Positions 1-64,000 of a stretch of DNA of 64,000 nucleotides are shown here, one piece after another; position 1 is the stretch's first letter; each line of letters starts with the position of its first letter. Origin of the DNA: Chromatiaceae bacterium (GTDB lineage: Bacteria > Pseudomonadota > Gammaproteobacteria > Chromatiales > Chromatiaceae). The notes beneath the pieces were generated by a model, which was given only the letters and a program-made list of their open reading frames with translations, had not been told where the DNA came from and ran no database searches. The DNA is taken from positions 27,380 to 91,379 of the forward strand of contig JBGAUK010000003.1 in the NCBI GenBank assembly GCA_044228695.1. Reading direction: 5' to 3'. A program made the position numbers and the translations under genes.

Positions 1-378
1 TCCATGAGCCTTGTTGAAGAAGCCGGTCCAGAAGCCGAAGTTCAGTTCCGCCACCATGCGCCCGGGCGTTATTGATTTCCGATGGTCGGTGAGTGCCTTC
101 CGCGCTTCCAAGATTTGGGTTTTTTGCCAAGGCGTCAGGCGGTTATCCGCAGTGTCAAACCAATCGTCGGTTTGGTAGCGGGCTGTCATGGCCCGGTGAA
201 TGGCATTGCGCAAGGCGACTTCGGCGAACTGGAGGGCAGGATAAAGGGATTCGCCCAAGGCCATATTCAGGGAGTAGCGGGCAAGCGTAAGGGCTGGATC
301 AGCCCCATCCTGTCGGTAGGCGTCGATCCTCTCCTCGTGAAGGATGTTTTCGATTTTCTTGAAGAAATCCTGGTTCAC
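1..378 (-). CDS. Abi-like abortive-infection protein (short Abi_2 family), N-terminal part; the ORF runs off the left edge of the window
   Basis: My own reverse translation of 378->1 gives VNQDFFKKIENILHEERIDAYRQDGADPALTLARYSLNMALGESLYPALQFAEVALRNAIHRAMTARYQTDDWFD...ITPGRMVAELNFGFWTGFFNKAH. The L.RY..N..L....Y..L...EVALRNAIH block and the FGFW motif fit my recollection of Abi_2 proteins. GTG at 378-376 is preceded by GGGAG. It is absent from the ORF track because its stop lies outside the window. The start is uncertain because the frame stays open upstream. Confidence 0.6.
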   Translation of the reverse strand, partial: MNQDFFKKIENILHEERIDAYRQDGADPALTLARYSLNMALGESLYPALQFAEVALRNAIHRAMTARYQTDDWFDTADNRLTPWQKTQILEARKALTDHRKSITPGRMVAELNFGFWTGFFNKAHG

Positions 379-619
379 CCGCGGCGCTCCCGGCGGAAAT
401 TTTGGATATGGATTGACTCGCGGGCAGGCTGGCCCCAATATTTTAGACGTTGACCCCGGACCCCCTTCCTCTGCCGCTTGCGACAGACAGGGGCCGGGGT
501 TTCTTTGTTTCCGGGCTCCTGCCGGCAAACCCCACTCGGATTCATCCTCGGCACATCTCCGTGGTGCTGCGGCACCCAGCGAGAGCGGGGGGTCGCACTT
601 CGTCCTGTTCCGCCCGTAC

Positions 620-2224
620 TCATTGGAATCCAAGTCCTTTCAGATTGGCTTTGACAGCTAGTTCCAGCCTCGCGGACTCGGTGAACTGGGCGTGCAGTTC
701 GGCGACGAGGCGCGGCATCTTTTCCTCGAAGGGGTCGCCGTCGTCCTCGACTGCCTCGGCGCCGACGTAGCGGCCGGGCGTGAGGACGTGGCCGTGGGCG
801 GCGATCTCGGCGGTGGTGGCGGATTTGCAGAAGCCGGGAATGTCCGCATAGGGCGCGGCCCCCTCTCCCCGGCCCTCTCCCACGAGGGGAGAGGGGGAAA
901 GGCGGTTGCCGCGCCAAGTGTGGTAGGTGGCGGCAATCTTCTCCAGGTCGGCGTCGGTGAGTTCGCGGTGGACGCGGTCGATGAGGGTGCCGAGTTTGCG
1001 GGCGTCGATGAAGAGGGTGTGCTGACGGCGGGCGCGGAAGCCGCGCTTGGCGTCGGCGCTTTTGCTTTTCGCGAGGAACCAGAGGCAGACGGGGATCTGG
1101 GTGCTGTAGAAGAGCTGACCAGGGAGGGCGACCATGCAATCGACGAGGTCGGCCTCAATGAGGGCGCGGCGGATGTCGCCTTCGCCGGACTGGTTGGAGG
1201 ACATGGCACCATTGGCTGAAACGAAGCCGGCCATGCCGTCGGGGGCCAGGTGGTGGACGATGTGCTGGATCCAGCCGAAGTTGGCGTTGCCCTTCGGTGG
1301 CAGGCCGTATTTCCACCGCACGTCGTCGTCTTTGCGGAACCAGTCGCTGACGTTGAAGGGAAAGTTGGCGAGGATGTAGTCGGCCTTGAGGTCGGGGTGG
1401 AGGTCGTTGCGGAAGGTGTCAGCGGCGTATTTCCCGAGATCGCCCTCGATGCCGCGGATGGCGAGATTCATTAGGGCGAGCTTCCAGGTGGTAGGGTTCG
1501 ATTCCTGGCCGTAGATGGCGATATCGCCGAGCTTGCCACCGTGGGCCTCGATGAATTTCTCGCTCTGCACGAAGAGGCCGCCGGAGCCATTGCAGGGGTC
1601 ATAGACGCGGCCCTTGTAAGGGGCGAGCATGAAGACCAGCAGCTTATCAACACACTGCGGGGTGTAGAACTCGCCGCCGCGCTTCCCTTCCGCGCTGGCG
1701 AAGCGGCCGAGGAAGTATTCATAGACACGTCCGAGGATATCCCTGGCGCGGTTTTCCCGGTCCCCAAGGCCGATGGTGCCGATGAGGTCGATCAATTCCC
1801 CGAGGCGGTGCTTGTCGAGCGCGGGGCGGGCGTAGTCTTTCGGCAGGACGCCCTTGAGGCGCGGGTTGTCGCGCTCGATGGCGACCATGGCGTCGTCCAC
1901 GAGCTTGCCGATGGCGGCCTGTTTGGCGTTGGCCTGGAGGTGGGACCAGCGAGCCTCGGCGGGCACCCAGAAGACGTTCTCGGCCTTGTATTCGTCGGGG
2001 TCTTCGGGATTCGCCCCGGCGTAGTCGCCCTGGCCCGCGAGGAGTTTGGCGCGCTGTTCCTCGAAGGTGTCGGAGATGTATTTGAGGAAAATCAGCCCGA
2101 GAACGACGTGCTTGTATTCCGCCGCGTCCATGTTGTTGCGGAGCTTGTCGGCGGTGAGCCAGAGCTTGACCTCGAAGCCGATGGTGGCCGAGGAGTCATT
2201 TTTCGGGGTTGCCGTCTTGGCCAT
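620..2224 (-). CDS. hsdM: Type I restriction-modification system DNA methyltransferase subunit HsdM
   Basis: Track ORF 620..2287. The N-terminus has an HsdM_N-like [32 protein letters not shown]. The AdoMet motif is [12 protein letters not shown] and the catalytic NPPF-type motif is [12 protein letters not shown]. The likely true start is the ATG at 2224 ([12 protein letters not shown]); the 21 upstream codons run through a tandem repeat. Confidence 0.93.
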
Positions 2225-2268
2225 CGGGTTGCCTTTTGCCGGGTGAGGGTGTCCATGGGCTCTAAACC

Positions 2269-2298
2269 CCATGTCCGCGGCATCCATGTCCGCGGCAT
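2269..2298. repeat. Perfect 15-bp tandem duplication CCATGTCCGCGGCAT x2 in the hsdM 5' region
   Basis: Read directly: 2269-2283 and 2284-2298 are identical. Each unit contains the palindrome CCGCGG. The repeat lies 45-75 nt upstream of the probable hsdM start on the minus strand. Confidence 0.95.
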
Positions 2299-2412
2299 TC
2301 TAGCCGATTTGCCAGGTCTCCCTGGCCAGCTTCGCGCCCTGATCCCGAGGGGGCCTGTGCCATGAGGCGAGCTATTCGAGGACGGCGTCTTCGACGATGG
2401 CTGCGTAGAGGC

Positions 2413-2763
2413 TTATGGCGCTGATGGGTCAGTATCACTCCCAACCTGCACCACCACATAGGCCCGTTCAATCTCGCGCTGAAAGCTGGCCGGGATACGA
2501 GCCCAATCCATTATTTCGACCCGAATGGGCAGATTGCTTTCCGACAGGACATCCTGCATTGCTCCTAATTCCGGTATCTCCTGATTCAGGTCGTTTGGCC
2601 GACGGACCACCAGATCCAGATCGCTGGCGTCGTGGCCATTGCCATTGACCCGGCTGCCGTAGGCCCAGACCTCGGCGTGCCGCATCTGCTGTTACAGCAG
2701 GGCACGGAGCATCTCAAGGTGGTGAGGCCGTAACTCCAGCATTTGTAGCGGTAGTTCGGGCAT
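2413..2763 (-). pseudogene. mntA: MntA-type nucleotidyltransferase (MNT antitoxin) interrupted by an in-frame TAA at 2694-2692; the track ORF 2413..2685 (90 aa) is the part after the stop
   Basis: The catalytic core AYGSRVNGNGHDASDLDLVV is the GS...DxD motif of NTP_transf_2. The frame continues upstream through the TAA to an ATG at 2763-2761, which overlaps the stop of the HEPN gene (TAATG). Confidence 0.8.
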
Positions 2764-3194
2764 TAGTAGGAATCTTCGCTGTAGCGTTCGCGTAATACGG
2801 CTGCCAGGCGCGTCACGTCGTCAATGAAGTCGGGGATCAAGCGCAGCGTTTCCCTGGCAAAGTTTTCGCCGTAGTCATGGGCGGTATTGTTGCGGTTGTC
2901 GCGATAGGCAAACCAACGCTCCACTTCCTCGATTGTCATCAAGCCATGGGTGGCCGAAAGACGCAGCAGATCCTTGATGGGCGTGGCGTCGAGTGTTCTT
3001 GCGGCGTGGCCGTAATCGCGCAAGGCTTTTTTCAGCAGCTTGAAGCTGGTCTCCTGCGCCAATTCGTAGCCCTTGACGATGGCATTGCGAAAAATTTCCC
3101 GATCGATACTGTCCGCCGGGGCCTGCTCATAAAAGTTGAGAGACAACCGCAGGGTACCGATGCAGCGATTAAGATGGTCGGTATTCAGATTCAT
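2763..3194 (-). CDS. hepT: HEPN-domain protein, HI0074 / nucleotidyltransferase-substrate-binding family (HepT-type toxin)
   Basis: 143 aa. The Rx4-6H HEPN motif appears as RDNRNNTAHDY. The helical K/E-rich region SFKLLKKALRDYG is typical of the family. The gene sits immediately upstream of, and is translationally coupled to, the MNT gene. Confidence 0.85.
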   Translation of the reverse strand: MNLNTDHLNRCIGTLRLSLNFYEQAPADSIDREIFRNAIVKGYELAQETSFKLLKKALRDYGHAARTLDATPIKDLLRLSATHGLMTIEEVERWFAYRDNRNNTAHDYGENFARETLRLIPDFIDDVTRLAAVLRERYSEDSY

Positions 3195-3332
3195 GCTGCT
3201 GGCTCCTACACTGGGACAGGACCGATGAAGGGTTCGCCATGGAAGTAGATCTTTTGGTCGGGATCATCGGCGATTGACGCCTGCGACGGATCATCATTGG
3301 CAGGTCTCGCAGTGACCGCGTGCAAGGGAAGC

Positions 3333-6263
3333 TCAAGGGTCGTACTCCAGGAATGGATTCCGAGTCCCCTGACGGCCTTTGTCGGCTTGCGATGCCGCGG
3401 CGCGCCCACTGCCCGGGCCAGGTAGCGCCTTGCGGGCGCTATCCGCGGGTTGCGTTCTGGCCCCGGCGCGAGAGGGCAGTCCGGTGGTTCCGGGCCGGTA
3501 GGCGTCGAAGCGGGCGCGGGCATCGCCGAGTTCGAATTGTTGCCAGTCGTCCTCCATTTCGAGCGCGCCGACGAAGCTGTGCCAGCGGACCAGGAGCATG
3601 GCCTCGCGGCGGTCGTCATCGGCGTGCCCCTTGGCCTGGACACCGACCGCCCCACTGCCGATCGTGGCGTCCTTGAGCACGGCGCTGTCACCGTCCATGA
3701 CCAACTGGATGTGCCCGCCCAGGTTCTCGACCAGCAGCAAATCCTCGATCCAGCGGTGCTCGCCCCGGGCGTTGTCCAGCAGGGCGACGAAGGGCCGGGT
3801 GTCCTTAATGGTAATGGCGGCCTTCATGTCCAGATGCATCGGCTTGCGCCACAAGACCTTGGATTTTTCAAGTTCCAAATCGGCGTGCCAGTCAGGCGCC
3901 AGGGCGGATGCGGTTTCACCGGTTACCTTAAAACCCTTGAGTCCCAAGGTGGAGCCGGTGATATCGAACCGCATATCCGTCGCCGAGCCGCCACGGATCA
4001 GCAGGTCCAGCCGGATATCGCCAGTCATCTCCGCCTGGCTCAGCGCCACGCGCACATCCTTGGCGAGCAACAGCAACTCGCCCCGCAGACTCTTGGGGCC
4101 CAGTTGCAGATCGCCGACGAGACTGGCCTCGCCCGAGACTAGGGAGAGGGGGGCATGGGCGGGCAGGTAGGGGTTGTAGCTACTCATGGTACGGACCCGG
4201 GCCGAATGGAGTTTCAGGGCCATTTCCACCTTGCCCGCGTGGTCGGCGAAGGGGTCAGTGACCACGACATCGGCATCCAGGCGCACCCCGTCGATGCTCG
4301 GCTCCGACTCGTCCTTGCGACGCATGCGGGCATCGGTCAAGGCGATATTGAGGACCAGTCTGGGACGGTGGCCGTCCTGCTCCAAGGTCAGGGCCCCGCG
4401 CCCCAGACCCTCCACCCGGTGCTCCAGCAGCCCAAGCTCCAACTCCTCGGGCGGTAGCTGAAGCGTGGTTCCCGGGGCCGGCAGGCCATTGGCGAGCAGG
4501 ATCTCCGCATCGATCTCGGCCGCGCCCTTCAAGCTCAGGTTCAGCGGGCGGTGCAACAGTTCCGCGATCCAGTCGAGTCGTGAGAGGGTCAGGGTGACCA
4601 AAAGACGGCCATGGGTCGTCGCGAGCAGGGCCCCGAAACCCTGATCCGCCAGGGCCTTCGCCACGGCGCGCACCGGGCCCCCGGCCGCCTCCTCCGCCGA
4701 CAGGGGGATGCCGAGATTGCCGTCGTTGACTGCCAGTTCGGCCTGCCAGGGCTTGGGCGGAATCGGTCCCTTGACGTGCTTCGTCTTGGCCTTGGTCTTC
4801 ACCTTGGCCTGGGCCGCGGCATTGTCGAGCCGTAGCTTGGTACCGCTCAGGTCCAGCACCGCCTCGTCGGCGGTGGGAGCACTGGCAATTCTGGCCCGAA
4901 GTTGCAGAGACAAGTCGGTGGTAGCCTGGTAATCCCGGTAGCTCAGGTGGGCCTGGTCGGACGCCAGATCGAGTTCGAATCGCATGGTCTCGGGGGCAAC
5001 CACCACTTGGCCATTCACCCGACCCGACCCATCCAGGAGCCGCATCCCCCACTCGTCGGGTAGCAGGCGGTTGTAAACCCGGAGATCGGGTACCTCCATC
5101 GCCGGCAGGTTCAAGGTGAGGTTGAGGTCGGGCTTGCCACCGCGCGTCTCGATGTGCAGCAGGGCCTCTAGGCCATGGCCGGAGAAGAGGGTCAGTGCCG
5201 GGGTCTCGGCCGCCTCGGTCGCCGCGCCGGGGTGTTCCGCCAGCAGGGAGGCCTGGACCTCGTCAAAGCGGACCACCAGGTCCGCCTGATCCGCGTCGTC
5301 GGGATCGACCTTGAGTTCGATGGTGCCGTCGCCGTTAAAAGCATGGCGGGCAAGGGTCATCGCCAGCTCGTGGGCCTCGACGATCAGGTCGGTGCCGGGG
5401 AGCAGCTCGCCGTGGGAAAAGACCAGGCGCCCGCGCAGGCGGCCCTGGCCCTTGAGGTCCAGACCCGCCATGTCGCCCGTCAGCAGGGTCAGGAAATCCA
5501 GGTTCTGCACCGGCAGGTCAATTTCGGCATCGAACTCGGGCAGGATCAGTACCCCCAGGCCCCTGGCCTCGGCGATGACGAAGGGCGGCACCTCGATCTT
5601 GCCCTTGATCGATGCCGGGTCGGTCACGGGCTGGGCATCGCCAATCCGCAGCGAGGCGAGCACCAGGTCGAGGGCGCCCTCCCTCAGACCAAAGCGCCCG
5701 GCCCCGGTATCCAGGCTGAAGCTGCCGCGCACCTCGCCGGGCAGGGTGCCGCGTACATGGGACACCCAGAAGGCATGATGCCCCTGGACATGGATATCGG
5801 CGATTTCCAGCAAGAGGTTGCCGCCTTCCTCCTCCGGTGCCGGTTCCGCAAGGGCCTCGGGGTCGCGGTTGCGGATGACCGGGAAGTGGTGCCGGATGGC
5901 GGCGTCGTCTTGGGCGGGGCCCGAGCGCGGCCGCAGCCGCAGGTCGATATCGATCAGGTCCAGATCATGCACGCGCACCAGGCCCTTGAGCAGCGGTCGC
6001 AAGGAGACCGCCGCCGCCGCGCGCTCGGCATCGACCTGCCATTGCTCGGTCGGGGTCTGGCCGTCGGCGGCGAAACCCCGGAACTCCACGCGCAAGGGGT
6101 ACCAGCTCCAGGCCCGATCCCAGCCGATGGCGAGACGATCGGGCCGCAGGCTGTTCAGGTAGGCCTGCGTCGCGGGCAGGTTCAGGGCCAGATTCACCCC
6201 GATCAAATAAAGGGCCACCAGAATAAGGATGGCCGAGACCAGCCGGGAAAACCCCTTCTTCAT
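3333..6263 (-). CDS. Large membrane-anchored protein (976 aa), possibly AsmA/TamB-like envelope protein; function unknown
   Basis: The N-terminal anchor is MKKGFSRLVSAILILVALYLIGVNLAL. The rest is hydrophilic with many repetitive D-L-x-L/G-x-L beta-strand-like segments. An AGGAA Shine-Dalgarno lies 7 nt before the ATG, which is only 12 nt after the dnaE stop. GC3 is high. The family assignment is weak. Confidence 0.75.
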   Translation of the reverse strand: MKKGFSRLVSAILILVALYLIGVNLALNLPATQAYLNSLRPDRLAIGWDRAWSWYPLRVEFRGFAADGQTPTEQWQVDAERAAAAVSLRPLLKGLVRVHDLDLIDIDLRLRPRSGPAQDDAAIRHHFPVIRNRDPEALAEPAPEEEGGNLLLEIADIHVQGHHAFWVSHVRGTLPGEVRGSFSLDTGAGRFGLREGALDLVLASLRIGDAQPVTDPASIKGKIEVPPFVIAEARGLGVLILPEFDAEIDLPVQNLDFLTLLTGDMAGLDLKGQGRLRGRLVFSHGELLPGTDLIVEAHELAMTLARHAFNGDGTIELKVDPDDADQADLVVRFDEVQASLLAEHPGAATEAAETPALTLFSGHGLEALLHIETRGGKPDLNLTLNLPAMEVPDLRVYNRLLPDEWGMRLLDGSGRVNGQVVVAPETMRFELDLASDQAHLSYRDYQATTDLSLQLRARIASAPTADEAVLDLSGTKLRLDNAAAQAKVKTKAKTKHVKGPIPPKPWQAELAVNDGNLGIPLSAEEAAGGPVRAVAKALADQGFGALLATTHGRLLVTLTLSRLDWIAELLHRPLNLSLKGAAEIDAEILLANGLPAPGTTLQLPPEELELGLLEHRVEGLGRGALTLEQDGHRPRLVLNIALTDARMRRKDESEPSIDGVRLDADVVVTDPFADHAGKVEMALKLHSARVRTMSSYNPYLPAHAPLSLVSGEASLVGDLQLGPKSLRGELLLLAKDVRVALSQAEMTGDIRLDLLIRGGSATDMRFDITGSTLGLKGFKVTGETASALAPDWHADLELEKSKVLWRKPMHLDMKAAITIKDTRPFVALLDNARGEHRWIEDLLLVENLGGHIQLVMDGDSAVLKDATIGSGAVGVQAKGHADDDRREAMLLVRWHSFVGALEMEDDWQQFELGDARARFDAYRPGTTGLPSRAGARTQPADSARKALPGPGSGRAAASQADKGRQGTRNPFLEYDP

Positions 6264-6275
6264 GTTTTGGTTCCT

Positions 6276-9788
<3,513 letters not shown>

Positions 9789-9907
9789 GGGTAGCTATTG
9801 GGGATCGATGCTGAGGGGTTGATTGGGATCATTGTAAGCCTTGTTGCCTGGGGTCATGGATTGGGCTTGGGCCCGCTATAGGCCGAAGAGCGACGGGCTC
9901 TGGATCT

Positions 9908-9940
9908 TAAAGTTGAGAACGTGAAATCGAGTAAAGTTGA
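9908..9940 (+). repeat. 9-bp direct repeat TAAAGTTGA x2 (9908-9916, 9932-9940), 24-nt period, upstream of pncA
   Basis: Read directly. This is an AT-rich motif in a GC-rich intergenic region, 85-117 nt before the pncA ATG. The second copy overlaps a -35-like TTGACC. Confidence 0.6.
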
Positions 9941-9964
9941 CCCCGAGGCCAGCCTGAATCTAAC
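9937..9964 (+). promoter_or_regulatory. Candidate sigma70 promoter of pncA-pncB (-35 TTGACC 9937-9942, 16-nt spacer, -10 TCTAAC 9959-9964)
   Basis: Hexamer matches read by eye: 5/6 for the -35 and 4/6 for the -10. There is no experimental support. Confidence 0.3.
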
Positions 9965-10024
9965 TTTCTCTCCGCCAGCGCGGCTGGTGCTGACCAATCG
10001 CGAGGCGTTGGGAGGGCTACAAAG

Positions 10025-10606
10025 ATGGAAATGACCGAGAAGTTTCCGTTACAAGCAGGCGATGCGCTGGTGGTGGTCGATGTCCAGCGCGATTTCTTGC
10101 CGGGCGGCGCACTGGCTGTTCCGGAGGGAGATGCCGTAGTGCCGGTGCTGAATGCCTGGATCGCCCACTTTGCCGCCGCCGGGCTGCCGATTGCCGCGAC
10201 CCGCGATTGGCATCCCGCCGATCATTGCTCCTTTCTCGCCCAGGGGGGGCCCTGGCCCCCGCATTGCGTGGTCGACACGCTTGGGGCGGCGTTCTCGCCC
10301 GACCTCGATCTGCCCACGACGGCCACCATCGTGTCCAAGGGGACCCGCCAGGATGATGCGGGCTACTCGGAGTTCGAGGGCACCGAATTGCATCGCCAGT
10401 TTCAGCACCTGGGCGTGCGGCGGGTCTTCATCGGTGGGCTGGCGACCGATTACTGCGTGCTCAATACCGTTCTGGACGCCCTGCGTCTGGGCTATGAGGT
10501 CCGGCTACTGACCGCTGGCGTCCGGGCTGTCGAGGTCCAGCCCGGCGATGGCGCGCGGGCCATCGCCACCATGCAGGCCGCGGGCGCAGTGGCCTTGGGA
10601 GACTGA
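10025..10606 (+). CDS. pncA: Nicotinamidase/pyrazinamidase (isochorismatase family)
   Basis: Motifs VVVDVQRDF, TRDWHPADHCSF, WPPHCV and the catalytic-Cys motif GGLATDYCVLNT. The gene is followed within 2 nt by pncB. Confidence 0.9.
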   Translation: MEMTEKFPLQAGDALVVVDVQRDFLPGGALAVPEGDAVVPVLNAWIAHFAAAGLPIAATRDWHPADHCSFLAQGGPWPPHCVVDTLGAAFSPDLDLPTTATIVSKGTRQDDAGYSEFEGTELHRQFQHLGVRRVFIGGLATDYCVLNTVLDALRLGYEVRLLTAGVRAVEVQPGDGARAIATMQAAGAVALGD

Positions 10607-10608
10607 AT

Positions 10609-11949
10609 ATGTCCAGTCCTGACGAGGGCGCTCTGCTCACCGATCTCTATCAGCTCACCATGCTCCAGGCCTATTCCGACCAGGGCATGGCTGACACGGC
10701 GGTCTTCGAGTTCTTTGTGCGCAAGCTGCCGGCCGGCCGCAATTTCCTGGTGGCGGCGGGTCTGGAACAGGCCCTCGACTATCTGGAAGGCCTTTACTTT
10801 GCCCCCGATGAATTGGAATGGCTCGCCCACTGCGGGCGCTTTCACCAGCCGTTCGTCGATTCCCTCGCCGACCTACGCTTCACCGGCGAGATCCAGGCCC
10901 TGGCCGAGGGCACGGTCTTCTTTCCCAACGAGCCCCTCCTGCGAGTCGTGGCGTCCCTGCGCGAGGCCCAGTTGGTGGAGACCCGCCTCATCAATCTGCT
11001 GCAATTCCAGACCCTGATCGCCTCGAAGGCGGCCCGGGTGCGGCTGGCCGCCGGGGACAAGGTGCTGGCGGACTTCGGCATGCGCCGCGCCCACGGCGCC
11101 GAGGCCGCCCTGCTCTCGGCGCGGGCCAGCTATATCGCCGGCTTCAACGGGACCTCGAACGTGCGGGCGGGGATGCGCTGGGGCATCCCCCTGTCGGGCA
11201 CCATGGCCCACTCCTTCATCCAGGCCCACGACCAGGAGCTGGCCGCCTTCGCCCATTTCGCCCATTCCCACCCCCAGACCACTACTCTGCTCATCGATAC
11301 CTACGACACCGAGGCCGCGGCCAGGGCCTTGCCGCCCCTGGTGCGCACGCTGGCGGCCGAGGGCATCCGTATCCAGGCGGTGCGCATCGACAGTGGAGAT
11401 CTGGGCGACCATGCGCGCCAGGTCCGCGCCATCCTGGATGCGGGGGGCGCCCGGGACATCAAGATCTTCGCGAGCGGCGATCTCGACGAATATGGGGTGC
11501 GGGCGCTCCTGGAGAGCGGAGCGCCCATCGATGGTTTCGGGGTCGGCACACGCATGAACACCTGCGCCGATCACCCCTACCTGGAATGCGCCTACAAGCT
11601 GCAGGAGTATGCCGGCGTGGCGCGGCGCAAGCTGTCCGAAGGCAAGGCCAACTGGCCGGGCCGCAAGCAGGTTTTTCGTCGCTACGACGCGATGGGGCAC
11701 CTGGCTGGCGATACCCTGACTCTGGAGACCGATCACCCGCCGGGCATACCCCTCCTCGCCAAGGTGATGAGCGGCGGACAGCGCCTTGCGCCCTCACCCA
11801 CCCTGAATCAGGTGCGCGACTACGCGCAACGGCAACTGGCCGCCTTGCCACCCGCCTTGCGTCAGCCCGAGGAAGGGCCTGCCTACCCGGTGGCGGTTGC
11901 GGCCAGCCTGCGCGAGCTTGCCCGGCAGATGGACGCCGGAAGGCAGTAA
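10609..11949 (+). CDS. pncB: Nicotinate phosphoribosyltransferase
   Basis: 446 aa. The N-terminus LLTDLYQLTMLQAY is typical of NAPRTases, as is GTMAHSFIQAH. It is paired with pncA in the Preiss-Handler salvage pathway. Confidence 0.9.
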   Translation: MSSPDEGALLTDLYQLTMLQAYSDQGMADTAVFEFFVRKLPAGRNFLVAAGLEQALDYLEGLYFAPDELEWLAHCGRFHQPFVDSLADLRFTGEIQALAEGTVFFPNEPLLRVVASLREAQLVETRLINLLQFQTLIASKAARVRLAAGDKVLADFGMRRAHGAEAALLSARASYIAGFNGTSNVRAGMRWGIPLSGTMAHSFIQAHDQELAAFAHFAHSHPQTTTLLIDTYDTEAAARALPPLVRTLAAEGIRIQAVRIDSGDLGDHARQVRAILDAGGARDIKIFASGDLDEYGVRALLESGAPIDGFGVGTRMNTCADHPYLECAYKLQEYAGVARRKLSEGKANWPGRKQVFRRYDAMGHLAGDTLTLETDHPPGIPLLAKVMSGGQRLAPSPTLNQVRDYAQRQLAALPPALRQPEEGPAYPVAVAASLRELARQMDAGRQ

Positions 11950-12203
11950 CGCAGCCTCCGGCAGTGTGGCTAACTTTCGGAACACCTCGCCCAAAGGGGT
12001 CCGTGACTGCCCGAACAGCGTCTTACGACGGCCATGTCCGTTTTCAGCGGTGATCCCAGGCCCGTCGATCCGCCCATTTCCTAAACCGCTTGTCAGAAAA
12101 AATGAGTAAATGTATCCTGCAGCATCGAACCTGGCTGTAGCATAGGGAAGATGCAGGCTACAACTTTCCCCATGCAGGCATTGAGCCTCTTTGAAATAAC
12201 CTC

Positions 12204-13007
12204 ATGAATAACCAAGAATCGATACCTATGGCGCCCGAACTGCTGTTGGCCCAGCGACCACTCCCAGCATCCTTGCCCTCAAAAATGATCAGCATGGCGC
12301 TATGCCTGTGCCTGGGTCTCTTGGGTGCCGGTTGCGTCCCGAGCCTGGCAACGAAGACGGACAATCTCGCTCAGATGCCCAACCCGATGCTCCATGCAAA
12401 CTATTCTGAAGACGCAGAGGTCCCGTTCGTTATGGAACCAAAATCGGCTATGGCCGGTGGTTCCAGGCAGGTGGACTTTGGGTCAGAGAGTGCATCGCGC
12501 AAGACACGGGATATGGCGGATTGGGTTGTCAGTTCAAGGGACAATCTCAATAAGCCGTTTGCGATTGTCGATAAAGTAAACGCCAAGGTCTATGTGTTCA
12601 GCGTGGACGGAAAGTTACACGGAGCAGCGCCCGTGCTGCTTGGACTGGGGAAAGGTGATGACGTAGCCCCTGGCATTGCTAACATGCGGATGGGTCTTAT
12701 CCCCGCCGCGCAGCGTACGACGCCGGCGGGTCGTTTCGAGGTGGCAATGGGCCGCAATTCCCATGGCAAGGAAATACTCTGGGTGGACTACAAAAATGCC
12801 ATATCGATGCATCCGGTTGTTACGAATAACCCCAAAGAGCGCCGGGCGGAACGCTTGGGCACCCCAACACCACTTGATAACCGTATTTCGTTTGGCTGCA
12901 TCAATGTTCCGGTGGAATTCTTCAAGAACGTGATACATGACAAGTTTTCCGGGACAGCCGGAATTGTTTATGTATTGCCGGAAACAAAACGTGGTGGAAA
13001 ATCATAA
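12204..13007 (+). CDS. L,D-transpeptidase-like (YkuD-type) lipoprotein
   Basis: The lipobox is LLGAGC. The C-terminal part reads ISMHPVV...DNRISFGCINVP, which fits the His...(S/T)xGC(I/V) catalytic signature of YkuD domains. The gene is AT-richer than the flanks. The start is uncertain, with alternative Met at codons 9, 28 and 31. Confidence 0.75.
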   Translation: MNNQESIPMAPELLLAQRPLPASLPSKMISMALCLCLGLLGAGCVPSLATKTDNLAQMPNPMLHANYSEDAEVPFVMEPKSAMAGGSRQVDFGSESASRKTRDMADWVVSSRDNLNKPFAIVDKVNAKVYVFSVDGKLHGAAPVLLGLGKGDDVAPGIANMRMGLIPAAQRTTPAGRFEVAMGRNSHGKEILWVDYKNAISMHPVVTNNPKERRAERLGTPTPLDNRISFGCINVPVEFFKNVIHDKFSGTAGIVYVLPETKRGGKS

Positions 13008-13077
13008 TCCGGAATACACGAAATAGATTAGTCACCTAAATTCCACCTTGAAGCGCTTCCCCCTGACTACCTACTAC

Positions 13078-13875
13078 CTACTGAAAGGAAAATGCCGGTG
13101 GCCCCAAGGGGCCAAGCGGCAGTGTGTTACATAGTTCGGAGATTGAGTCCGGGGTGGAATTTATAGGTTTAAATGGTTGTTCCCATGCCTTTTTCTCGTC
13201 GATCCAGCTCTGCAAGGGCATGACCATTGGCAGGTGGCCGTTCGGGCGATACCATGAGTCAACGCTCCAGGGAAGACCACTTTCTGTATCGATGATTACA
13301 GCCGTCCAGTGAACCGCGGTGATGTCGAAAAGATTGCGCACTTTGGGCGATGAGACTGTCCACCCGGCCAGTTCCCCAATATCCCGGAGAATATGCAGAT
13401 AAGTGGTGGTATTGCTGGCGTTATCGATGCAATCCATCCGCCCCTCAACTTCCGCCTCAAAATCGTTGATGGCAAGATCGTTGGCCAACAAGGGCTGAAA
13501 CTTTTGTGCCAGCAATTCCATTTGCCAAATGCCGATACGCACGTGCTGTAATCTATCGTGGAGACTTGTGCCCATACAGAGCGACATATGCCCTTTTAGA
13601 AGGGCCATATCGTTGAGAGTGAAGGTCATGGTTTGTCTGCGCGCACACGACCAGTTAAAGCAGATTCGTAGCGTTACGGACCCGTCCTGGTCGATCACGT
13701 ACTCTGGTGGAAGTGGCATCGAAACTGATGATCCCTCAGCGTCATCAAAAATCGGCTGTGACGAGGAGGCACCAACCAACCCAAAATGGCTGACGAATAT
13801 AATGAAAAATCCGATTACAGCGGGCCGGAAAAGCATAAAAGTTACTACGGTGGGGCGATAGGCTTGTGCTAACAT
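13078..13875 (-). CDS. Exported hypothetical protein with a Cys/His/Asp arrangement reminiscent of transglutaminase-like cysteine peptidases
   Basis: 265-aa ORF with a hydrophobic N-terminus, MLFRPAVIGFFIIFVSHFGLVGA. It contains MDCIDNASNTTTYLHIL followed by HWTAVIIDTESGLPWSVDSWY. The fold assignment is inference only. Confidence 0.6.
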   Translation of the reverse strand: MLAQAYRPTVVTFMLFRPAVIGFFIIFVSHFGLVGASSSQPIFDDAEGSSVSMPLPPEYVIDQDGSVTLRICFNWSCARRQTMTFTLNDMALLKGHMSLCMGTSLHDRLQHVRIGIWQMELLAQKFQPLLANDLAINDFEAEVEGRMDCIDNASNTTTYLHILRDIGELAGWTVSSPKVRNLFDITAVHWTAVIIDTESGLPWSVDSWYRPNGHLPMVMPLQSWIDEKKAWEQPFKPINSTPDSISELCNTLPLGPLGPPAFSFQ

Positions 13876-14092
13876 GAAGCGTGAAGGGCATTTATTTTAA
13901 TGCGCTTCCCTTACCTCTACTTACGCAAGAAGGGATATTACCTAGCGGCTGAGGGTGTAGCGCTCAGTCACTGCTCTGGCAGAAGAAATTACTGCCCAGT
14001 CTATCGTGCATGACCCATTGATGCAGAATCGGTACGCTAGTACTGCACTCTAGGTACTGGCCACTTCACCCGGGATCCCACCCATGATCTTT

Positions 14093-14130
14093 GCCGTCAA
14101 CTTGAAATTTCCATATTTCAAATTGACGGC
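14093..14130 (-). terminator. 16-bp imperfect inverted repeat (one mismatch) with a 6-nt loop, just downstream of the small lipoprotein ORF
   Basis: GCCGTCAACTTGAAAT (14093-14108), loop TTCCAT, ATTTCAAATTGACGGC (14115-14130). There is no clear U-tract. Confidence 0.35.
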
Positions 14131-14155
14131 AAATACTATCGAAACCGAGAAGTTA

Positions 14156-14302
14156 TTAATTGCGATCTGTTTTTGGCTCATACATCGGAGCTGGGGCTGC
14201 GGCGGCTGGCGCCGGCTCATGCTTCGAGGCGGTGCTACAAGCCGTAAGCAACAGCACCATAGCAATGGAGCTAATAAGGGCAAGTGTAGATGTGTTTTTC
14301 AT
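14156..14302 (-). CDS. Small lipoprotein (48 aa), not in the ORF track because it is under 60 aa
   Basis: My own translation: MKNTSTLALISSIAMVLLLTACSTASKHEPAPAAAAPAPMYEPKTDRN-TAA. It has a textbook signal peptide with lipobox LLTAC, an AGGTAA-like SD upstream and a hairpin downstream. Confidence 0.55.
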   Translation of the reverse strand: MKNTSTLALISSIAMVLLLTACSTASKHEPAPAAAAPAPMYEPKTDRN

Positions 14303-14578
14303 TTGTCGTTACCTATTTAGAGTTGATTTTAGAAATTCACGCCATTGAAGTACGACAGGTGATGTCGATACTTAGTTCCTAGTATAACCCACACAGAGCC
14401 GTTTGTATGTACGCTACCCAACATCTCCTACCTGGCTGTACAAGTTGACCAGCCCAGGAAAAAAGTTATCCTGATGCACACAAGCGGGATCGGTTCACGG
14501 AAGGATGGGTAGCGCTGCCAGAGCAGGCCGACCATCATCCGCGAAGTCGGGGCCTTCCTCAGGCACTGAACTGTTAGA

Positions 14579-14599
14579 CCTGGCACTTGAAGTGCCAGG
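14579..14599 (-). terminator. Perfect 9-bp stem / 3-nt loop hairpin 30 nt downstream of the 14630..15208 gene
   Basis: CCTGGCACT tga AGTGCCAGG, read directly. There is no U-tract. Confidence 0.35.
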
Positions 14600-14629
14600 T
14601 GGCGCACCCGCTTCCATCCCTCAGCCTGA

Positions 14630-15208
14630 CTATTCAAATCTAAGGGTATCGTCCAGATTATTCTTTGGTGCTTTTTTCATAAAAACAGGCGATCTTGCCT
14701 TATCAAAATCCACCTCTTCCAGATTCGACTGATATTCATTATCATTTCCAGAAAAAAGGCTCACTACTATTTTGTCGGATTGGTAAGCCATCACTGAAAT
14801 ACCGCTCCCCATTCCCGTTGCCTCGGCCACATAATAATTAAAATCCCCACTAGTAAACGAAAATATATTTTCGCCTGTTTTTGGAGTGGTAGAACGGTTA
14901 TATATGCCAAACCTGGCATTGCTTGTAGCCACCTGTTCCATTTCCACGTTGCCGATAGTTCCAAATCGATAAACAAATTTACTGAATGGCTCCTTCGGCT
15001 TGTCGGCACACAAGGATACAATCTTGCCGGTCTGCTTCAAATTATATCCCTTTCCCTGCTTTTCAAACTTCCCTAGCCTGGCATTCAAAAATGCAAACTC
15101 TCCCGTCTGACATAAAGTTGGAAAATCAGAACTCATCTGTGCCCAGGTGGACGATTGGAAACTCAACCCAAATGCAACGAAGAGTAATGAAGTGTATATT
15201 TTTTTCAT
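14630..15208 (-). CDS. Secreted hypothetical protein (192 aa)
   Basis: The Sec signal peptide is MKKIYTSLLFVAFGLSFQSSTWAQ. The gene is AT-richer than the flanks and shows no motif I recognise. Confidence 0.65.
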   Translation of the reverse strand: MKKIYTSLLFVAFGLSFQSSTWAQMSSDFPTLCQTGEFAFLNARLGKFEKQGKGYNLKQTGKIVSLCADKPKEPFSKFVYRFGTIGNVEMEQVATSNARFGIYNRSTTPKTGENIFSFTSGDFNYYVAEATGMGSGISVMAYQSDKIVVSLFSGNDNEYQSNLEEVDFDKARSPVFMKKAPKNNLDDTLRFE

Positions 15209-15440
15209 GTTTAGCTCATCATCACGATCGAAGAAGGGGGCTTGATATCACCCCTCGGAGCCCGTCAGGCTTGTGCCATGCGAAAGGCGGCCTGAGTTTG
15301 CAAAACCGTGTCCAGAAAATTCTAGCAGGTACAGGTAAATGCGATGCAGAACGATTTTATTTTTGAGGAAATGCGTAGAAACGAGTAAATCCTCGCTGCC
15401 AGTTATTAGTTACTGATGTTCAGGTACCGGAGCAATTAAC

Positions 15441-16244
15441 TTGTCTGATTCCGAACCAACCGAACTGCCCGAAACCGAGACGATCTGCCCCAAATGTGGG
15501 GCACTCCAAATCGCGGATGCCAAAATCTGCGCGGCTTGCGGCATCGTGTTCGAGAAATATTGGAAATATCATCCCCGGCCGGGCATCGATCCCGCGACCT
15601 GGACCCCACCGAACCAGGTTGTCGGACCGCAACCCACCCGGCCTCGGTCCGAGGGCACGCCAACCGAGGGGTTGATGGCCCTCCTGCTGCCCCGCCAACC
15701 CGAACTCGTTGGGCTGGGTTGGTGGGCGCGCGCCGCCCTCTTGCTCATCCTGCTGATCTGGGGGCTGCGCCTCATGGCCCTGTCACCGGCCAGCAATGGC
15801 GCCGGCCAGTCCTTCCTGCATTTGGTCAATCTGCCCTTCCATGAGGCCGGTCACCTCTTGTTCCGGCCCTTCGGGTCCTTCATGACCTCTCTGGGCGGCA
15901 CCCTGGGCCAGTTGCTCATGCCCCTGATCTGCGCCGGTACCCTGCTGTTGAAGACCCGCGATCCCTTTGGCGCCACGGTGGCCTGCTGGTGGTTTGGGCA
16001 GAATTTCGTGGATATCGCCCCCTACATCAACGACGCTCGGGCCGGTGATTTGCCCCTGCTGGGAGGGAATTTCGGTCACTCCTCGCCCTATGGCTTCCAC
16101 GACTGGGAATATCTTTTGACCGAGTCGGGGCTTCTCCACCTCGATCGTCACATAGCCTGGCTCAGTCATGGCCTGGGGGCGGTCCTCATGCTCCTGGCCC
16201 TGGCCTGGGGCGCCACCCTGCTGTTTCGTCAACGCCGCCCTTGA
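15441..16244 (+). CDS. Membrane protein with an N-terminal zinc ribbon and an HExxH motif in a hydrophobic segment (putative intramembrane metallopeptidase-like)
   Basis: The zinc ribbon is CPKCGALQIADAKICAACG (CxxC...CxxC). This is followed by several hydrophobic helices and LPFHEAGHLLF. GC3 is high. Confidence 0.75.
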   Translation: MSDSEPTELPETETICPKCGALQIADAKICAACGIVFEKYWKYHPRPGIDPATWTPPNQVVGPQPTRPRSEGTPTEGLMALLLPRQPELVGLGWWARAALLLILLIWGLRLMALSPASNGAGQSFLHLVNLPFHEAGHLLFRPFGSFMTSLGGTLGQLLMPLICAGTLLLKTRDPFGATVACWWFGQNFVDIAPYINDARAGDLPLLGGNFGHSSPYGFHDWEYLLTESGLLHLDRHIAWLSHGLGAVLMLLALAWGATLLFRQRRP

Positions 16245-16258
16245 GGTCGGGGTGCCCC

Positions 16259-17242
16259 TCAGAAGAGCCGTTGCGCCGCCTGGGTCAGGGAGGAGAGCAG
16301 CCGCTCAAGGGGTTTCTTGTGGGCGGTATAGCTGACTTGGTAAAGATCGGTGGTGGCGGCGGCCTCCAGCAGGAAGTCGTCACTGGTCTGGATCGCGTCG
16401 ATCAGCCCCAGCGCCAAGGCCTGGCGGCCATGCCAGTATTCGCCCGTGGCGACCTGGGCCAGGTCCAGGTTGGGCCGGTATTCCAGGATAAAGTCCTTGA
16501 AGAGGCCATGCGTCTCTTCCAGTTGCTCACGCAGCTTCTCCCGGCCCGCCTCGGTGTTCTCGCCGAAGAGGGTGAGAGTGCGCTTGTAATCGCCGGCGGT
16601 GTGGAGTTCGAAATCTACCCCGTGCCGCTCCAGCACCCGGTGGAAGTTGGGCAACTGGGCGACCACGCCAATGGACCCCAGGATGGCGAAGGGGGCGGCG
16701 ATAATGTGGTCGGCGACCGCCGCCATGAGGTAGCCGCCGCTGGCGGCCACCTTGTCCACCGCCACGGTCAGGGGGATGCCCCGCGCCCGTAGCCGCGTCA
16801 ATTGGGAGGCGGCCAGACCGTGTTCGGTCACCAGGCCGCCGGCATTTTCCAGCCTGATCAGGACCCCGTCGTCCTCCTTGGCCTCCCGGAGGATGGCCGT
16901 GATGGCCTGACGCAGCGCGGCGGAGGCCGTGGCCTTGATATCGCCCTGAAAGTCGATGACAAAGAGTCGATGGCGAGCTTCCGCCACCTGCTCCCGCGCC
17001 TTATCGGCCTTGCGATCCGCCTTGAGGGATTTCCGGAAGACCTTTTTGGGAGTGGAGGCCTGGCGGAGGGTATGGGCCAGATGACGATAGTGGTCGTTGA
17101 GGCTAGTGACTTCCAGATGGTCGCCCTCTAGGTGGCCCGTCTTGCGGGCGCGGACAATCCCGACCAGCAACAGGCCAATGCTCAGCAGAATGGTCAGGGT
17201 CTTGGCCAGAAAGAGGCCGTAGTCGATGAGGGCTTGAGTCAC
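16259..17242 (-). CDS. sohB: Inner-membrane peptidase SohB (peptidase S49 family)
   Basis: An N-terminal TM segment is followed by the S49 core VAASGGYLMAAVADHIIAAPFAILGSIGVVAQLPNF. Confidence 0.88.
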   Translation of the reverse strand: MTQALIDYGLFLAKTLTILLSIGLLLVGIVRARKTGHLEGDHLEVTSLNDHYRHLAHTLRQASTPKKVFRKSLKADRKADKAREQVAEARHRLFVIDFQGDIKATASAALRQAITAILREAKEDDGVLIRLENAGGLVTEHGLAASQLTRLRARGIPLTVAVDKVAASGGYLMAAVADHIIAAPFAILGSIGVVAQLPNFHRVLERHGVDFELHTAGDYKRTLTLFGENTEAGREKLREQLEETHGLFKDFILEYRPNLDLAQVATGEYWHGRQALALGLIDAIQTSDDFLLEAAATTDLYQVSYTAHKKPLERLLSSLTQAAQRLF

Positions 17243-17268
17243 GCGGACGGGTTCTCCCAGGGTAGGGG

Positions 17269-18108
17269 CTAGATGGCGATGGGGGCGCGGATGGCGGGAT
17301 GGGGGTCGTAGCCGGTGAACTCGAAATCCTCGAATTCGTAGTCGAACAGGCTGGGCGGGCGCCGCTTGATCACCAGTTGGGGCCTGGGCCTGGGTTCCCG
17401 GGCGAGCTGGGCCAAAACAATCTCTGGCGTGAGGTGATTGCGGTAGAGGTGCAGATCGCCAAAGGTATGAACGAAATCACCCAATTCCAGGTCGCTTTGC
17501 TGCGCCAGCATGTGGGTCAGCAAGGCATAGCTGGCGATATTAAAGGGCACCCCCAGAAAGAGATCGGCGCTGCGCTGATAAAGCTGGCAAGAAAGGCGCC
17601 CCGCCTGGACAAAAAACTGGAAGAGGCAATGACAAGGGGCCAGGGCCATGCGCCCCTGGCGAGCGTTTTCGCGGGGCGAGAGCCCCTCTAGGGGCAGGTC
17701 CGCCGGGTTCCAGGCCGAGACCACCAGGCGGCGCGAATCCGGATTGGCGCGGATGGCCGCCAGGACCTGGGAGATCTGGTCGAGGGTGGAGCCATCCGGG
17801 CAGGCCCAACTTCGCCATTGCCGGCCATAAATGGGGCCGAGATCGCCCTCCTCCGTCGCCCACTCGTCCCAGATGCCAACCCCGCGCGCCTTGAGCCAGT
17901 GGTTATCGGTGGAGCCTTGCAGAAACCAGAGCAGCTCGTGGATGACACTCTTGAGGTGGATCTTTTTGGTGGTGACCAGGGGAAAACCCTGGGCCAGGTC
18001 GAAACGGATCTGGCGGCCGAAGACGGCGCGGGTGCCGACGCCGGTACGATCCGCGCGATCAACGCCTTGGTCCATGACGTCCCGGAGGAGGTCGAGATAC
18101 TCCCTCAT
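17269..18108 (-). CDS. thyA: Thymidylate synthase
   Basis: [31 protein letters not shown] plus the catalytic-Cys region [12 protein letters not shown]. The track ORF begins 3 codons earlier, at 18117. Confidence 0.96.
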
Positions 18109-18229
18109 CGGCCCCACCCGCCGGAATGGAAGCTTGCGCGGCCAGGGCCACCGCAGTCACCCCCGGGGCCGCCCAAACCCCCGCCCCTAATCGTCGTGAC
18201 CCCGGCTTGGGTCAACCCGCCCCCGCCCA

Positions 18230-19774
18230 TCAATTGCGCGCCGGAGACAGCAGCAGCGAGTGGCCCTGCATGGCCGCCGGCTTGGGCAGCCCCATGAGGG
18301 CCAGCACGGTCGGGGCGATGGCGTCCAGGCCGGCGCCAATGCTCAGATTCCAGGGCACCGGGTCGATCACCAGGCAGGGCACCGGGTAGAGGGTGTGCTG
18401 GGTGTGGGGCGTTTGCGTCACCGGGTCAACCATCTCGTCGCAATTGCCGTGATCGGCGGTGAGGATGATGGCATAGCCCGCCGCTACCGCCGCATCCAGG
18501 ACCCGCCCGACCTCCCGGTCCAGGGCCTCCACTGCCGCGATGACAGCCTCCCGCACCGCGGTATGCCCGACCATGTCGCCATTGGCGAAGTTGACGACGA
18601 TGAAGGGATATTCCTGGCGCCCCAAGGCCTCGACCACGGCGGTGGCCACCTCGGGGGCGCTCATCTCCGGCTTGAGATCGTAGGTGTCCACCCGGGGCGA
18701 GGGGATCAGGTATTGGTCCTCGCCGGGCAGGGGCTCGCTTTGGCCGCCATTGAAGTAGAAGGTGACATGGGGGTATTTCTCGGTCTCGGCGCAATGAAAC
18801 TGGCGGATGCCCGCGTCGCTCAGGATCTTGCCCAGGGTGACGCCCGGTGACTCGTGATCGAAGGCAATAGGCATCTCATAGGTCTGGTCGTAGCGCATCA
18901 TGCAGGTCACCTCGACCGGCCTGAAGGCACCCCGATCGAAGTACGTGAAATCCGACTGGAGAAAGGCGCTCAAGGTTTGGCGGGGCCGGTCCTTGCGGAA
19001 GTTAAAGGAGAGCAGACAATCCCCCGCCTCGATCCGGGGCCCCCGAGCGACGCGGGTGGGTAGGATGAATTCATCGTCCTGCCCCGCGGCATAGGACTGC
19101 TCGATGGCCGCCCGTGCCGAATCCGCCTGCTCGCCCAGACCCTCCACCAGGCAGCGCCAAGCCTTTTCGGTACGATCCCAACGGTTGTCGCGGTCCATGG
19201 CGTAGTAACGGCCGGAGACACTGGCGATAGTGCCACCGGCGGCGGCCAGGGCCTGCTCGACCTCCGCCAGATAGCCCAGGGCGGAGCGCGGGGGGGTATC
19301 CCGGCCATCGGTGATCATATGGACGGCCGGAATGGCGCCCTGCTGGCGGCACAGCTCGATGAGAGCGACCAGATGGTTGACATGGCTATGGATGCCACCG
19401 TCGGAGACCAGGCCCAGCAGGTGCAAGGGCCGGCCCAAGGCGGCGGCGCGGCGCGCGGCGGCGGTCAGGGCGGGATTGTGAAAAAAGGAGCCGTCCGCGA
19501 TGGCGTCGTCGATCAGCACCAGGTCCTGGCGAATGACACAGCCGGAGCCCAGGGTGATGTGCCCCACCTCGGAGTTGCCCATCTGGCCGTCCGGCAGACC
19601 CACGGCCCGGCCCGAGGCCTGCAAGGTGGTGTGCGGGTTGAAGGCGAAGTAACGATCGAGTTGGGGTGTGCGCGCCAGGGCGACGGCGTTGTTGGCCTTG
19701 GCGGGGTTGACCCCGAAGCCGTCGAGAATGACGAGCAGGACGGGTCGGCGCGGTACATTGGGCCAGTCGGCCAT
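18230..19774 (-). CDS. gpmI: 2,3-bisphosphoglycerate-independent phosphoglycerate mutase
   Basis: 514 aa, with PVLLVILDGFG, SDGGIHSH and LTADHGNCDEM. Confidence 0.96.
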   Translation of the reverse strand: MADWPNVPRRPVLLVILDGFGVNPAKANNAVALARTPQLDRYFAFNPHTTLQASGRAVGLPDGQMGNSEVGHITLGSGCVIRQDLVLIDDAIADGSFFHNPALTAAARRAAALGRPLHLLGLVSDGGIHSHVNHLVALIELCRQQGAIPAVHMITDGRDTPPRSALGYLAEVEQALAAAGGTIASVSGRYYAMDRDNRWDRTEKAWRCLVEGLGEQADSARAAIEQSYAAGQDDEFILPTRVARGPRIEAGDCLLSFNFRKDRPRQTLSAFLQSDFTYFDRGAFRPVEVTCMMRYDQTYEMPIAFDHESPGVTLGKILSDAGIRQFHCAETEKYPHVTFYFNGGQSEPLPGEDQYLIPSPRVDTYDLKPEMSAPEVATAVVEALGRQEYPFIVVNFANGDMVGHTAVREAVIAAVEALDREVGRVLDAAVAAGYAIILTADHGNCDEMVDPVTQTPHTQHTLYPVPCLVIDPVPWNLSIGAGLDAIAPTVLALMGLPKPAAMQGHSLLLSPARN

Positions 19775-19910
19775 ATCCGTGACTCCAGGTGGGGATTGGG
19801 TGGGACCATGACAGGTATCTGCCCCGGGCCCGAAAGGGGGGTTAGTTTATACCCCTCGCCCCCCGGATTCCTGGCCCGATGATCTGGCCGGGCTGGAGCG
19901 ACTGCTTCCT

Positions 19911-19948
19911 CGGCCTGGAGCTCATAAAGACCAGGCCGTTACTTTTTT
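19911..19948 (+). terminator. Rho-independent-terminator-like hairpin with a T-tract, on the plus strand, with no plus-strand gene upstream
   Basis: CGGCCTGG (19911-19918), 12-nt loop, CCAGGCCG (19931-19938), then TTAC and TTTTTT (19943-19948). Confidence 0.5.
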
Positions 19949-20169
19949 GAAATCTATCCGGCCTGCCGCCCCCAAGACCGAGCAAATTGGTGAGTTTTCG
20001 TCGCCGCCGATCTGGTGGACAATAAGCTAATACAGGATGCGGCGATATGCGCGCCTTGCGCCCGGCCCGGCGGGCCAGGGCAGGCAACATTTTCGACGTC
20101 CCCTTACACCGCGGTTCACCGCGCCCCAGGATGTAGCCCCGCGTCGCAACGGGGTATGAGGAGGCAAAC

Positions 20170-21429
20170 ATGAAACCCGATCGGATCATCGCGTTCGTCA
20201 TGGCGGGCGGCCAAGGCTCCCGCCTCCAGCCCTTGACCACGGCCCGCTCCAAGCCCTCGGTGCCTTTTGGCGCGCGTTACCGGATCGTCGATTTCGTCCT
20301 CAGTAATCTGGTCAACTCCAGCATCAACACCATCTATTTGCTGGTCCAGTACAAATCCCAGTCCCTCATCGAGCATGTACGCAAGTCCTGGACCATCTCC
20401 CCCCTGCTCCAGCAGCAATTCGTAACCGTGGTACCGCCCCAGATGCGGGTCAGCGAAAACTGGTTCCAGGGCACGGCGGACGCGGTTCACCAGAATATCA
20501 ATCTGATCGAGGAACAGGCCCCGGACCTGGTGGCCGTCTTCGGCGCCGACCACATCTACCGCATGGACATCCAGCAGATGGTGGATTTCCACAAGGCCAA
20601 CAAGGCCGATGTCTCAATCGCCGCCCTGCCCGTCCCGCTGCGTGATGCACGCGGCTTCGGCGTTATCGCCACCGGACCCGATGGGCGTATCCAGGCCTTC
20701 CAGGAGAAGCCGGCGAATCCCGCCGCCATGCCCGGCGATCCGCACCAAGCCTTTGCCTCCATGGGCAACTATATCTTTAAAACTGACGTGCTGATCGAGG
20801 CCCTGGAAGAGGCTCGCCGCAATGGCGAGACCGATTTTGGCGGTCATGTCCTGCCGCGCCTCCTGCGCAGCCACCGTCTTTTTGCCTATGATTTCGCGAC
20901 TAACGTGATTCCGGGCATCAAGCCCTACGAGCACCGGGTCTATTGGCGGGATGTCGGCAATATCGATGCCTATTTCGATGCCCACAAGGACGTGCTGGGC
21001 GCCGAACCCGTCTTTGATATGTTCAACCCCCAATGGCCGGTCTACTCCAGTGGCTACCAGGGGCCGGTGGCGCGGGTGCTGGGTGGGGAGTTGCGTAATT
21101 CCCTGCTGGCGGCCGCGACCATCGTCCACGAGGGCGCCCGTCTCACTAACACCATCGTCCGCCGCGAGGCCGTCATCGAGGAGGATGTGGAACTCGAGGA
21201 CTGTGTCATCATGGATTATGTGCGGGTCTGCCGGGGGGCGCGCCTGCGGCGGGTCATCGTCGATCGTCACAACATCATCGCTGCCGGCGATCGCATCGGC
21301 TTCGACCCGGAGGCCGACCGCCAGCGCTATACGGTCAGCGAGGGGGGAGTCACCGTGATCCCGGCCGGGCGCGTGAGCTACTTCGCCCGCGACCACCAGG
21401 GTGCCCTGGGCCGCAGCTATTCCAAGTGA
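20170..21429 (+). CDS. glgC: Glucose-1-phosphate adenylyltransferase
   Basis: Motifs MAGGQGSRLQPLT, WFQGTADAV and YWRDVGNIDAY, with a C-terminal left-handed beta-helix region. The SD is GAGGAGG. Confidence 0.95.
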   Translation: MKPDRIIAFVMAGGQGSRLQPLTTARSKPSVPFGARYRIVDFVLSNLVNSSINTIYLLVQYKSQSLIEHVRKSWTISPLLQQQFVTVVPPQMRVSENWFQGTADAVHQNINLIEEQAPDLVAVFGADHIYRMDIQQMVDFHKANKADVSIAALPVPLRDARGFGVIATGPDGRIQAFQEKPANPAAMPGDPHQAFASMGNYIFKTDVLIEALEEARRNGETDFGGHVLPRLLRSHRLFAYDFATNVIPGIKPYEHRVYWRDVGNIDAYFDAHKDVLGAEPVFDMFNPQWPVYSSGYQGPVARVLGGELRNSLLAAATIVHEGARLTNTIVRREAVIEEDVELEDCVIMDYVRVCRGARLRRVIVDRHNIIAAGDRIGFDPEADRQRYTVSEGGVTVIPAGRVSYFARDHQGALGRSYSK

Positions 21430-21430
21430 C

Positions 21431-22003
21431 ATGATCGACCGGCACCTTGATGACCATCTGCGCACCATCGAACTGCTGCGGGAACAAAGGGCGGACATCG
21501 AGGGCATCGCCGCCCTCATGATCGACTGCCTGGCCAGCGGGGGACTGGTGTTCTGGCTCGGCAATGGGGGGAGCGCGGCGGATAGCCAGCACCTGGCCTC
21601 GGAACTCGTTGGGCGCTTCGAGCGCGACCGGCCCGGCCTGGCCTCCATCGCCCTGACCACGGACAGCTCCGCCCTGACGGCCATTGGCAATGATTATGGC
21701 TTCGACCAGATCTTCGCCCGCCAGGTCGAGGCCCTGTGCCGGCCGGGGGATCTGGTCATCGGCATCAGCACCTCCGGCAACAGCCCCAATGTCCTGCGGG
21801 CGCTGGAAAAGGCGCGCGCCCTGGGGGCCAAGACCGCCGGCTTTGGCGGCCGAGGGGGCGGGCGCCTCAGGGGCTTGGTGGATGCCTGCCTGATCGCCCC
21901 CTCCGACAACACGGCGCGCATCCAGGAAGCGCACCTGCTCGTCGGCCATATCCTCTGTGACCTGGTCGAGGCGCACTTCGCGCCCCCCGCCGCCACTGCC
22001 TGA
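21431..22003 (+). CDS. gmhA: Phosphoheptose isomerase (SIS domain)
   Basis: Motifs GNGGSAADSQHLASEL and GISTSGNSPNVL. The ATG at 21431 lies 1 nt after the glgC stop. The track ORF starts at 21401, inside glgC. Confidence 0.9.
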   Translation: MIDRHLDDHLRTIELLREQRADIEGIAALMIDCLASGGLVFWLGNGGSAADSQHLASELVGRFERDRPGLASIALTTDSSALTAIGNDYGFDQIFARQVEALCRPGDLVIGISTSGNSPNVLRALEKARALGAKTAGFGGRGGGRLRGLVDACLIAPSDNTARIQEAHLLVGHILCDLVEAHFAPPAATA

Positions 22004-22012
22004 AGCCACGCC

Positions 22013-23497
22013 ATGTTCGAGCACCCCGAGGCCGTCCTGCGCGCCCTGCGTTCCGGCTTCGGCGCGCGCCGGGTCCTGGTCGTCGGCGATCTCATGCTCG
22101 ACCGTTATCTTTGGGGCCAAGTCCAGCGCATCTCCCCCGAGGCCCCGGTACCCGTAGTTCATCTGACCCGCCGCACCCAAACCGCTGGCGGGGCCGCCAA
22201 TGTCGCCCGCAACCTCTCCGCCCTGGGACTGGAGGTCCAGCTTGCCGGGGTCACGGGTGACGATGAAGGCCGCGCCGCCCTGCTCGCCGCCCTGGCCACC
22301 GACGGCATCCAGACCCAGGCGGTCGGCCTGGCCCGGGACCGGGCCACCACCGTCAAGACGCGGGTGATCGGCAATCACCAGCAGATGCTGCGTATCGACG
22401 AGGAGAGCAGCCGGCCCCTCGCCCCCGGGGACGAGTCCGCCCTCTGGGAGGCCATCCTGCCCCTCCTGCCGGGCGCTGGCGCCCTGGTGCTCTCCGATTA
22501 CGCCAAGGGCGTCCTCTCGGACACCCTCTGCCACCGGCTCCTGGCGGCGGCACGATCCCAGGGCCTGCCCGTCCTGGTTGATCCCAAGGGCCGGGACTTT
22601 GCCAAGTACGCCGGGGCCAGCCTCATCACCCCCAATCGGGCCGAACTCGCCCTGACCACCGGCGTCCCTCGCGAGGACTTGGCCGGCCTGCTCCAGGCGG
22701 CGGCAAGCCTGAGAGAGGGGTTGGACCTGGGGCTCCTGGTGCTGACCCTGAGCGAACTGGGCCTGGCTCTGGTTGACGGATCGGGCACCCGGCGCATCCC
22801 CGCCCTGGCGCGGGAGGTCTTTGATGTCTCAGGCGCGGGTGACACCGTCATCGCCACCTTTGCCGCTGGCCTTGCCGCGGGACTGGGTGCCAGCGATACC
22901 GCCCATCTGGCCAATCTGGCCGCCGGGGTGGTGGTCGGCAAGGTGGGGACCGTGCCCATTACCGGGCCTGAGCTCTTGGCCGCCATCAGCGGCGAGATGG
23001 CCCTGGAACAGGCCGCCAAGATCCTGGATCTGGCCGCGGCCCAGGCCCGGGTGCAGGGCTGGCAGGCCGCGGGCGAGCGCGTTGTCTTCACCAACGGCTG
23101 CTTTGACCTCCTCCACGTCGGCCATGTCAGCTACCTGGAGCTGGCCCGCCGGCAGGGCCAGCGCCTGGTGGTGGGCCTCAACACGGACCAGTCGGTGCGC
23201 GCCCTCAAGGGGCCGGAACGCCCTCTCATCGGCGAACAAGACCGCGCCCGGGTCCTCGCCGCCCTGGCCGCGGTGGATGCCGTGGTGCTGTTCGACGAGG
23301 CGACGCCCCTGGAACTCATTCTCGCCCTGCGCCCGGATGTCCTCGCCAAGGGTGCAGATTACCGGGAAGAGGAGGTCGTTGGGGCTCCGGAGGTGAAATC
23401 CTGGGGCGGCCAGGTGGTTCTGATACCCCTGGTCGATGATCGCAGCACCACGGGCATCATCCAGCGCCTGGAAGCCGCCAGGGGTCCCTCGGCCTAG
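22013..23497 (+). CDS. hldE: Bifunctional D-beta-D-heptose 7-phosphate kinase / D-beta-D-heptose 1-phosphate adenylyltransferase
   Basis: The N-terminal half is ribokinase-like (DVSGAGDTVIA). The C-terminal half is a cytidylyltransferase domain (FTNGCFDLLHVGHVSYL). Confidence 0.94.
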   Translation: MFEHPEAVLRALRSGFGARRVLVVGDLMLDRYLWGQVQRISPEAPVPVVHLTRRTQTAGGAANVARNLSALGLEVQLAGVTGDDEGRAALLAALATDGIQTQAVGLARDRATTVKTRVIGNHQQMLRIDEESSRPLAPGDESALWEAILPLLPGAGALVLSDYAKGVLSDTLCHRLLAAARSQGLPVLVDPKGRDFAKYAGASLITPNRAELALTTGVPREDLAGLLQAAASLREGLDLGLLVLTLSELGLALVDGSGTRRIPALAREVFDVSGAGDTVIATFAAGLAAGLGASDTAHLANLAAGVVVGKVGTVPITGPELLAAISGEMALEQAAKILDLAAAQARVQGWQAAGERVVFTNGCFDLLHVGHVSYLELARRQGQRLVVGLNTDQSVRALKGPERPLIGEQDRARVLAALAAVDAVVLFDEATPLELILALRPDVLAKGADYREEEVVGAPEVKSWGGQVVLIPLVDDRSTTGIIQRLEAARGPSA

Positions 23498-23594
23498 GAG
23501 CCGCGGGATGGCATGGGGGGGCGGCCCGCTCTAGCCCCGCATGGGGCGCGCCGCCCAAGGGGCTGCGGCGGGCCGGCGAGGGGCATCACGCCTT

Positions 23595-24329
23595 TTAGTC
23601 CCCGACTGCACCATAGACCCGCCGATGTAGCGTCTCCAAGGCGGCGAGATCAAGGTTATCCAGACCCGCCACCACCTCGGCCGAGCCACTGAAATCCTCG
23701 CCTTGGGTATAGGTGCTCACCGTGACCAGCAGGGCCTTGAGATCGGCGCCCAAGGCGGCGCGCACACCGTTCGCCGAGTCCTCAATGGCGACGCAGGCCT
23801 CCGGCGGCAGCCCCAGTTGCTCGAGGGCATAGACAAAGATGTCCGGGGCCGGCTTCTTGGCGGGGACTATGTCGCCAGCGGCAATAACCTCGAACCAGCC
23901 CGGAAGATCGGGGGTGCCAGCGCACTCCAGCAGGGTGGTGACGTTCTCGGGGGTGGTGGTAGTGGCCACGGCGAGCCGGATGCCGGCATCCCGGGCCTCG
24001 CCCAACAGGCGCAGGACGCCCGGCCGCAGGGGGATGGCGCCGGAGCGCAGCAGGTCCAGATAGTGGGCTGTCTTGCGCTGGTGGAGGTCGGCGATAAAGT
24101 CCGCCAGGTCCGGCCGCTCCAGAAAGTCGGGTTGCCAGTGGCGCAGGTAGTGCAGGATGCGTTCCTTGCCCCCGGTCACGGCGAGCAGTTCACCATAGAG
24201 GGGCACCGTCCAGTCCCAGTCGAGCCCGGCCTCCTGGAAGGCCCGATTGAAGGCCGGCCGATGGCCATCCCGCTCAGTATCCGCCAGGGTGCCATCCACA
24301 TCGAAGATCAGGGCCTGAAGAGCCTGCAT
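23595..24329 (-). CDS. cbbY: HAD-family phosphatase, CbbY-like
   Basis: LIFDVDGTLADTERDGHRPAFNRAFQEAGLDWDW plus GGKERI, as in CbbY proteins. Confidence 0.8.
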   Translation of the reverse strand: MQALQALIFDVDGTLADTERDGHRPAFNRAFQEAGLDWDWTVPLYGELLAVTGGKERILHYLRHWQPDFLERPDLADFIADLHQRKTAHYLDLLRSGAIPLRPGVLRLLGEARDAGIRLAVATTTTPENVTTLLECAGTPDLPGWFEVIAAGDIVPAKKPAPDIFVYALEQLGLPPEACVAIEDSANGVRAALGADLKALLVTVSTYTQGEDFSGSAEVVAGLDNLDLAALETLHRRVYGAVGD

Positions 24330-24578
24330 GTCTCACCTCGTAAATAAAGCGTTTGTCCCGTTTAAGATCGGGATAAGGTTACCCCAGCCCCGCCCCTTCC
24401 GCGGCGGCCAGGCAGCCACCATATTGGCATCTATCAGCCAGGGATCAAATTCCGGTTGCCCATCCGCACCCAATTTGATACAAAGCAACCCCTTCGGCGG
24501 GAGGCGTCCCGGGCGTCGGGGTGACGATTCGATCCCGTAAACCCCGAGCATCGCAAACGTATTATCAGGAGGACAGGC

Positions 24579-25013
24579 ATGATCGAGGCACAAAAGCAGG
24601 GTGCAAAGGCGTTCGGGTTCGAACCCTATCAAGCCTCTAGTGATGAGGATTACATGAGCCCCGGCCAGGAGGAGCACTTCCGTGAGATCCTGATCGCCTG
24701 GAAACATAGCCTTATGGAGGAAGTAGACCGTACCGTCCATCACATGCAGGACGAGGCGACCAATTTCCCCGATCCCAACGACCGCGCCACCCAGGAGTCC
24801 GAGTTCAGCCTGGAATTGCGCACCCGTGACCGTGAGCGCAAGCTGATCAAGAAGATCGATGAGGGGCTGGAGCGCCTCGACAGCCACGATTATGGTTATT
24901 GCGAGGCCTGTGGCGTCGAGATCGGCATCCGTCGCCTGGAGGCGCGACCCACCGCGACCCTCTGCATCGATTGCAAGACCCTGGATGAGATCCGCGAGAA
25001 GCAGCGCGGCTGA
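24579..25013 (+). CDS. dksA: RNA polymerase-binding transcription factor DksA
   Basis: The C4 zinc finger is [25 protein letters not shown]. The coiled-coil tip is acidic ([10 protein letters not shown]). Confidence 0.95.
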
Positions 25014-25069
25014 TTCATCCCTCGGCTTCAAGTTCTGACTCGGCCCCAGAGCCGGAACTACCCTCGCCC

Positions 25070-26005
25070 TTGGTTACACGCCCCGCGCCCCACCCTTTTG
25101 ACGCCCCCTATCGGGGGCGTTTTGCGCCCTCCCCCACGGGCCCTATGCACTTTGGCTCCCTCGTAGCCGCCCTGGGCAGTTACGCCGAGGCCCGCGTCCA
25201 GGGCGGCGAATGGTGGGTGCGCATGGAAGACCTGGACCGCCCACGTGAGGTGCCGGGCGCCGCGCGGGCTATTCTGACCACCCTAGAGGCCTTTGGGTTC
25301 GAATGGGATGGCCCTGTCATATACCAAAGCCAGAGGACGGAGGCCTACGCCGCCGCCCTCGAAAACTTGAGCGAACGGGGCTTGCTCTTTTCCTGCGAGT
25401 GCAGCCGCCGGGAGATCGCAGCGACCGGCACCCCGGGCCCCGAGGGCCCCCTCTATCCCGGTACCTGCCGGACCAGAGCCACCTGGTTCCGGGGCGACCG
25501 GGCCATCCGCCTGCGCGTCGAGACGCCCCCCATCAGCTTCCAGGATGTCGTTCAGGGCCTGGTGACTCAGGATCTGAGGACGGAGGTGGGCGACTTTATC
25601 CTGCGCCGCGCCGACGGTCTTCATGCCTACCAACTGGCAGTGGTGGTGGATGACGCCCTCCAAGGCATCAGCCACGTCGTCCGGGGTGCTGACCTCACCC
25701 GCTCCACCCCGCGCCAGATCCTGATCCAGCACTATCTGGGCCTGCCGACCCCGATCTATGCCCATCTGCCTCTGGTCCTGGACGGGCAGGGCCGCAAACT
25801 CAGCAAGTCCGATGCCGCCGCCCCCGTCGATTCGAGGAATCCCGTCCCCACCTTACTCCAGGCCTGGGCCTTTCTGGGTCAGCCAGCCTTTGCGGAACCA
25901 CCCCTGAACCCGGTGGAATTCTGGGGCCAGGCCCTGACCTCCTGGTGCCTGGCCAGGGTGCCACCGGCGGCCCGGCGGCCACCGGCCCCAAGCCCGCCTC
26001 GGTAG
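25070..26005 (+). CDS. gluQ: Glutamyl-Q tRNA(Asp) synthetase
   Basis: Truncated GluRS-like class I enzyme with PSPTGPMHFGSL and KLSKS. It follows dksA, as in enterobacteria. It has a TTG start. Confidence 0.88.
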   Translation: MVTRPAPHPFDAPYRGRFAPSPTGPMHFGSLVAALGSYAEARVQGGEWWVRMEDLDRPREVPGAARAILTTLEAFGFEWDGPVIYQSQRTEAYAAALENLSERGLLFSCECSRREIAATGTPGPEGPLYPGTCRTRATWFRGDRAIRLRVETPPISFQDVVQGLVTQDLRTEVGDFILRRADGLHAYQLAVVVDDALQGISHVVRGADLTRSTPRQILIQHYLGLPTPIYAHLPLVLDGQGRKLSKSDAAAPVDSRNPVPTLLQAWAFLGQPAFAEPPLNPVEFWGQALTSWCLARVPPAARRPPAPSPPR

Positions 26006-26048
26006 GAATGGTCGGCATAATCCCTTACTTCACCCAGAGGAAGATCGC

Positions 26049-26603
26049 GTGGCCCTGAGAATCAAGAGTCATTGGAATAACGACGAGGCGGAGCGCTCCC
26101 TGCCGGAGATTGCCAGCGCCCTAGCCTACATCGCCTGGCGCATCGCAACGGACAAGGCCATCAATCTCCACTGCGAACGCTTCCTCTATCGGGACGACGC
26201 CCAGCGCCTGGCGGTGATTGGGGAATATCTCCTCTTCCTGATCCAGATCGCCGACCGCCTCGCCGCCGACCGCATGGAGGCCGAGGACCGCCGCGCCCTG
26301 GTCACCGCCCTCGCCCGCAAACTCATCGAGCACGTCCAGGACAACAGCCAGGACCTTTTGGGGCCAGGGGATTACGGGAGTCCCTTTATCGAGCGTCTCA
26401 ATGTCCGCTCCGGCGAATATGCGGAATTTCAACTGGCGGGCGATGGCCCCAGCTATGCCTTTCTCCGCCACCTGGGCTTCGAGATCCAGTCCTTGATGGG
26501 ACCCGGGGCCGAAAACCGTTGGGTCATCGATCAGGTCATGGATAAGGATGGCTACGAGGCCTACAAGACCTTTGCCAGGGCCTTTGGCAACCTCTTCGAA
26601 TAG
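26049..26603 (+). CDS. Hypothetical protein (184 aa)
   Basis: GC3 is high throughout and the start is GTG. I recognise no motif. Confidence 0.7.
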   Translation: MALRIKSHWNNDEAERSLPEIASALAYIAWRIATDKAINLHCERFLYRDDAQRLAVIGEYLLFLIQIADRLAADRMEAEDRRALVTALARKLIEHVQDNSQDLLGPGDYGSPFIERLNVRSGEYAEFQLAGDGPSYAFLRHLGFEIQSLMGPGAENRWVIDQVMDKDGYEAYKTFARAFGNLFE

Positions 26604-26610
26604 GGGGAAC

Positions 26611-26635
26611 CCTGGCCTGGCAAATCCAGGCCAGG
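26611..26635. terminator. Perfect 10-bp stem / 5-nt loop hairpin between convergent genes
   Basis: CCTGGCCTGG caaat CCAGGCCAGG. It lies 8 nt after the 26049..26603 stop and 16 nt after the metY stop. There is no T-tract on either side. Confidence 0.45.
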
Positions 26636-26650
26636 AGGATCAGTAGAGAC

Positions 26651-27925
26651 CTACTTGGCGGCGGCCAGCGCCTGGGCTAGGTCCTCGATGATGTCGTCGA
26701 TATGCTCGATGCCGATGGAGAGACGGATCATGTCCTCCGCAACACCGGCGCGTGCCAGTTCCGCCGGGGTGAGCTGGCGGTGGGTGGTGGTGGCCGGGTG
26801 GCAGGCCAGGGTTTTGGCGTCGCCGATGTTGACCAGCCGCACCGCCAACTTGAGGGCGTCAATAAACTTGGCCCCGGACTCCAGACCACCCTTGATGCCG
26901 AAGGACAGGATGCTGGAGGCGCGGCCGCCCATGTACTTATCCACCAGGGTCTTGTCCGGGTGATCCGGCAGGCCGGCGTAGCGTACCCAGGCCACCTGGG
27001 GCTGCGCCTGGAGAAATTGGGCCACCGCCAGGGCATTCTCGCAATGGCGATCCATGCGCACGTGCAAGGTCTCGATCCCCTGCAGGATCAGGAAGCTGTT
27101 AAAGGGCGAGATGGCCGCGCCCATATTACGCAGCGGCACCACCCGCGCCCGGCCGATATAGGCCGCCACCCCCAGGGCCTCGGTATAAACCACGCCGTGA
27201 TAGGAGACATCGGGCTCGTTGAGACGGCGGAAGCGCGCCTTGTGCTCGGCCCAGGGGAACTTGCCCGAGTCCACCAGGGCGCCGCCGATGGTGGTGCCAT
27301 GGCCGCCCAGGTACTTGGTCAGGGCATGGACGACGATGTCGGCGCCATGCTCGAAGGGCCGGCACAGATAGGGCGTCGGTACCGTGTTGTCCACGATGAG
27401 GGGGATGCCGTGGGCATGGGCCATGTCCGCCATGGCGCCGATATCCGCCACGTTGCCCGCCGGGTTGCCGATGGATTCGCAGAAGACCGCCTTGGTGCGC
27501 CCGTCGATGAGGGCCGCCATGCCCACGATATCGTTGGGCTTGGCGAAACGCACCTCGATGCCCAGTTGCGGCAAGGTGTGGGCAAAGAGGTTGTAGGTGC
27601 CGCCATAGAGGGTCGAGGTGGTGACGATGTTGTCGCCCGTCTCGCAGATGGTGAAGAGCGAATAGGTCACCGCCGCCATGCCCGAGGCCAGGGCCAGGCC
27701 ACCGATGCCGCCCTCCAGGGCCGTCAGCCGCTTCTCCAGCACGTCGCTGGTGGGGTTCATCATGCGGGTGTAGATGTTGCCAGCTACCTTGAGGTCGAAG
27801 AGATCCGCACCGTGCTGGGTGTCGTCAAAGGCGTAGGAAGTGGTCTGGTAGATGGGCGTGGCAACGGACTTGGTGGTCGGGTCCGGCTCAAAGCCGGCAT
27901 GAATGGCCAAGGTCTCGATCTTCAT
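26651..27925 (-). CDS. metY: O-acetylhomoserine sulfhydrylase (PLP-dependent Cys/Met metabolism family)
   Basis: 424 aa, with MKIETLAIHAG, YTRMMNPT and the PLP-lysine region VVHALTKYLGGHG. The SD is AGGAGA. Confidence 0.92.
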   Translation of the reverse strand: MKIETLAIHAGFEPDPTTKSVATPIYQTTSYAFDDTQHGADLFDLKVAGNIYTRMMNPTSDVLEKRLTALEGGIGGLALASGMAAVTYSLFTICETGDNIVTTSTLYGGTYNLFAHTLPQLGIEVRFAKPNDIVGMAALIDGRTKAVFCESIGNPAGNVADIGAMADMAHAHGIPLIVDNTVPTPYLCRPFEHGADIVVHALTKYLGGHGTTIGGALVDSGKFPWAEHKARFRRLNEPDVSYHGVVYTEALGVAAYIGRARVVPLRNMGAAISPFNSFLILQGIETLHVRMDRHCENALAVAQFLQAQPQVAWVRYAGLPDHPDKTLVDKYMGGRASSILSFGIKGGLESGAKFIDALKLAVRLVNIGDAKTLACHPATTTHRQLTPAELARAGVAEDMIRLSIGIEHIDDIIEDLAQALAAAK

Positions 27926-28154
27926 GGAATCTCCTGGATGGTGGGATAGGTTATTGGCTTTTTGTAAGGGCTCCGCGATCGGGCCAGGGCAGGCACACGG
28001 CCAGGGGTGATCTTGGTAAGATCCTGGCGGGGACCGGTTTTATGGGAAGATGTCGGAATTTATGTCTATTTCTCCCCTGGCTGTCCCTGTATCATCTCAG
28101 AAAGCAGAGTCGTCATCACCCACCTATCTTCCAAGCGAGAGGGATCCTCACCCC

Positions 28155-29594
28155 ATGGCCGCCACCCCCGCGCCGCCCCTGGCCGTTGACCTCGACGGCA
28201 GCCTGGTACGCACCGACACCTTGTGGGAAACCCTCTTCACCCTGCTGCGCCACCAGCCACTCGCCTTGATCGCCGCCCTCGCGAGCCTCCGCCATGGCCG
28301 GGCCGCCTTCAAGGCCCACCTGGTCACCCGGGCGCCCCTGGATGTCGCGGACCTGCCCCTCAACACCGCCCTGATCGACTGGCTGCGCCAGGAGGGCGCC
28401 ACCGGCCGCCTCCTGGTTCTGGCCACCGCCACCGATCAGCGCGTCGCCCGGGCCCTCGCCGACCGCGTCGGCCTCTTCGCCCAGGTCCTCGCCAGCGACG
28501 GCCACCACAACCTCAAGGGCCCCGCCAAGGCCGCCGCCCTGGTGGAGCGCTTCGGTCAAGGCGGCTTCGACTATGTCGGCGATGCCCGCGCCGACCTCCC
28601 CGTCTGGGCCGCCGCCCGCCACGCCATCGTCGTTGGCGGCGCCGGGCTGGTCCGGGCCGCCAGCCAGGTCGCCCGGGTCGAGCGCGTCTTCGCCCCCGCG
28701 CCACGGGCCCCCGCCCTGTGGCGCGCCCTGCGCCTCCATCAGTGGGCCAAGAACCTCCTCCTCTTCCTGCCCCTGCTTGCCGCCCACCAGGTCGGTAACG
28801 GCGCCCAACTGCTTGCCGCCGGTCTCGCCTTTCTGGCCTTCGGCCTCACCGCCTCCGCCGTCTATCTGCTCAACGATCTCCTCGACCTGAGCGCCGATCG
28901 CCGCCACCCCAGTAAATGCCGCCGGCCTTTCGCCGCCGGCACCCTGCCCCTGGCCTGGGGCCTGCTTCTGGCACCCCTCCTGCTGCTGGGGGCCGCCACC
29001 ATCAGCCTGCTCTGGCTGCCCGCCCCCTTTGGCGCGATTCTGGTGGGCTACTTTCTCCTCACCAGCGCCTATTCCTGGGACTTCAAGCGCCGCCCCATCC
29101 TGGATGTCATGACCCTGGCCATGCTTTACACCCTCCGCGTCATTGCCGGCGGCGCGGCGGTAGCCCTCTGGCCCTCCTTCTGGCTGCTGGCCTTGTCACT
29201 CTTCCTCTTTTTCAGCCTGGCCCTGGTCAAGCGCTACGCCGAGCTCGACAGTCTCAAGGGGCGGGGAGAACTTACCAGCGGGGGACGCGGCTGGCATGTT
29301 GACGACCTACCCCTGATCGGTGGCCTGGGCGCCGCCGCCGGCCTGGGCGCCGTGCTGGTGCTGGCACTCTACATCGACAGCGAACCGGCGCGCCGGCTCT
29401 ACCAGTTGCCCGAGGCCCTCTGGCTCATCACCCCTCTGCTGCTCTACTGGGTTAGCTACCTCTGGTTCAGGACCCATCGCGGGGAGATGAACGAGGACCC
29501 GGTGGTCTTTGCCCTGCGCGACCGGGTCAGTCTGGGTATCGGCGCAATGGCGGTCGCCGTCCTCCTGGTGGCCACCCAAGGGGGCGGCCCATGA
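28155..29594 (+). CDS. Fusion protein: N-terminal HAD-like phosphatase domain plus C-terminal UbiA-family polyprenyl-phosphate phosphoribosyltransferase (DPPR-synthase-like)
   Basis: The HAD motifs are AVDLDGSLV and DYVGDARADLPVW. The UbiA Asp-rich motif is NDLLDLSADRRHPSKCRRPFAAG, followed by about 8 TM segments. The track ORF starts at 28050, but codon bias becomes GC3-rich only from the ATG at 28155, which has GAGGGA upstream. Confidence 0.8.
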   Translation: MAATPAPPLAVDLDGSLVRTDTLWETLFTLLRHQPLALIAALASLRHGRAAFKAHLVTRAPLDVADLPLNTALIDWLRQEGATGRLLVLATATDQRVARALADRVGLFAQVLASDGHHNLKGPAKAAALVERFGQGGFDYVGDARADLPVWAAARHAIVVGGAGLVRAASQVARVERVFAPAPRAPALWRALRLHQWAKNLLLFLPLLAAHQVGNGAQLLAAGLAFLAFGLTASAVYLLNDLLDLSADRRHPSKCRRPFAAGTLPLAWGLLLAPLLLLGAATISLLWLPAPFGAILVGYFLLTSAYSWDFKRRPILDVMTLAMLYTLRVIAGGAAVALWPSFWLLALSLFLFFSLALVKRYAELDSLKGRGELTSGGRGWHVDDLPLIGGLGAAAGLGAVLVLALYIDSEPARRLYQLPEALWLITPLLLYWVSYLWFRTHRGEMNEDPVVFALRDRVSLGIGAMAVAVLLVATQGGGP

Positions 29595-30892
29595 CCGCTA
29601 ATCCCGAATCCTGGGGCCGCTATCCCAGGGCGACGCCCGCCAGAATCAGCCGCCTCACCAACCGCCTGGCCCCGCTACCGGAAAGTGATCTGCCACTGCT
29701 GGTGTACGGCAATGGCCGCAGCTACGGCGACGTCTGCCTCAATGACGGCGGTCAGGTGCTGCTCGCGCGGGGTCTGGACCGTTTCATCGCCTTTGATCCG
29801 GAGACCGGCATCCTGCGGGCCGAGGCCGGCGTTCTCCTGTCCGAGATCCTGGAGCTGGTGGTCCCCCAGGGCTGGTTCCTGCCCGTCACCCCCGGCACCC
29901 GCTTCATCACCCTGGGCGGGGCCGTGGCCAATGACGTCCACGGCAAGAATCACCACGGCGCCGGCACCTTTGGCTGCCATGTGCGCGCCCTGGAGTTGGT
30001 ACGCTCCGATGGCAGTCGGCGGGTCTGTGCGCCGGGCGAAAACCCGGACTGGTTTGCCGCCACCATCGGGGGTCTGGGCCTGACCGGACTCATCACCTGG
30101 GTGGAAATCCAGCTCCGGGCCATCGCGGGTCCCTGGATTCAGGCCGAGAGTCGGCGTTTCCGCACACTGGCTGACTTCTTTACCCTGTCGGAAGCATCGG
30201 ATCGGAACCATGAATTCACCGTGGCCTGGGTCGATTGCGCCGCGCGCGGGGCCAAGCTGGGCCGGGGCATCCTCCTGAGCGGTGACTTCGCCCCCGGGGA
30301 CCTGGGGACCGGTAAGCCCCCCCAGTCCCATGGCCGGCTCACCGTCCCGGTAACCCCTCCGCTGTCCCTGATCAACGCGCTCAGCCTCAAGGCCTTCAAT
30401 GCCCTCTACTATCGCAAGCCCGAGGGGGCCTTCCTCAGCCACTATGCTCCATTCTTCTATCCCCTAGACGGTATCGGCCACTGGAACCGGATTTACGGAC
30501 CCAAGGGCTTTTTGCAGTATCAATGCGTACTGCCACCGGCCGCGGCAGAACCGGCGCTACGCGACTTGCTGGGGCGCATCGCCGCCAGCGGGGAGGGCTC
30601 CTTTCTGGCGGTGCTCAAGCGCTTTGGTGATAAAACCTCGCCAGGACTGCTGTCCTTCCCGCGGCCAGGGGTGACCATTGCCTTGGACTTTCCCTTTAAG
30701 GGCGAGGCAACGCTGCGCCTGCTGGATAGCCTGGATGCCGTGGTCGCGGCGTCCGGCGGGGCCCTCTATCCGGCCAAGGATGCTCGGATGAGTCCGGAGA
30801 TATTTCGGCGGTCATTTCCATTAGTGGAGCGATTTCTGCCTTTTCTGGATATTAGTTTCTCTTCGGGGTTATGGAAGAGATTGGTCAAATAA
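29591..30892 (+). CDS. FAD-binding oxidoreductase, DprE1-like (polyprenyl-phospho-ribose 2'-oxidase candidate)
   Basis: PCMH-type FAD-binding N-terminus with YGNGRSYGDVCLN and GGAVANDVHGKNHH. The start overlaps the previous stop (ATGA). Confidence 0.8.
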   Translation: MTANPESWGRYPRATPARISRLTNRLAPLPESDLPLLVYGNGRSYGDVCLNDGGQVLLARGLDRFIAFDPETGILRAEAGVLLSEILELVVPQGWFLPVTPGTRFITLGGAVANDVHGKNHHGAGTFGCHVRALELVRSDGSRRVCAPGENPDWFAATIGGLGLTGLITWVEIQLRAIAGPWIQAESRRFRTLADFFTLSEASDRNHEFTVAWVDCAARGAKLGRGILLSGDFAPGDLGTGKPPQSHGRLTVPVTPPLSLINALSLKAFNALYYRKPEGAFLSHYAPFFYPLDGIGHWNRIYGPKGFLQYQCVLPPAAAEPALRDLLGRIAASGEGSFLAVLKRFGDKTSPGLLSFPRPGVTIALDFPFKGEATLRLLDSLDAVVAASGGALYPAKDARMSPEIFRRSFPLVERFLPFLDISFSSGLWKRLVK

Positions 30893-30911
30893 GGTTTTTA
30901 GGAGTCTGTTT

Positions 30912-31565
30912 ATGCCTTCCTTGGTTAATGATTTTTTTCGTCGTCCTGCGTCGTCCCTGATTTTTGTATTGTTGATGGGTGTGATTGTATATATTGGTAT
31001 TATGCATTTCAAATATAACTCAGAATACGGACTTGATGATAGTTATATAACCTACCGTTACGCCTATAATTTTGCAGAGGGGTATGGTCTCGTTTTCAAT
31101 CCCGGCGAAAAACATTATGGTTCAACCGCAGCTGGTTATGCGATTATAGTTGGATCAATTTCCAAGGCAATAGCCTTTGCCGGCACATTCCTCGGGATTA
31201 ATGAACCTAATAATTGGGACCTGCGATATCTGATTCCAATCGTATCGCATACCATAAGCACATTTTCATTAATGGTCGGGGCGCTTATTTTGGTTTTAAT
31301 CTCAAGGAATGCTTTAGGAGCTATGGCAGGCAACATGGCTGGGGGATTCACTGTGCTAATGTTATTTTTCTCAAATCCCTCAAGCAGCGTTGTCGGACAT
31401 GAAACCTATTTATTTCTTGTGCTTTGGCTTTTATCTTCATACCTTGCTATATTTCTTAGTCGATATTTTTTGAGTGCTATCGTATTAGCTGTTGCTACCA
31501 CAGTGAGGCCTGACAGCATTCTTTTTGCAGGTATTTTATTTATAGCAATCGGTTTTTCAGTTTAA
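30912..31565 (+). CDS. GT-C-like polytopic glycosyltransferase, N-terminal fragment (217 aa)
   Basis: Strongly AT-rich. A good AGGAG SD is present. An acidic loop motif GLDDSYITYRYAYNFAEGYGLVFNPGE follows the first TM helix, then more TM helices. The fragment ends at a TAA next to T5 and A8 homopolymers. Confidence 0.65.
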   Translation: MPSLVNDFFRRPASSLIFVLLMGVIVYIGIMHFKYNSEYGLDDSYITYRYAYNFAEGYGLVFNPGEKHYGSTAAGYAIIVGSISKAIAFAGTFLGINEPNNWDLRYLIPIVSHTISTFSLMVGALILVLISRNALGAMAGNMAGGFTVLMLFFSNPSSSVVGHETYLFLVLWLLSSYLAIFLSRYFLSAIVLAVATTVRPDSILFAGILFIAIGFSV

Positions 31566-31651
31566 AAAAAATAGGTCTATATAATACAATTAAGGAAACC
31601 AGGTGGCCCGCGGTTTTATACATTTCAATTATTGCCGCTTGGTTACTGTTA

Positions 31652-32542
31652 ATGTGGATATATTATGGTCAACCATTTCCTGAAACACGCATTGCAAAGC
31701 AAGCCCAAGTTGTCCTAGGACAATGGCCGCTTTTTGGTCCAAAAAAAGTTTTTAATTACCTATCCGATAATCTCAGAGTTTCTATTTTGGTGTTAATGAT
31801 ACTTTTCCTGTTGGCAAGCATTGCAAACTTTATATATTTAGTCGCAAAACGACATAACGACCTTGATATAAAAATAAATTATAATCTAAATTTACTCGCA
31901 TTCTCCGCGGTTTGGTTCATTGTAGCTATTGGACTTGTTTTTGCGTATACTATCTTAAACGTTACCTATTGGCATTGGTATGCTGTCCCCATATGGTTCG
32001 CCATTATTTGTATGTTACCCGGTCTATTCATCCCGGTTTTCGCTAATCTCAGATCTTCCTCTCTGCTTATTAATGGGTTAGGATTAGTGGGGCTTGCCAG
32101 TGTAATAGCCGCTTTTATCATTTTTGATCGTGGTCATATTTTGTGGCTATTTAATACGATGCAGGTTAAGCAGCATACTAGTAAACATATTGGCAGTTAT
32201 AATGGCGTCATCGAAATATTGCATTTAGAACACCCGGAAGGAACTTCCATAGCCACTGCGGAACCCGGGTACCTCGGATTCGCTCTTGGGCCTAATTTCC
32301 AGGTTGTAGACACACTTGGTTTAGCCAGCCCCGGTGTTGCCCGTGCTATTCTGGTAGGAGATATGGATTACCCTTTCAAGACTTGGGCACCACAATTCTT
32401 GGTTTCCGCAGCCAAGGGTAAATTTGATCCTAAACAAAGAGCCTGGTTCAAAGAGACTTATCGTCTTCATTCGGAATTAACCGATCCATACTGGACTATT
32501 AAGTTAAAGGGGCCATACCAGCTTTATGAAAAAATTAATTAA
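31652..32542 (+). CDS. GT-C-like glycosyltransferase, C-terminal fragment (296 aa from the ATG; the frame is open from 31514)
   Basis: It has the same AT-rich composition, several TM helices and a soluble C-terminal domain. There is no SD before the ATG at 31652. The frame overlaps the end of the previous fragment, so a 1-nt indel would fuse both into 543 aa. Confidence 0.65.
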   Translation: MWIYYGQPFPETRIAKQAQVVLGQWPLFGPKKVFNYLSDNLRVSILVLMILFLLASIANFIYLVAKRHNDLDIKINYNLNLLAFSAVWFIVAIGLVFAYTILNVTYWHWYAVPIWFAIICMLPGLFIPVFANLRSSSLLINGLGLVGLASVIAAFIIFDRGHILWLFNTMQVKQHTSKHIGSYNGVIEILHLEHPEGTSIATAEPGYLGFALGPNFQVVDTLGLASPGVARAILVGDMDYPFKTWAPQFLVSAAKGKFDPKQRAWFKETYRLHSELTDPYWTIKLKGPYQLYEKIN

Positions 32543-32575
32543 ATTTATCTGCTTTGTGTATAATTTGAGAAAATT

Positions 32576-33313
32576 ATGTCTCGATACTTAATAATCGGCG
32601 CCACATCCGCGCTAGCCGATCAGATTGGACGTATTCTGGCCTGCTCTGGTGCTTCGCTATATCTAACTGGTAGAGACATCAATCGGCTCAAGATATCAGT
32701 CAAGGATCTGCGACTGCGTGGTGCTATCCAAACCACTATGGAACAATTGGATGTGACGGATACCGCTAGTCTTGTCGGGCTGATTAATCGCGCGGCGACC
32801 AGTCTTGGTGGGTTGGATGCCGTTATTTTTGCGGCGGGTCAGCTCCCCGATCAAGCCCAGGTGAACGCGGATTTCGACCTGTTGCGACGCACCCTGGAAG
32901 TGAATGCCATCAGCGCCATGTTGGTGCTAAACGAGGCCGCCGCCTATTTCGAGCACCAGGGCCACGGCCAACTCGTCGCCATCGGCTCGGTCGCCGGGGA
33001 TCGTGGCCGAGCCACCAACTACGCTTATGGCGCCGCCAAGGGAGCGCTGGAGATCTTCATGTCCGGCCTCCGCCAGCGCCTGCACAAGAGCGGCGTCCAG
33101 GTGCTTCTGGTCAAGCCGGGCTTTGTCGATACGCCCATGACGGCGGATTTCCCCAAGGGGCCCCTGTGGGCCAGTCCGCAGCGAGTTGCCGAAGACATCG
33201 TCCGGGCCATGGAGAAAGGCCGCTCGGTGATCTACACCCCCTGGTTCTGGCGCTGGATCATGCTTGTTATTCGCCATATCCCGGAGCGCCTTTTCGTGCG
33301 GCTGCGCTTCTGA
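32576..33313 (+). CDS. Short-chain dehydrogenase/reductase, DprE2-like (2'-keto reductase candidate)
   Basis: The Rossmann motif is IIGATSALADQIG. The catalytic region has YGAAKGAL (YxxxK). Confidence 0.8.
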   Translation: MSRYLIIGATSALADQIGRILACSGASLYLTGRDINRLKISVKDLRLRGAIQTTMEQLDVTDTASLVGLINRAATSLGGLDAVIFAAGQLPDQAQVNADFDLLRRTLEVNAISAMLVLNEAAAYFEHQGHGQLVAIGSVAGDRGRATNYAYGAAKGALEIFMSGLRQRLHKSGVQVLLVKPGFVDTPMTADFPKGPLWASPQRVAEDIVRAMEKGRSVIYTPWFWRWIMLVIRHIPERLFVRLRF

Positions 33314-34278
33314 TGGCCAGGGACCCCGGCGCGCAAGATCCGGCCCCCGACCCGCGGTTGCAACGGCGCCTTCGTCAGGTGGCGCTGGTCGCGGCCCTGG
33401 CCGTGCTCGCCTATCTGGGGTTGGCGGTGCTGGGGGACGGCGACCTGATGCGGGATGGGCTCCAGCGGCTGGGACCCGGCCAATGGTTGGCGCTCCTCGG
33501 GCTGTCTCTGTTCAACTATGGGATGCGCTTCCTGCGCTGGCACACCTACCTGCGGGCGCTGGGCGCGCGGATTCCCTTGGGGCGGGACCTGCTCATCTAT
33601 GTCGCCGGCTTCGCCTTCACCGTCACCCCGGGCAAGGCGGGTGAGGCGGTACGCTCCTTCTACCTGCGTGGGGTGGGGGTGCCCTGGTCGCCCGGCCTGG
33701 CGGCGTTGGCCGTGGAGCGGGTGCTGGATCTCACGGTCATCCTGATGCTGGCGGCGCTGGCGCTGCGGGTATTCGCTGACCAGGCCGTGCCGGCCTTGCT
33801 GCTGGTAGGGCTAGTGGCGGGACTGCTGGTAGGGGTGACGCGCCCGCGGGTGGCGCGCGCCCTGTTGGGGCGGCTCCCCCCGGGTGGGCGCTGGGGGCGC
33901 CTGGCGCGGGGCACGACGGCGATTCTGGACGACGCCCGCTTGCTGCTGGCGCCCCGGCGACTCCTGGTGGGTCTGGGCTTGGGGTTATTGGCCTGGGGCG
34001 CCGAGGCCTGGGGCTTTTATCTGCTGCTGCAGTGGCTCGGGGTGGCCGCCGCGCCCGGCCACGCCATGGGCATCTACGCGGTGGGGATGCTGTCAGGGGC
34101 GCTGTCCTTCCTGCCCGGGGGCCTCGGCGGCGCCGAGGCGGCCATGATCGCCCTGCTGGTCGCTGGCGGAGCGGTCTTTGGGACCGCCGTGCTGGCTACC
34201 GTCATCTGCCGGGCGGTGACCCTCTGGTTCGCGGTGGTACTGGGGATTGGGGCGGTGTTGTTAATGGGTCGCCGGTGA
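33313..34278 (+). CDS. Flippase-like polytopic membrane protein (LPG_synthase_TM / UPF0104-type)
   Basis: It shows LSLFNYGMRFLRWHTYLRALG...FTVTPGKAGEAVR plus further TM helices. The ATG at 33313 overlaps the SDR stop (TGATG). The track ORF starts earlier, inside the SDR gene. Confidence 0.7.
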   Translation: MARDPGAQDPAPDPRLQRRLRQVALVAALAVLAYLGLAVLGDGDLMRDGLQRLGPGQWLALLGLSLFNYGMRFLRWHTYLRALGARIPLGRDLLIYVAGFAFTVTPGKAGEAVRSFYLRGVGVPWSPGLAALAVERVLDLTVILMLAALALRVFADQAVPALLLVGLVAGLLVGVTRPRVARALLGRLPPGGRWGRLARGTTAILDDARLLLAPRRLLVGLGLGLLAWGAEAWGFYLLLQWLGVAAAPGHAMGIYAVGMLSGALSFLPGGLGGAEAAMIALLVAGGAVFGTAVLATVICRAVTLWFAVVLGIGAVLLMGRR

Positions 34279-34402
34279 GGCGGTAGGAGCCCAGCCCCCT
34301 GGGCGACTCCTCGGCGTTTCAGCCGATCAGGCTCCAGAGGCCCCTGGAAAATCCCAAAACGCAATACCCCGCCAACCGACGCCTACCGGGGTTTGACCCC
34401 TT

Positions 34403-36112
34403 TCAGGTACCCGCCCGCGTTAAGTCCGCCTGCTGCTCTTCAACGGCAGCCATGGCCTCATCCTGATAGTGATAGCCGGGTCGCTCCGTGTCCTTTTTGA
34501 CCCGCCGATAGAGGCGCCAGACCCGCCAGGCATAGGCGAGCAAACCTGAATAGGTGGTCCAGATCTCGCCGAGGCGGCGGGGGTAGAAGACCCAGGGCGA
34601 TTCGAGGGGGAGTTGCGGGCGACGCTCGGTGCGGACCTTGCGGCGAAGGAAGCCACCCTGGAGGGGATGCACCCGCTCGAACTTGAAGCAGCCGTAAAAT
34701 TCCAGCGCTATCTCCATGATGCGCTTCGGATTACGGTCGAATGCCGCGGCCCGCCGCATCAGGGTCTCCAGATGGTCCAGGGCGTAATAGGAGTCCCAGG
34801 CCTGGCGATAAATGTCTTGCCACTCCGTCTTAGTCATGCGGGGATGGGTGGTGCAGACATGCTCCAGGTCATAGCGATTCAGGTCAGGCTCCAGGGGCGC
34901 GCCCCGTTGGTAAAGGGCCAGGTGATCCGCCGAGCCCGGCAGGGGCGTCAGGCAGAAGAATTCCAGGATGTCGAGGGGCAGTTCACGCTTGATGGTCTCA
35001 ATGTCCCTGAGGATGCTGGCCGGGGTGTCGTCCGGGAAACCCAGGATATAGCCGCAATAGGTGGTCACCCGCTGCCGCTGCCAGGCCAGGAGCATGCCGC
35101 GGTAGTTGGCGATCTTGTTCTGCTTCTTGTTGGCGGACTTGAGGTTGTCAGCGCTGACGGTCTCCAGGCCGATAAAGACCCGGGAGACGCCCGCCGCCCG
35201 GGCCTTGACGACAAAGCCCGGTAGGGTGTGGCACATGGTGTCCACCTGGATGGTGAAGTTGAACTTGACCTCCAGTTCCCGCCGGACCTGCGCGATGCGG
35301 TCGAAGATGGGCTCCCAATTGCGGTTGCGGGCAAAGTTGTCGTCGGTGATGAAATAGTGACGGATGCCATGGGCCAGGTTGGCCCGTAGCAGTTGCTCAA
35401 TGTCGTCCGGGTCGCGGAAGCGGGACTTGCGCCCCTGGACATTGATGATGGTGCAAAAGCTGCACAGGAAGGGGCAGCCGCGGCCGGCATCGAAGGTACC
35501 CGGCATAGGGGCATAACGCCGCGCCACCTCGGGCGGCAGATAGGGCAGGGCCTGACCCTGGAGCCCGGGCAACTGGGCCATGAAGTTGTAGATAGGCTCC
35601 AGGCGCCGCTCGTAAGCCGCGCGCAGCAGGTCCGCGAAGTGCTCCTCCGCCTCGCCGGCGAAGAGGGTGATGCCCAGATCGAGCGCCTCTTGCAACTCCC
35701 CGGGCAGGTCCGGGAGCATGGCCAGACAGCCGCTGACATGAAAACCGCCGATCGCCACCTGCAGGCCCGCCTGACGAAAGCGGCGCGCCAGGTCGAGGGC
35801 GCGGGGATACTGGTTGGACTGGACCCCCACCAGGCAGACCAGCCCCTGCCCGCCGTTTGCCTGGAGGCGGCGGATGATCCGCGCCACCGGCACCACGGCA
35901 TTGGTCTCGTCATAGGCCTCGATGCCGATCTCCACCCCCGCGCCGAGCACCCCTTGCTGGTTGGCGGCGCGGGCCAGTCCAAAGAGACAAGCCAGGGAGT
36001 TCGAGGGAATCCAGGCCTTGACCCATTGAATGACATAACCCTCATCGTCGTAATGGGAGGGCTTGATCAGTTCCACCAGAAAGTGGCGGCGGGCGGGCTT
36101 GTGGCTGTTCAT
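34403..36112 (-). CDS. Class B (B12-binding domain) radical SAM protein, function unknown
   Basis: The CxxxCxxC motif is GCPFLCSFC. The N-terminal region is B12-binding-like. The likely start is the ATG at 36112 (MNSHKPARR), with AAGGA upstream. The track ORF extends to 36328. Confidence 0.85.
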   Translation of the reverse strand: MNSHKPARRHFLVELIKPSHYDDEGYVIQWVKAWIPSNSLACLFGLARAANQQGVLGAGVEIGIEAYDETNAVVPVARIIRRLQANGGQGLVCLVGVQSNQYPRALDLARRFRQAGLQVAIGGFHVSGCLAMLPDLPGELQEALDLGITLFAGEAEEHFADLLRAAYERRLEPIYNFMAQLPGLQGQALPYLPPEVARRYAPMPGTFDAGRGCPFLCSFCTIINVQGRKSRFRDPDDIEQLLRANLAHGIRHYFITDDNFARNRNWEPIFDRIAQVRRELEVKFNFTIQVDTMCHTLPGFVVKARAAGVSRVFIGLETVSADNLKSANKKQNKIANYRGMLLAWQRQRVTTYCGYILGFPDDTPASILRDIETIKRELPLDILEFFCLTPLPGSADHLALYQRGAPLEPDLNRYDLEHVCTTHPRMTKTEWQDIYRQAWDSYYALDHLETLMRRAAAFDRNPKRIMEIALEFYGCFKFERVHPLQGGFLRRKVRTERRPQLPLESPWVFYPRRLGEIWTTYSGLLAYAWRVWRLYRRVKKDTERPGYHYQDEAMAAVEEQQADLTRAGT

Positions 36113-36209
36113 GGGGGGTCCTTGGCAGTGGCATCGGCGGGGTACCCCGTGGCGCCCGGCCTGTTTCATCCGATCAGCGCCTGGGAGGGTCGCCCAAGGG
36201 GCTGGGCTC

Positions 36210-37124
36210 CTACCGTGGCCGGAAGAAAGGATGTCCTTCGAAGGACAGGGCGACGCCATCGGGCAGGATCTCCTCCACCAGGATGCCGCCCCGAGACAAG
36301 TCGCCTTGACGCAACTTGCGGCCGTCAATCACGACGAAACGCTTGGCCGGTTCCGCATCGTAAATGTGGACGGTGAGGAGGAAGGACGGCAAACGCTCCT
36401 CGACTTCGCGGGGCAGGCGGCGCTCCTGGGGGGGGACCGGCTTCTGATTGTTCGCCTTTTTGGCAGCCTTGCCACCCTCCCCGCCTTTGATCTGGTCCTT
36501 GAAGGACTGGATATCCTGACGCAGGTCGTCGGGGATGCCGTCCGCTGGACGGGATGCCACGCCGGCGCTGTCATCCATGCCCTCGGGGGCACCGTCGGAC
36601 GCTTCGCTCCCCGCCTCCACCAGGGTGTCATCCTCACGCGCCGCCGACCGCACCGGGGGCGGGGCGGGCGGCGCCGAGCCAGAGTTAACGACGGGGGGGG
36701 CGACGGGAGAAAGCGCGGCGGGCGGCGCGGCCGAGGGTGTGGGTGATGCAGTGGGCGACAACCCCGGCGAGACCGACAGGGGCGCCGAGGCTGGGGCTGG
36801 CGTGGCCGTGGCCGGGATCGACGCGAGCGCGGGGCTGGCCCCCGACGCGGGAGCGGCCACGGGGGCACCAACCGGGGCAGGCCCCGCTGGCTGGGTCACG
36901 GGAGAGGCCAAGGTGCTCGCGGGGGGCGCCATCTCGGGGCCGGCGCGCAGGGCGGCATAGAGGGCGATCGCGACGGCAAGGCCGGCGAGGGCCACGGCGG
37001 CCAGCCCCCGGAAATTGCCGCCGCTGTCCTGACTCGTAAAGAGGGGTTGGGTGGCGAGGGTCGGCACCTGCCCGATCTCGCGATCCTGCTGGGATTTGCG
37101 TAAGGCCTCAAGGATATAGGACAT
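36210..37124 (-). CDS. gspB: General secretion pathway protein B (GspB/ExeB-like)
   Basis: MSYILEALRKSQQDRE at the N-terminus, one TM segment, a long Pro/Ala/Ser-rich linker, and a C-terminal LTVHIYDAEPAKRFVVIDGRKLRQGD domain. The start is at 37124, 5 nt after the exeA stop. Confidence 0.8.
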   Translation of the reverse strand: MSYILEALRKSQQDREIGQVPTLATQPLFTSQDSGGNFRGLAAVALAGLAVAIALYAALRAGPEMAPPASTLASPVTQPAGPAPVGAPVAAPASGASPALASIPATATPAPASAPLSVSPGLSPTASPTPSAAPPAALSPVAPPVVNSGSAPPAPPPVRSAAREDDTLVEAGSEASDGAPEGMDDSAGVASRPADGIPDDLRQDIQSFKDQIKGGEGGKAAKKANNQKPVPPQERRLPREVEERLPSFLLTVHIYDAEPAKRFVVIDGRKLRQGDLSRGGILVEEILPDGVALSFEGHPFFRPR

Positions 37125-37128
37125 GGCG

Positions 37129-38805
37129 TCAATCCTTGCTGGTGAGTTTGGGCAGCCCCGGCATGTCCACCGCGGTAGCAAGCCGGATCAGGGTGCGGGG
37201 GCCCGCCAGGCCATCGACCTCCAGCCCAGTTTGGGTCTGGAAGCGGCGGACCGCCTTTTCGACGTTGAGGTCGAACTTGTTGGAGCCATCGTCCTTGAAG
37301 TCCAGTCCCGGCACCTGGGTCAAAAGGTGGCGCAACCAGCGCACGGCCTCGCCCGAGGAGCCCGGACGGATGACGGTGCCCCCCACGGGTGGCGGCTGCC
37401 ACACCAGGAGATAGTCGCCCGTCCAGAGGCCATCCAGGGCGGCCAGGGACAGGGTCTCGGTGCCCTTCGGCAGTTGCAGGGTGCCCTCGTTTTCTCCCAG
37501 GCCGACCAGTGCCGCCCAGCCTTCCTGGCCATCCTTGTCCTGGAGATGCAGCAAGACGGGCAGGTTGTAGTCGCGCACCCGGCTCCAGCCGCCGCGATCC
37601 ATTTCGCACTCCAGGCCGAAGGTGCTCAGGCGGGCGCAGGCTTCCCGACCCGCGAGCTGGCCCAATTCCACGCTCCATTTTTGCAACAGGAGGCGCAGGG
37701 CGGTATCCCGTGCGGTCAGCAGTTCGCCGTCCGCCAGCAAGTCTCCGATCCGTTCGTCCGCGACGGCCTTGGCCAGGGCGATGCGCCCGTGTTCCTCGTC
37801 CAGGCCGGGGGCCGTCTCCGCCTCGGGGCTGGGGGGCTCGGGGGGGGCTTCCAGCCCCAGCAGGCTGGCCAGAAAGGGCGGCGGTTCGGGTCGGCCCGCG
37901 TATTCCCAATAGCCCCAGCCGGCACCCAGGGCGACCACCAGCAGCCCAGCCGCCAGAGCAGCCCAGCCGCCAGCATGAGCGGCCTTGCGCCAGGAGTGGC
38001 CGTACTGGACCTCGGCAACGGCCTGGTCCAGGATACGCCGGGTCACCATGGGGCTGCGGGTGACACAGGCCCCCAGCAGGGCGCGATCGCAAAAGATATT
38101 GATGAGGCGCGGCACGCCCTTGGACTGGCGGTGCAATTGGCGCAGGGCCGAGCGCGTAAAGAGGTGCCGATCCACCCCCGCCACGGCGAGCCGGTGCTGG
38201 ACATAGGCCGCCGTATCCTGGGCACTGAAGGGATTGAGATGATAACGGGCGGTAATGCGTTGATTAAGCTGCCGCAAACCCGGGTTGTGCAGCATGTCCC
38301 GCAACTCCGGCTGCCCCACCAGAAAGATTTGCAGCAGCTTGTGCTTGGGCGTCTCAAGATTGGTCAGCAGGCGTATCTGCTCCAGAACCCGCGGCGAGAG
38401 GTCCTGGGACTCGTCGATCATGAGCACGGGCCGGCGGCCCTGGGCGTGGGCTTCCAGCAGGTAGCGGTGCAGGCGGTCCACCAGGCGCTTGGCGGTCCGA
38501 TCCTCCTCGAGCAGGGGGATGCGAAACTCCTCGCAGATGGTACGCAGGAGCTCCGTCGCCGACAGGGCGGGATGGAGGATGAGGGCCAGGTCCACATGCT
38601 CGGGCAACTGTTCCAGGAAGGCCCGACAGACCGTGGTCTTGCCCGTGCCCACCTCCCCGGTGAGGAGCACGAAACCGCCATTCTCGCCGGCGCCATAGAC
38701 CAGATGCGCCAATGCCTCCCGATGCTGATCACTCAGGAAAAGGTACTGGGGATCAGGCGTGATGGAAAAACTGGGTTCCTTGAGGCCGAAATAATTAGCG
38801 TACAC
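37129..38805 (-). CDS. gspA: General secretion pathway protein A (ExeA-like AAA ATPase with a peptidoglycan-binding domain)
   Basis: MYANYFGLKEPSFSITPDPQYLF, Walker A LTGEVGTGKT, one TM segment and a C-terminal PG_binding-like LNVEKAVRRFQTQTGLEVDGLAGPRT. Confidence 0.9.
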   Translation of the reverse strand: MYANYFGLKEPSFSITPDPQYLFLSDQHREALAHLVYGAGENGGFVLLTGEVGTGKTTVCRAFLEQLPEHVDLALILHPALSATELLRTICEEFRIPLLEEDRTAKRLVDRLHRYLLEAHAQGRRPVLMIDESQDLSPRVLEQIRLLTNLETPKHKLLQIFLVGQPELRDMLHNPGLRQLNQRITARYHLNPFSAQDTAAYVQHRLAVAGVDRHLFTRSALRQLHRQSKGVPRLINIFCDRALLGACVTRSPMVTRRILDQAVAEVQYGHSWRKAAHAGGWAALAAGLLVVALGAGWGYWEYAGRPEPPPFLASLLGLEAPPEPPSPEAETAPGLDEEHGRIALAKAVADERIGDLLADGELLTARDTALRLLLQKWSVELGQLAGREACARLSTFGLECEMDRGGWSRVRDYNLPVLLHLQDKDGQEGWAALVGLGENEGTLQLPKGTETLSLAALDGLWTGDYLLVWQPPPVGGTVIRPGSSGEAVRWLRHLLTQVPGLDFKDDGSNKFDLNVEKAVRRFQTQTGLEVDGLAGPRTLIRLATAVDMPGLPKLTSKD

Positions 38806-39215
38806 AGCAATCGTGAATCAGGGCATCGGGATGCGGCATGGCAAGATGGGGCGAAGATCGGACGCTAGCGGATGGGGGGGACGCGCTCAATTTGACCAGA
38901 CTAGGGGTGCCGGGGGCGGACGTCAAGGGTTGGCGCGGCCCGCTTTGGCACCCGCGCCCGGGATGCCGGCCCGGTTTTTGATAATTCTGCTGGTTGCAAG
39001 GTCTCCCTCGATCTCATAATGTTCCGGATGACCGCCAGAGGTGGCAATTTCTCGCGGTCATTGCCGCCGTCCCGCCTCGCCGCTGTTTGTGCGACTCGAC
39101 GTAACGTCAAAAAACAATGACGATCCCTCGGCGCACCGCCGATGGCAGTGGCTCATGGCCCTTGCCCCAGCGGTTTCGCTAACTCCACATAATGTCGGAT
39201 CAGGAGTTTTGGAGC

Positions 39216-39833
39216 ATGAAACACACCCTGACGCGATCGCTTCTCGTCTCGCTCGTGGCCTTGACCCCCTTTACCCTTCAAGCCGAGCCAAACATGGAGC
39301 GCGGCAAGGCCCTCAACCGCCAGTGCGCCCTTTGTCATGGCTTTCATGGCCAGGGCGTTCTGGGCGGCAAGTACCCCCGCCTGGCCGGCCTGCCGGAGTA
39401 TTACCTGGTTGGCATGATGGACAAATACAAGAAGGGAGTCCTCGACTACCAGGCCATGACGGTCGTCGGCGGCATGCGCAACCTTTCCGACGAGGATCTC
39501 CAGAGTCTCGCGGCCTATCTCTCCGACGTTGACCTAGGGGCAGTCTCCCCCCTGGACATCCCCACCCCCGAAGGCGTCGATCTGGAAAATGGCGAGGATC
39601 TCTTCCAAGGGGACTGCAAAACCTGCCATGGGCGTAAGGCCGAAGGCATGAAGCGTAAGGAGTCCCCGCCCCTCGCGGGTCAGTACTCCGAATATCTGGC
39701 GCGTCAGATCGCGATGTTCAAGAAGAAGGAGCGCATCCACGCCAACGACGAGGAAGACGAGACTTTCGCCGAATATGAGCCACAGCAGATCAAGGACATC
39801 CTCGCCTACATCTCGACCCTGGACGATAAATAA
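39216..39833 (+). CDS. Dihaem c-type cytochrome (c4-like)
   Basis: Signal peptide MKHTLTRSLLVSLVALTPFTLQA. The two CxxCH motifs are CALCHG and CKTCHG. AGGAG lies 10 nt before the ATG at 39216. The track ORF starts at 39192. Confidence 0.85.
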   Translation: MKHTLTRSLLVSLVALTPFTLQAEPNMERGKALNRQCALCHGFHGQGVLGGKYPRLAGLPEYYLVGMMDKYKKGVLDYQAMTVVGGMRNLSDEDLQSLAAYLSDVDLGAVSPLDIPTPEGVDLENGEDLFQGDCKTCHGRKAEGMKRKESPPLAGQYSEYLARQIAMFKKKERIHANDEEDETFAEYEPQQIKDILAYISTLDDK

Positions 39834-39880
39834 GCGGACCCCTTGTCCCCATTCGCATCGCAGCCCATAGGAAACCGACC

Positions 39881-40378
39881 ATGAAATTCCTCGCTTCCTT
39901 TCTCGCGCTCGCCCTCGCCTGGCTGCCCGCCGCCCAGGCCAAGGACCCCGACGTGGAAATGTTCGATATTAGTCAAACCGTTATCAAGATGGCCCTGGCG
40001 GAGGGGGTTACCTGGGACGCGGCCTCCGATGCCATGATGTCCAAGGCCGCCGAACTCAACATGAAACTGGTTGGCCGCCAGAACGTCGGCAAGGAACTCC
40101 AGGCCCGTGGCATCCCCTCGCCGAATCTGGAGATTTTCCAGTTCTGCGACCCCGAGGACGCCATGAAGATGGTGGCCTTCAATACCATCTATGCCGCCTA
40201 CATGCCCTGTCGCATCGCCTTGGTCGAGGATGCCAACAAGCGTAATTGGCTCCTCATGCTCAATCTGGACATGGTCATCAACGCCTTCTCCCTGCCCGCC
40301 GAGTTGCAGGCCATCGCCATTGGCGTCAATGGCGAGATGCTCTCCATCCTGACGGCGGGCGCGACCGGTAGTTTCTGA
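39881..40378 (+). CDS. Exported DUF302-domain protein
   Basis: Signal peptide MKFLASFLALALAWLPAAQA. It also shows EIFQFCDPEDAMKMV and YMPCRIALVED, which are DUF302-like. Confidence 0.75.
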   Translation: MKFLASFLALALAWLPAAQAKDPDVEMFDISQTVIKMALAEGVTWDAASDAMMSKAAELNMKLVGRQNVGKELQARGIPSPNLEIFQFCDPEDAMKMVAFNTIYAAYMPCRIALVEDANKRNWLLMLNLDMVINAFSLPAELQAIAIGVNGEMLSILTAGATGSF

Positions 40379-40427
40379 TCTCCCGGTCACCGCGGCGGAG
40401 GTCGGGGCCCACAGTCCCGACCTCGGC

Positions 40428-41288
40428 TCACCGCTTCAAGATCCTTCCCAGCGGACCCAGCAGGTACTGACTGAAACCCCAGCCCAGGGCCGCACAGCCA
40501 ATGGCCATTTGCAACCCTCTCGCCCCGGCGTAACCCCCGTCCGACAGGATCAGCATGACGGCGGCGCCCGCCGCCAATAGGGCGCAAGCCAGATGCACCC
40601 CCAGATGGACCGCCGCCGCCTTCCAGCGTTGGGACAACCAGACACCCAGCCAGGCCGCCAGCCAGCCTCCCGCCAGCCCGGCGGCCACATCCACTGGCCA
40701 GTGCACCCCGACAGCCACCCGGCTGAGACCCACGGTCAGCGCCAGCGCCATCAACAGCAGCCGCGCGGCCATCCCCTGGATGAAACAGAGCCAGACGCCC
40801 AGCAGCACCGCCGCCGTCACCGTGTGGCCGGAGGGAAAGCTGGACTTGCGCAGGGCGGGGCCGATCAGATGAAAGCTATCCAGCGCCAGCACCGCCGGGG
40901 GCCGCCCGGCCGAGACCCAGGGCTTGAGGCCATGGGTAAAGGCCGTCGCCACCAGGGCTGCCAGAATCAGGGCCCAGAAAAGGCGCGGGTGGCGCAGGCT
41001 GAAAAAAAGCGACAGGGCAATGGCCAGGCGGGCATCGCCCAGCACCGTCAGCCACTCCCAGAACCCGGGCGGCCAACTCGCGGCCAGGTGGTTGAGGGTG
41101 AGAAAGCCCGCTTGGTAGCCGCCCAGGAGGAAAAGCGCCAAACCCACCAGCGCCGCCGCAAGGGCGCCCCAGGTTAGCCAAGGGCAGCCGCCGGATACCA
41201 GTCGTTCGCGCTCCAGCCCCGCCACCAGGGCCAGGCGCAGATCGGTAGCCAGGGCGGTGGCCAGGGCACGGGGGTCCAGCCTAGCCAT
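40428..41288 (-). CDS. PAP2-family membrane phosphatase
   Basis: All three acid-phosphatase motifs are present: KPWVSAGRP, PSGH and SRVAVGVHWPVD. Confidence 0.88.
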   Translation of the reverse strand: MARLDPRALATALATDLRLALVAGLERERLVSGGCPWLTWGALAAALVGLALFLLGGYQAGFLTLNHLAASWPPGFWEWLTVLGDARLAIALSLFFSLRHPRLFWALILAALVATAFTHGLKPWVSAGRPPAVLALDSFHLIGPALRKSSFPSGHTVTAAVLLGVWLCFIQGMAARLLLMALALTVGLSRVAVGVHWPVDVAAGLAGGWLAAWLGVWLSQRWKAAAVHLGVHLACALLAAGAAVMLILSDGGYAGARGLQMAIGCAALGWGFSQYLLGPLGRILKR

Positions 41289-41366
41289 GCCCCGACCCCA
41301 TCAGGTGCCGTCCCCAGTGCCGTGCCCCTGCCCTCCCGGCCCGCGAGTCCCTGCCCGCCGCCACCC

Positions 41367-42305
41367 TCATCCTTCAGCCCCTCGCGCCTGTCGCCAACCG
41401 ACGGAATAGATAGGCGGCTCCCCGGGCGGTCGGGTCTTGAAGCGCCGATGCACCCAGAAATACTGGGCCGGCAGGGTCCGGATCAGGCCCTCGATCACCT
41501 GGTTCATGGCGGTGGTGTCCGCGACCTCGTCGCCACTGGGAAAGGACGCCAGCGGCGTGCCAAAGATGACCTCCAGACCCTGGCCCCAGGGCCGGTAACG
41601 GGCATGGATCGGGATCACCACGGCATCCGCCAGTCGGGCGAAGCGACCCAGCATGGGGTAGGTCGAGGCCTGGACGCCGCAGAAGGGCACGAAGATACCG
41701 CGCCAGCGACCGGCATCCTGATCCGGCAGGTAGAAAAAGGGGATGCCCTGGCGAATCTTGCGCACCAGGCCCCGCAGGTCATCCTGACGTTCCACGGACA
41801 GGGCGCCAAAGCGCATCCGACCGGCTCGCATCCGCGCATCGATCACCGGGTCCCGAATCCTCTGGTACATGAACATGCCCGGGTTGACCAGGGCAGTGAA
41901 GGCCGCCCCCCCCAGTTCCAGGCCGATGAAGTGCGGCAGGAGGACGATGACGTTTTGCCCCCGCGCATGTAACTCATCGAAACGCTCCCGGTTGCGGAGT
42001 TGGACCAGCCGCGCCAGCCGGCGACGCGAGGCGCCCCACACCAGGCCCTGCGTCAGGGCGGCGACCCCCAGATAACCAAAGTGCCGGGAGACCAGCCGCT
42101 CCCGCTCGCGTGGCGACAGCTCCGGCAGGCAGAGTTCCAGATTACGCCGGGCCACCCGGCGCCGGCCCAGGGCGATCCACCCCACCAGTCGCCCAAGCCC
42201 CATGCCCAGCAACCAGAGGAGGGGAAAGGGCAGCAAGCCCAGCAGCCGCACCAGCCCCACCGCCAGCCAACTGGGCCAGTATCTTGGGGATAGGAGGGGA
42301 TTCAT
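41367..42305 (-). CDS. lpxL: Lipid A biosynthesis late acyltransferase (LpxL/HtrB family)
   Basis: 312 aa, with an N-terminal membrane anchor PRYWPSWLAVGLVRLL and HFIGLE (HX4E-type acyltransferase motif). Confidence 0.85.
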   Translation of the reverse strand: MNPLLSPRYWPSWLAVGLVRLLGLLPFPLLWLLGMGLGRLVGWIALGRRRVARRNLELCLPELSPRERERLVSRHFGYLGVAALTQGLVWGASRRRLARLVQLRNRERFDELHARGQNVIVLLPHFIGLELGGAAFTALVNPGMFMYQRIRDPVIDARMRAGRMRFGALSVERQDDLRGLVRKIRQGIPFFYLPDQDAGRWRGIFVPFCGVQASTYPMLGRFARLADAVVIPIHARYRPWGQGLEVIFGTPLASFPSGDEVADTTAMNQVIEGLIRTLPAQYFWVHRRFKTRPPGEPPIYSVGWRQARGAEG

Positions 42306-42306
42306 G

Positions 42307-43287
42307 TCAGCCCGACGGCTGGTCCAGGAAGCGGGCGGCCCCGAACAGGGGCGTGTGGGGATTGAGGATGACCTTGACGGGCATCCGTCTCAGCAAGGGC
42401 GTCATGCGGCCCTTGTCCAGGAAGGCGGCCAGAAAGTCCGGGCCGCGCAACAGGTCCAGGTTTTTAGGGGCTATGCCACCCCCCAGATAGACGCCACCCA
42501 GGGCCAGGTGCTTGAGGGCCAGATTGCCGGCCTCGCGACCGTAAAGCCTGACGAAGAGGGTCATGGTGGCGACGCAGAGGGGGCAGGTCCCCGCGGCCGC
42601 GCCCGCGGCGATGGCTGCCCCCAGGTCTTCGCCCCCCTCCTCTGGCAGACTGCCCCCCAGACCCTGGCCCTCCTGGCTCAGGAGAAATTCGTAGATGTTG
42701 CGCAGGCCGAGCCCCGAGACCAACCGCTCCCAGCTCACATGGCCATGACGCTGGCGCAGCCAGCCCAGGAGCGCTTCTTCCTGGGCCGTCGCCGGGGCAA
42801 AATCCCCATGGCCGCCCTCGGTGGCGAAGGGGTGATGACGCTGACCGTCCCAAAAGAGCCCCGCCTGCCCCAGGCCGGTGCCGGCGGAGATAACACAGGC
42901 GTTGCCCTGGGCGCCCTCCTCCCCCCGATGCAGGACCGCCAAATCCTCCGGCCCCAGGGCCGGGATGCCCCAGGCCACGGCCTCCAGGTCGTTGAGCAGA
43001 CGGACATCACCCCAACCGAATGCCGCCCCCAGGCGGCGGCTGTCGATGATCCAGGGGAGATTGGTGATCTCGCTGTGGCCGTCGCGCACCGGACCCGCCA
43101 CGGCGAAGGCCGCCCGGTCGGGGGTCAGACCCGTCTCCGCCAGATAGTGGCGGATCAGTGCCTCCAGGGAGGCAAAGTCGCCACTCGAAAGCCGCAGCTC
43201 CCGGTCCAGATGGAAACGGCCTTGCGCCCACTCCGCCAGGGCCAGGACCGTCTTGGTTCCCCCCACATCCCCAACCAGCACACCCAT
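42307..43287 (-). CDS. glk: Glucokinase
   Basis: LVGDVGGTKTVLAL (ATP-binding) and 326 aa of ROK-less Glk architecture. Confidence 0.88.
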   Translation of the reverse strand: MGVLVGDVGGTKTVLALAEWAQGRFHLDRELRLSSGDFASLEALIRHYLAETGLTPDRAAFAVAGPVRDGHSEITNLPWIIDSRRLGAAFGWGDVRLLNDLEAVAWGIPALGPEDLAVLHRGEEGAQGNACVISAGTGLGQAGLFWDGQRHHPFATEGGHGDFAPATAQEEALLGWLRQRHGHVSWERLVSGLGLRNIYEFLLSQEGQGLGGSLPEEGGEDLGAAIAAGAAAGTCPLCVATMTLFVRLYGREAGNLALKHLALGGVYLGGGIAPKNLDLLRGPDFLAAFLDKGRMTPLLRRMPVKVILNPHTPLFGAARFLDQPSG

Positions 43288-43310
43288 GGCTTAACTTCCT
43301 TAAAACAAGA

Positions 43311-43904
43311 TCAAGGCCGCAGCAGGCGGCCGGTACGCCCATCCCGGATGGTGGAGCACTGGACCCGGCCGCCGCAGGGTCCGGCCAGGAGATAATCCCC
43401 CGCCTCGCCCAGGCGCAGTCGGACCTCCAGGGCGGTGCGGGCCGGGAGTCGGGTGGCGCGATTGGCGCTGGTCGAGACCAGAGCCCGGCCCGCGGCCCAA
43501 CAGAGTGCAGCGGCCAGGGGATGGGCGGTGACCCGCACCGCCAGGGTCGTATGCTCGCCCCTCAGCCAGGGCGGGACCTCGGGACGCGCCGGCAGCAGCC
43601 AGGTGTAGGGGCCAGGCCAGGTCGCCAGGATCGCCGCCATGCGCTCCGCCTCCAGAAGCACCACGAAGGGGGTCAATTGTTGGAAGTCCGCCGCGATCAC
43701 AATCAGGCCCTTGGATTCGGGCCTCTGCTTCAGGGTCAGGATGCGCCGCGTCGCCGCGCCATTCCAGGGGTCGCAGCCCAGGCCATAGACGGCTTCGGTG
43801 GGATAAGCCACGACGCCCCCGGCCTTGATCCAATGGGCCGCGAGCCGCAGCCGCTGCCCGAGGCCAGCTGCCGGGGCATTGGCCTCCTCAAGCCTTGGCG
43901 TCAT
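43311..43904 (-). CDS. tsaC: Threonylcarbamoyl-AMP synthase (YrdC/TsaC)
   Basis: VVAYPTEAVYGLGCDP. The start at 43904 (MTPRLEE) overlaps the topA 3' end by 17 nt. The longer track ORF is an upstream extension within topA. Confidence 0.85.
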   Translation of the reverse strand: MTPRLEEANAPAAGLGQRLRLAAHWIKAGGVVAYPTEAVYGLGCDPWNGAATRRILTLKQRPESKGLIVIAADFQQLTPFVVLLEAERMAAILATWPGPYTWLLPARPEVPPWLRGEHTTLAVRVTAHPLAAALCWAAGRALVSTSANRATRLPARTALEVRLRLGEAGDYLLAGPCGGRVQCSTIRDGRTGRLLRP

Positions 43905-46215
43905 CGTCACCCGCCGCGCGCGAGCCCTGGGCCGCGTCATCCAGGGGTTCACTGTGCTTACATTCCGGCTGGGGGCAGACAATCTCGGCGCCCTTGGCCT
44001 TGGTAACCTTGAGGGTGAGGATGGGCCAGCCACAGCGGGGACAGGGCCCGGCAACCGGCTCGTTCCAGGTGGCGTAGTCGCACTTGGGATAGGTGGAGCA
44101 GGAAAAGAAGATCTTGCCCCGCCGCGATTTTTTCTTGAGGAGGGTGCCCTTGTTGCACTGGGGACAGGTCAAGCCCGTGTCCTCGGGACGCTCCAGGGGC
44201 TCGATATGACGGCATTTGGGGTAGCCCGTGCAGCCGATGAACTTGCCGTACTTGCCACGCTTGATCTGGAGTGGCGAGCCGCAGTCCGGGCATGAGCGCC
44301 CCTCGACCAGTTCCGGCGCCGCTGGTTCCTGATTCTTGCCCTCGCCCAGATCCCGGGTGTAATCGCACTCGGGATACTTGGTGCAGCCCACGAAGCGGCC
44401 ATGCCGGCCGAGACGGATGGAGAGGGGCTCGCCGCACTGGGGACAGGCCTCGTCCAGGGCCTCCTGGGTCACGTCACTGCGCTTGACGTGCTCCTGGATA
44501 TGGTCGATGCGCTCCTTGAAGGGCCGCCAGAATTGTTCCAGCAGGGGCACCCACTCGCCCTCGCCCCGGGAGACGGCATCCAGCTCGTCCTCCAGCCGGG
44601 CGGTGAAGTCGTAATCCACATAGGCGGTGAAGTGTTCAGTCAGGAAGCGATTGACCACCCGGCCCACGTCGGTGGGCAGAAAGCGCTTGCTGTCGAGCAG
44701 GACATATTCCCGCTCCTGCAGGGTCGTGATGATGCTGGCATAGGTAGAGGGTCGGCCAATGCCGTACTCCTCCAGGGCCTTGACCAGGCTGGCCTCCGAG
44801 TAGCGGGGTGGCGGCTCGGTGAAGTGTTGCTCGGGGCGGATGCCCAGCAGGTCCAGTCGCTCGCCCTCCACCAGGTTCGGCAACTGGCGCTCCTCGTCGT
44901 CATCCGCCTCCCGGGCATCGTCCCGGCCCTCCAGATAGACGCTCATGAAGCCGGGAAAGGCGACATGGGAACCCGTGGCGCGCAGCACATTGCCCGGCCC
45001 CGCCCCCAGGTCCACGGCGACCTGATCGATCAGGGCCTGTTCCATCTGACAGGCCAGGGTGCGCTTCCAGATCAGTTCATAGAGGCGCCCCTGCTCCCGG
45101 GTCAGGTGGGCCAGAATCTCCGCCGGCTGGCGGCGAATGGAGGTGGGCCGAATGGCCTCGTGGGCCTCCTGGGCATTCTTGGCCTTGGTCTTGTAGAGCC
45201 GGGCCTGGGGGGGCAGATGATCCGCACCGAAACGTTCGACCACGAAGCCCCGGATCTCATCCAGGGCCTCGTTGGCCAGATTGACCGAATCGGTACGCAT
45301 GTAGGTAATGAGGCCGACGGCCCCGCCGCCGATATCCACCCCCTCGTAGAGTTGCTGGGCCACGCGCATGGTGCGCAGGGTGGTAAAGCCAAGCTTGCGC
45401 GCCGCCTCCTGTTGCAGGGTGGAGGTGATGAAGGGCGGGGCCGGATTGCGCTTGCGCTGCTTGCGCTCGACACGATCCACGCTGAGTTGGCCGCCGGCGG
45501 CCGCGATCAGACCCCGTTCGACCTCCCGAGCCCGGGCATCGTCGCCGATGGTGAATTGCTCGACCTTGCCGCCCTCGAACTGGGTCAGGCGGGCCTCGAA
45601 GCCCTTGCCCTCCTTAGTTGAATCCGCGGCGATGGTCCAGTATTCGCGGGTCTTGAAGGCCTCGATCTCCAGCTCGCGCTCGACAATCAGGCGCAGGGCC
45701 GGGCTTTGCACCCGCCCCGCCGAGAGTCCGCGCCGCACCTTCTTCCACAGCAGGGGCGAGAGGTTGAAGCCCACCAGATAGTCCAGGGCCCGCCGGGCCT
45801 GCTGGGCATTGACCAGGTCCGTCGAGATTTCCCGGGGATTGGCCACCGCCTCCTGCACGGCGCGCTTGGTGATCTCGTTGAAGACCACCCGGTACACGGG
45901 CCGATCGCCCAACTGGCGCCGCTTCTTGAGCAACTCCATCAGGTGCCAGGAGATGGCCTCGCCCTCGCGGTCCGGGTCCGTCGCCAGGTAAAGGGCCTCG
46001 GCGCCCTTGAGCTTACTGGCGATGGTCTGGACATGCTTCTCGTTGCGCTCGATGACCTGGTACTTCATGGCGAAGCCATCCGCCGTATCAACCGCCCCCT
46101 CCTTGGGCACCAGGTCGCGGACATGGCCATAGGAGGCGACGACCTCGAAGTCCGGGCCCAGGTATTTCTTGATGGTTTTGGCCTTGGCAGGCGATTCGAC
46201 AACGACCAGATTCAT
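43888..46215 (-). CDS. topA: DNA topoisomerase I
   Basis: The TOPRIM start is MNLVVVESPAKAKTIKKYLG. The active-site region and repeated C-terminal Cys4 zinc ribbons (CPQCG...C, CPDCG...C) are present. Confidence 0.98.
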   Translation of the reverse strand: MNLVVVESPAKAKTIKKYLGPDFEVVASYGHVRDLVPKEGAVDTADGFAMKYQVIERNEKHVQTIASKLKGAEALYLATDPDREGEAISWHLMELLKKRRQLGDRPVYRVVFNEITKRAVQEAVANPREISTDLVNAQQARRALDYLVGFNLSPLLWKKVRRGLSAGRVQSPALRLIVERELEIEAFKTREYWTIAADSTKEGKGFEARLTQFEGGKVEQFTIGDDARAREVERGLIAAAGGQLSVDRVERKQRKRNPAPPFITSTLQQEAARKLGFTTLRTMRVAQQLYEGVDIGGGAVGLITYMRTDSVNLANEALDEIRGFVVERFGADHLPPQARLYKTKAKNAQEAHEAIRPTSIRRQPAEILAHLTREQGRLYELIWKRTLACQMEQALIDQVAVDLGAGPGNVLRATGSHVAFPGFMSVYLEGRDDAREADDDEERQLPNLVEGERLDLLGIRPEQHFTEPPPRYSEASLVKALEEYGIGRPSTYASIITTLQEREYVLLDSKRFLPTDVGRVVNRFLTEHFTAYVDYDFTARLEDELDAVSRGEGEWVPLLEQFWRPFKERIDHIQEHVKRSDVTQEALDEACPQCGEPLSIRLGRHGRFVGCTKYPECDYTRDLGEGKNQEPAAPELVEGRSCPDCGSPLQIKRGKYGKFIGCTGYPKCRHIEPLERPEDTGLTCPQCNKGTLLKKKSRRGKIFFSCSTYPKCDYATWNEPVAGPCPRCGWPILTLKVTKAKGAEIVCPQPECKHSEPLDDAAQGSRAAGDDDAKA

Positions 46216-46485
46216 AGGATGAGGTGCATCCGAGCAGGGTTAGGGGGTTCTGGAAGCGGCTCTGGCCACGGCTGGCCCGGACACGAGTCGCCTGGAAGGT
46301 TCTTAGGAAATACGATTCCCAGGCACCCCGTCAAGGGGAAGATGGGCCAGGGATGGATTTTTTCTGGCAAGATTTTCCCGGTAAGGAGTTGAGGTATGCC
46401 AGGGTTCCAGTGATGATGCCTCGTATTTGTTGCCGGCCAGGGCGGGCTGAAGCCCCTCCTCCCCGGCGGATTTGGCCAGGGGAAA

Positions 46486-46851
46486 ATGAGGATGAATAGC
46501 AAAAACCTGCTGATAACCGCCTGCTTGGTCCTGGTGCCGCTAGCCAGCCAGGGCCTGGACTTTACCCACCAGAACGCCTGCACCATCCGGGTCGAGGGTC
46601 GCAAACCCGTCACCACCACCTGCGTCTCCACGGGCTGCCTGAAATGCGGAAAACTGGACGTCGAGGTGAAAACGCCGGACGGCAAGGTGTTTGCCATCAC
46701 CCGGCGCCCGCATCCTGTGAATATCGAGGAGGATGCCTACAGCCTGCAAGGGGCCCCCGCCCGCCTGCGCAAAGGCAACCTGGGGGAAGACTCCATCTGC
46801 TACCAGCGCCTGGATCATTCCCTGGAGATCTGTATCGGGCCCTATAACTGA
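46486..46851 (+). CDS. Secreted Cys-rich hypothetical protein (121 aa)
   Basis: It has a signal peptide, 8 Cys and high GC3. Confidence 0.65.
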   Translation: MRMNSKNLLITACLVLVPLASQGLDFTHQNACTIRVEGRKPVTTTCVSTGCLKCGKLDVEVKTPDGKVFAITRRPHPVNIEEDAYSLQGAPARLRKGNLGEDSICYQRLDHSLEICIGPYN

Positions 46852-46860
46852 TCCCTGTCT

Positions 46861-48039
46861 TCAAGCCCCGCGTCCGCCAACCCGGCTATAGCGCCCACCG
46901 GGAGAGGCGGCGATCCAGCCGTCCAGTTCGAGCATGAGGAGCATGGAGGAGATGTCGTTGGCCGCCAGGCCGGTGCGCTGGACGAGGAGATCGACATGCG
47001 CCGGGTCCTGGCCCATGGCGTCGAGGAGACGGCGATAGTCGGCGTCCAGGCCGAGGCCGCGCCCGCCGGAGCCTGGGGTCTCGTCACTGCCCGTGTCGCC
47101 TAGGTCGGACGGCGGGTCCGGACGCAGGTAGCCGACCAGCAGGGGCCCCAGCTCCTCTAGGATATCCTGAGCCGTCTCCACCAGTTTGGCGCCTTGCTTG
47201 ATGAGGGCATGGCAACCCCGAGCCAGGGGGTTATGGATGGAGCCGGGGATGGCGAAGACCTCGCGGCCCTGCTCCGCGGCCAGGCGGGCGGTGATGAGGG
47301 AGCCGCTGCGGGGGGCGGCCTCCACCACCAGGGTACCCAGGCTGAGGGCGGCGATGAGGCGGTTGCGGCGTGGGAAGTTCTCGGGCCGGGGCCCCATGCC
47401 GGGGGGGAACTCGGTGACCAGGACGCCCTGGGCTGCGATCCGGCGGGCCAGGGTGCGATGGGCGGCGGGATAGATGCGATCGGGACCCGTGCCCATGACG
47501 GCCAGGGTGCGGCCGGTCTCCAGGGCGCCTTCGTGGGCGGCGCCATCGATGCCCAGCGCCAGGCCGCTGGTGATGGTCAGGCCACAGGCGGCCAGGTGGC
47601 GGGCGAAGGCGATCGTCGTCTCCCGCGCCCCAGGCGTGGGGTTGCGGCTGCCGACCATGGCCAGTTGGGGGTCGCGCAGGACCTCGGGATCGCCCCGGAC
47701 GTACAGCACCAGGGGGGCGTCCATCAGTTCCGCCAGCCGGCTGGGATAGCGGGGATCCGAGCGCGCCAGGATATGGGTGCCCTCCCCCTGGGCCCACGCC
47801 AGGGCCGCCTCGACCAAATCGGGCCTGGGGGTGCGCAGGGCCTTGATAAGGGTGGGCCGGGCGCCGGCGGCGGCCAGGTCCGGGGCGCCCGCCGCTAGCA
47901 GGGCCGCGGGATCGCCAAAATGGGCCAGCAGCCGGTTGATCGCCCGGGGACCGGCGCCCGGGGCGTTGGCCAGGGTCAGCCAGGTGCGCAGGTGCTCCGG
48001 GTCCGGGGTGGCGGCCTCCGCTGCTGGGTCCCTGGCCAT
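46861..48039 (-). CDS. dprA: DNA-processing protein DprA (Smf)
   Basis: MVGSRNPTPGARE...ITSGLALGIDGAAHEGAL. The start at 48039 overlaps the stop of the upstream gene (TGATG). The track ORF is extended to 48303. Confidence 0.92.
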   Translation of the reverse strand: MARDPAAEAATPDPEHLRTWLTLANAPGAGPRAINRLLAHFGDPAALLAAGAPDLAAAGARPTLIKALRTPRPDLVEAALAWAQGEGTHILARSDPRYPSRLAELMDAPLVLYVRGDPEVLRDPQLAMVGSRNPTPGARETTIAFARHLAACGLTITSGLALGIDGAAHEGALETGRTLAVMGTGPDRIYPAAHRTLARRIAAQGVLVTEFPPGMGPRPENFPRRNRLIAALSLGTLVVEAAPRSGSLITARLAAEQGREVFAIPGSIHNPLARGCHALIKQGAKLVETAQDILEELGPLLVGYLRPDPPSDLGDTGSDETPGSGGRGLGLDADYRRLLDAMGQDPAHVDLLVQRTGLAANDISSMLLMLELDGWIAASPGGRYSRVGGRGA

Positions 48040-49109
48040 CAATTCCTCGGCGCCAGGACCCGGTCCTGGATGTGCATGGGCCGGGTCGCCTCCATGACCA
48101 GGGCAAAGCTCAGGCGCGGAAAGGCGCGAAAGACCATGAGGGTGCCGGCCCTTTCCAGGGGCAGGAGAAAGTCCTCGCCCAGGGGGCTGGCGCCCCGATG
48201 CAGGGGCAGCGGCATATTGGGATCGGGTTCGTCGCTGATCCAGCGGTCGGTGCGGAAATCCCCGTACCAGAATTCCTCCGACCAGAACTTCTGGTCCTTC
48301 CAATCCCAGTCGTCCGCCTGGGCGCGCACCTGATCCTTGATCTGCTCGCCACCATTATAGATATCGAAGAGGTGGCCCGGTTGCACGCCCTGGTCGCTGC
48401 CCAGATCGATGACGACCACGTTTAGGCTGCCGATCTGGGAGACGCCGTTGAGGACGGCGAGGATCTGGGCCTGGCGGCCCCTGGGTCCGGGTCTGGGCTG
48501 GAAGGTCAGCAGGGGCTCGTCACCCCGCGTTGGCACCAGGCGATCACCGGTGGCAATCTCCTGACTCATGCTGTCGATCCGCAGGACCGCGGGGTCACCG
48601 GGTCGTTCCAAGGTGGCCTCCGCCACCTGCTGGGCTTGATAGCCCAGAACCTCGCCGGAGGCGGGGTCGCGATAGGGCCCACCGGGCCTCACCAGTCGGT
48701 AGCGCCCCTGGGCTTGGGGACCCAGGCCGCGGACATAGACCTGATCCCCGGTCTCGCCCAGGACTCGCCGGTCCGGAAAGGCGACCACATAGGGGGCATC
48801 CTTGATTTCCTTGGCGTCCAGGACATAGGCGTGTTCGATGAAGGGCCGAATGGCGCCGATGGGGATGACGGGATCCGGCGCCGCCAGGGGCGTGACCCGT
48901 GCCTTGGGCGACAGCTTGAGGGTCCTGAGCGGATTAGAGGGCGTGGTCCTGCCCCTGGGCGGCGCCTGCTCGATTTGCGGATCCATCTGGGCCAGGGCGG
49001 GCGGGACGGCCAGCAGCAAGGGGAGGGCGAGGACCAGCCTCATCAGGGCAACTCCAACCAGACGCTGACGGGCGATGGCGGGCTGGAAAATGGACATGAG
49101 CAACCCCAA
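48039..49109 (-). CDS. Periplasmic protein in the position of LysM/TsaP-family proteins (no LysM motif visible)
   Basis: It has a signal peptide and lies upstream of, and coupled to, dprA, divergent from def-fmt-rsmB. The C-terminal two-thirds are beta-rich (VYVRGLG...YRLVRPG...). The family call rests on synteny and is tentative. Confidence 0.6.
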   Translation of the reverse strand: MGLLMSIFQPAIARQRLVGVALMRLVLALPLLLAVPPALAQMDPQIEQAPPRGRTTPSNPLRTLKLSPKARVTPLAAPDPVIPIGAIRPFIEHAYVLDAKEIKDAPYVVAFPDRRVLGETGDQVYVRGLGPQAQGRYRLVRPGGPYRDPASGEVLGYQAQQVAEATLERPGDPAVLRIDSMSQEIATGDRLVPTRGDEPLLTFQPRPGPRGRQAQILAVLNGVSQIGSLNVVVIDLGSDQGVQPGHLFDIYNGGEQIKDQVRAQADDWDWKDQKFWSEEFWYGDFRTDRWISDEPDPNMPLPLHRGASPLGEDFLLPLERAGTLMVFRAFPRLSFALVMEATRPMHIQDRVLAPRN

Positions 49110-49165
49110 GATTGGCTGGCGGGTGATGCCTGCCGGGGCTCACTTTTCAAGACGAAGCCTTGTTT

Positions 49166-49208
49166 TTGCGGGACCCTGATCGGCAGTGTAGTATGCCGGG
49201 GCATACTA
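49166..49208. promoter_or_regulatory. Candidate def promoter (-35 TTGCGG 49166-49171, 17-nt spacer, -10 TAGTAT 49189-49194) embedded in a perfect 9-bp-arm palindrome TAGTATGCC gg GGCATACTA (49189-49208)
   Basis: Read directly. The palindrome places a TAGTAT hexamer on both strands, between divergent operons. Confidence 0.35.
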
Positions 49209-49330
49209 GCGAGCATTCGCCTACCTTGCCAGGGGTGCCCGTCCTTTTGATAACCAGGGGCTTGGGGTGAATCCTGGCTATCAGGACCAGACTCGCGCCC
49301 CAAGGCCGACCATTCAGTGGGGACTCCCAA

Positions 49331-49867
49331 ATGAGTCAACTCGAAATTCTCACCTTCCCTAACCCACGTCTGCGTAACGTGGCCAAGCCCGTGGCCAGGA
49401 TCGATGACCGCATTCGCCGCCAGATCGACGATATGTTCGAGACCATGTACGCCGCGCGTGGCATTGGCCTGGCGGCGATCCAGGTCGATATCCCCCTGCG
49501 GATGATCGTCATCGACGTCTCCGAGCATCACGACGAGCCCCTGTGCCTCATCAATCCCGAGATCCTCTGGCGCGAGGGCGAAGAGGAGATGGATGAAGGC
49601 TGTCTCTCGGTGCCCGGATTTTGGGAGCCGGTGACGCGGGCGGAACGGGTGCGGGTGCGCGCCCAGGACCGCCAGGGTCAAGCCTTTGAATTGGAGACGG
49701 ATGGTTTGCTGGCGGTCTGTATCCAGCACGAAATCGACCACTTGGATGGCAAGCTCTTCGTCGATTATCTCTCCTCCCTCAAGCGCCAGCGCATCCGCCG
49801 GAAACTGGAGAAGGAGGACCGGCAGCGCAAGCCGGACACCGCCGAGCCCCGGCGGGCGATGATTTGA
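49331..49867 (+). CDS. def: Peptide deformylase
   Basis: Motifs [17 protein letters not shown] and QHEIDHLDG. Confidence 0.97.
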
Positions 49868-50808
49868 TGCCTCCTCTGCGGATCATCTTCGCCGGGACAC
49901 CGGACTTCTCCGTACCCTGCCTCCGTGCCCTGCGGGACGCCGGCCATGAGGTGGTGGCCGTCTATACCCAGCCAGATCGGCCCGCGGGCCGGGGCCGCAA
50001 GCTGAGCCCGGGCCCCGTCAAGGAGGCCGCGGCGGCTCTGGGACTACCCCTTTACCAACCCCCGACCCTGCGAGACCCCGAGGCCATCGGCACTCTGCGG
50101 GAACTGGGCGCCGATCTCATGGTGGTGGTCGCCTACGGCCTGCTCCTGCCCCAGGCGGTCCTGGATATCCCCAGGCTAGGCTGCGTCAATGTCCACGCCT
50201 CGGTGCTGCCCCGCTGGCGCGGCGCGGCCCCTATTCAGCGCGCCATACTGGCCGGCGATAAGGAGAGCGGCGTCACCATCATGCGCATGGAGGCGGGGCT
50301 CGACACGGGCCCTATGTACCTAATCCGGCGCCTGACCCTGGACCCCCGCGAGACGGGCGGCAGCCTGCATGACAAGCTCTCCCTGCTGGGGGCCACCGCC
50401 CTGGTGGAGGCCCTGCCGGGCATCGCCGCTGGCAGCCTGGCCCCGGAGATTCAGGACGACAGCCAGGCCAGCTACGCCCACAAGCTGGCCAAGGCGGAGG
50501 CCGAGGTTGACTGGTCGCAACCGGCGGTGGCTATCGACCGCCTGATCCGTGCCTTCGACCCCTGGCCCGTGGCCCAGACCCAACTGGACGGCGCCAGTCT
50601 GCGCCTTTGGGGCTGCGACCTGCCTGACCTAAACCCGCCGCCGGGCGCCGAGCCTGGCCAGGTGATTGGGGCCTCCAAGGCGGGCATCGCGGTCGCTACC
50701 GGGGCCGGCGTGCTGCGCCTGACCCGCCTCCAGCCCCCGGGCAAGCGGCCCATGTCGGCCGCTGAATTCCTCAACGCCCGCCGTCTGGATGGGGTCAAGT
50801 TTGGATAA
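49864..50808 (+). CDS. fmt: Methionyl-tRNA formyltransferase
   Basis: [13 protein letters not shown] and [18 protein letters not shown]. The gene overlaps the def stop. Confidence 0.96.
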
Positions 50809-52183
50809 TCCGCAACCCCGCCCCTGGCCTGGCCGCCAGTCCCCGCAAGAACCCAAGGCCAGCGTGGCGCCCTCGGAGGGCGCCCGCGCCCGGGCCGCCG
50901 CGGCCCGCGTCGTCCAGGCCGTCCTGGGTCGCGGCCGCTCCCTGACCGAGGCCCTGGAACAGCTTGATGCACTGGACCAGGAACGGGACCGGCCCCTGGT
51001 CCAGGAGCTGAGTTATGGTGCCTTGCGCCTGCTGCCGCGCCTGCGCGCCATCGCGACCCAACTGCTGAGCAAACCCCTCAAGCCCGAGGATGGCGACTTG
51101 GAGGCCCTGATCCTCATCGGCCTCTACCAACTCCTTGCCACCCGCATCCCCCCCCACGCCGCCGTCGCCTCCAGCGTGGCGGCGACCCGCGTCCTGGGCA
51201 AGGGCTGGGCGGCGAAACTCGTCAATGCCCTCCTGCGGCGCTTCCAGCGCGAGCGCGCGGCCTTGCTGGCCCAGGCGGACAAGAGCGAAGAGGCCCGCTG
51301 GCTGTTTCCCGCCTGGTTGCTGGACCGATTCCAGACGGAGTGGCCCCAGGATTGGCAAGAGATCGTCGCCGCCAGCAATACCCAGGCTCCCCTCTGGCTG
51401 AGGGTAAATCGTCTCGCCGGCGACCGGGAGGCCTACCTGAAGCAACTCGCCGCCGCGGGTATCGCCGCCCAACCGGCGCCCCATGCCCCGCAGGGACTGG
51501 TCCTGGACCAGCCATTGCCCATGGCGCGCCTGCCTGGCTTCGCGGCGGGTCAGGTCTCGATCCAGGACGCCAACGCCCAACTGGCCGCCCCCCTGCTGGG
51601 GGTCCGCCCGGGCGAGCGGGTCCTGGATGTCTGCGCCGCGCCGGGCGGCAAGACGGCCCACCTGCTGGAACTGGCGGACGGCCAACTGGAGCTTACCGCC
51701 CTCGACATCGACCCCCAGCGCCTCGACCGGGTACGCGACAACCTCCAGCGCCTGTCCCTCGTCGCGACACTGCTGGTCGGCGACGCCACCGAACCCGCCG
51801 GGGCCTGGGCCCAGGGCACTTACGATCGCATCCTGCTTGATGTCCCCTGCTCCGCCACCGGGGTCATTCGCCGCCATCCGGACATCAAATGGCTGCGGCG
51901 GCCCGGGGATATCGAGGCCCTGTGCGCCCGCCAGGCCCGGATGCTGGAGGCCATCTGGCCCCTGCTCGCCCCGGGCGGCACCCTGGTCTATGTGACCTGT
52001 TCCCTGCTGCCGGACGAGAATGAACGGCAGATTCGCGCCTTTCTCTCTCGTCACGACGACGCCAGCGAGGTCCCCATCGCGGCGGATTGGGGTCTGGCCC
52101 GGACGTGCGGCCGCCAGACCCTGCCGACGGTGGGGGGCGGCGATGGCTTCTATTTCGCCCGCCTGCGCAAGGCAACGCCATGA
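50789..52183 (+). CDS. rsmB: 16S rRNA (cytosine967-C5)-methyltransferase
   Basis: NusB-like N-terminus, with DVCAAPGGKTAHL, LDVPCSATGVIRRHPDIKW and YVTCSLLPDENE. The exact start is uncertain. Confidence 0.93.
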   Translation: MGSSLDNPQPRPWPGRQSPQEPKASVAPSEGARARAAAARVVQAVLGRGRSLTEALEQLDALDQERDRPLVQELSYGALRLLPRLRAIATQLLSKPLKPEDGDLEALILIGLYQLLATRIPPHAAVASSVAATRVLGKGWAAKLVNALLRRFQRERAALLAQADKSEEARWLFPAWLLDRFQTEWPQDWQEIVAASNTQAPLWLRVNRLAGDREAYLKQLAAAGIAAQPAPHAPQGLVLDQPLPMARLPGFAAGQVSIQDANAQLAAPLLGVRPGERVLDVCAAPGGKTAHLLELADGQLELTALDIDPQRLDRVRDNLQRLSLVATLLVGDATEPAGAWAQGTYDRILLDVPCSATGVIRRHPDIKWLRRPGDIEALCARQARMLEAIWPLLAPGGTLVYVTCSLLPDENERQIRAFLSRHDDASEVPIAADWGLARTCGRQTLPTVGGGDGFYFARLRKATP

Positions 52184-52758
52184 GGACCCCCATCCCCGGC
52201 CAGCCCGCGCCATGGGGATTCGTCTTCTGGCTGATCCTGCTGCTGTTGCCCAGCCTGGGCAACGCCAAGCCGGCCTTTCAGATCGAAGACATCAAGATCC
52301 GCGCCGTGGGCGAGGAACTGGTCATGGATGCCCGCTTTGTCCCGGACCTGAGCCCGGTGGCCCTGGAGGCCCTGGACAACGGGGTGCCCCTCACGCTGGA
52401 AGCGCACATTCAGGTCCGGGAAACCGATGCCTGGGTCTGGGATTCCAGCCTGGTGGATCGTCGTCTGCGTTACGAGATCCGTTACCAACCCCTGGCGGAA
52501 CGCTACCAGGTGACCCCCGTACCCGGCGGGGCCGGCCATAATTACGTCACCCGGGATGCCGCCATTGCCGCCCTCGGCGACCTCCACGATCTGCCCCTGC
52601 TCAACCGGGGGGAACTCGCGGCTGGCAAGGACTATCGGGTCGATCTCAAGATCGCCCTCGACATCGAGGAACTGCCCCTGCCCCTGCGGCCCACGGCCTA
52701 TCTCCTTCCCTCCTGGAAGCTCTCGTCGGGCTGGACCACATGGCCGTTGCGACCTTGA
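52180..52758 (+). CDS. DUF4390-domain periplasmic protein
   Basis: It has a signal peptide (FVFWLILLLLPSLGNA). The ATG overlaps the rsmB stop (ATGA). It sits in the conserved position between rsmB and ntrY. The track ORF starts earlier, inside rsmB. Confidence 0.75.
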   Translation: MRTPIPGQPAPWGFVFWLILLLLPSLGNAKPAFQIEDIKIRAVGEELVMDARFVPDLSPVALEALDNGVPLTLEAHIQVRETDAWVWDSSLVDRRLRYEIRYQPLAERYQVTPVPGGAGHNYVTRDAAIAALGDLHDLPLLNRGELAAGKDYRVDLKIALDIEELPLPLRPTAYLLPSWKLSSGWTTWPLRP

Positions 52759-54983
52759 CGCAGTGGCGCCGGCCGGGCCTGATCCCGGTGATCCTGTTGT
52801 TGGTCGTGCTCCTGGTCGCCCTGGACCTGATGAGCGGCGCGGTGCAGAACTCCGAATCCCTGAGCCGGGCCTTCGTGCCCCTCATGTTCATCGTCATCAT
52901 CGGCCTGCTGGTACTCGCCGCCATGGTGCTGACCAATCTGGTCAGACTGGTACAGGGTTATCGCCACAAGGTCGCCGGTTCGCGCCTCACCGGTCGTCTG
53001 GTCCTGCTGTTCGCCCTCATCTCACTGCTGCCCGTGGTCGTGGTCTATTACTACTCCCTGGGCTTCCTGTTACGGGGTATCGACTCCTGGTTCGACGTCG
53101 AGATCGACCAGGCCATGGTGGATGCCCTCACCCTCAATCAGGCCTCACTGGATCTCAATCAGCGGGTCTTGATGCGCTATACGCAACAACTCCTGGCGGG
53201 CATCGAGGACAGTTCCAGCACGGCCCTGGCCTTGAGCCTCGGCCAGTTGCGGCAACAGGCGGGGGCCCTGGAGATTGCTGTCTTCGGGGCCAATGGCCAG
53301 GTGCGGGGCAATTCCAGCGAGGACCCGACTGTCCTGGTGCCCAACCTGCCCGATCGCGAATTGCTGCGGCGGGCCAGTGGTGGCGCCAATCAGGTCGAGC
53401 TGGAGACCGCCGCCAACCAGGAGATGGTGGTGCGGGTGCTGGTGGCGGACCCGGTGGGTCGCAACCTGGTCATGCAGGCCATATTCCCGACCTCCGAACG
53501 CATCAGCGAACTGGCGGCGAATCTGGAGAAGGCCTACAACCGCTACAAGGAGCTGGCCTATCTGCGCCAGTCCCTGAAGCTGAGCTTCTCCCTCACTCTC
53601 TCCCTGGTCCTGCTGTTCGGCCTCATGGCCGCCCTGCTCGCCGCCTTCCATACCGCCTGGCGCCTGGTGGAGCCGGTGGCGGCCATTGCCCGCGGCACCC
53701 GCGCCGTGGCGGAGGGCGACTACGAGCAGCGCCTGCCCTTACCCGGTCACGAAGACGAACTCAGCTTCCTGGTCGCCTCCTTCAATTCCATGACCCGGCG
53801 CCTGGCTCGGGCCCGGGACGCGGCGGCGCGCTCCCAGCAGGCCGTCGAGGCCGAGCGCGTTTATCTGGAAACGGTGCTGGGGCGTCTCTCCTCGGGCGTG
53901 GTCGTCCTCGACGGCGAACACCGCCTGCGGACCGCCAACCCGGCGGCCCATCAGATCCTGGGACTGACGGAACCGGACATGAGCGATGGCGGCCTGGACG
54001 CCCTCAATGCGACCCATCCTGGCCTGGTGGCCTGGGTGGACGCGGTGCGGACCCATCTGGAGGGGCACGCCGAATGGCGTCAGGAGGTCGTCCTCTTTGG
54101 CGCCGAAGGCCGCCAGGTGCTGATGTGTCGCGGCAGCCCCCTCATCCATCCCGATGGCCAGGAGAGCGGCCATGTGGTGGTCTTCGACGACATTACCCGC
54201 CTCATCACGGCCCAGCGCGACGCCGCCTGGGGCGAGGTGGCCCGGCGCCTGGCCCACGAGATCAAAAATCCCCTGACCCCCATCCAGCTCTCGGCGGAGC
54301 GGCTGCGCCACAAGCTCCTGACCAAGCTGCCGGAGGACGATGCCCGGGTGGTGGACCGCGCGACCCATACCATCGTCCAGCAGGTCGAGGCCATGAAGGC
54401 CATGGTCAACGACTTCTCCAACTATGCGCGCTCCCCCAAGCTGGAGCCGGAACCCCTGCGCCTGGATCGGCTGGTAGCCGAGGTGATGGAACTCTACCGC
54501 TCCGTCCCGGCGATCAAAATCGACCTCCAGGTCGGCGAGGCCCTCATCAAGGGGGACCCCCTGCGTTTGCGCCAGGTCATTCACAATCTGGTCAAAAATG
54601 CCCTGGAGGCGGTAGAGGACAAGCCCCAGGCCCGGATCCGCATCGCCACCCGGCGCCTGGACGACCAGGATCGGCCCCAATTGGAACTCTCGGTGGAGGA
54701 CAATGGCGGCGGGATCGACGAGACTCTCATCGACCGCCTCTTCGAACCCTATGTCACCACCAAGGCCAAGGGCACGGGGCTGGGCCTGGCGATCGTCAAG
54801 AAGATTATCGAGGAACACGGGGGTATCATTTGGGCGGAGAATGCCAAGGGCGGCGCCCGCGTGGCGACGCGCCTGCCCTTATGGCGCGATGAACATCACG
54901 AGGAAGTTCCCAAGGAACCGCCGGTTGCCCTGGCCACCCCGGCCAAGAGCCCCAGCGCCCACCCAGACCGAGAACAAGCATGA
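52740..54983 (+). CDS. ntrY: Sensor histidine kinase NtrY
   Basis: N-terminal TM bundle, HAMP, PAS, the H-box RLAHEIKNPLTPIQLS, and an ATPase domain (NLVKNALEA; GTGLGLAIV). Confidence 0.9.
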   Translation: MAVATLTQWRRPGLIPVILLLVVLLVALDLMSGAVQNSESLSRAFVPLMFIVIIGLLVLAAMVLTNLVRLVQGYRHKVAGSRLTGRLVLLFALISLLPVVVVYYYSLGFLLRGIDSWFDVEIDQAMVDALTLNQASLDLNQRVLMRYTQQLLAGIEDSSSTALALSLGQLRQQAGALEIAVFGANGQVRGNSSEDPTVLVPNLPDRELLRRASGGANQVELETAANQEMVVRVLVADPVGRNLVMQAIFPTSERISELAANLEKAYNRYKELAYLRQSLKLSFSLTLSLVLLFGLMAALLAAFHTAWRLVEPVAAIARGTRAVAEGDYEQRLPLPGHEDELSFLVASFNSMTRRLARARDAAARSQQAVEAERVYLETVLGRLSSGVVVLDGEHRLRTANPAAHQILGLTEPDMSDGGLDALNATHPGLVAWVDAVRTHLEGHAEWRQEVVLFGAEGRQVLMCRGSPLIHPDGQESGHVVVFDDITRLITAQRDAAWGEVARRLAHEIKNPLTPIQLSAERLRHKLLTKLPEDDARVVDRATHTIVQQVEAMKAMVNDFSNYARSPKLEPEPLRLDRLVAEVMELYRSVPAIKIDLQVGEALIKGDPLRLRQVIHNLVKNALEAVEDKPQARIRIATRRLDDQDRPQLELSVEDNGGGIDETLIDRLFEPYVTTKAKGTGLGLAIVKKIIEEHGGIIWAENAKGGARVATRLPLWRDEHHEEVPKEPPVALATPAKSPSAHPDREQA

Positions 54984-56347
54984 GTGCAGCCTACATTCTG
55001 GTGGTCGATGACGAGCCCGACATCCGCGGCCTGGTCCAGGAGATTCTGGAGGACGAGGGCTATGCGGTGGCCACCGCCGAGAACGGCGCCGCCGCCCGCC
55101 GCTCCCTGCGCGAGCGCCGCCCCGACCTGATTCTCCTGGACATCTGGATGCCCGATCTGGATGGCATCAGTCTCCTCAAGGAGTGGTCCGAGGACGATGG
55201 CCTGCCCTGCCCGGTGATCATGATGTCCGGTCATGGCACCGTGGAGACGGCGGTGGAGGCGACCCGGCTGGGGGCCTACGACTTCCTCGAAAAGCCGCTA
55301 TCCATGGCCAAGCTGCTGCTGACCACGGAGCGCGCCCTGGAGGCCGACAAACTGGTCCGCGAGAACATCGGCCTCAAACGCCGCACCATCATCGCCCATG
55401 AGCCCATCGGCCGCGGCACCGCCATGCAGCGCCTACGGGAGCAGGTCAAGCGTATCGCCCAGCACGATACCTGGGTCCTGATCACGGGCGAGGCTGGCAG
55501 CGGTCGCGAGACCTTCGCCCGTTACCTTCACTCCCAGAGCGCCCGCCGGGATCGGCCCTTCGTCGACCTCGGCGTCTCGGGGATCGCCCGGGCCAACGCC
55601 GCCCGGGAACTCTTCGGCGGCGAACAGGATGGGCATGTCCACTATGGCGGTCTGGAGCAGGCCGCCGGGGGCACCCTGCTCCTCGACGAGGTCGGGGACA
55701 TGGACCAGGGGGTCCAGGGCCAGTTGCTCGGTGCCCTGGATACGGGCTCCTTCCTGCGCGTCGGCGGCACCGAACCGGTTAACATCGACGTGCGCCTCAT
55801 CGCCGCCACCCAGCACAACCTGGAGGACGAGGTGCGCGCCGGGCGCTTCCGCGAGGACCTCTTCTACCACCTCAACGTGGTACCCCTGAGCGTCCCCGCC
55901 CTGCGGGACCACAACGAGGACATTCCGGAACTCCTCAACTACTACGTGGATTACTTCGCCACCCACGAAAAGCTGCCCTACCGGCGGTTCAGTGTCGGCG
56001 CCCAGAACTACATGCGCAATTACCCCTGGCCGGGGAATGTGCGCGAACTCAAGAACCTGGTCCAGCGCGTCCTCATCCTCGGTGCTGGTGACGAGATCTC
56101 CCAGGACGAGGTCGAAAATACCCTGGGGGCCACCACCAGCACCCCGGCGCCGAACCTAGAGGGCCTCATGTCCTTCGACCAGCCCCTGCGCGAGGCCCGG
56201 GAACAGTTCGAGAAGACCTATCTCGAATACCAGCTCGAAAAGCACGGCGGCAATGTCAGCAAGATGGCCAAGGAGGCGGGTATGGAGCGCACCCACCTCT
56301 ACCGGAAGCTGCGCTCCCTGGGGATCGAGATCAAGGAGCGCCGTTAA
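54980..56347 (+). CDS. ntrX: Response regulator NtrX (NtrC family)
   Basis: The receiver domain has [14 protein letters not shown]. The AAA+ Walker A is GEAGSGRE. There is no GAFTGA loop ([15 protein letters not shown] instead), as reported for NtrX. A C-terminal HTH is present. Confidence 0.88.
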
Positions 56348-56349
56348 GC

Positions 56350-57723
56350 ATGAAGATCATCATCCTGGGCGGCGGTCAGGTGGGCCGGTCCGTGGCGGCG
56401 AATCTGGCGGGAGAGGCCAACGACATCACCGTCGTAGATCGTGATCCCGAAATACTGCGGGAACTCCAGGACCGCTTCGACCTCCGGACCATCATAGGAC
56501 ATGGCGCCCATCCCGACGTGCTGCAGCGGGCCGGGGCCGAGGACGCCCATATCATCCTGGCGGTCACCAATAGCGACGAGACCAACATGGTCGCCTGCCA
56601 GGTCGCCTATACCCTCTTCCATACCCCCACCCGCATCGCGCGGGTGCGCTCCCCCGGTTTCCTGGAACACCCGGAACTCTTTGCCCCCGGCGCCCTGCCC
56701 ATCAATGTGTGCATCAGTCCGGAGCAACTCGTCACCCAATATATTCTGCGGCTGCTGGAGCACCCCGGCAGCCTTCAGGTGCTGGACTTCGCCAACGGGC
56801 GGGTGCGGCTGGTGGCGGTCAAGGCCCGCGAGGGTGGTCCCCTGATTGGCCATGCCTTGCGCACCCTCTACGATCACATGCCCGAGGTCGAGACCCGGGT
56901 CGCGGCCATCTACCGCCAGGACCGGGCCCTGGAGCCAACGGGTGACACCATCATCGAGGCCAACGACGAGGTCTTCTTCGTCGCCGCCCCGGCCCATATC
57001 CGCACCGTCATGGGCGAATTGCAGCGGCTGGAAAAGCCCTACAAGCGCCTCATCTTCGCGGGCGGTGGCAACATCGGCACCCGGCTCGCCCGCGCCACCG
57101 AGAACGACTTTCGGGTCAAGGTCATCGAGCGCGACCTGACCCGCAGCAAGCAGATTGCCGAGACCCTGGAGCGGACCATCGTCCTCCATGGCGACGCCGC
57201 GGACGAAAACCTGCTGCGGGAAGAGAATATCGAGGATACCGACGTCTTCTGCGCCGTCACCAACGACGACGAGGACAATATTCTCTCCGCCCTCCTGGCC
57301 AAGCGGCTGGGGGCGCGCAAGGTCATGGCCCTCATCAACCGTCCGGCCTACGTGGATCTGATGCAAAGCGGTGGCATCGACGTGGTCATTTCCCCCCAAC
57401 AGGCGACCATCGGCAGCCTGCTCAAGCATGTGCGCCGCGGGGACGTGGTGGCGGTGCATTCCCTGCGGCGCGGCGCGGCCGAGGCCATCGAGGCCATCGC
57501 CCATGGCGACGCCAAACTGAGCAAGGTCATCGGTCGCTCGATCGACCAGATCAAACTCCCGGCCGGGACGACCATTGGCGCCATCGTCCGGGGCGAGGCG
57601 GTCCTCATGGCCCACCACGACACCCTCATTCAGGCCGAGGATCACGTCATCCTCTTCCTCCAGGACAAGCGCCGGGTGGCCGAGGTCGAGAAGCTGTTCC
57701 AGGTGCCGGTGACCTTCCTGTGA
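56350..57723 (+). CDS. trkA: Trk potassium-uptake system NAD-binding subunit TrkA
   Basis: Two tandem RCK/Rossmann units, IILGGGQVG and IFAGGGNIG. Confidence 0.95.
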
Positions 57724-57781
57724 TGGCTTCGGGGTTAGAAACGAGCCCCCGGGGTCTGGCCGTGGGCGGTGGCGGCGCGGC

Positions 57782-59233
57782 ATGAAGCCCTTCGCCGTCC
57801 AGAAGGTTTTGGGGCTGCTGCTGATGCTGTTTAGCCTGACCATGTTGCCGCCGCTACTGGTGTCCCATCTCTACCAAGACGGCACGGCCCAGCCCTTCCT
57901 CGGCGCCCTCCTCCTCCTCCTCGGCCTGGGCGCCATGATCTGGCTGCCCGTCTGGCAACGCCGCGAGGAACTCAAGCTGCGGGACGGCTTCATGGTGGTG
58001 GTCCTCTTCTGGACCGTACTGGGGCTGTCCGGCGCCCTGCCCTTCATCCTGTCGGAGGAACCTCACCTATCCGTGACGGACGCCGTCTTCGAGTCCGTCT
58101 CCGGCCTGACCACGACCGGGGCGACGGTCATCGTCGGCCTCGACGACCTGCCGCCGTCCATCCTCTATTATCGCCAGCAGCTCCAGTGGCTGGGCGGCAT
58201 GGGCATCATAGTGCTCGCGGTCGCCGTCCTGCCCATGCTGGGGATCGGCGGCATGCAGTTGTACCGGGCGGAGACACCCGGGCCCATGAAGGACAGCAAG
58301 CTGACGCCCCGCATCACCGAGACCGCCAAGGCCCTCTGGTATATCTATCTGGGGCTGACTATTGCCTGCGGTCTGGCCTACTGGCTGGCGGGCATGACCC
58401 CCTTTGACGCCATCGGCCATGCCTTCGCCACCGTCGCCATTGGCGGCTTCTCCACCCATGACGCCAGCATCGGCTATTTTGACAGCGACCTGATCGAGAT
58501 GATCGCCGTCATCTTCATGCTGATCTCTGGCATGAATTTCGCGCTGCATTTTGTTGCCTGGAATCGTAATAACCTGCGGGGCTACTGGCTGGACAGCGAA
58601 TTCCGCTTTTATCTGGCCCTCATGGGGGCCACGACCGCGGTCGTTTGCCTCTGCTTGTATCTGTCGGGCACCTATGCCGGCGGGTACGACTCCTTGACTC
58701 AGGGCCTGTTCCATACCGTCTCCATTGCCACCACCACCGGCTTTACCACGACCGCCTTTTATGACTGGCCGGCCTTCCTGGGCATCTTGCTGATCTTCAG
58801 CAGCTTCGTCGGGGGGTGCGCCGGCAGCACGGGCGGCGGCATCAAGGTCATTCGCTTTCTGCTCCTCATCAAGCAGGGCCTGCGCGAGATCGAACGCCTC
58901 GTCCACCCCAATGCCCAGATCCCGGTAAGGGTCGGTGGGCGGAGCGTCAACCACCGCGTGGTCGATGCCGTCTGGGGTTTCTTTTCCCTCTACGTCGCCA
59001 GCTTCACCCTCATGTACCTGGCCCTGGCCGCCACTGGCCTGGACCTCACCACCGCCTTCTCCGCCGTCGCCGCCAGCATCAATAACCTGGGCCCCGGTCT
59101 GGGCGATGTCGGCGCCCATTTCGCCGGCCTCGGCACCACCGCCAAGTGGATCCTCTGCTTTGCCATGCTCCTCGGCCGGCTGGAGGTCTTCACCCTTCTG
59201 GTGCTGCTGACGCCCGCCTTCTGGCGGACCTGA
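57782..59233 (+). CDS. trkH: Trk potassium-uptake system membrane subunit TrkH
   Basis: 483-aa polytopic protein with repeated selectivity-filter-like segments (SGLTTTGAT, TTTGFTT, GGCAGSTGGGIK). Confidence 0.94.
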   Translation: MKPFAVQKVLGLLLMLFSLTMLPPLLVSHLYQDGTAQPFLGALLLLLGLGAMIWLPVWQRREELKLRDGFMVVVLFWTVLGLSGALPFILSEEPHLSVTDAVFESVSGLTTTGATVIVGLDDLPPSILYYRQQLQWLGGMGIIVLAVAVLPMLGIGGMQLYRAETPGPMKDSKLTPRITETAKALWYIYLGLTIACGLAYWLAGMTPFDAIGHAFATVAIGGFSTHDASIGYFDSDLIEMIAVIFMLISGMNFALHFVAWNRNNLRGYWLDSEFRFYLALMGATTAVVCLCLYLSGTYAGGYDSLTQGLFHTVSIATTTGFTTTAFYDWPAFLGILLIFSSFVGGCAGSTGGGIKVIRFLLLIKQGLREIERLVHPNAQIPVRVGGRSVNHRVVDAVWGFFSLYVASFTLMYLALAATGLDLTTAFSAVAASINNLGPGLGDVGAHFAGLGTTAKWILCFAMLLGRLEVFTLLVLLTPAFWRT

Positions 59234-59237
59234 ACCC

Positions 59238-60758
59238 TCAAGGCGCCCGGGTTGAAACCCGCTCCACCCATTGGCTGGTGGAGGCGCTCAGGGTGTCCAG
59301 CACGCCAGCGGGGTAAAGGCCGGCGGCCAGGATGGGCAGGCTGAAGGCGATAGCCACCAGGAGTTCCCGGGGGCGCAGATCGGCGGCGGCACCAATGGCA
59401 TTGTGACCCAAGGGACCGAAGAAGGTCCGCCGATAGCCGTCGAGGACATAGGCCGCGCCCAGCACCATGGCCAGGAGGGCAGCCAGCCCGGCCCCGGTAT
59501 GAGTATGCAGCGCGCTCATCAGGATCAGAAACTCCGCCGGGAAGCCGGAGGTGCCGGGTACCCCCAGCGACGCCAGGGATAGAAAAAAGAAAAAGGCGGC
59601 CAGCAGGGGCATGGAACGGGCCACGCCGCCGAGGCTGATCAGGTCCGTGGACCCCAGGCGCAGATTCAGGAAGCGGGTCAGCAGAAAGAGCCCGCCCGCG
59701 ACCAGGGGGAAGTTGAGGAGCTGGAACAGAGCCCCCTGGACCCCCGGCTGGCTCAGGGAGGCAATCCCCAGCAGTACCAGGCCGACATGGCTCAGGGAGG
59801 CATAGGCCAGCAGCCGGCGCAGGTTGGTCTGGCCCATGGCCGCCAGGGCCCCATAGAGGAGGCCGATCGTGCCCAGACCGGCCAGCAGCCAGTGGAATTC
59901 CTGGGCAGCGCCAGGCGCCAGGGGCAAGGCGAAGCGAATCAGGCCATAGGCCCCCACCTTGAGGCCCGTGATGAGGGCCGCCACGGTGGCGGGCCCCTCC
60001 ATCGCCACCACCGGCAGCCAGGTATGCAGGGGGAACACGGGGGTCTTGACCGCGAAGCCGGCCAGCAGGAGCAGGAAGACGCTGGTCTCCAGGCCCTGGG
60101 CCAGGGGTGTCGTAAGCAATTCCCGATAATCCCAACTCAGCCCCGCCGGGATCCCGGCCCCGGTGACCTCGGCGTGATTGAAGGCCAGCAGGATGAAGCC
60201 GAACAGCAGGGGCACCCCGCCCGCCAACATGAAGAGGCTGTAGTTGACCGCCGCATAACGCCGGTGAGGTCCCGGTCCCCAGAGGCTGATGAGAAAATAG
60301 ATTGGGATCAGGGTCATCTCCCAACAGAGGAAGAAGAACATCAGGTCCAGGGCGCAGAAGATGCCCAACAGGGCGCTGGCCAGCAAGAGCATGAGGCTAT
60401 CGTGGAGGCGACGCAGGGTCCGGACACCGGTCCAGGAGGCGAGGATGGTCCCCAGAAACAGCAGAAGGGTCAGGGGGGGGAAGAGGACCGAAATACCATC
60501 CACGCCAATGAGGTAATGGACGTTCAGGCTCGGAATCCAGGTCGTCTCCTCCACCAACTGGAAGCCGGCCTCGGCGGGATTGAAGCGCCAGACCACCGCC
60601 AGGGAAAAACCCAGCGCGATTAGCAGGCTGCCGGGCATGACCCAGCGCGACAGGCGCGCCCCGGGCACCAGCCAGACCACCAAGGCCCCGACGAGAGGGG
60701 TCAGCAGCATCCAACTCAGGAGGGGCCAATGGGACAGGAGGCTCGGGGTATCAGGCAT
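59238..60758 (-). CDS. Complex-I antiporter-like subunit, NuoM/MrpD type (canonical motifs retained)
   Basis: TM5 FFFLCWEMTLIPIYFLISLWG and TM7 FAVKTPVFPLHTWLP...LITGLKVGAYGLIRF. The probable start is the ATG at 60758 (MPDTPSLLSHWPLLSW), with GAGG upstream. The track ORF starts at 60812. Confidence 0.88.
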   Translation of the reverse strand: MPDTPSLLSHWPLLSWMLLTPLVGALVVWLVPGARLSRWVMPGSLLIALGFSLAVVWRFNPAEAGFQLVEETTWIPSLNVHYLIGVDGISVLFPPLTLLLFLGTILASWTGVRTLRRLHDSLMLLLASALLGIFCALDLMFFFLCWEMTLIPIYFLISLWGPGPHRRYAAVNYSLFMLAGGVPLLFGFILLAFNHAEVTGAGIPAGLSWDYRELLTTPLAQGLETSVFLLLLAGFAVKTPVFPLHTWLPVVAMEGPATVAALITGLKVGAYGLIRFALPLAPGAAQEFHWLLAGLGTIGLLYGALAAMGQTNLRRLLAYASLSHVGLVLLGIASLSQPGVQGALFQLLNFPLVAGGLFLLTRFLNLRLGSTDLISLGGVARSMPLLAAFFFFLSLASLGVPGTSGFPAEFLILMSALHTHTGAGLAALLAMVLGAAYVLDGYRRTFFGPLGHNAIGAAADLRPRELLVAIAFSLPILAAGLYPAGVLDTLSASTSQWVERVSTRAP

Positions 60759-60889
60759 GTTGGGCCTCAAGTGCCGGGGGGGTATCGCCCAGCGGGACGA
60801 TAAAGACGTCACCGCGTTCCAGGACGCCTGGCGACCGGCGCCGCCGTGGCGAGCAAAGTGTTAGGGTTAGCCGCGGCCGGCCATCGGGA

Positions 60890-62398
60890 TCAGGGCTGGG
60901 CATAGTGGGCGCTCAAGGTCGCCAGAGGCACATCGATCAATTCTAGCCAGGGATGGGAGTAGAAGCCCACCCCCAGCAGGACGGCGATGACGGCCCCGGA
61001 CACCAGCCACTCCGCCAGACCCAGGCGCTCCACCGGGGCCTGGCCCTCCGGGCTGGGCCCCAGGAAGGCGCGCTGGAAGGCCCAGAGCAGAAAGCCCGCC
61101 GCCAGCAGATTCCCCAGGGCGGCGGCGATGGTCAGCAGGCCGCCAAACCGGGCGATGGCGGCCTCCAGGACCAGATGGGCGGCGTCGAAGCCCGGCGTGC
61201 CTGGCATGCCGATAATGGACAGGCCACCCACCAGAAAGGCGATGCCGACGAAAGGGATCTGGTCGAATAGCCCACCCAGTTCGGTGAGTTGGGTGGTCTT
61301 GGTGCGGCGATAGACCAGACCGGTCATGAAGAGTAGGGCCGCCACCGCCAGACCAAAGGTCACCGCTAGCATGACGCTCCCCTGAAAGGCCAGATGATCC
61401 AGGGTGAAGAGGCCAAGGACGATCAGGCTGGTATGAGAGACGACGGCAAAGGCCAACAGCCGGCGCAGGTTTTCCTGCACCATAGCCAGCAGGGCCGCGT
61501 AGAAGATACCGACCACGGCGAAGGCGACCACGAAGGGCTGCCAATACTGCACCGCCTCGGGTACAAGGGGCAGGACGAAGCGGAGCAAGCCATAGATGCC
61601 GATCTTGAGTCCCAGGAGCAGGGTCGGGGCCACGGCGATGTTGCCGTGCTCGGCTATCTGAGGCAGCCAGCCGTGCATGGGAAAGAGGGGGGTGCGGATG
61701 GCCAGCCCGTAGAACAGCAGGAAAAAGACCAGGGTCTGGAATTCGGACCCCACCCGGGCCCCTTGAAGCTCCAGGAGATCGAAGGTCCAGACGCCGCCAC
61801 CGACGTGAGCATGGCCCCAGCCCAGGATGAGGGTGCCGACCAGCAAGAGGGACAGGCCCGTGCCCATGAACTTGATATAGGTCTTGATGGCCTGGTCCAT
61901 GCGGGGCGAGGTCGCCCATAACTTCAGCAGGAGCCCGATGAGGCCCGTCTGGAGGGCGGCGGCGAGCACGAACCACAGCAGGTTCAGGGTCGTGAACATC
62001 AGCATCAGGCTGGATTCGATGGCCAGGATCAGGGCCATCAACCGCCAGGGGGGCCCCAGGCCCCGCACGGGCCCATAGAGGGACACCAGCAGGATGATGA
62101 GGGCCGTCAGGAGGATAAAGAGGATGCTGACACCATCCACGGCGGCGTGGTAGTCCAGCAGGCCTGGCAGGCTCAGGTGCTCGGCGAACTGCATGGCGGC
62201 ATTAGTGGGGTCATAACCTCGATAGAGGAGGATGGCCAGCAGCAGTTCGAAGCTGGCTAGGATGACCCCGGCGAAGGTCGCCAGGGACCCCCGGCGCAGG
62301 GCCAGCACCACCAGGGCCCCCAGCAAGGGCAGCAGTTGCAGGACCGCCAATAGTGGCCAGGCGGCCTGGCTGTCCCAAGGGATGCTGATCGGGTTCAT
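60890..62398 (-). CDS. Complex-I antiporter-like subunit, divergent NuoM/N type
   Basis: The fold-level motifs are present (PLFPMHGWLP, LLGLKIGIYGLLRF). The TM5 WE pair is replaced (LLWFVLAAALQTG) and the TM7 Lys is Arg (LAIRTP). The start lies 1 nt after the upstream gene stop. Confidence 0.85.
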   Translation of the reverse strand: MNPISIPWDSQAAWPLLAVLQLLPLLGALVVLALRRGSLATFAGVILASFELLLAILLYRGYDPTNAAMQFAEHLSLPGLLDYHAAVDGVSILFILLTALIILLVSLYGPVRGLGPPWRLMALILAIESSLMLMFTTLNLLWFVLAAALQTGLIGLLLKLWATSPRMDQAIKTYIKFMGTGLSLLLVGTLILGWGHAHVGGGVWTFDLLELQGARVGSEFQTLVFFLLFYGLAIRTPLFPMHGWLPQIAEHGNIAVAPTLLLGLKIGIYGLLRFVLPLVPEAVQYWQPFVVAFAVVGIFYAALLAMVQENLRRLLAFAVVSHTSLIVLGLFTLDHLAFQGSVMLAVTFGLAVAALLFMTGLVYRRTKTTQLTELGGLFDQIPFVGIAFLVGGLSIIGMPGTPGFDAAHLVLEAAIARFGGLLTIAAALGNLLAAGFLLWAFQRAFLGPSPEGQAPVERLGLAEWLVSGAVIAVLLGVGFYSHPWLELIDVPLATLSAHYAQP

Positions 62399-62399
62399 C

Positions 62400-63971
62400 T
62401 CAGAGAATGACCGCGAAGGTGGCGAGAATCATGAGGACGAGGTAGCGAGGCCGGGCGAGCAAATCCTCGACCTGGTTGGCATGCTCGCCCAGGCGGCGGA
62501 TGGCCTCCAGCAACCCTTGCCCGCCACCACGTAGCACCAATCGTTGCTCGAACCAGTAGAGGACGTTGGCCACCCGCTCCAGGGTACGCCCCAGGAGGCC
62601 CCGGCCGCGCACGATGGTCTCATCCGCCGTTGCCATGAGCCAACCCTCCTCCCCATCCGGCGCGATGCCCAGGGAGGAAAGTTCCAGGGCCTGGCCGGGC
62701 AGGCCGACGATGCGACTGACCACCTTCCCGTCCAGATCCATGACGTCGCGGGCCATGGCCTGGGCGGGTCGCGCCAGGAAGGCGTCCGCCAGGGCATCGA
62801 GCCAAAAACCCTGCAGGGCCGCCTCCTGCAGCCCGCGCCGCCTCGCCAGCCAGGCGGGGACCGGCCGCGCGGGCCGGCTGACGCGCTGCATCAGGGCCGG
62901 GGCATGCAGGAACTGATAGGCCCGCCAGAGGGCGTGCAGGGCCAGATGCCAGGCCGCCAGGCTATACCAGCCCAGGCCGATCCAGAGAAACATGAGGCCC
63001 ACCTGAGCGGTGGTGGAGAACATGAGAGAACTCTTGACGTCCGTCCTTGCCAGGCCCACCAGCCAGCCATAGAGGGCCGTGAGGGCGCCCAACAAGGCTA
63101 TCAGGCTGGCGATGGCCGGGGTTGTCTCCAGCAAGGGCTCCAGACGGATGAGCAGGTAAACCCCGGCGTGCACCATGAGGGCGCCATAGAAGATGGCGCT
63201 GGAGGGGGTGGGTCCCTCCAGGGCGCGAGCGACCCAGGGGGCAAAGGGGAGTTGCGCCGACTTGGCCAGGGCCGGTAGCAGGAAGGCCAGGGCGATGAGA
63301 TCCCCCTTGATCGGGTCCAGGGTCTGATCTGGCTGGAGGGGCCAATCGCTGCCGCCCATCCAGAGATAGGCGAAGGAGATCCCAAGCAAAAATCCGGCAT
63401 CGCCAATGCGGTTCGCGATGAAGGCGCGCTGGGCATTAGCGACCGCCACGGGGCGCTCGAAGTTATAGGCTATGAGCAGATAGGAGGCCACCCCCGCCAA
63501 CTCCCAGCCGATGAAGACCAGCACGGCGTTGCCTGCCATGACAATCAGCTCCATGGCCCCCATGAAGAGCGACAGAAGCAGAAAAAAGCGCGGAAAGCCC
63601 GCCTCCCGGTGCAGGTAGTTCACCGAGAACCGCAGGGTGATGAGGGCGACAAAGGCCACCAGCAGCAGCAGAGCCAGCCCCAGCGCATCCAGGGTGAAGA
63701 CGATATCCACCCGCAAGTCACCGCTCACCAGCCAGGATCCGACCCGGACCTGACCGGGGGGCCCCATCACCAGGGCCTGCATACCGGTTAAGATCGCCAG
63801 GCCGAGGGACAGGGCCGCCGCTCCAACCGCGACCCGCGCGGTCATGCGCTCCCCCGCCTCTCCCCGGTTACCCAGGAGGACATAAGCGCCGGCGATCCAG
63901 GCGGCAGCCAGCAGGGGCAAGAGGGGTATCAGCCAGGCATATGCAAACATGGGATCAGGTTCAATCGCCAA
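62400..63971 (-). CDS. Complex-I antiporter-like subunit, NuoL/MrpA type, with a shortened core and a long hydrophilic C-terminal tail ending in one TM helix
   Basis: LIPLLPLLAA at the N-terminus, TM5 FIGWELAGVASYLLI and TM7 LAKSAQLPFAPWVARALEGPTPSSAI. The track start is the TTG at 63971; the ATG at 63950 (MFAYAWLIPLL) is an alternative. Confidence 0.85.
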   Translation of the reverse strand: MAIEPDPMFAYAWLIPLLPLLAAAWIAGAYVLLGNRGEAGERMTARVAVGAAALSLGLAILTGMQALVMGPPGQVRVGSWLVSGDLRVDIVFTLDALGLALLLLVAFVALITLRFSVNYLHREAGFPRFFLLLSLFMGAMELIVMAGNAVLVFIGWELAGVASYLLIAYNFERPVAVANAQRAFIANRIGDAGFLLGISFAYLWMGGSDWPLQPDQTLDPIKGDLIALAFLLPALAKSAQLPFAPWVARALEGPTPSSAIFYGALMVHAGVYLLIRLEPLLETTPAIASLIALLGALTALYGWLVGLARTDVKSSLMFSTTAQVGLMFLWIGLGWYSLAAWHLALHALWRAYQFLHAPALMQRVSRPARPVPAWLARRRGLQEAALQGFWLDALADAFLARPAQAMARDVMDLDGKVVSRIVGLPGQALELSSLGIAPDGEEGWLMATADETIVRGRGLLGRTLERVANVLYWFEQRLVLRGGGQGLLEAIRRLGEHANQVEDLLARPRYLVLMILATFAVIL

Positions 63972-64000
63972 TCAAAATGGGGTCCAGGGGTTCCATGCTG

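Follow-up and report, generated by a model that had tools for sequence, protein, structure and literature searches.

The five-gene cassette described here probably serves the extracytoplasmic D-arabinofuranosylation of an envelope glycan and, as judged by sequence comparison, appears to be a self-contained variant of the three-component pentofuranose systems. It lies within a window (the whole stretch of DNA analysed) of 64,000 nucleotides from a purple sulfur bacterium. The steps of the pathway were inferred from homology to characterised enzymes. A UbiA-fold enzyme is predicted to act as polyprenyl-phosphate 5-phosphoribosyltransferase, and the HAD domain fused to it would remove the 5-phosphate. 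A DprE1-like oxidase and a DprE2-like reductase would then invert C2, yielding polyprenyl-P-beta-D-arabinofuranose. An MprF/YbhN-type protein would move the lipid-linked Araf to the periplasmic leaflet, where an AftB-like GT-C enzyme would pass it to the acceptor via the DD aspartate of its first periplasmic loop. The best characterised relative of each enzyme belongs to the mycobacterial decaprenyl-phospho-arabinose pathway, which supports the original prediction of a lipid-linked arabinofuranose donor and periplasmic pentofuranosylation.

All ORFs of the cassette are on the plus strand, as predicted, and both junctions could be read off the sequence again: the stop of the fusion gene and the start of the oxidase gene share ATGA (29591-29594), and the reductase stop overlaps the start of the flippase-like gene in TGATG (33311-33315). 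An operon is indicated by genes that overlap or lie almost in contact and by the five-gene order, which recurs unchanged in one Chromatiaceae MAG and in Ca. Thiosymbion. Six genes had been counted originally, with a GT-C glycosyltransferase split in two. The GT-C fold was borne out by the predicted structure and Foldseek, but the split was not: intact homologues of 535-546 aa span both halves, and the two ORFs are one gene with a one-base frameshift, so that five genes are present. The flanks were also as described: upstream lies the gene of a metY-like Cys/Met PLP enzyme and downstream a radical SAM gene, beyond which GspB and GspA genes (type II secretion) are found on the strand opposite to the cassette. 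No pilin gene was found in the flanks, and no polysaccharide genes adjoin the cassette in this window, in keeping with what had been claimed.

Table 1. Features of the cassette (positions in the window).
Feature	Position	Strand	Basis
HAD phosphatase-UbiA fusion gene	28155-29594	+	NCBIfam PRK08238 full length
HAD-type phosphatase domain, predicted phosphoribosyl 5-phosphatase (PRP)	28155-28694	+	PRK08238 alignment, DLDGS motif
UbiA-fold domain, predicted polyprenyl-phosphate 5-phosphoribosyltransferase (PPPRS/DPPRS-like)	28695-29594	+	Pfam UbiA, DPPR-synthase models, Rv3806c PDB matches
DprE1-like FAD oxidase gene	29591-30892	+	FAD_binding_4, DprE1 model best match
AT-rich tract	30800-32900		GC about 0.35-0.5 vs 0.65-0.72 around
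AftB-like GT-C transferase gene (frameshifted)	30912-32542	+	Predicted GT-C model, family profile
5' part of GT-C gene, frame 0; DD (D42, D43), HET, RPD; AGGAG ribosome-binding site before start	30912-31565	+	
Frameshift site, one A missing	31556-31557	+	DNA alignment with L010, repaired reading frame
3' part of GT-C gene, shifted frame; PET and conserved C-terminal EPG...LGP...D.LGL.SPGVA domain	31557-32542	+	
DprE2-like SDR gene	32576-33313	+	adh_short, PRK07102, DprE2 model
MprF/YbhN-type flippase-like gene	33313-34278	+	LPG_synthase_TM (PF03706), fold

The first gene encodes a protein of 479 aa. Its start at 28155 is supported by the NCBIfam match, which begins at residue 37 of a longer ORF, and by the identical length of the Thiosymbion-type orthologue. 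PRK08238 aligned to the whole fusion, HAD domain included (620 bits, cutoff 351). The UbiA domain was recognised by Pfam (UbiA, 6.5e-16). The DPPR-synthase models of NCBIfam reached 1e-40 on it, versus 1e-10 or weaker for other UbiA-family prenyltransferase models, including haem O synthase, so that it does not group with the quinone or haem enzymes. Sequence search of the PDB returned the Rv3806c entries 8j8j and 8j8k (2e-26) as the only matches at E ≤ 0.001. The predicted Asp-rich motif, NDLLDLSADRRHPSKCRRPFAAG, is present and aligns with NDVRDVEADREHPTKRFRPIAAG of M. tuberculosis Rv3806c; NDLLDLSAD and KRYAEL, which carry the NDxxDxxxD and RYAE motifs of the domain, likewise align to that enzyme. 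The N-D-x-x-D-x-x-x-D residues, which Kelly et al. 2024 (PMC11127046) found to be essential in the fused synthase, are conserved. The predicted phosphatase fusion was also recovered, with the DLDGS nucleophile motif (catalytic Asp, loop I) at residues 11-15 of the translation. Pfam gave no HAD match on this protein at E < 0.01, and a precomputed Pfam HAD match exists for the L001 orthologue. By analogy with Citrobacter youngae ORF15 (PMC11127046), the domain is predicted to be a phosphoribosyl 5-phosphatase.

The oxidase contains a FAD_binding_4 domain, and its best NCBIfam match was the DprE1 model (6e-105). Against the PDB, DprE1 was retrieved at 2.7e-74 over residues 37-416, and the next family at 7e-12. 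The Lys of the AKD motif is kept, and an Ala occupies the position of the BTZ-target Cys387. The score on NF053785, the DprE1 equivalog, was 352 bits, below the cutoff of 500. By sequence, the protein is thus a DprE1 homologue and not the curated equivalog, with a predicted role as polyprenyl-P-ribose 2'-oxidase. The reductase (adh_short) scored above cutoff on PRK07102 (285 bits), matched the DprE2 model at 6e-48 and reached 164 bits on NF053786 (DprE2), below its cutoff of 250. Its best PDB match was DprE2 (5e-30, end to end, with RHIP aligned), followed by the next family at 4e-15. It carries YxxxK and a C-terminal RHIP motif, shares the operon with the oxidase and is predicted to reduce the 2'-keto intermediate to arabinofuranose. 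The DprE1 and DprE2 matches lead those to the next families by about 15 or more orders of magnitude; by best match, both proteins group as originally claimed.

The predicted structure of the transferase (pLDDT 88.8, pTM 0.90), which includes a small alpha/beta C-terminal domain, retrieved only GT-C enzymes with Foldseek (ALG12, AftB, STT3, ArnT, PglB, AftA). Mycobacterial AftB was the sole PDB match of the family profile (4.9e-10). Donor contacts in AftB involve D62, T91, E172, R221, T274 and R372 (PMC12041299). The first five align with the family-invariant D43, T72, E164, R199 and T259; an equivalent of R372 was not located. Both aspartates of the DD motif in the first periplasmic loop (D42 and D43) are invariant across the family. 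Identity to AftB is about 16%, the transferase of the window alone matched no curated family, NCBIfam included, and NF041481 (AftB, GT89) was matched weakly by 7 of the 18 relatives (best 1.9e-8). As judged by sequence, the enzyme is a distant relative of AftB and not its orthologue. At the level of the EpsG family, a GT136 identity (EpsG-like, as C. youngae ORF12) found no support: none of the 18 family members matched EpsG or a related family at E ≤ 1. By analogy, a beta linkage of the transferred Araf is possible, because AftB, the sole detectable characterised relative, is a retaining enzyme. Many genomes encode related transferases with no donor genes within 10 kb of them, indicating that the family is not exclusively tied to Araf. 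The AT-rich tract spans the transferase gene and extends into both neighbours, over the final ~40 codons of the oxidase gene on one side and the initial ~100 codons of the reductase gene on the other; GC3 is 0.35 in the transferase gene versus 0.7-0.9 in the neighbouring genes, and the AT-richness is persistent.

The last protein, predicted to be flippase-like of the LPG_synthase_TM type, matched this Pfam family (PF03706) at 7.7e-42 (144 bits, cutoff 33). Its fold is that of the MprF flippase domain: the best six Foldseek matches were all MprF (TM 0.55-0.61), five of them at E ≤ 0.001. This domain (PF03706, COG0392, YbhN/PplT) stands alone here, without the synthase domain. We consider the protein a candidate flippase for polyprenyl-P-Araf; this is the weakest step of the scheme, with fold and gene linkage as its only basis.

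As a rival reading, the cassette may be in decay in this genome, its transferase gene being a true pseudogene, and would then at most produce orphan lipid-linked arabinose, with nothing glycosylated. The gene is intact in P0001 and in the closest relative, L010, a Chromatiaceae MAG with 93% DNA identity. In the DNA alignment, L010 reads GGATTTATCAGT and the window GGTTTT-TCAGT, one A short. Frame 0 stops seven bases past the deletion (31563-31565). The new frame has no start codon upstream of 31652, where the mechanical ORF begins (31652-32542), and a second ORF would start within a transmembrane helix; neither an alternative start nor a slippery site was found at the frameshift. Because of this one-base frameshift, the cassette may not function in this genome. 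Yet, 48 of 48 family-invariant residues are retained across both sides of the break, and dN/dS in the comparison with L010 amounts to 0.25 (5' part) and 0.27 (3' part); any inactivation is accordingly very recent, and a single-base assembly or sequencing error is also possible. A decaying remnant is a serious contender, at somewhat less than an even chance. Probably, either the transfer of Araf disappeared in the very recent past or the deletion reflects an error in sequencing. As to the preceding step, the MprF-like protein might move or scramble another lipid, in which case an unlinked protein, or the GT-C enzyme itself, would flip the donor. Glycerophospholipids or glycolipids are the substrates of those members of the fold that have been characterised, namely MprF, HexF of C. 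difficile and the GlcN-PG flippase of P. aeruginosa, and the PDB sequence search gave no match for this protein. Such a role appears unlikely, however, in view of the tight linkage of its orthologues to DprE1/DprE2-like genes across Gamma- and Betaproteobacteria (3 of 3 sampled: Thiohalocapsa, Endozoicomonas and Aquabacterium) and of the GtrA protein that occupies its place in otherwise similar cassettes. Furthermore, archaeal proteins with the same domain are fused or linked to AglD dolichol-phosphate-hexose transferases and STT3/PMT-like enzymes, and a flippase function has been predicted for them (PMC5898192).

By analogy with a related locus, a surface polysaccharide such as LPS O-antigen, core or an EPS, modified after polymerisation, is the likeliest acceptor. 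The homologous cassette of Pseudomonas sp. PH1b follows genes for a GT2, Wzm, Wzt (with a Wzt_C domain), a giant WbsX/GT1/GT2 transferase and an epimerase, and its position inside a Wzm/Wzt O-antigen locus points to such a polysaccharide. Ca. Manganitrophus and the closest relative both have Acyl_transf_3 genes as neighbours of the cassette. An ArnT-like decoration of lipid A or the inner core, instead of a polysaccharide side chain, would agree with the presence of ArnT among the structural neighbours of the transferase, with the reported presence of D-arabinose in lipid A of the phototroph Rhodospirillum tenue (cited as Tharanathan et al. 1978), with HldE-like, GmhA-like, PAP2 and lipid A acyltransferase genes within about 8 kb and with the placement of the cassette outside any O-antigen locus of the window. 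We regard this as improbable, however, as the likeness to ArnT is that of a generic GT-C fold, the nearby LPS genes are intermixed with housekeeping genes and the PH1b cassette lies within an O-antigen ABC-transporter locus. The chances of a protein acceptor, O-arabinosylated as in the TfpW pilin system of Pseudomonas aeruginosa, are slim. Group IV pilin glycosylation does use the same donor pathway, and the fold neighbours include the protein glycosyltransferases STT3, PglB and DPY19. Yet, TfpW, 646 aa long, carries TPR repeats at its C terminus along with a proline-rich motif, whereas the transferase of the window lacks a TPR domain and shows no detectable Emb-type similarity; no pilin gene is adjacent, and the nearby GspA/GspB genes belong to type II secretion and lie on the other strand.

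The original prediction held that related Gram-negative genes were known only from the TfpW and Nod-factor cases. This is outdated, and novelty was accordingly overrated: widespread three-component pentofuranose systems, with the HAD-UbiA fusion shown biochemically, have been described by Kelly et al. (PNAS 2024; PMC11127046), who also noted DprE1/E2 homologues in Araf-containing systems and in loci with unknown glycan targets. The pathway type was thus already described in 2024, and what differs from that work is the AftB-like transferase and the MprF-type flippase candidate. A tentative further reading, which we hold to be doubtful, is that these two define a distinct, undescribed class of Gram-negative pentofuranosylation, in which a retaining enzyme would form beta-linked D-arabinofuranose and the transferase position would hold an exchangeable specificity module whose AT-richness would have been maintained through long spans of evolution. 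The beta-linked, retaining case was called possible but unobserved by Kelly et al. 2024 (PMC11127046).

The cassette resembles ORF15-ORF14-ORF12 of Citrobacter youngae O1/O2 (PMC11127046) in its HAD(PRP)-UbiA(PPPRS) fusion, predicted here from sequence to make polyprenyl-P-ribofuranose from PRPP, and shares with systems of this type the optional epimerisation, the dedicated flippase candidate and the GT-C transfer in the periplasm. It differs from them in that the flippase candidate is of the MprF/YbhN type (PF03706), only MATE or SMR proteins being listed in PMC11127046, in that the transferase is AftB-like and not GT136, with a strongly AT-rich gene, and in that the cassette stands alone outside an O-antigen locus. 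The mycobacterial pathway (Rv3806c, Rv3807c, DprE1, DprE2, Rv3789, AftB) provides the best characterised relatives of all four catalytic proteins, and the DD, T, E, R and T residues of the AftB donor site are retained. Unlike in mycobacteria, a fused HAD domain takes the part of the PAP2-type phosphatase Rv3807c, an MprF-like flippase candidate stands in place of the GtrA-like Rv3789, the lipid is presumably undecaprenyl, and a single transferase replaces the Emb/Aft battery in a Gram-negative Chromatiaceae host. The group IV pilin arabinosylation of P. aeruginosa (PsPA7_6245-6249 and TfpW) is likewise Gram-negative and has in common the PRPP-dependent synthase, the DprE1/DprE2 pair, lipid-linked D-Araf and a GT-C transferase with a DD motif, essential in TfpW. 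In contrast, its phosphatase is separate, its small membrane partner is GtrA-like, and the gene of the TPR-containing TfpW adjoins pilA, unlinked to the donor genes. Finally, gtrABC of Shigella and Salmonella similarly combines a conserved donor/flippase module with a variable, serotype-specific GT-C enzyme, encoded together in a small cassette that lies far from the O-antigen locus (PMC11127046, PMC3688519), but its donor, undecaprenyl-P-glucose, is formed from UDP-glucose by a GT2, with no PRPP chemistry or epimerisation.

The six plus-strand ORFs listed in the original prediction are present at 28050-34278, and both overlaps, ATGA at 29591 and TGATG at 33311-33315, could be read from the sequence. 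The start at 28155 agrees with the profile alignment and with a 479-aa orthologue, and an AGGAG site lies upstream of the ATG at 30912 that opens the transferase gene.

Coordinates of the cassette genes, of other features of the window and of the compared loci, with profile-search matches where available
Feature	Sequence	Position	Profile match or extent
HAD-UbiA fusion (first ORF)	window	28155-29594	UbiA; NCBIfam PRK08238, 620 bits, full length
DprE1-like oxidase (second ORF)	window	29591-30892	FAD_binding_4; DprE1 model best match by far, 6e-105
GT-C transferase (third and fourth ORFs)	window	30912-32542	
DprE2-like reductase (fifth ORF)	window	32576-33313	short-chain dehydrogenase; passes PRK07102, DprE2 next best model
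MprF/YbhN-type protein (sixth ORF)	window	33313-34278	LPG_synthase_TM
AT-rich tract	window	30800-32900	transferase gene and adjoining neighbour ends
Second AT-richer islet	window	12204-15208	
GmhA-like/HldE-like genes	window	20170-23497	
PAP2 phosphatase/lipid A acyltransferase genes	window	40428-42305	
Acyltransferase gene	L010, closest relative	5479-7264	
Cassette locus	Pseudomonas sp. PH1b (L024)	71-16162	
Cassette locus	Thiohalocapsa sp. PB-PSB1 (L093)	5330-10035	
Cassette locus	Aquabacterium sp. J223 (L095)	9001-13713	
Cassette locus	Binatia (L015)	10016-17232	
Separate HAD and UbiA genes	Thermodesulfovibrionia (L013)	5190-6661	

The enzymes of donor synthesis were assigned as predicted. 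Among solved structures, the UbiA domain matched only the PRPP-type enzyme Rv3806c of M. tuberculosis (2e-26), with NDLLDLSAD aligned against NDVRDVEAD and KRYAEL conserved; the aligned motif residues are essential in Rv3806c and in ORF15 of Citrobacter youngae (PMC11127046). The N-terminal HAD domain of the fusion carries a DLDGS nucleophile motif. The FAD oxidase is DprE1-like (2.7e-74, versus 7e-12 for the next family) and the SDR is DprE2-like along its entire length and in the C-terminal RHIP tail (5e-30, versus 4e-15 for other SDRs). The DprE1 and DprE2 scores do not reach the NCBIfam equivalog cutoffs, and at this level of similarity the two proteins are best described as homologues, not orthologues, of DprE1 and DprE2. 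The oxidase retains the catalytic-site Lys. Benzothiazinones bind DprE1 covalently at Cys387; the oxidase has Ala at this position and would for this reason be expected to be insensitive to these compounds.

Single-sequence searches of Pfam, NCBIfam and PDB with the transferase gave no match. Its AlphaFold model, computed from an 18-sequence alignment, was confident (pLDDT 88.8, pTM 0.90), and Foldseek retrieved GT-C enzymes only (ALG12, AftB, STT3, ArnT, ALG9, DPY19, PglB and AftA). The family profile matched a single protein in PDB, mycobacterial AftB (4.9e-10), with a second, weak stretch of similarity in the C-terminal domain. The NCBIfam AftB model was weakly matched by 7 of the 18 family members, and EpsG/GT136 by none of them. 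The AftB residues that contact a donor analogue, D62, T91, E172, R221 and T274 (PMC12041299), align with the family-invariant D43, T72, E164, R199 and T259; no equivalent of AftB R372 was found. At E<=0.001 the AftB-like superfamily comprises 21,847 cluster representatives; for many members, especially in Chloroflexota, donor genes are absent nearby. The mycobacterial capping enzyme AftB is tied to a widespread non-actinobacterial family, with 881 cluster representatives at E<=1e-30.

The original prediction recognized the GT-C character of this protein and took it to be split in two; the third and fourth ORFs are in fact the halves of one gene. Intact homologues of 535-546 aa span the fused translation end to end, the best of them being 88% (P0001) and 92% (L010, a Chromatiaceae MAG) identical. 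In the DNA alignment to L010 (93.4% identity over 28831-34317), a single A is absent from the window between 31556 and 31557, and a stop follows seven bases on; with this A put back, the gene would have 543 codons. A programmed frameshift at the A8 run, or slippage there during transcription, was considered and rejected: the stop codon of frame 0 takes in the start of this run, the overlap contains no X XXY YYZ site, and the gene of the close relative is intact with one extra base. Nor was any start codon or slippery site found that could rescue the downstream part. The transferase is disrupted in the window's genome. All 48 family-invariant residues are retained and dN/dS versus L010 is about 0.26 for both halves, which points to a lesion that is either very recent or a sequence error.

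The transferase gene also stands out by its composition (GC 0.39, GC3 0.35, versus a GC3 of 0.7-0.9 for the operon and genome). The anomaly recurs across lineages. The same GC3 is found in L010, and the Ca. Thiosymbion transferase (GC3 0.38) shares only 47% identity, versus 69-77% for its neighbours. In 11 of 12 cassettes the GC3 of the transferase was below that of its cluster mates. In both lineages the AT-rich, faster-diverging tract extends beyond the transferase gene, covering ~40 codons at the end of the oxidase gene and ~100 at the start of the reductase gene, so that its edges look like recombination junctions inside conserved flanks. A recent horizontal replacement would account for the low GC, but dS for the window/L010 pair is even along the whole operon (0.16 for the transferase, 0.15-0.25 for its neighbours), which argues against a recent swap. 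The low GC is not explained by the protein being a membrane protein either, since the UbiA and flippase-like genes of the same operon have a GC3 of 0.85-0.88. A metagenomic GtrA-type cassette shares 44% identity with the window for the transferase, which we regard as the closer part, and 38-46% for the donor genes. This pattern is reversed in other cassettes of comparable divergence, and modules appear to have been exchanged. The 12 sigma-70-like promoter matches in 27800-34600 (2.7 expected after shuffling) are confined to the transferase gene, at 30984-32121, and occur on both strands. Base composition probably accounts for them, but they could be relevant to silencing or antisense transcription. 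A second AT-richer islet holds three ORFs (267, 265 and 192 aa; GC3 0.59, 0.58 and 0.42) for which no Pfam match was found.

The proposed flippase-like nature of the last protein was upheld by its structural model (pLDDT 83): the six best Foldseek matches are without exception MprF flippase domains, and five reach E<=0.001. Orthologues in Thiohalocapsa, Endozoicomonas and Aquabacterium all adjoin DprE1/DprE2-like genes, and sister cassettes of Luteibacter, Rhizobium leguminosarum plasmids, Burkholderia and a metagenomic lineage encode a GtrA protein instead. That the two protein types exclude each other is the strongest evidence for a role of the MprF-like protein in flipping the donor. In archaea, a flippase role has been predicted for the same domain beside polyprenol-phosphate-sugar transferases and STT3/PMT-like enzymes (PMC5898192). 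We nominate this MprF/YbhN-type protein as a candidate donor flippase, which would be a third kind of lipid-linked pentose flippase.

The five-gene order is identical in the Chromatiaceae MAG and in Ca. Thiosymbion, and permuted in Imhoffiella, Competibacter, Pseudomonas sp. PH1b and Ca. Manganitrophus. HAD-UbiA fusions are common: 89 plasmid records carry one, in each case annotated simply as UbiA family prenyltransferase; no homologue was found in the phage collection searched. In Thermodesulfovibrionia the phosphatase and the synthase are encoded by two neighbouring genes instead of a fusion. What fills the transferase slot varies, and in other cassettes it is occupied by membrane proteins outside the AftB-like profile. 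The GT-C candidates of the Rhizobium, Jannaschia, Burkholderia, Endozoicomonas and Aquabacterium cassettes neither match this profile nor are AT-rich, and both features are therefore not general to such cassettes. The Binatia cassette encodes two AftB-like paralogues (545 and 710 aa), which suggests more than one arabinosyl transfer. In Thiohalocapsa sp. PB-PSB1 the donor genes and the flippase-like gene have no adjacent GT-C gene; the transferase must be elsewhere or absent. The DprE1-like gene of Aquabacterium sp. J223 is apparently split (312 + 115 aa) and has no adjacent HAD-UbiA gene, possibly marking another decaying cassette.

The cassette flanks in the window (metY-like, radical SAM, GspB and GspA genes) held no pointer to the acceptor. 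Homology with L010 stops just past the cassette (window 34318 onward), and L010 has an Acyl_transf_3 membrane acyltransferase where the window has the radical SAM gene. In Pseudomonas sp. PH1b, the cassette follows genes for a GT2, Wzm, a Wzt with a carbohydrate-binding Wzt_C domain, a 1638-aa WbsX/GT1/GT2 enzyme and an epimerase, i.e. an ABC-transporter-type O-antigen locus like that of the C. youngae prototype. In Ca. Manganitrophus, genes for sugar epimerases and an acyltransferase are interspersed among those of the cassette. By analogy with these two loci, a surface polysaccharide is favoured as the acceptor, lipid A or core and protein being less likely. Since PH1b can be cultured, it could serve to identify the acceptor. 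Near the window's cassette, without adjoining it, lie genes for a nucleotidyltransferase, a GmhA-like SIS protein and an HldE-like kinase/adenylyltransferase upstream, and for a PAP2 phosphatase beside a lipid A acyltransferase downstream.

The cassette is real and correctly read. The mechanistic interpretation in the original prediction was correct but no longer novel, as Kelly et al. 2024 (PMC11127046) had already set out the concept and provided the biochemical demonstration of the fused synthase. The flippases they listed are MATE or SMR proteins, and the transferase they listed belongs to GT136; their survey also recorded homologues of DprE1/E2 where the glycan contains Araf, as well as loci whose glycans are unknown. 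The present finding creates no new biological category. It extends a recently defined route for pentofuranose decoration of bacterial surface glycans, whose hosts now also include purple sulfur bacteria, Competibacter and some Pseudomonas. Kelly et al. pointed out that a beta-linked pentofuranose side chain would require a retaining GT-C like AftB, and that no example had been found (PMC11127046). Sequence similarity alone cannot decide the stereochemistry of AftB-like transfer; the occurrence of an AftB-like enzyme in these cassettes makes the retaining beta case testable. Pseudomonas sp. PH1b, Imhoffiella purpurea and Luteibacter are among the tractable hosts for asking whether non-mycobacterial AftB-like enzymes retain configuration and for seeking a D-Araf-bearing glycan. 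Compared with the systems of Kelly et al., the window cassette has different families for two of the three components, and its transferase gene is AT-rich.

Follow-up and report, generated by a model that had tools for sequence, protein, structure and literature searches.

Three tandem genes for antiporter-like subunits of the complex I family lie at the right end of the stretch of Chromatiaceae bacterium DNA analysed here (64,000 nucleotides, hereafter the window), and they raise the question of which system, if any, they belong to. A sequence-only reading had described them as a stand-alone L-M-M module, with an Mrp-like cation antiporter or a DAB/Cup-like CO2-hydration module among its candidate roles. 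We find that they are the last three members of a five-gene operon in the order Mup, DabA, Lshort, Mmid, Mlast. Its product is probably an enlarged complex of the DAB type, in which ion flow through several channels would drive CO2 hydration, likely for inorganic-carbon capture without a carboxysome.

No proton-driven one-way carbonic anhydrases are known apart from the DAB complexes, whose coupling mechanism is now being worked out from two structures. A widespread relative that alters each residue singled out there, and that adds three complex-I-type channels, is thus a natural experiment on the coupling of ion flow to CO2 hydration. It also informs how antiporter-like subunits communicate without a redox module. 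Being nearly exclusive to carboxysome-free autotrophs, it raises the question of what purpose an energised bicarbonate pump serves without a carboxysome, a question relevant to how chemosynthetic symbionts and sediment sulfur oxidisers fix carbon and to the engineering of CO2 uptake into crops or production strains.

A five-gene operon at the window edge

The contig continues for 5.6 kb beyond the window's right edge, and this extension shows a dabA gene directly upstream of the trio and a fourth NuoM-like gene (Table 1), so the module does not stand alone. The open reading frame that had been seen to enter from the right, with its end MEPLDPILIGD-stop at 63961, is present and is the DabA C-terminus; extending rightward in search of DUF2309/DabA had been proposed from the window alone, and DabA was indeed found there. 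The rest of the described layout holds. The three tandem minus-strand Proton_antipo_M genes are all intact by open reading frame and profile search, separated by 1 nt (first and second) and by 77–131 nt (second and third, according to the start chosen; for Mlast the ATG at 60758 is the probable one), and two of the three subunits are atypical, Lshort being truncated and Mmid having degenerate channel residues. The dabA stop lies at most 11 nt from the Lshort start. No NuoA-K, hydrogenase or MrpB/C/E/F/G gene is present in or beside the cluster, the gaps being too small for any, and the locus consists of DabA and four PF00361 genes only. The right flank carries no standard nuo or mrp operon; upstream of Mup lies the 3' part of gltX, broken off by the contig end.

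Table 1. Features of the five-gene locus and its convergent neighbour
Feature	Coordinates	Strand or place	Profile match
Mup, NuoM-type, 490 aa	L002:8636-10108; window-equivalent 67256-68728	further upstream of dabA	Proton_antipo_M E 1.2e-69
dabA (DabA/DUF2309)	window 63961..64000; G000:C128:91340-94684 = L002:5341-8685; window-equivalent 63961-67305	(-)	Pfam DabA
Lshort, truncated NuoL/NdhF-like, 523 aa	62400..63971	(-)	Proton_antipo_N + Proton_antipo_M, E 1e-39
Mmid, NuoM-like, 502 aa	60890..62398	(-)	Proton_antipo_M E 1.8e-35; NCBIfam NuoM subfamily 302 bits
Mlast, NuoM-like, 524 aa (longest ORF)	59238..60812	(-)	Proton_antipo_M E 2.5e-57; NCBIfam NuoM subfamily 437 bits
trkH, convergent neighbour	57782..59233	(+)	Pfam TrkH 328 bits; NCBIfam TrkH 652 bits

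At the other end the cluster is convergent with trkH, as described, and the two stops are 4 nt apart (trkH and Mlast); trkH marks the 3' end of the operon and is outside the system. Beyond trkH are trkA and a gene for an NtrC-type regulator. Scanned for promoters and terminators, the 11 kb around the operon gave no sigma-70-like site and terminator-like hairpins no commoner than chance, a result that is silent on transcript ends.

The operon is conserved well beyond this genome. Among 80 fetched loci, all 59 with enough contig have the identical gene order, even where DabA identity falls to 50%; species-representative genomes contain at least 577 relatives.

DabA

The upstream gene matches Pfam DabA (PF10070) with 787 bits (E 2.9e-236) and, by phmmer, the solved DabA2 chain 9rd0_A (E 1.3e-71). 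Judged by alignment, its zinc site of the beta-carbonic-anhydrase type is intact: C592, D594, H783 and C798 align to the ligands C351, D353, H524 and C539 of 9rd0_A and are invariant in 68–69 of 69 five-gene-type sequences. A hydrophobic membrane hairpin lies at residues 685–708. Two positions set the family apart from its relatives. The equivalent of the active-site Leu658 of DabA2 is His921, with His in 69/69 five-gene-type DabA versus Leu in 18/18 ordinary DabA that served as controls from within the order. The equivalent of the finger residue Glu444, in an alignment free of gaps between two shared anchors, is Ala, Leu, Thr or Val in all 69, versus Glu in all 18 ordinary sequences. A Foldseek search with the AF2 model of DabA (pLDDT 79) gave no significant match in a PDB library to 2026-04-08, apparently one without 9rd0.

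Lshort, the DabB equivalent

In Lshort the NuoL fold stops after TM11 and gives way to a conserved amphipathic tail that ends in an anchor helix. The 11 TM helices span residues 9–363; a hydrophilic, partly amphipathic tail of ~150 residues and a terminal TM helix at 508–522 follow, and TM12-15 are absent. Lshort covers just the first ~360 positions of NuoL profiles, and its PDB matches span residues 6–364 only, the best being NdhF1 (6hum_F, 217 bits), with DabB2 at 110 bits. In the AF2 model (pLDDT 82) the core superposes on NuoL, ND5 and NdhF at 1.9–3.7 A, and the tail helices 458–479 and 485–506 have muH values of 0.50 and 0.56 versus 0.22 ± 0.11 in shuffles. The TM5 Glu (E157) is kept in 64/65 Lshort sequences; DabB sequences from the order carry His, Ile, Asn or Met there. 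Arg (R350) replaces the TM11 Lys, and Lshort has its TM11 His-x3-His motif and TM6 Arg/Asp pair in common with DabB and NuoL. Our tree places Lshort as sister to the DabB clade with an SH-aLRT of 93, which is not decisive given long branches and a single NuoL reference. Raw similarity, unlike the tree, places Lshort closer to NdhF1 and NuoL than to DabB2.

The NuoM-like subunits

In the tree all three M-type genes of the operon fall inside the NuoM clade, NuoN lies outside it and none groups with MrpD. Mmid and Mlast both exceed the NCBIfam NuoM subfamily cut-off of 263.8 bits. In the aligned residues, the canonical proton-channel set is complete in two M subunits and incomplete in one. Mlast, whose PDB NuoM match scores 273 bits, has the TM5 Glu, TM7 Lys, TM8 Lys and TM12 Glu invariant in 57/57 orthologues. 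The best PDB matches of Mup are NuoM and NdhD1, at ~313 bits. Mmid, across 57 orthologues, has lost the TM5 Glu, carries an invariant Arg for the TM7 Lys and Ala or Val for the TM12 Glu, and keeps the TM8 Lys; its PDB NuoM score (167 bits) is the weakest among the three, and it is sister to Mlast on a long stem branch (1.89).

Comparison with known systems

DAB2 is a DabA2-DabB2 heterodimer from Halothiobacillus neapolitanus (PDB 9rd0; 10.64898/2026.03.13.711513; Desmarais et al., 10.1101/476713). In both systems DabA belongs to PF10070, uses an identical set of four Zn ligands and has a hydrophobic hairpin between two beta-CA-like halves, and an adjacent gene encodes a NuoL-like PF00361 partner whose TM1-11 follow NuoL. 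DAB2 has two genes, whereas here there are five, with dabA placed before the gene of the NuoL-like partner, and DabA is ~1093–1114 aa long compared with 827. In DAB2 the finger Glu444 of DabA2 is essential in vivo and Leu658, which occupies the transition-state position, is strictly conserved, the latter being the same in DAB1 (10.64898/2026.03.13.711513); in the five-gene system the first gives way to an apolar residue and the second to His. In the membrane partner, DabB2 has Ile151 at TM5 where Lshort has Glu, its TM8 Asn corresponds to His and its TM11 Lys to Arg, and it keeps a rearranged TM12-15 around the finger, in place of which Lshort has its tail and anchor helix.

DAB1, solved by cryo-EM from Thermocrinis albus, is a DabA-DabB-DabC heterotrimer in which DabC occupies NuoM's position next to NuoL (10.64898/2026.05.01.722082). 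It resembles our system in having a third membrane subunit at that place, and the Gly-Lys after the hairpin (K706) is found in DAB1-type DabA as well as here. The C-terminal half of both Mlast and Mup aligns with DabC from DAB1-type loci (hhalign probability 85–86%, E about 5e-6), which fits the published position of DabC. However, DabC is half-size and hydrophobic at the channel positions, whereas here there are three full-length NuoM-like subunits, two with complete channel residues, and DAB1 differs from the five-gene system by the same His, Glu and Arg changes as DAB2. DAB complexes have two or three subunits (A-B or A-B-C), compared with five co-linear genes in every complete locus of a system known here from its genes. 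By alignment, then, every coupling element named for the DAB1 and DAB2 structures differs in the five-gene system, and direction, ion and stoichiometry are therefore not transferable from DAB2.

Cyanobacterial NDH-1MS/MS' complexes take up CO2 through CupA/B together with NdhF3/F4 and NdhD3/D4. The likeness lies in a CO2-hydrating protein on a pair of NdhF(L)-type and NdhD(M)-type subunits: the best solved match of Lshort is NdhF1, and Mup scores equally against NdhD1 and NuoM. The differences are that our locus is without the NDH-1 core (NdhA/B/C/E/G, Q-module) and redox input, that the catalytic DabA is unrelated to CupA, and that DabA and its four PF00361 companions make up the locus, with no apparent Cup protein. 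Tandem antiporter-like subunits, with the NuoM-type Glu/Lys/Lys/Glu pattern, also recall the NuoL-NuoM-NuoN series of complex I and Mrp, and in complex I, too, the L-type subunit bears an amphipathic lateral element and is anchored by a terminal helix. Unlike complex I, the operon has no NuoN-type subunit, NuoH/A/J/K or peripheral arm, and its L subunit is without the second half-channel; unlike Mrp, it has no MrpB/C/E/F/G, and Lshort is 523 aa rather than a long MrpA with an MrpB-like extension. Of the roles suggested for the trio, the CO2-hydration module thus fits, and the Mrp-like antiporter, with none of the small Mrp subunits present, does not.

These operons have been noted before. Klimchuk et al. 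(2017), using COGNAT, mentioned 'Clade C' ybcC (COG3002) neighbourhoods in one sentence (PMC5700660), with ybcC upstream of the nuoL homologue and extra COG1008 (NuoM) and COG0659 (SulP) genes nearby, an arrangement identical to this one. That note predates the recognition of DabA as a carbonic anhydrase and concerned the neighbourhood only, with no subunit analysis (PMC5700660); apart from it, our literature search turned up neither a study of the five-gene form nor an experiment on any member.

Distribution and genomic context

The loci with this gene order lie in sulfur-oxidising Gamma- and Betaproteobacteria and in Magnetococcales. Among 150 high-quality genomes of the order, 40 have the five-gene type and 39 an ordinary DAB, and the two essentially never coexist, which fits equivalent roles; in the source genome the dabA of the operon is the sole DabA. 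Ordinary DAB accompanies carboxysome genes and the five-gene system does not: shell genes occur in 0/40 five-gene carriers versus 37/39 ordinary-DAB genomes, and the five-gene type alternates with carboxysome-linked DAB inside one genus. Across our sample of one order and 49 scattered genomes, the five-gene type is thus found almost exclusively in bacteria without carboxysomes. An apparent exception in one carrier (G158), a BMC match 10 kb from the operon, belongs to an ethanolamine-utilisation microcompartment with EutA/B/C.

In 12 loci the gene immediately upstream, on the same strand, encodes a SulP/STAS transporter, and in 7 a phosphoribulokinase (PRK) gene is close by; these neighbours point to inorganic-carbon metabolism. 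Weak carbonic-anhydrase-like open reading frames adjoin the operon in 16 loci; as evidence we set aside these two small families, which reached only 25 bits (CsoSCA_cat) and 22 bits (LCIB_C_CA, below cut-off) and have no homologue in the source genome. That genome encodes three RuBisCO large-subunit homologues and two ordinary beta-CAs, one of them beside a RuBisCO gene.

Proposed mechanism and alternatives

Structures were predicted for single chains, and the subunit contacts that follow are those we infer. DabA would dock on Lshort as DabA does on DabB in the solved DAB complexes, and the Lshort tail may run along the neighbouring M subunits like the lateral helix of NuoL in complex I; the predicted layout puts this tail beside Mmid and Mlast and Mup on the free face. 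Since Lshort is without TM12-15 and the DabA hairpin is without the channel-completing carboxylate of DAB2, the adjacent NuoM-like subunits would complete the ion path. Inward flow of protons (or another cation) could then drive one-way cytoplasmic hydration of CO2 to bicarbonate, probably for inorganic-carbon capture in a carboxysome-free Calvin-cycle autotroph. Three observations run against reading it as a DAB pump: every coupling element named for DAB1 and DAB2 differs; the carriers have no carboxysome shell genes, so that a bicarbonate pool would lack its classical use; and the two ordinary beta-CAs of the genome would run down any bicarbonate pool kept away from equilibrium.

A bolder suggestion, which we regard as possible but would not favour, is that the operon represents a mechanistically distinct class of membrane-energised carbonic anhydrase rather than a DAB with added subunits. 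Lshort, with no TM12-15 and its TM11 Lys changed to Arg, would give only the cytoplasmic half-channel; with the hairpin also devoid of a carboxylate, the proton path would have to turn laterally into the adjoining NuoM-like subunits, in the manner of complex I's central axis, with perhaps more than one ion per CO2. The catalytic-site His, absent from DAB1 and DAB2, would be a further mark of such a class. Carboxysome-free Calvin-cycle bacteria, many sulfur-oxidising symbionts among them, would on this view rely on it as their inorganic-carbon pump, and it would offer a minimal model of the complex I membrane arm with no redox module.

Against the proposed capture role, the same complex might mainly supply bicarbonate for biosynthetic carboxylations or pH balance, like MpsAB of Staphylococcus aureus, or work reversibly, instead of concentrating CO2 for RuBisCO. 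In that case DabA, with its active-site His, would behave more like a conventional carbonic anhydrase that the membrane arm simply gates or tethers. The absence of carboxysomes in carriers speaks for this, as do the roles of this kind that DAB homologues have in heterotrophs (PMC6689103) and the exchange of the DAB1/DAB2 Leu for His, an H-bond donor as in canonical beta-CAs (10.64898/2026.03.13.711513). We nevertheless consider it unlikely, because the genome already has two conventional beta-CAs, next to which a five-subunit machine seems costly, and because most occurrences of the system are in autotrophic sulfur oxidisers, with PRK and SulP genes close by, and it alternates with carboxysome-linked DAB within one genus.

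It is quite improbable that the membrane arm is primarily a cation/proton antiporter of the Mrp kind or an ion pump, with DabA as a CO2/bicarbonate-sensing or proton-supplying accessory, moving Na+/K+ or making membrane potential with the proton of CO2 hydration. Four subunits of Mrp/complex I type would suit such a device, a sodium link has been argued for MpsAB (10.64898/2026.03.13.711513, section 10), and energy conversion was the original 2017 proposal for these operons (PMC5700660). However, small subunits like MrpB/C/E/F/G or NuoA/J/K are absent, the M-type subunits sit with NuoM and not MrpD, the free energy of CO2 hydration is too small for pumping, and the source genome has a separate mrp locus (an mrpA/mrpD pair on contig C177). 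That the L-M-M trio is independent of DabA, or closes a standard nuo or mrp operon, is suggested only by the view inside the window, which ends 40 nt into dabA, and is refuted by the right flank and the related loci: dabA all but abuts Lshort, the five genes are syntenic in each complete locus, and a canonical nuo locus (nuoH, nuoLMN) lies separately on contig C183.

The DabA operon and its surroundings

The operon at the right edge of the window (G000:C128:27380-91379, contig C128 of the source genome G000) encodes an uncharacterised member of the DAB family, a conserved variant with five subunits. ORFs and domain profiles show that the sequence-only reading accurately described three intact minus-strand antiporter-like genes convergent with trkH. 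We call these Lshort (truncated NuoL-like, the DabB equivalent, which aligned in the profile search to NuoL profiles over their first ~360 positions only), Mmid (NuoM-like, degenerate), and Mlast (NuoM-like). The gaps it gave, 1 nt for Lshort-Mmid and 131 nt for Mmid-Mlast, are borne out, the second being 77–131 nt depending on the start chosen. Its interpretation fared less evenly: one role it had proposed, a DAB-like module, is upheld by DabA on the right flank, but the trio does not stand alone, as DabA and another antiporter-like gene lie directly upstream. C128 extends 5.6 kb past the window edge, and the ORF entering the window at 63961 is DabA/DUF2309 (Pfam, 787 bits; longest ORF 1114 aa, probably ~1093). 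Upstream of it lies Mup (490 aa, NuoM-like), a fourth Proton_antipo_M gene; beyond Mup the contig breaks off within gltX, of which the end is present. The Mup/DabA junction is an overlap or at most 37 nt, and the DabA/Lshort junction at most 11 nt. Membership of nuo or mrp was ruled out: given this flank, and a canonical nuoH...L-M-N locus on C183 and an mrpA/mrpD pair on C177, the trio is neither stand-alone nor part of either.

Coordinates of features in the window and in other contigs and fetched loci (for locus L002, which includes the right flank, L002 position = window position − 58620)
Feature	Location	Strand	Remarks
NtrC-type sigma-54 response regulator	window 54980-56347	plus	5' of trkA
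trkA	window 56350-57723	plus	5' of trkH
trkH	window 57782-59233	plus	convergent with Mlast
Mlast	window 59238-60812	minus	intact ORF; passes NCBIfam NuoM subfamily threshold
Mmid	window 60890-62398	minus	intact ORF; passes NCBIfam NuoM subfamily threshold
Lshort	window 62400-63971	minus	intact ORF; Proton_antipo_N + Proton_antipo_M
781-aa ORF	C113:33467-35812		two separate Proton_antipo_M matches
RuBisCO large subunit	C133:452-1378	same as next	
Beta-carbonic anhydrase	C133:3010-3477	same as previous	~1.6 kb from RuBisCO gene
Eut locus	L101:6100-18200 (G158:C71)		EutA/B/C, aldehyde dehydrogenase, PTA, seven BMC-domain matches
Adjoining ORF families, examples	L060:17894-18964; L031:999-2144		
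Duplicated operon, Thiothrix sp. MAG	L074:9941-21900		
Degraded copy	L050:4996-8235		

The regulator, trkA, and trkH form a plus-strand run (window 54980-59233) ending 4 nt from the Mlast stop; 10 related loci have a regulator of the same family close to the operon. C113, outside the window, has a further PF00361 gene; the 781-aa ORF there, separate from the loci of nuo, mrp, and DabA, may be an antiporter-like protein that is fused or of unusual length.

Conservation and gene neighbourhood

A DabA scan of species-representative genomes gave at least 577 relatives, and in the best 80 loci, which were fetched, ORFs were sorted by best BLASTP match to the source genome's own paralogues. Every locus with sufficient contig (59 complete sets) has Mup-DabA-Lshort-Mmid-Mlast on one strand, an order holding down to 50% DabA identity. 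By record names, carriers include Chromatiaceae, Sedimenticolaceae, Candidatus Thiodiazotropha and other bivalve and tubeworm symbionts, Thiohalomonas, Thiothrix, Acidiferrobacterales, Sulfuricellaceae, and Magnetococcales. In public sources this DabA goes only by 'DUF2309' or 'YbcC'. Published work describes a heterodimer for DAB2 (DabA2-DabB2) and a heterotrimer for DAB1 (10.64898/2026.03.13.711513; 10.64898/2026.05.01.722082; 10.1101/476713), and larger forms go unmentioned in a 2024 review of DIC toolkits (PMC10880623). All that we found of the five-gene form in the literature is a single sentence in the 2017 COGNAT paper, about 'clade C' neighbourhoods that contain NuoM and SulP genes (PMC5700660).

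In other genomes, a SulP/STAS transporter lies directly upstream on the same strand in 12 loci, and phosphoribulokinase and malate dehydrogenase lie nearby in seven loci each. Two unrelated families of ~360–380-aa ORFs adjoin the operon in nine (Thiodiazotropha) and seven loci. Weak matches (CsoSCA_cat, 25 bits; LCIB_C_CA, 22 bits and under its cut-off) make them possible additional partners of carbonic-anhydrase-like type. G000 has no homologue of either.

Across 150 genomes of the order (completeness ≥90%), 40 carry five-gene-type DabA (≥51% identity, full length), 39 a distant, ordinary DabA, and 50 BMC shell genes. Shell genes accompany ordinary DAB in 37/39 genomes vs. 0/40 for the five-gene type, counts that are not independent because the genomes are interrelated. 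Within genus g3, 21 genomes have the five-gene type without shell genes and three have DAB1-like genes adjoining shell genes. Among 49 scattered carriers, DabA is single in 47, and we found one carboxysome-like shell cluster, one weak hit, and one Eut microcompartment. The Eut locus, in a gammaproteobacterial MAG, lies ~10 kb upstream of the operon.

Subunits and contrast with ordinary DAB

Scored against solved structures, Lshort classes with NdhF1, NuoL, and ND5 (217 bits to 6hum_F; DabB2 110), and Mup, Mlast, and Mmid with NuoM, NdhD, and ND4 (313, 273, and 167 bits); none of the four is NuoN-like. A quick IQ-TREE analysis (82 sequences, few outside references) gave (MrpA,(NuoL,(Lshort, DabB))), with SH-aLRT 93 for Lshort+DabB. 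All three M-type families fall within the NuoM clade (99), Mup adjoining NuoM and Mmid sister to Mlast.

Channel residues in 57–66 orthologues
Position	Mup	Mlast	Mmid	Lshort
TM5 Glu	Glu, all	Glu, all	0/57	Glu 64/65
TM7 Lys	Lys, all	Lys, all	Arg 57/57	Lys
TM8 Lys	Lys, all	Lys, all	Lys	His
TM12 Glu	Glu, all	Glu, all	Ala or Val	without helix

The AF2 model of Lshort (pLDDT 82) has 11 TM helices, its core superposing on NuoL/ND5/NdhF at 1.9–3.7 Å. After the core come helices 391–422, 458–479, and 485–506 and a terminal TM helix; helices 458–479 and 485–506 are strongly amphipathic, and tail length is kept at 150–167 residues. As modelled, the tail looks like the NuoL lateral helix and anchor, and would touch the neighbouring M-type subunits in a similar way.

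Five-gene type against ordinary DAB (18 DabB-(DabC)-DabA control loci, same order of bacteria; DabA2 numbering)
Feature	Ordinary DAB	Five-gene type
Four Zn ligands	present	present
Finger Glu444	Glu 18/18	apolar 69/69
Leu658 position	Leu 18/18	His 69/69
TM5 Glu, NuoL-like partner	lost in DabB	kept in Lshort
TM8, NuoL-like partner	Asn	His
TM11, NuoL-like partner	His-x3-His-x3-Lys	His-x3-His-x3-Arg

Glu444 is essential in DAB2; its position was compared in a gap-free stretch flanked by shared anchors. Leu658 is described as strictly conserved and mechanistically important (10.64898/2026.03.13.711513; 10.64898/2026.05.01.722082). In hhalign, Mlast and Mup are matched over their C-terminal half by the profile of DabC (probability 85–86%), in keeping with the description, from the structure, of DabC in NuoM's place.

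From the observed parts and residues, we infer docking, an ion path, and a drive for hydration. The apolar hairpin would dock DabA onto Lshort, which would give a cytoplasmic half-channel only. The path would go on sideways into the NuoM-like neighbours, held by the Lshort tail, with Mup and Mlast as working channels and Mmid as a transmission or scaffold element, like DabC. Ion flow would power one-way CO2 hydration. Without a carboxysome, the complex could raise the total inorganic-carbon pool, recapture CO2, or supply bicarbonate.

G000 (83% complete) has a single DabA and no BMC shell gene; it encodes three homologues of the RuBisCO large subunit and two beta-carbonic anhydrases, one adjoining a RuBisCO gene. 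That pair, on C133 outside the window, looks like a non-carboxysomal RuBisCO-carbonic anhydrase pairing alongside the DabA complex.

Some loci depart from the usual form. The Thiothrix operon duplicates DabA-Lshort in tandem (Mup-DabA-Lshort-DabA-Lshort-Mmid-Mlast); its second DabA has 41% identity to the query, and both copies are above the DabA cut-off. The degraded copy has both Mup and DabA broken into a pair of ORFs; Lshort, Mmid, and Mlast were not detected there, though the contig runs on for 8 kb. A contig of 7.7 kb assigned to 'Candidatus Bathyarchaeota archaeon' (L025, JAIVTC010000400.1) carries Mup-DabA-Lshort with 52–68% identity to the gammaproteobacterial genes; most likely it is bacterial and was placed in the wrong bin.
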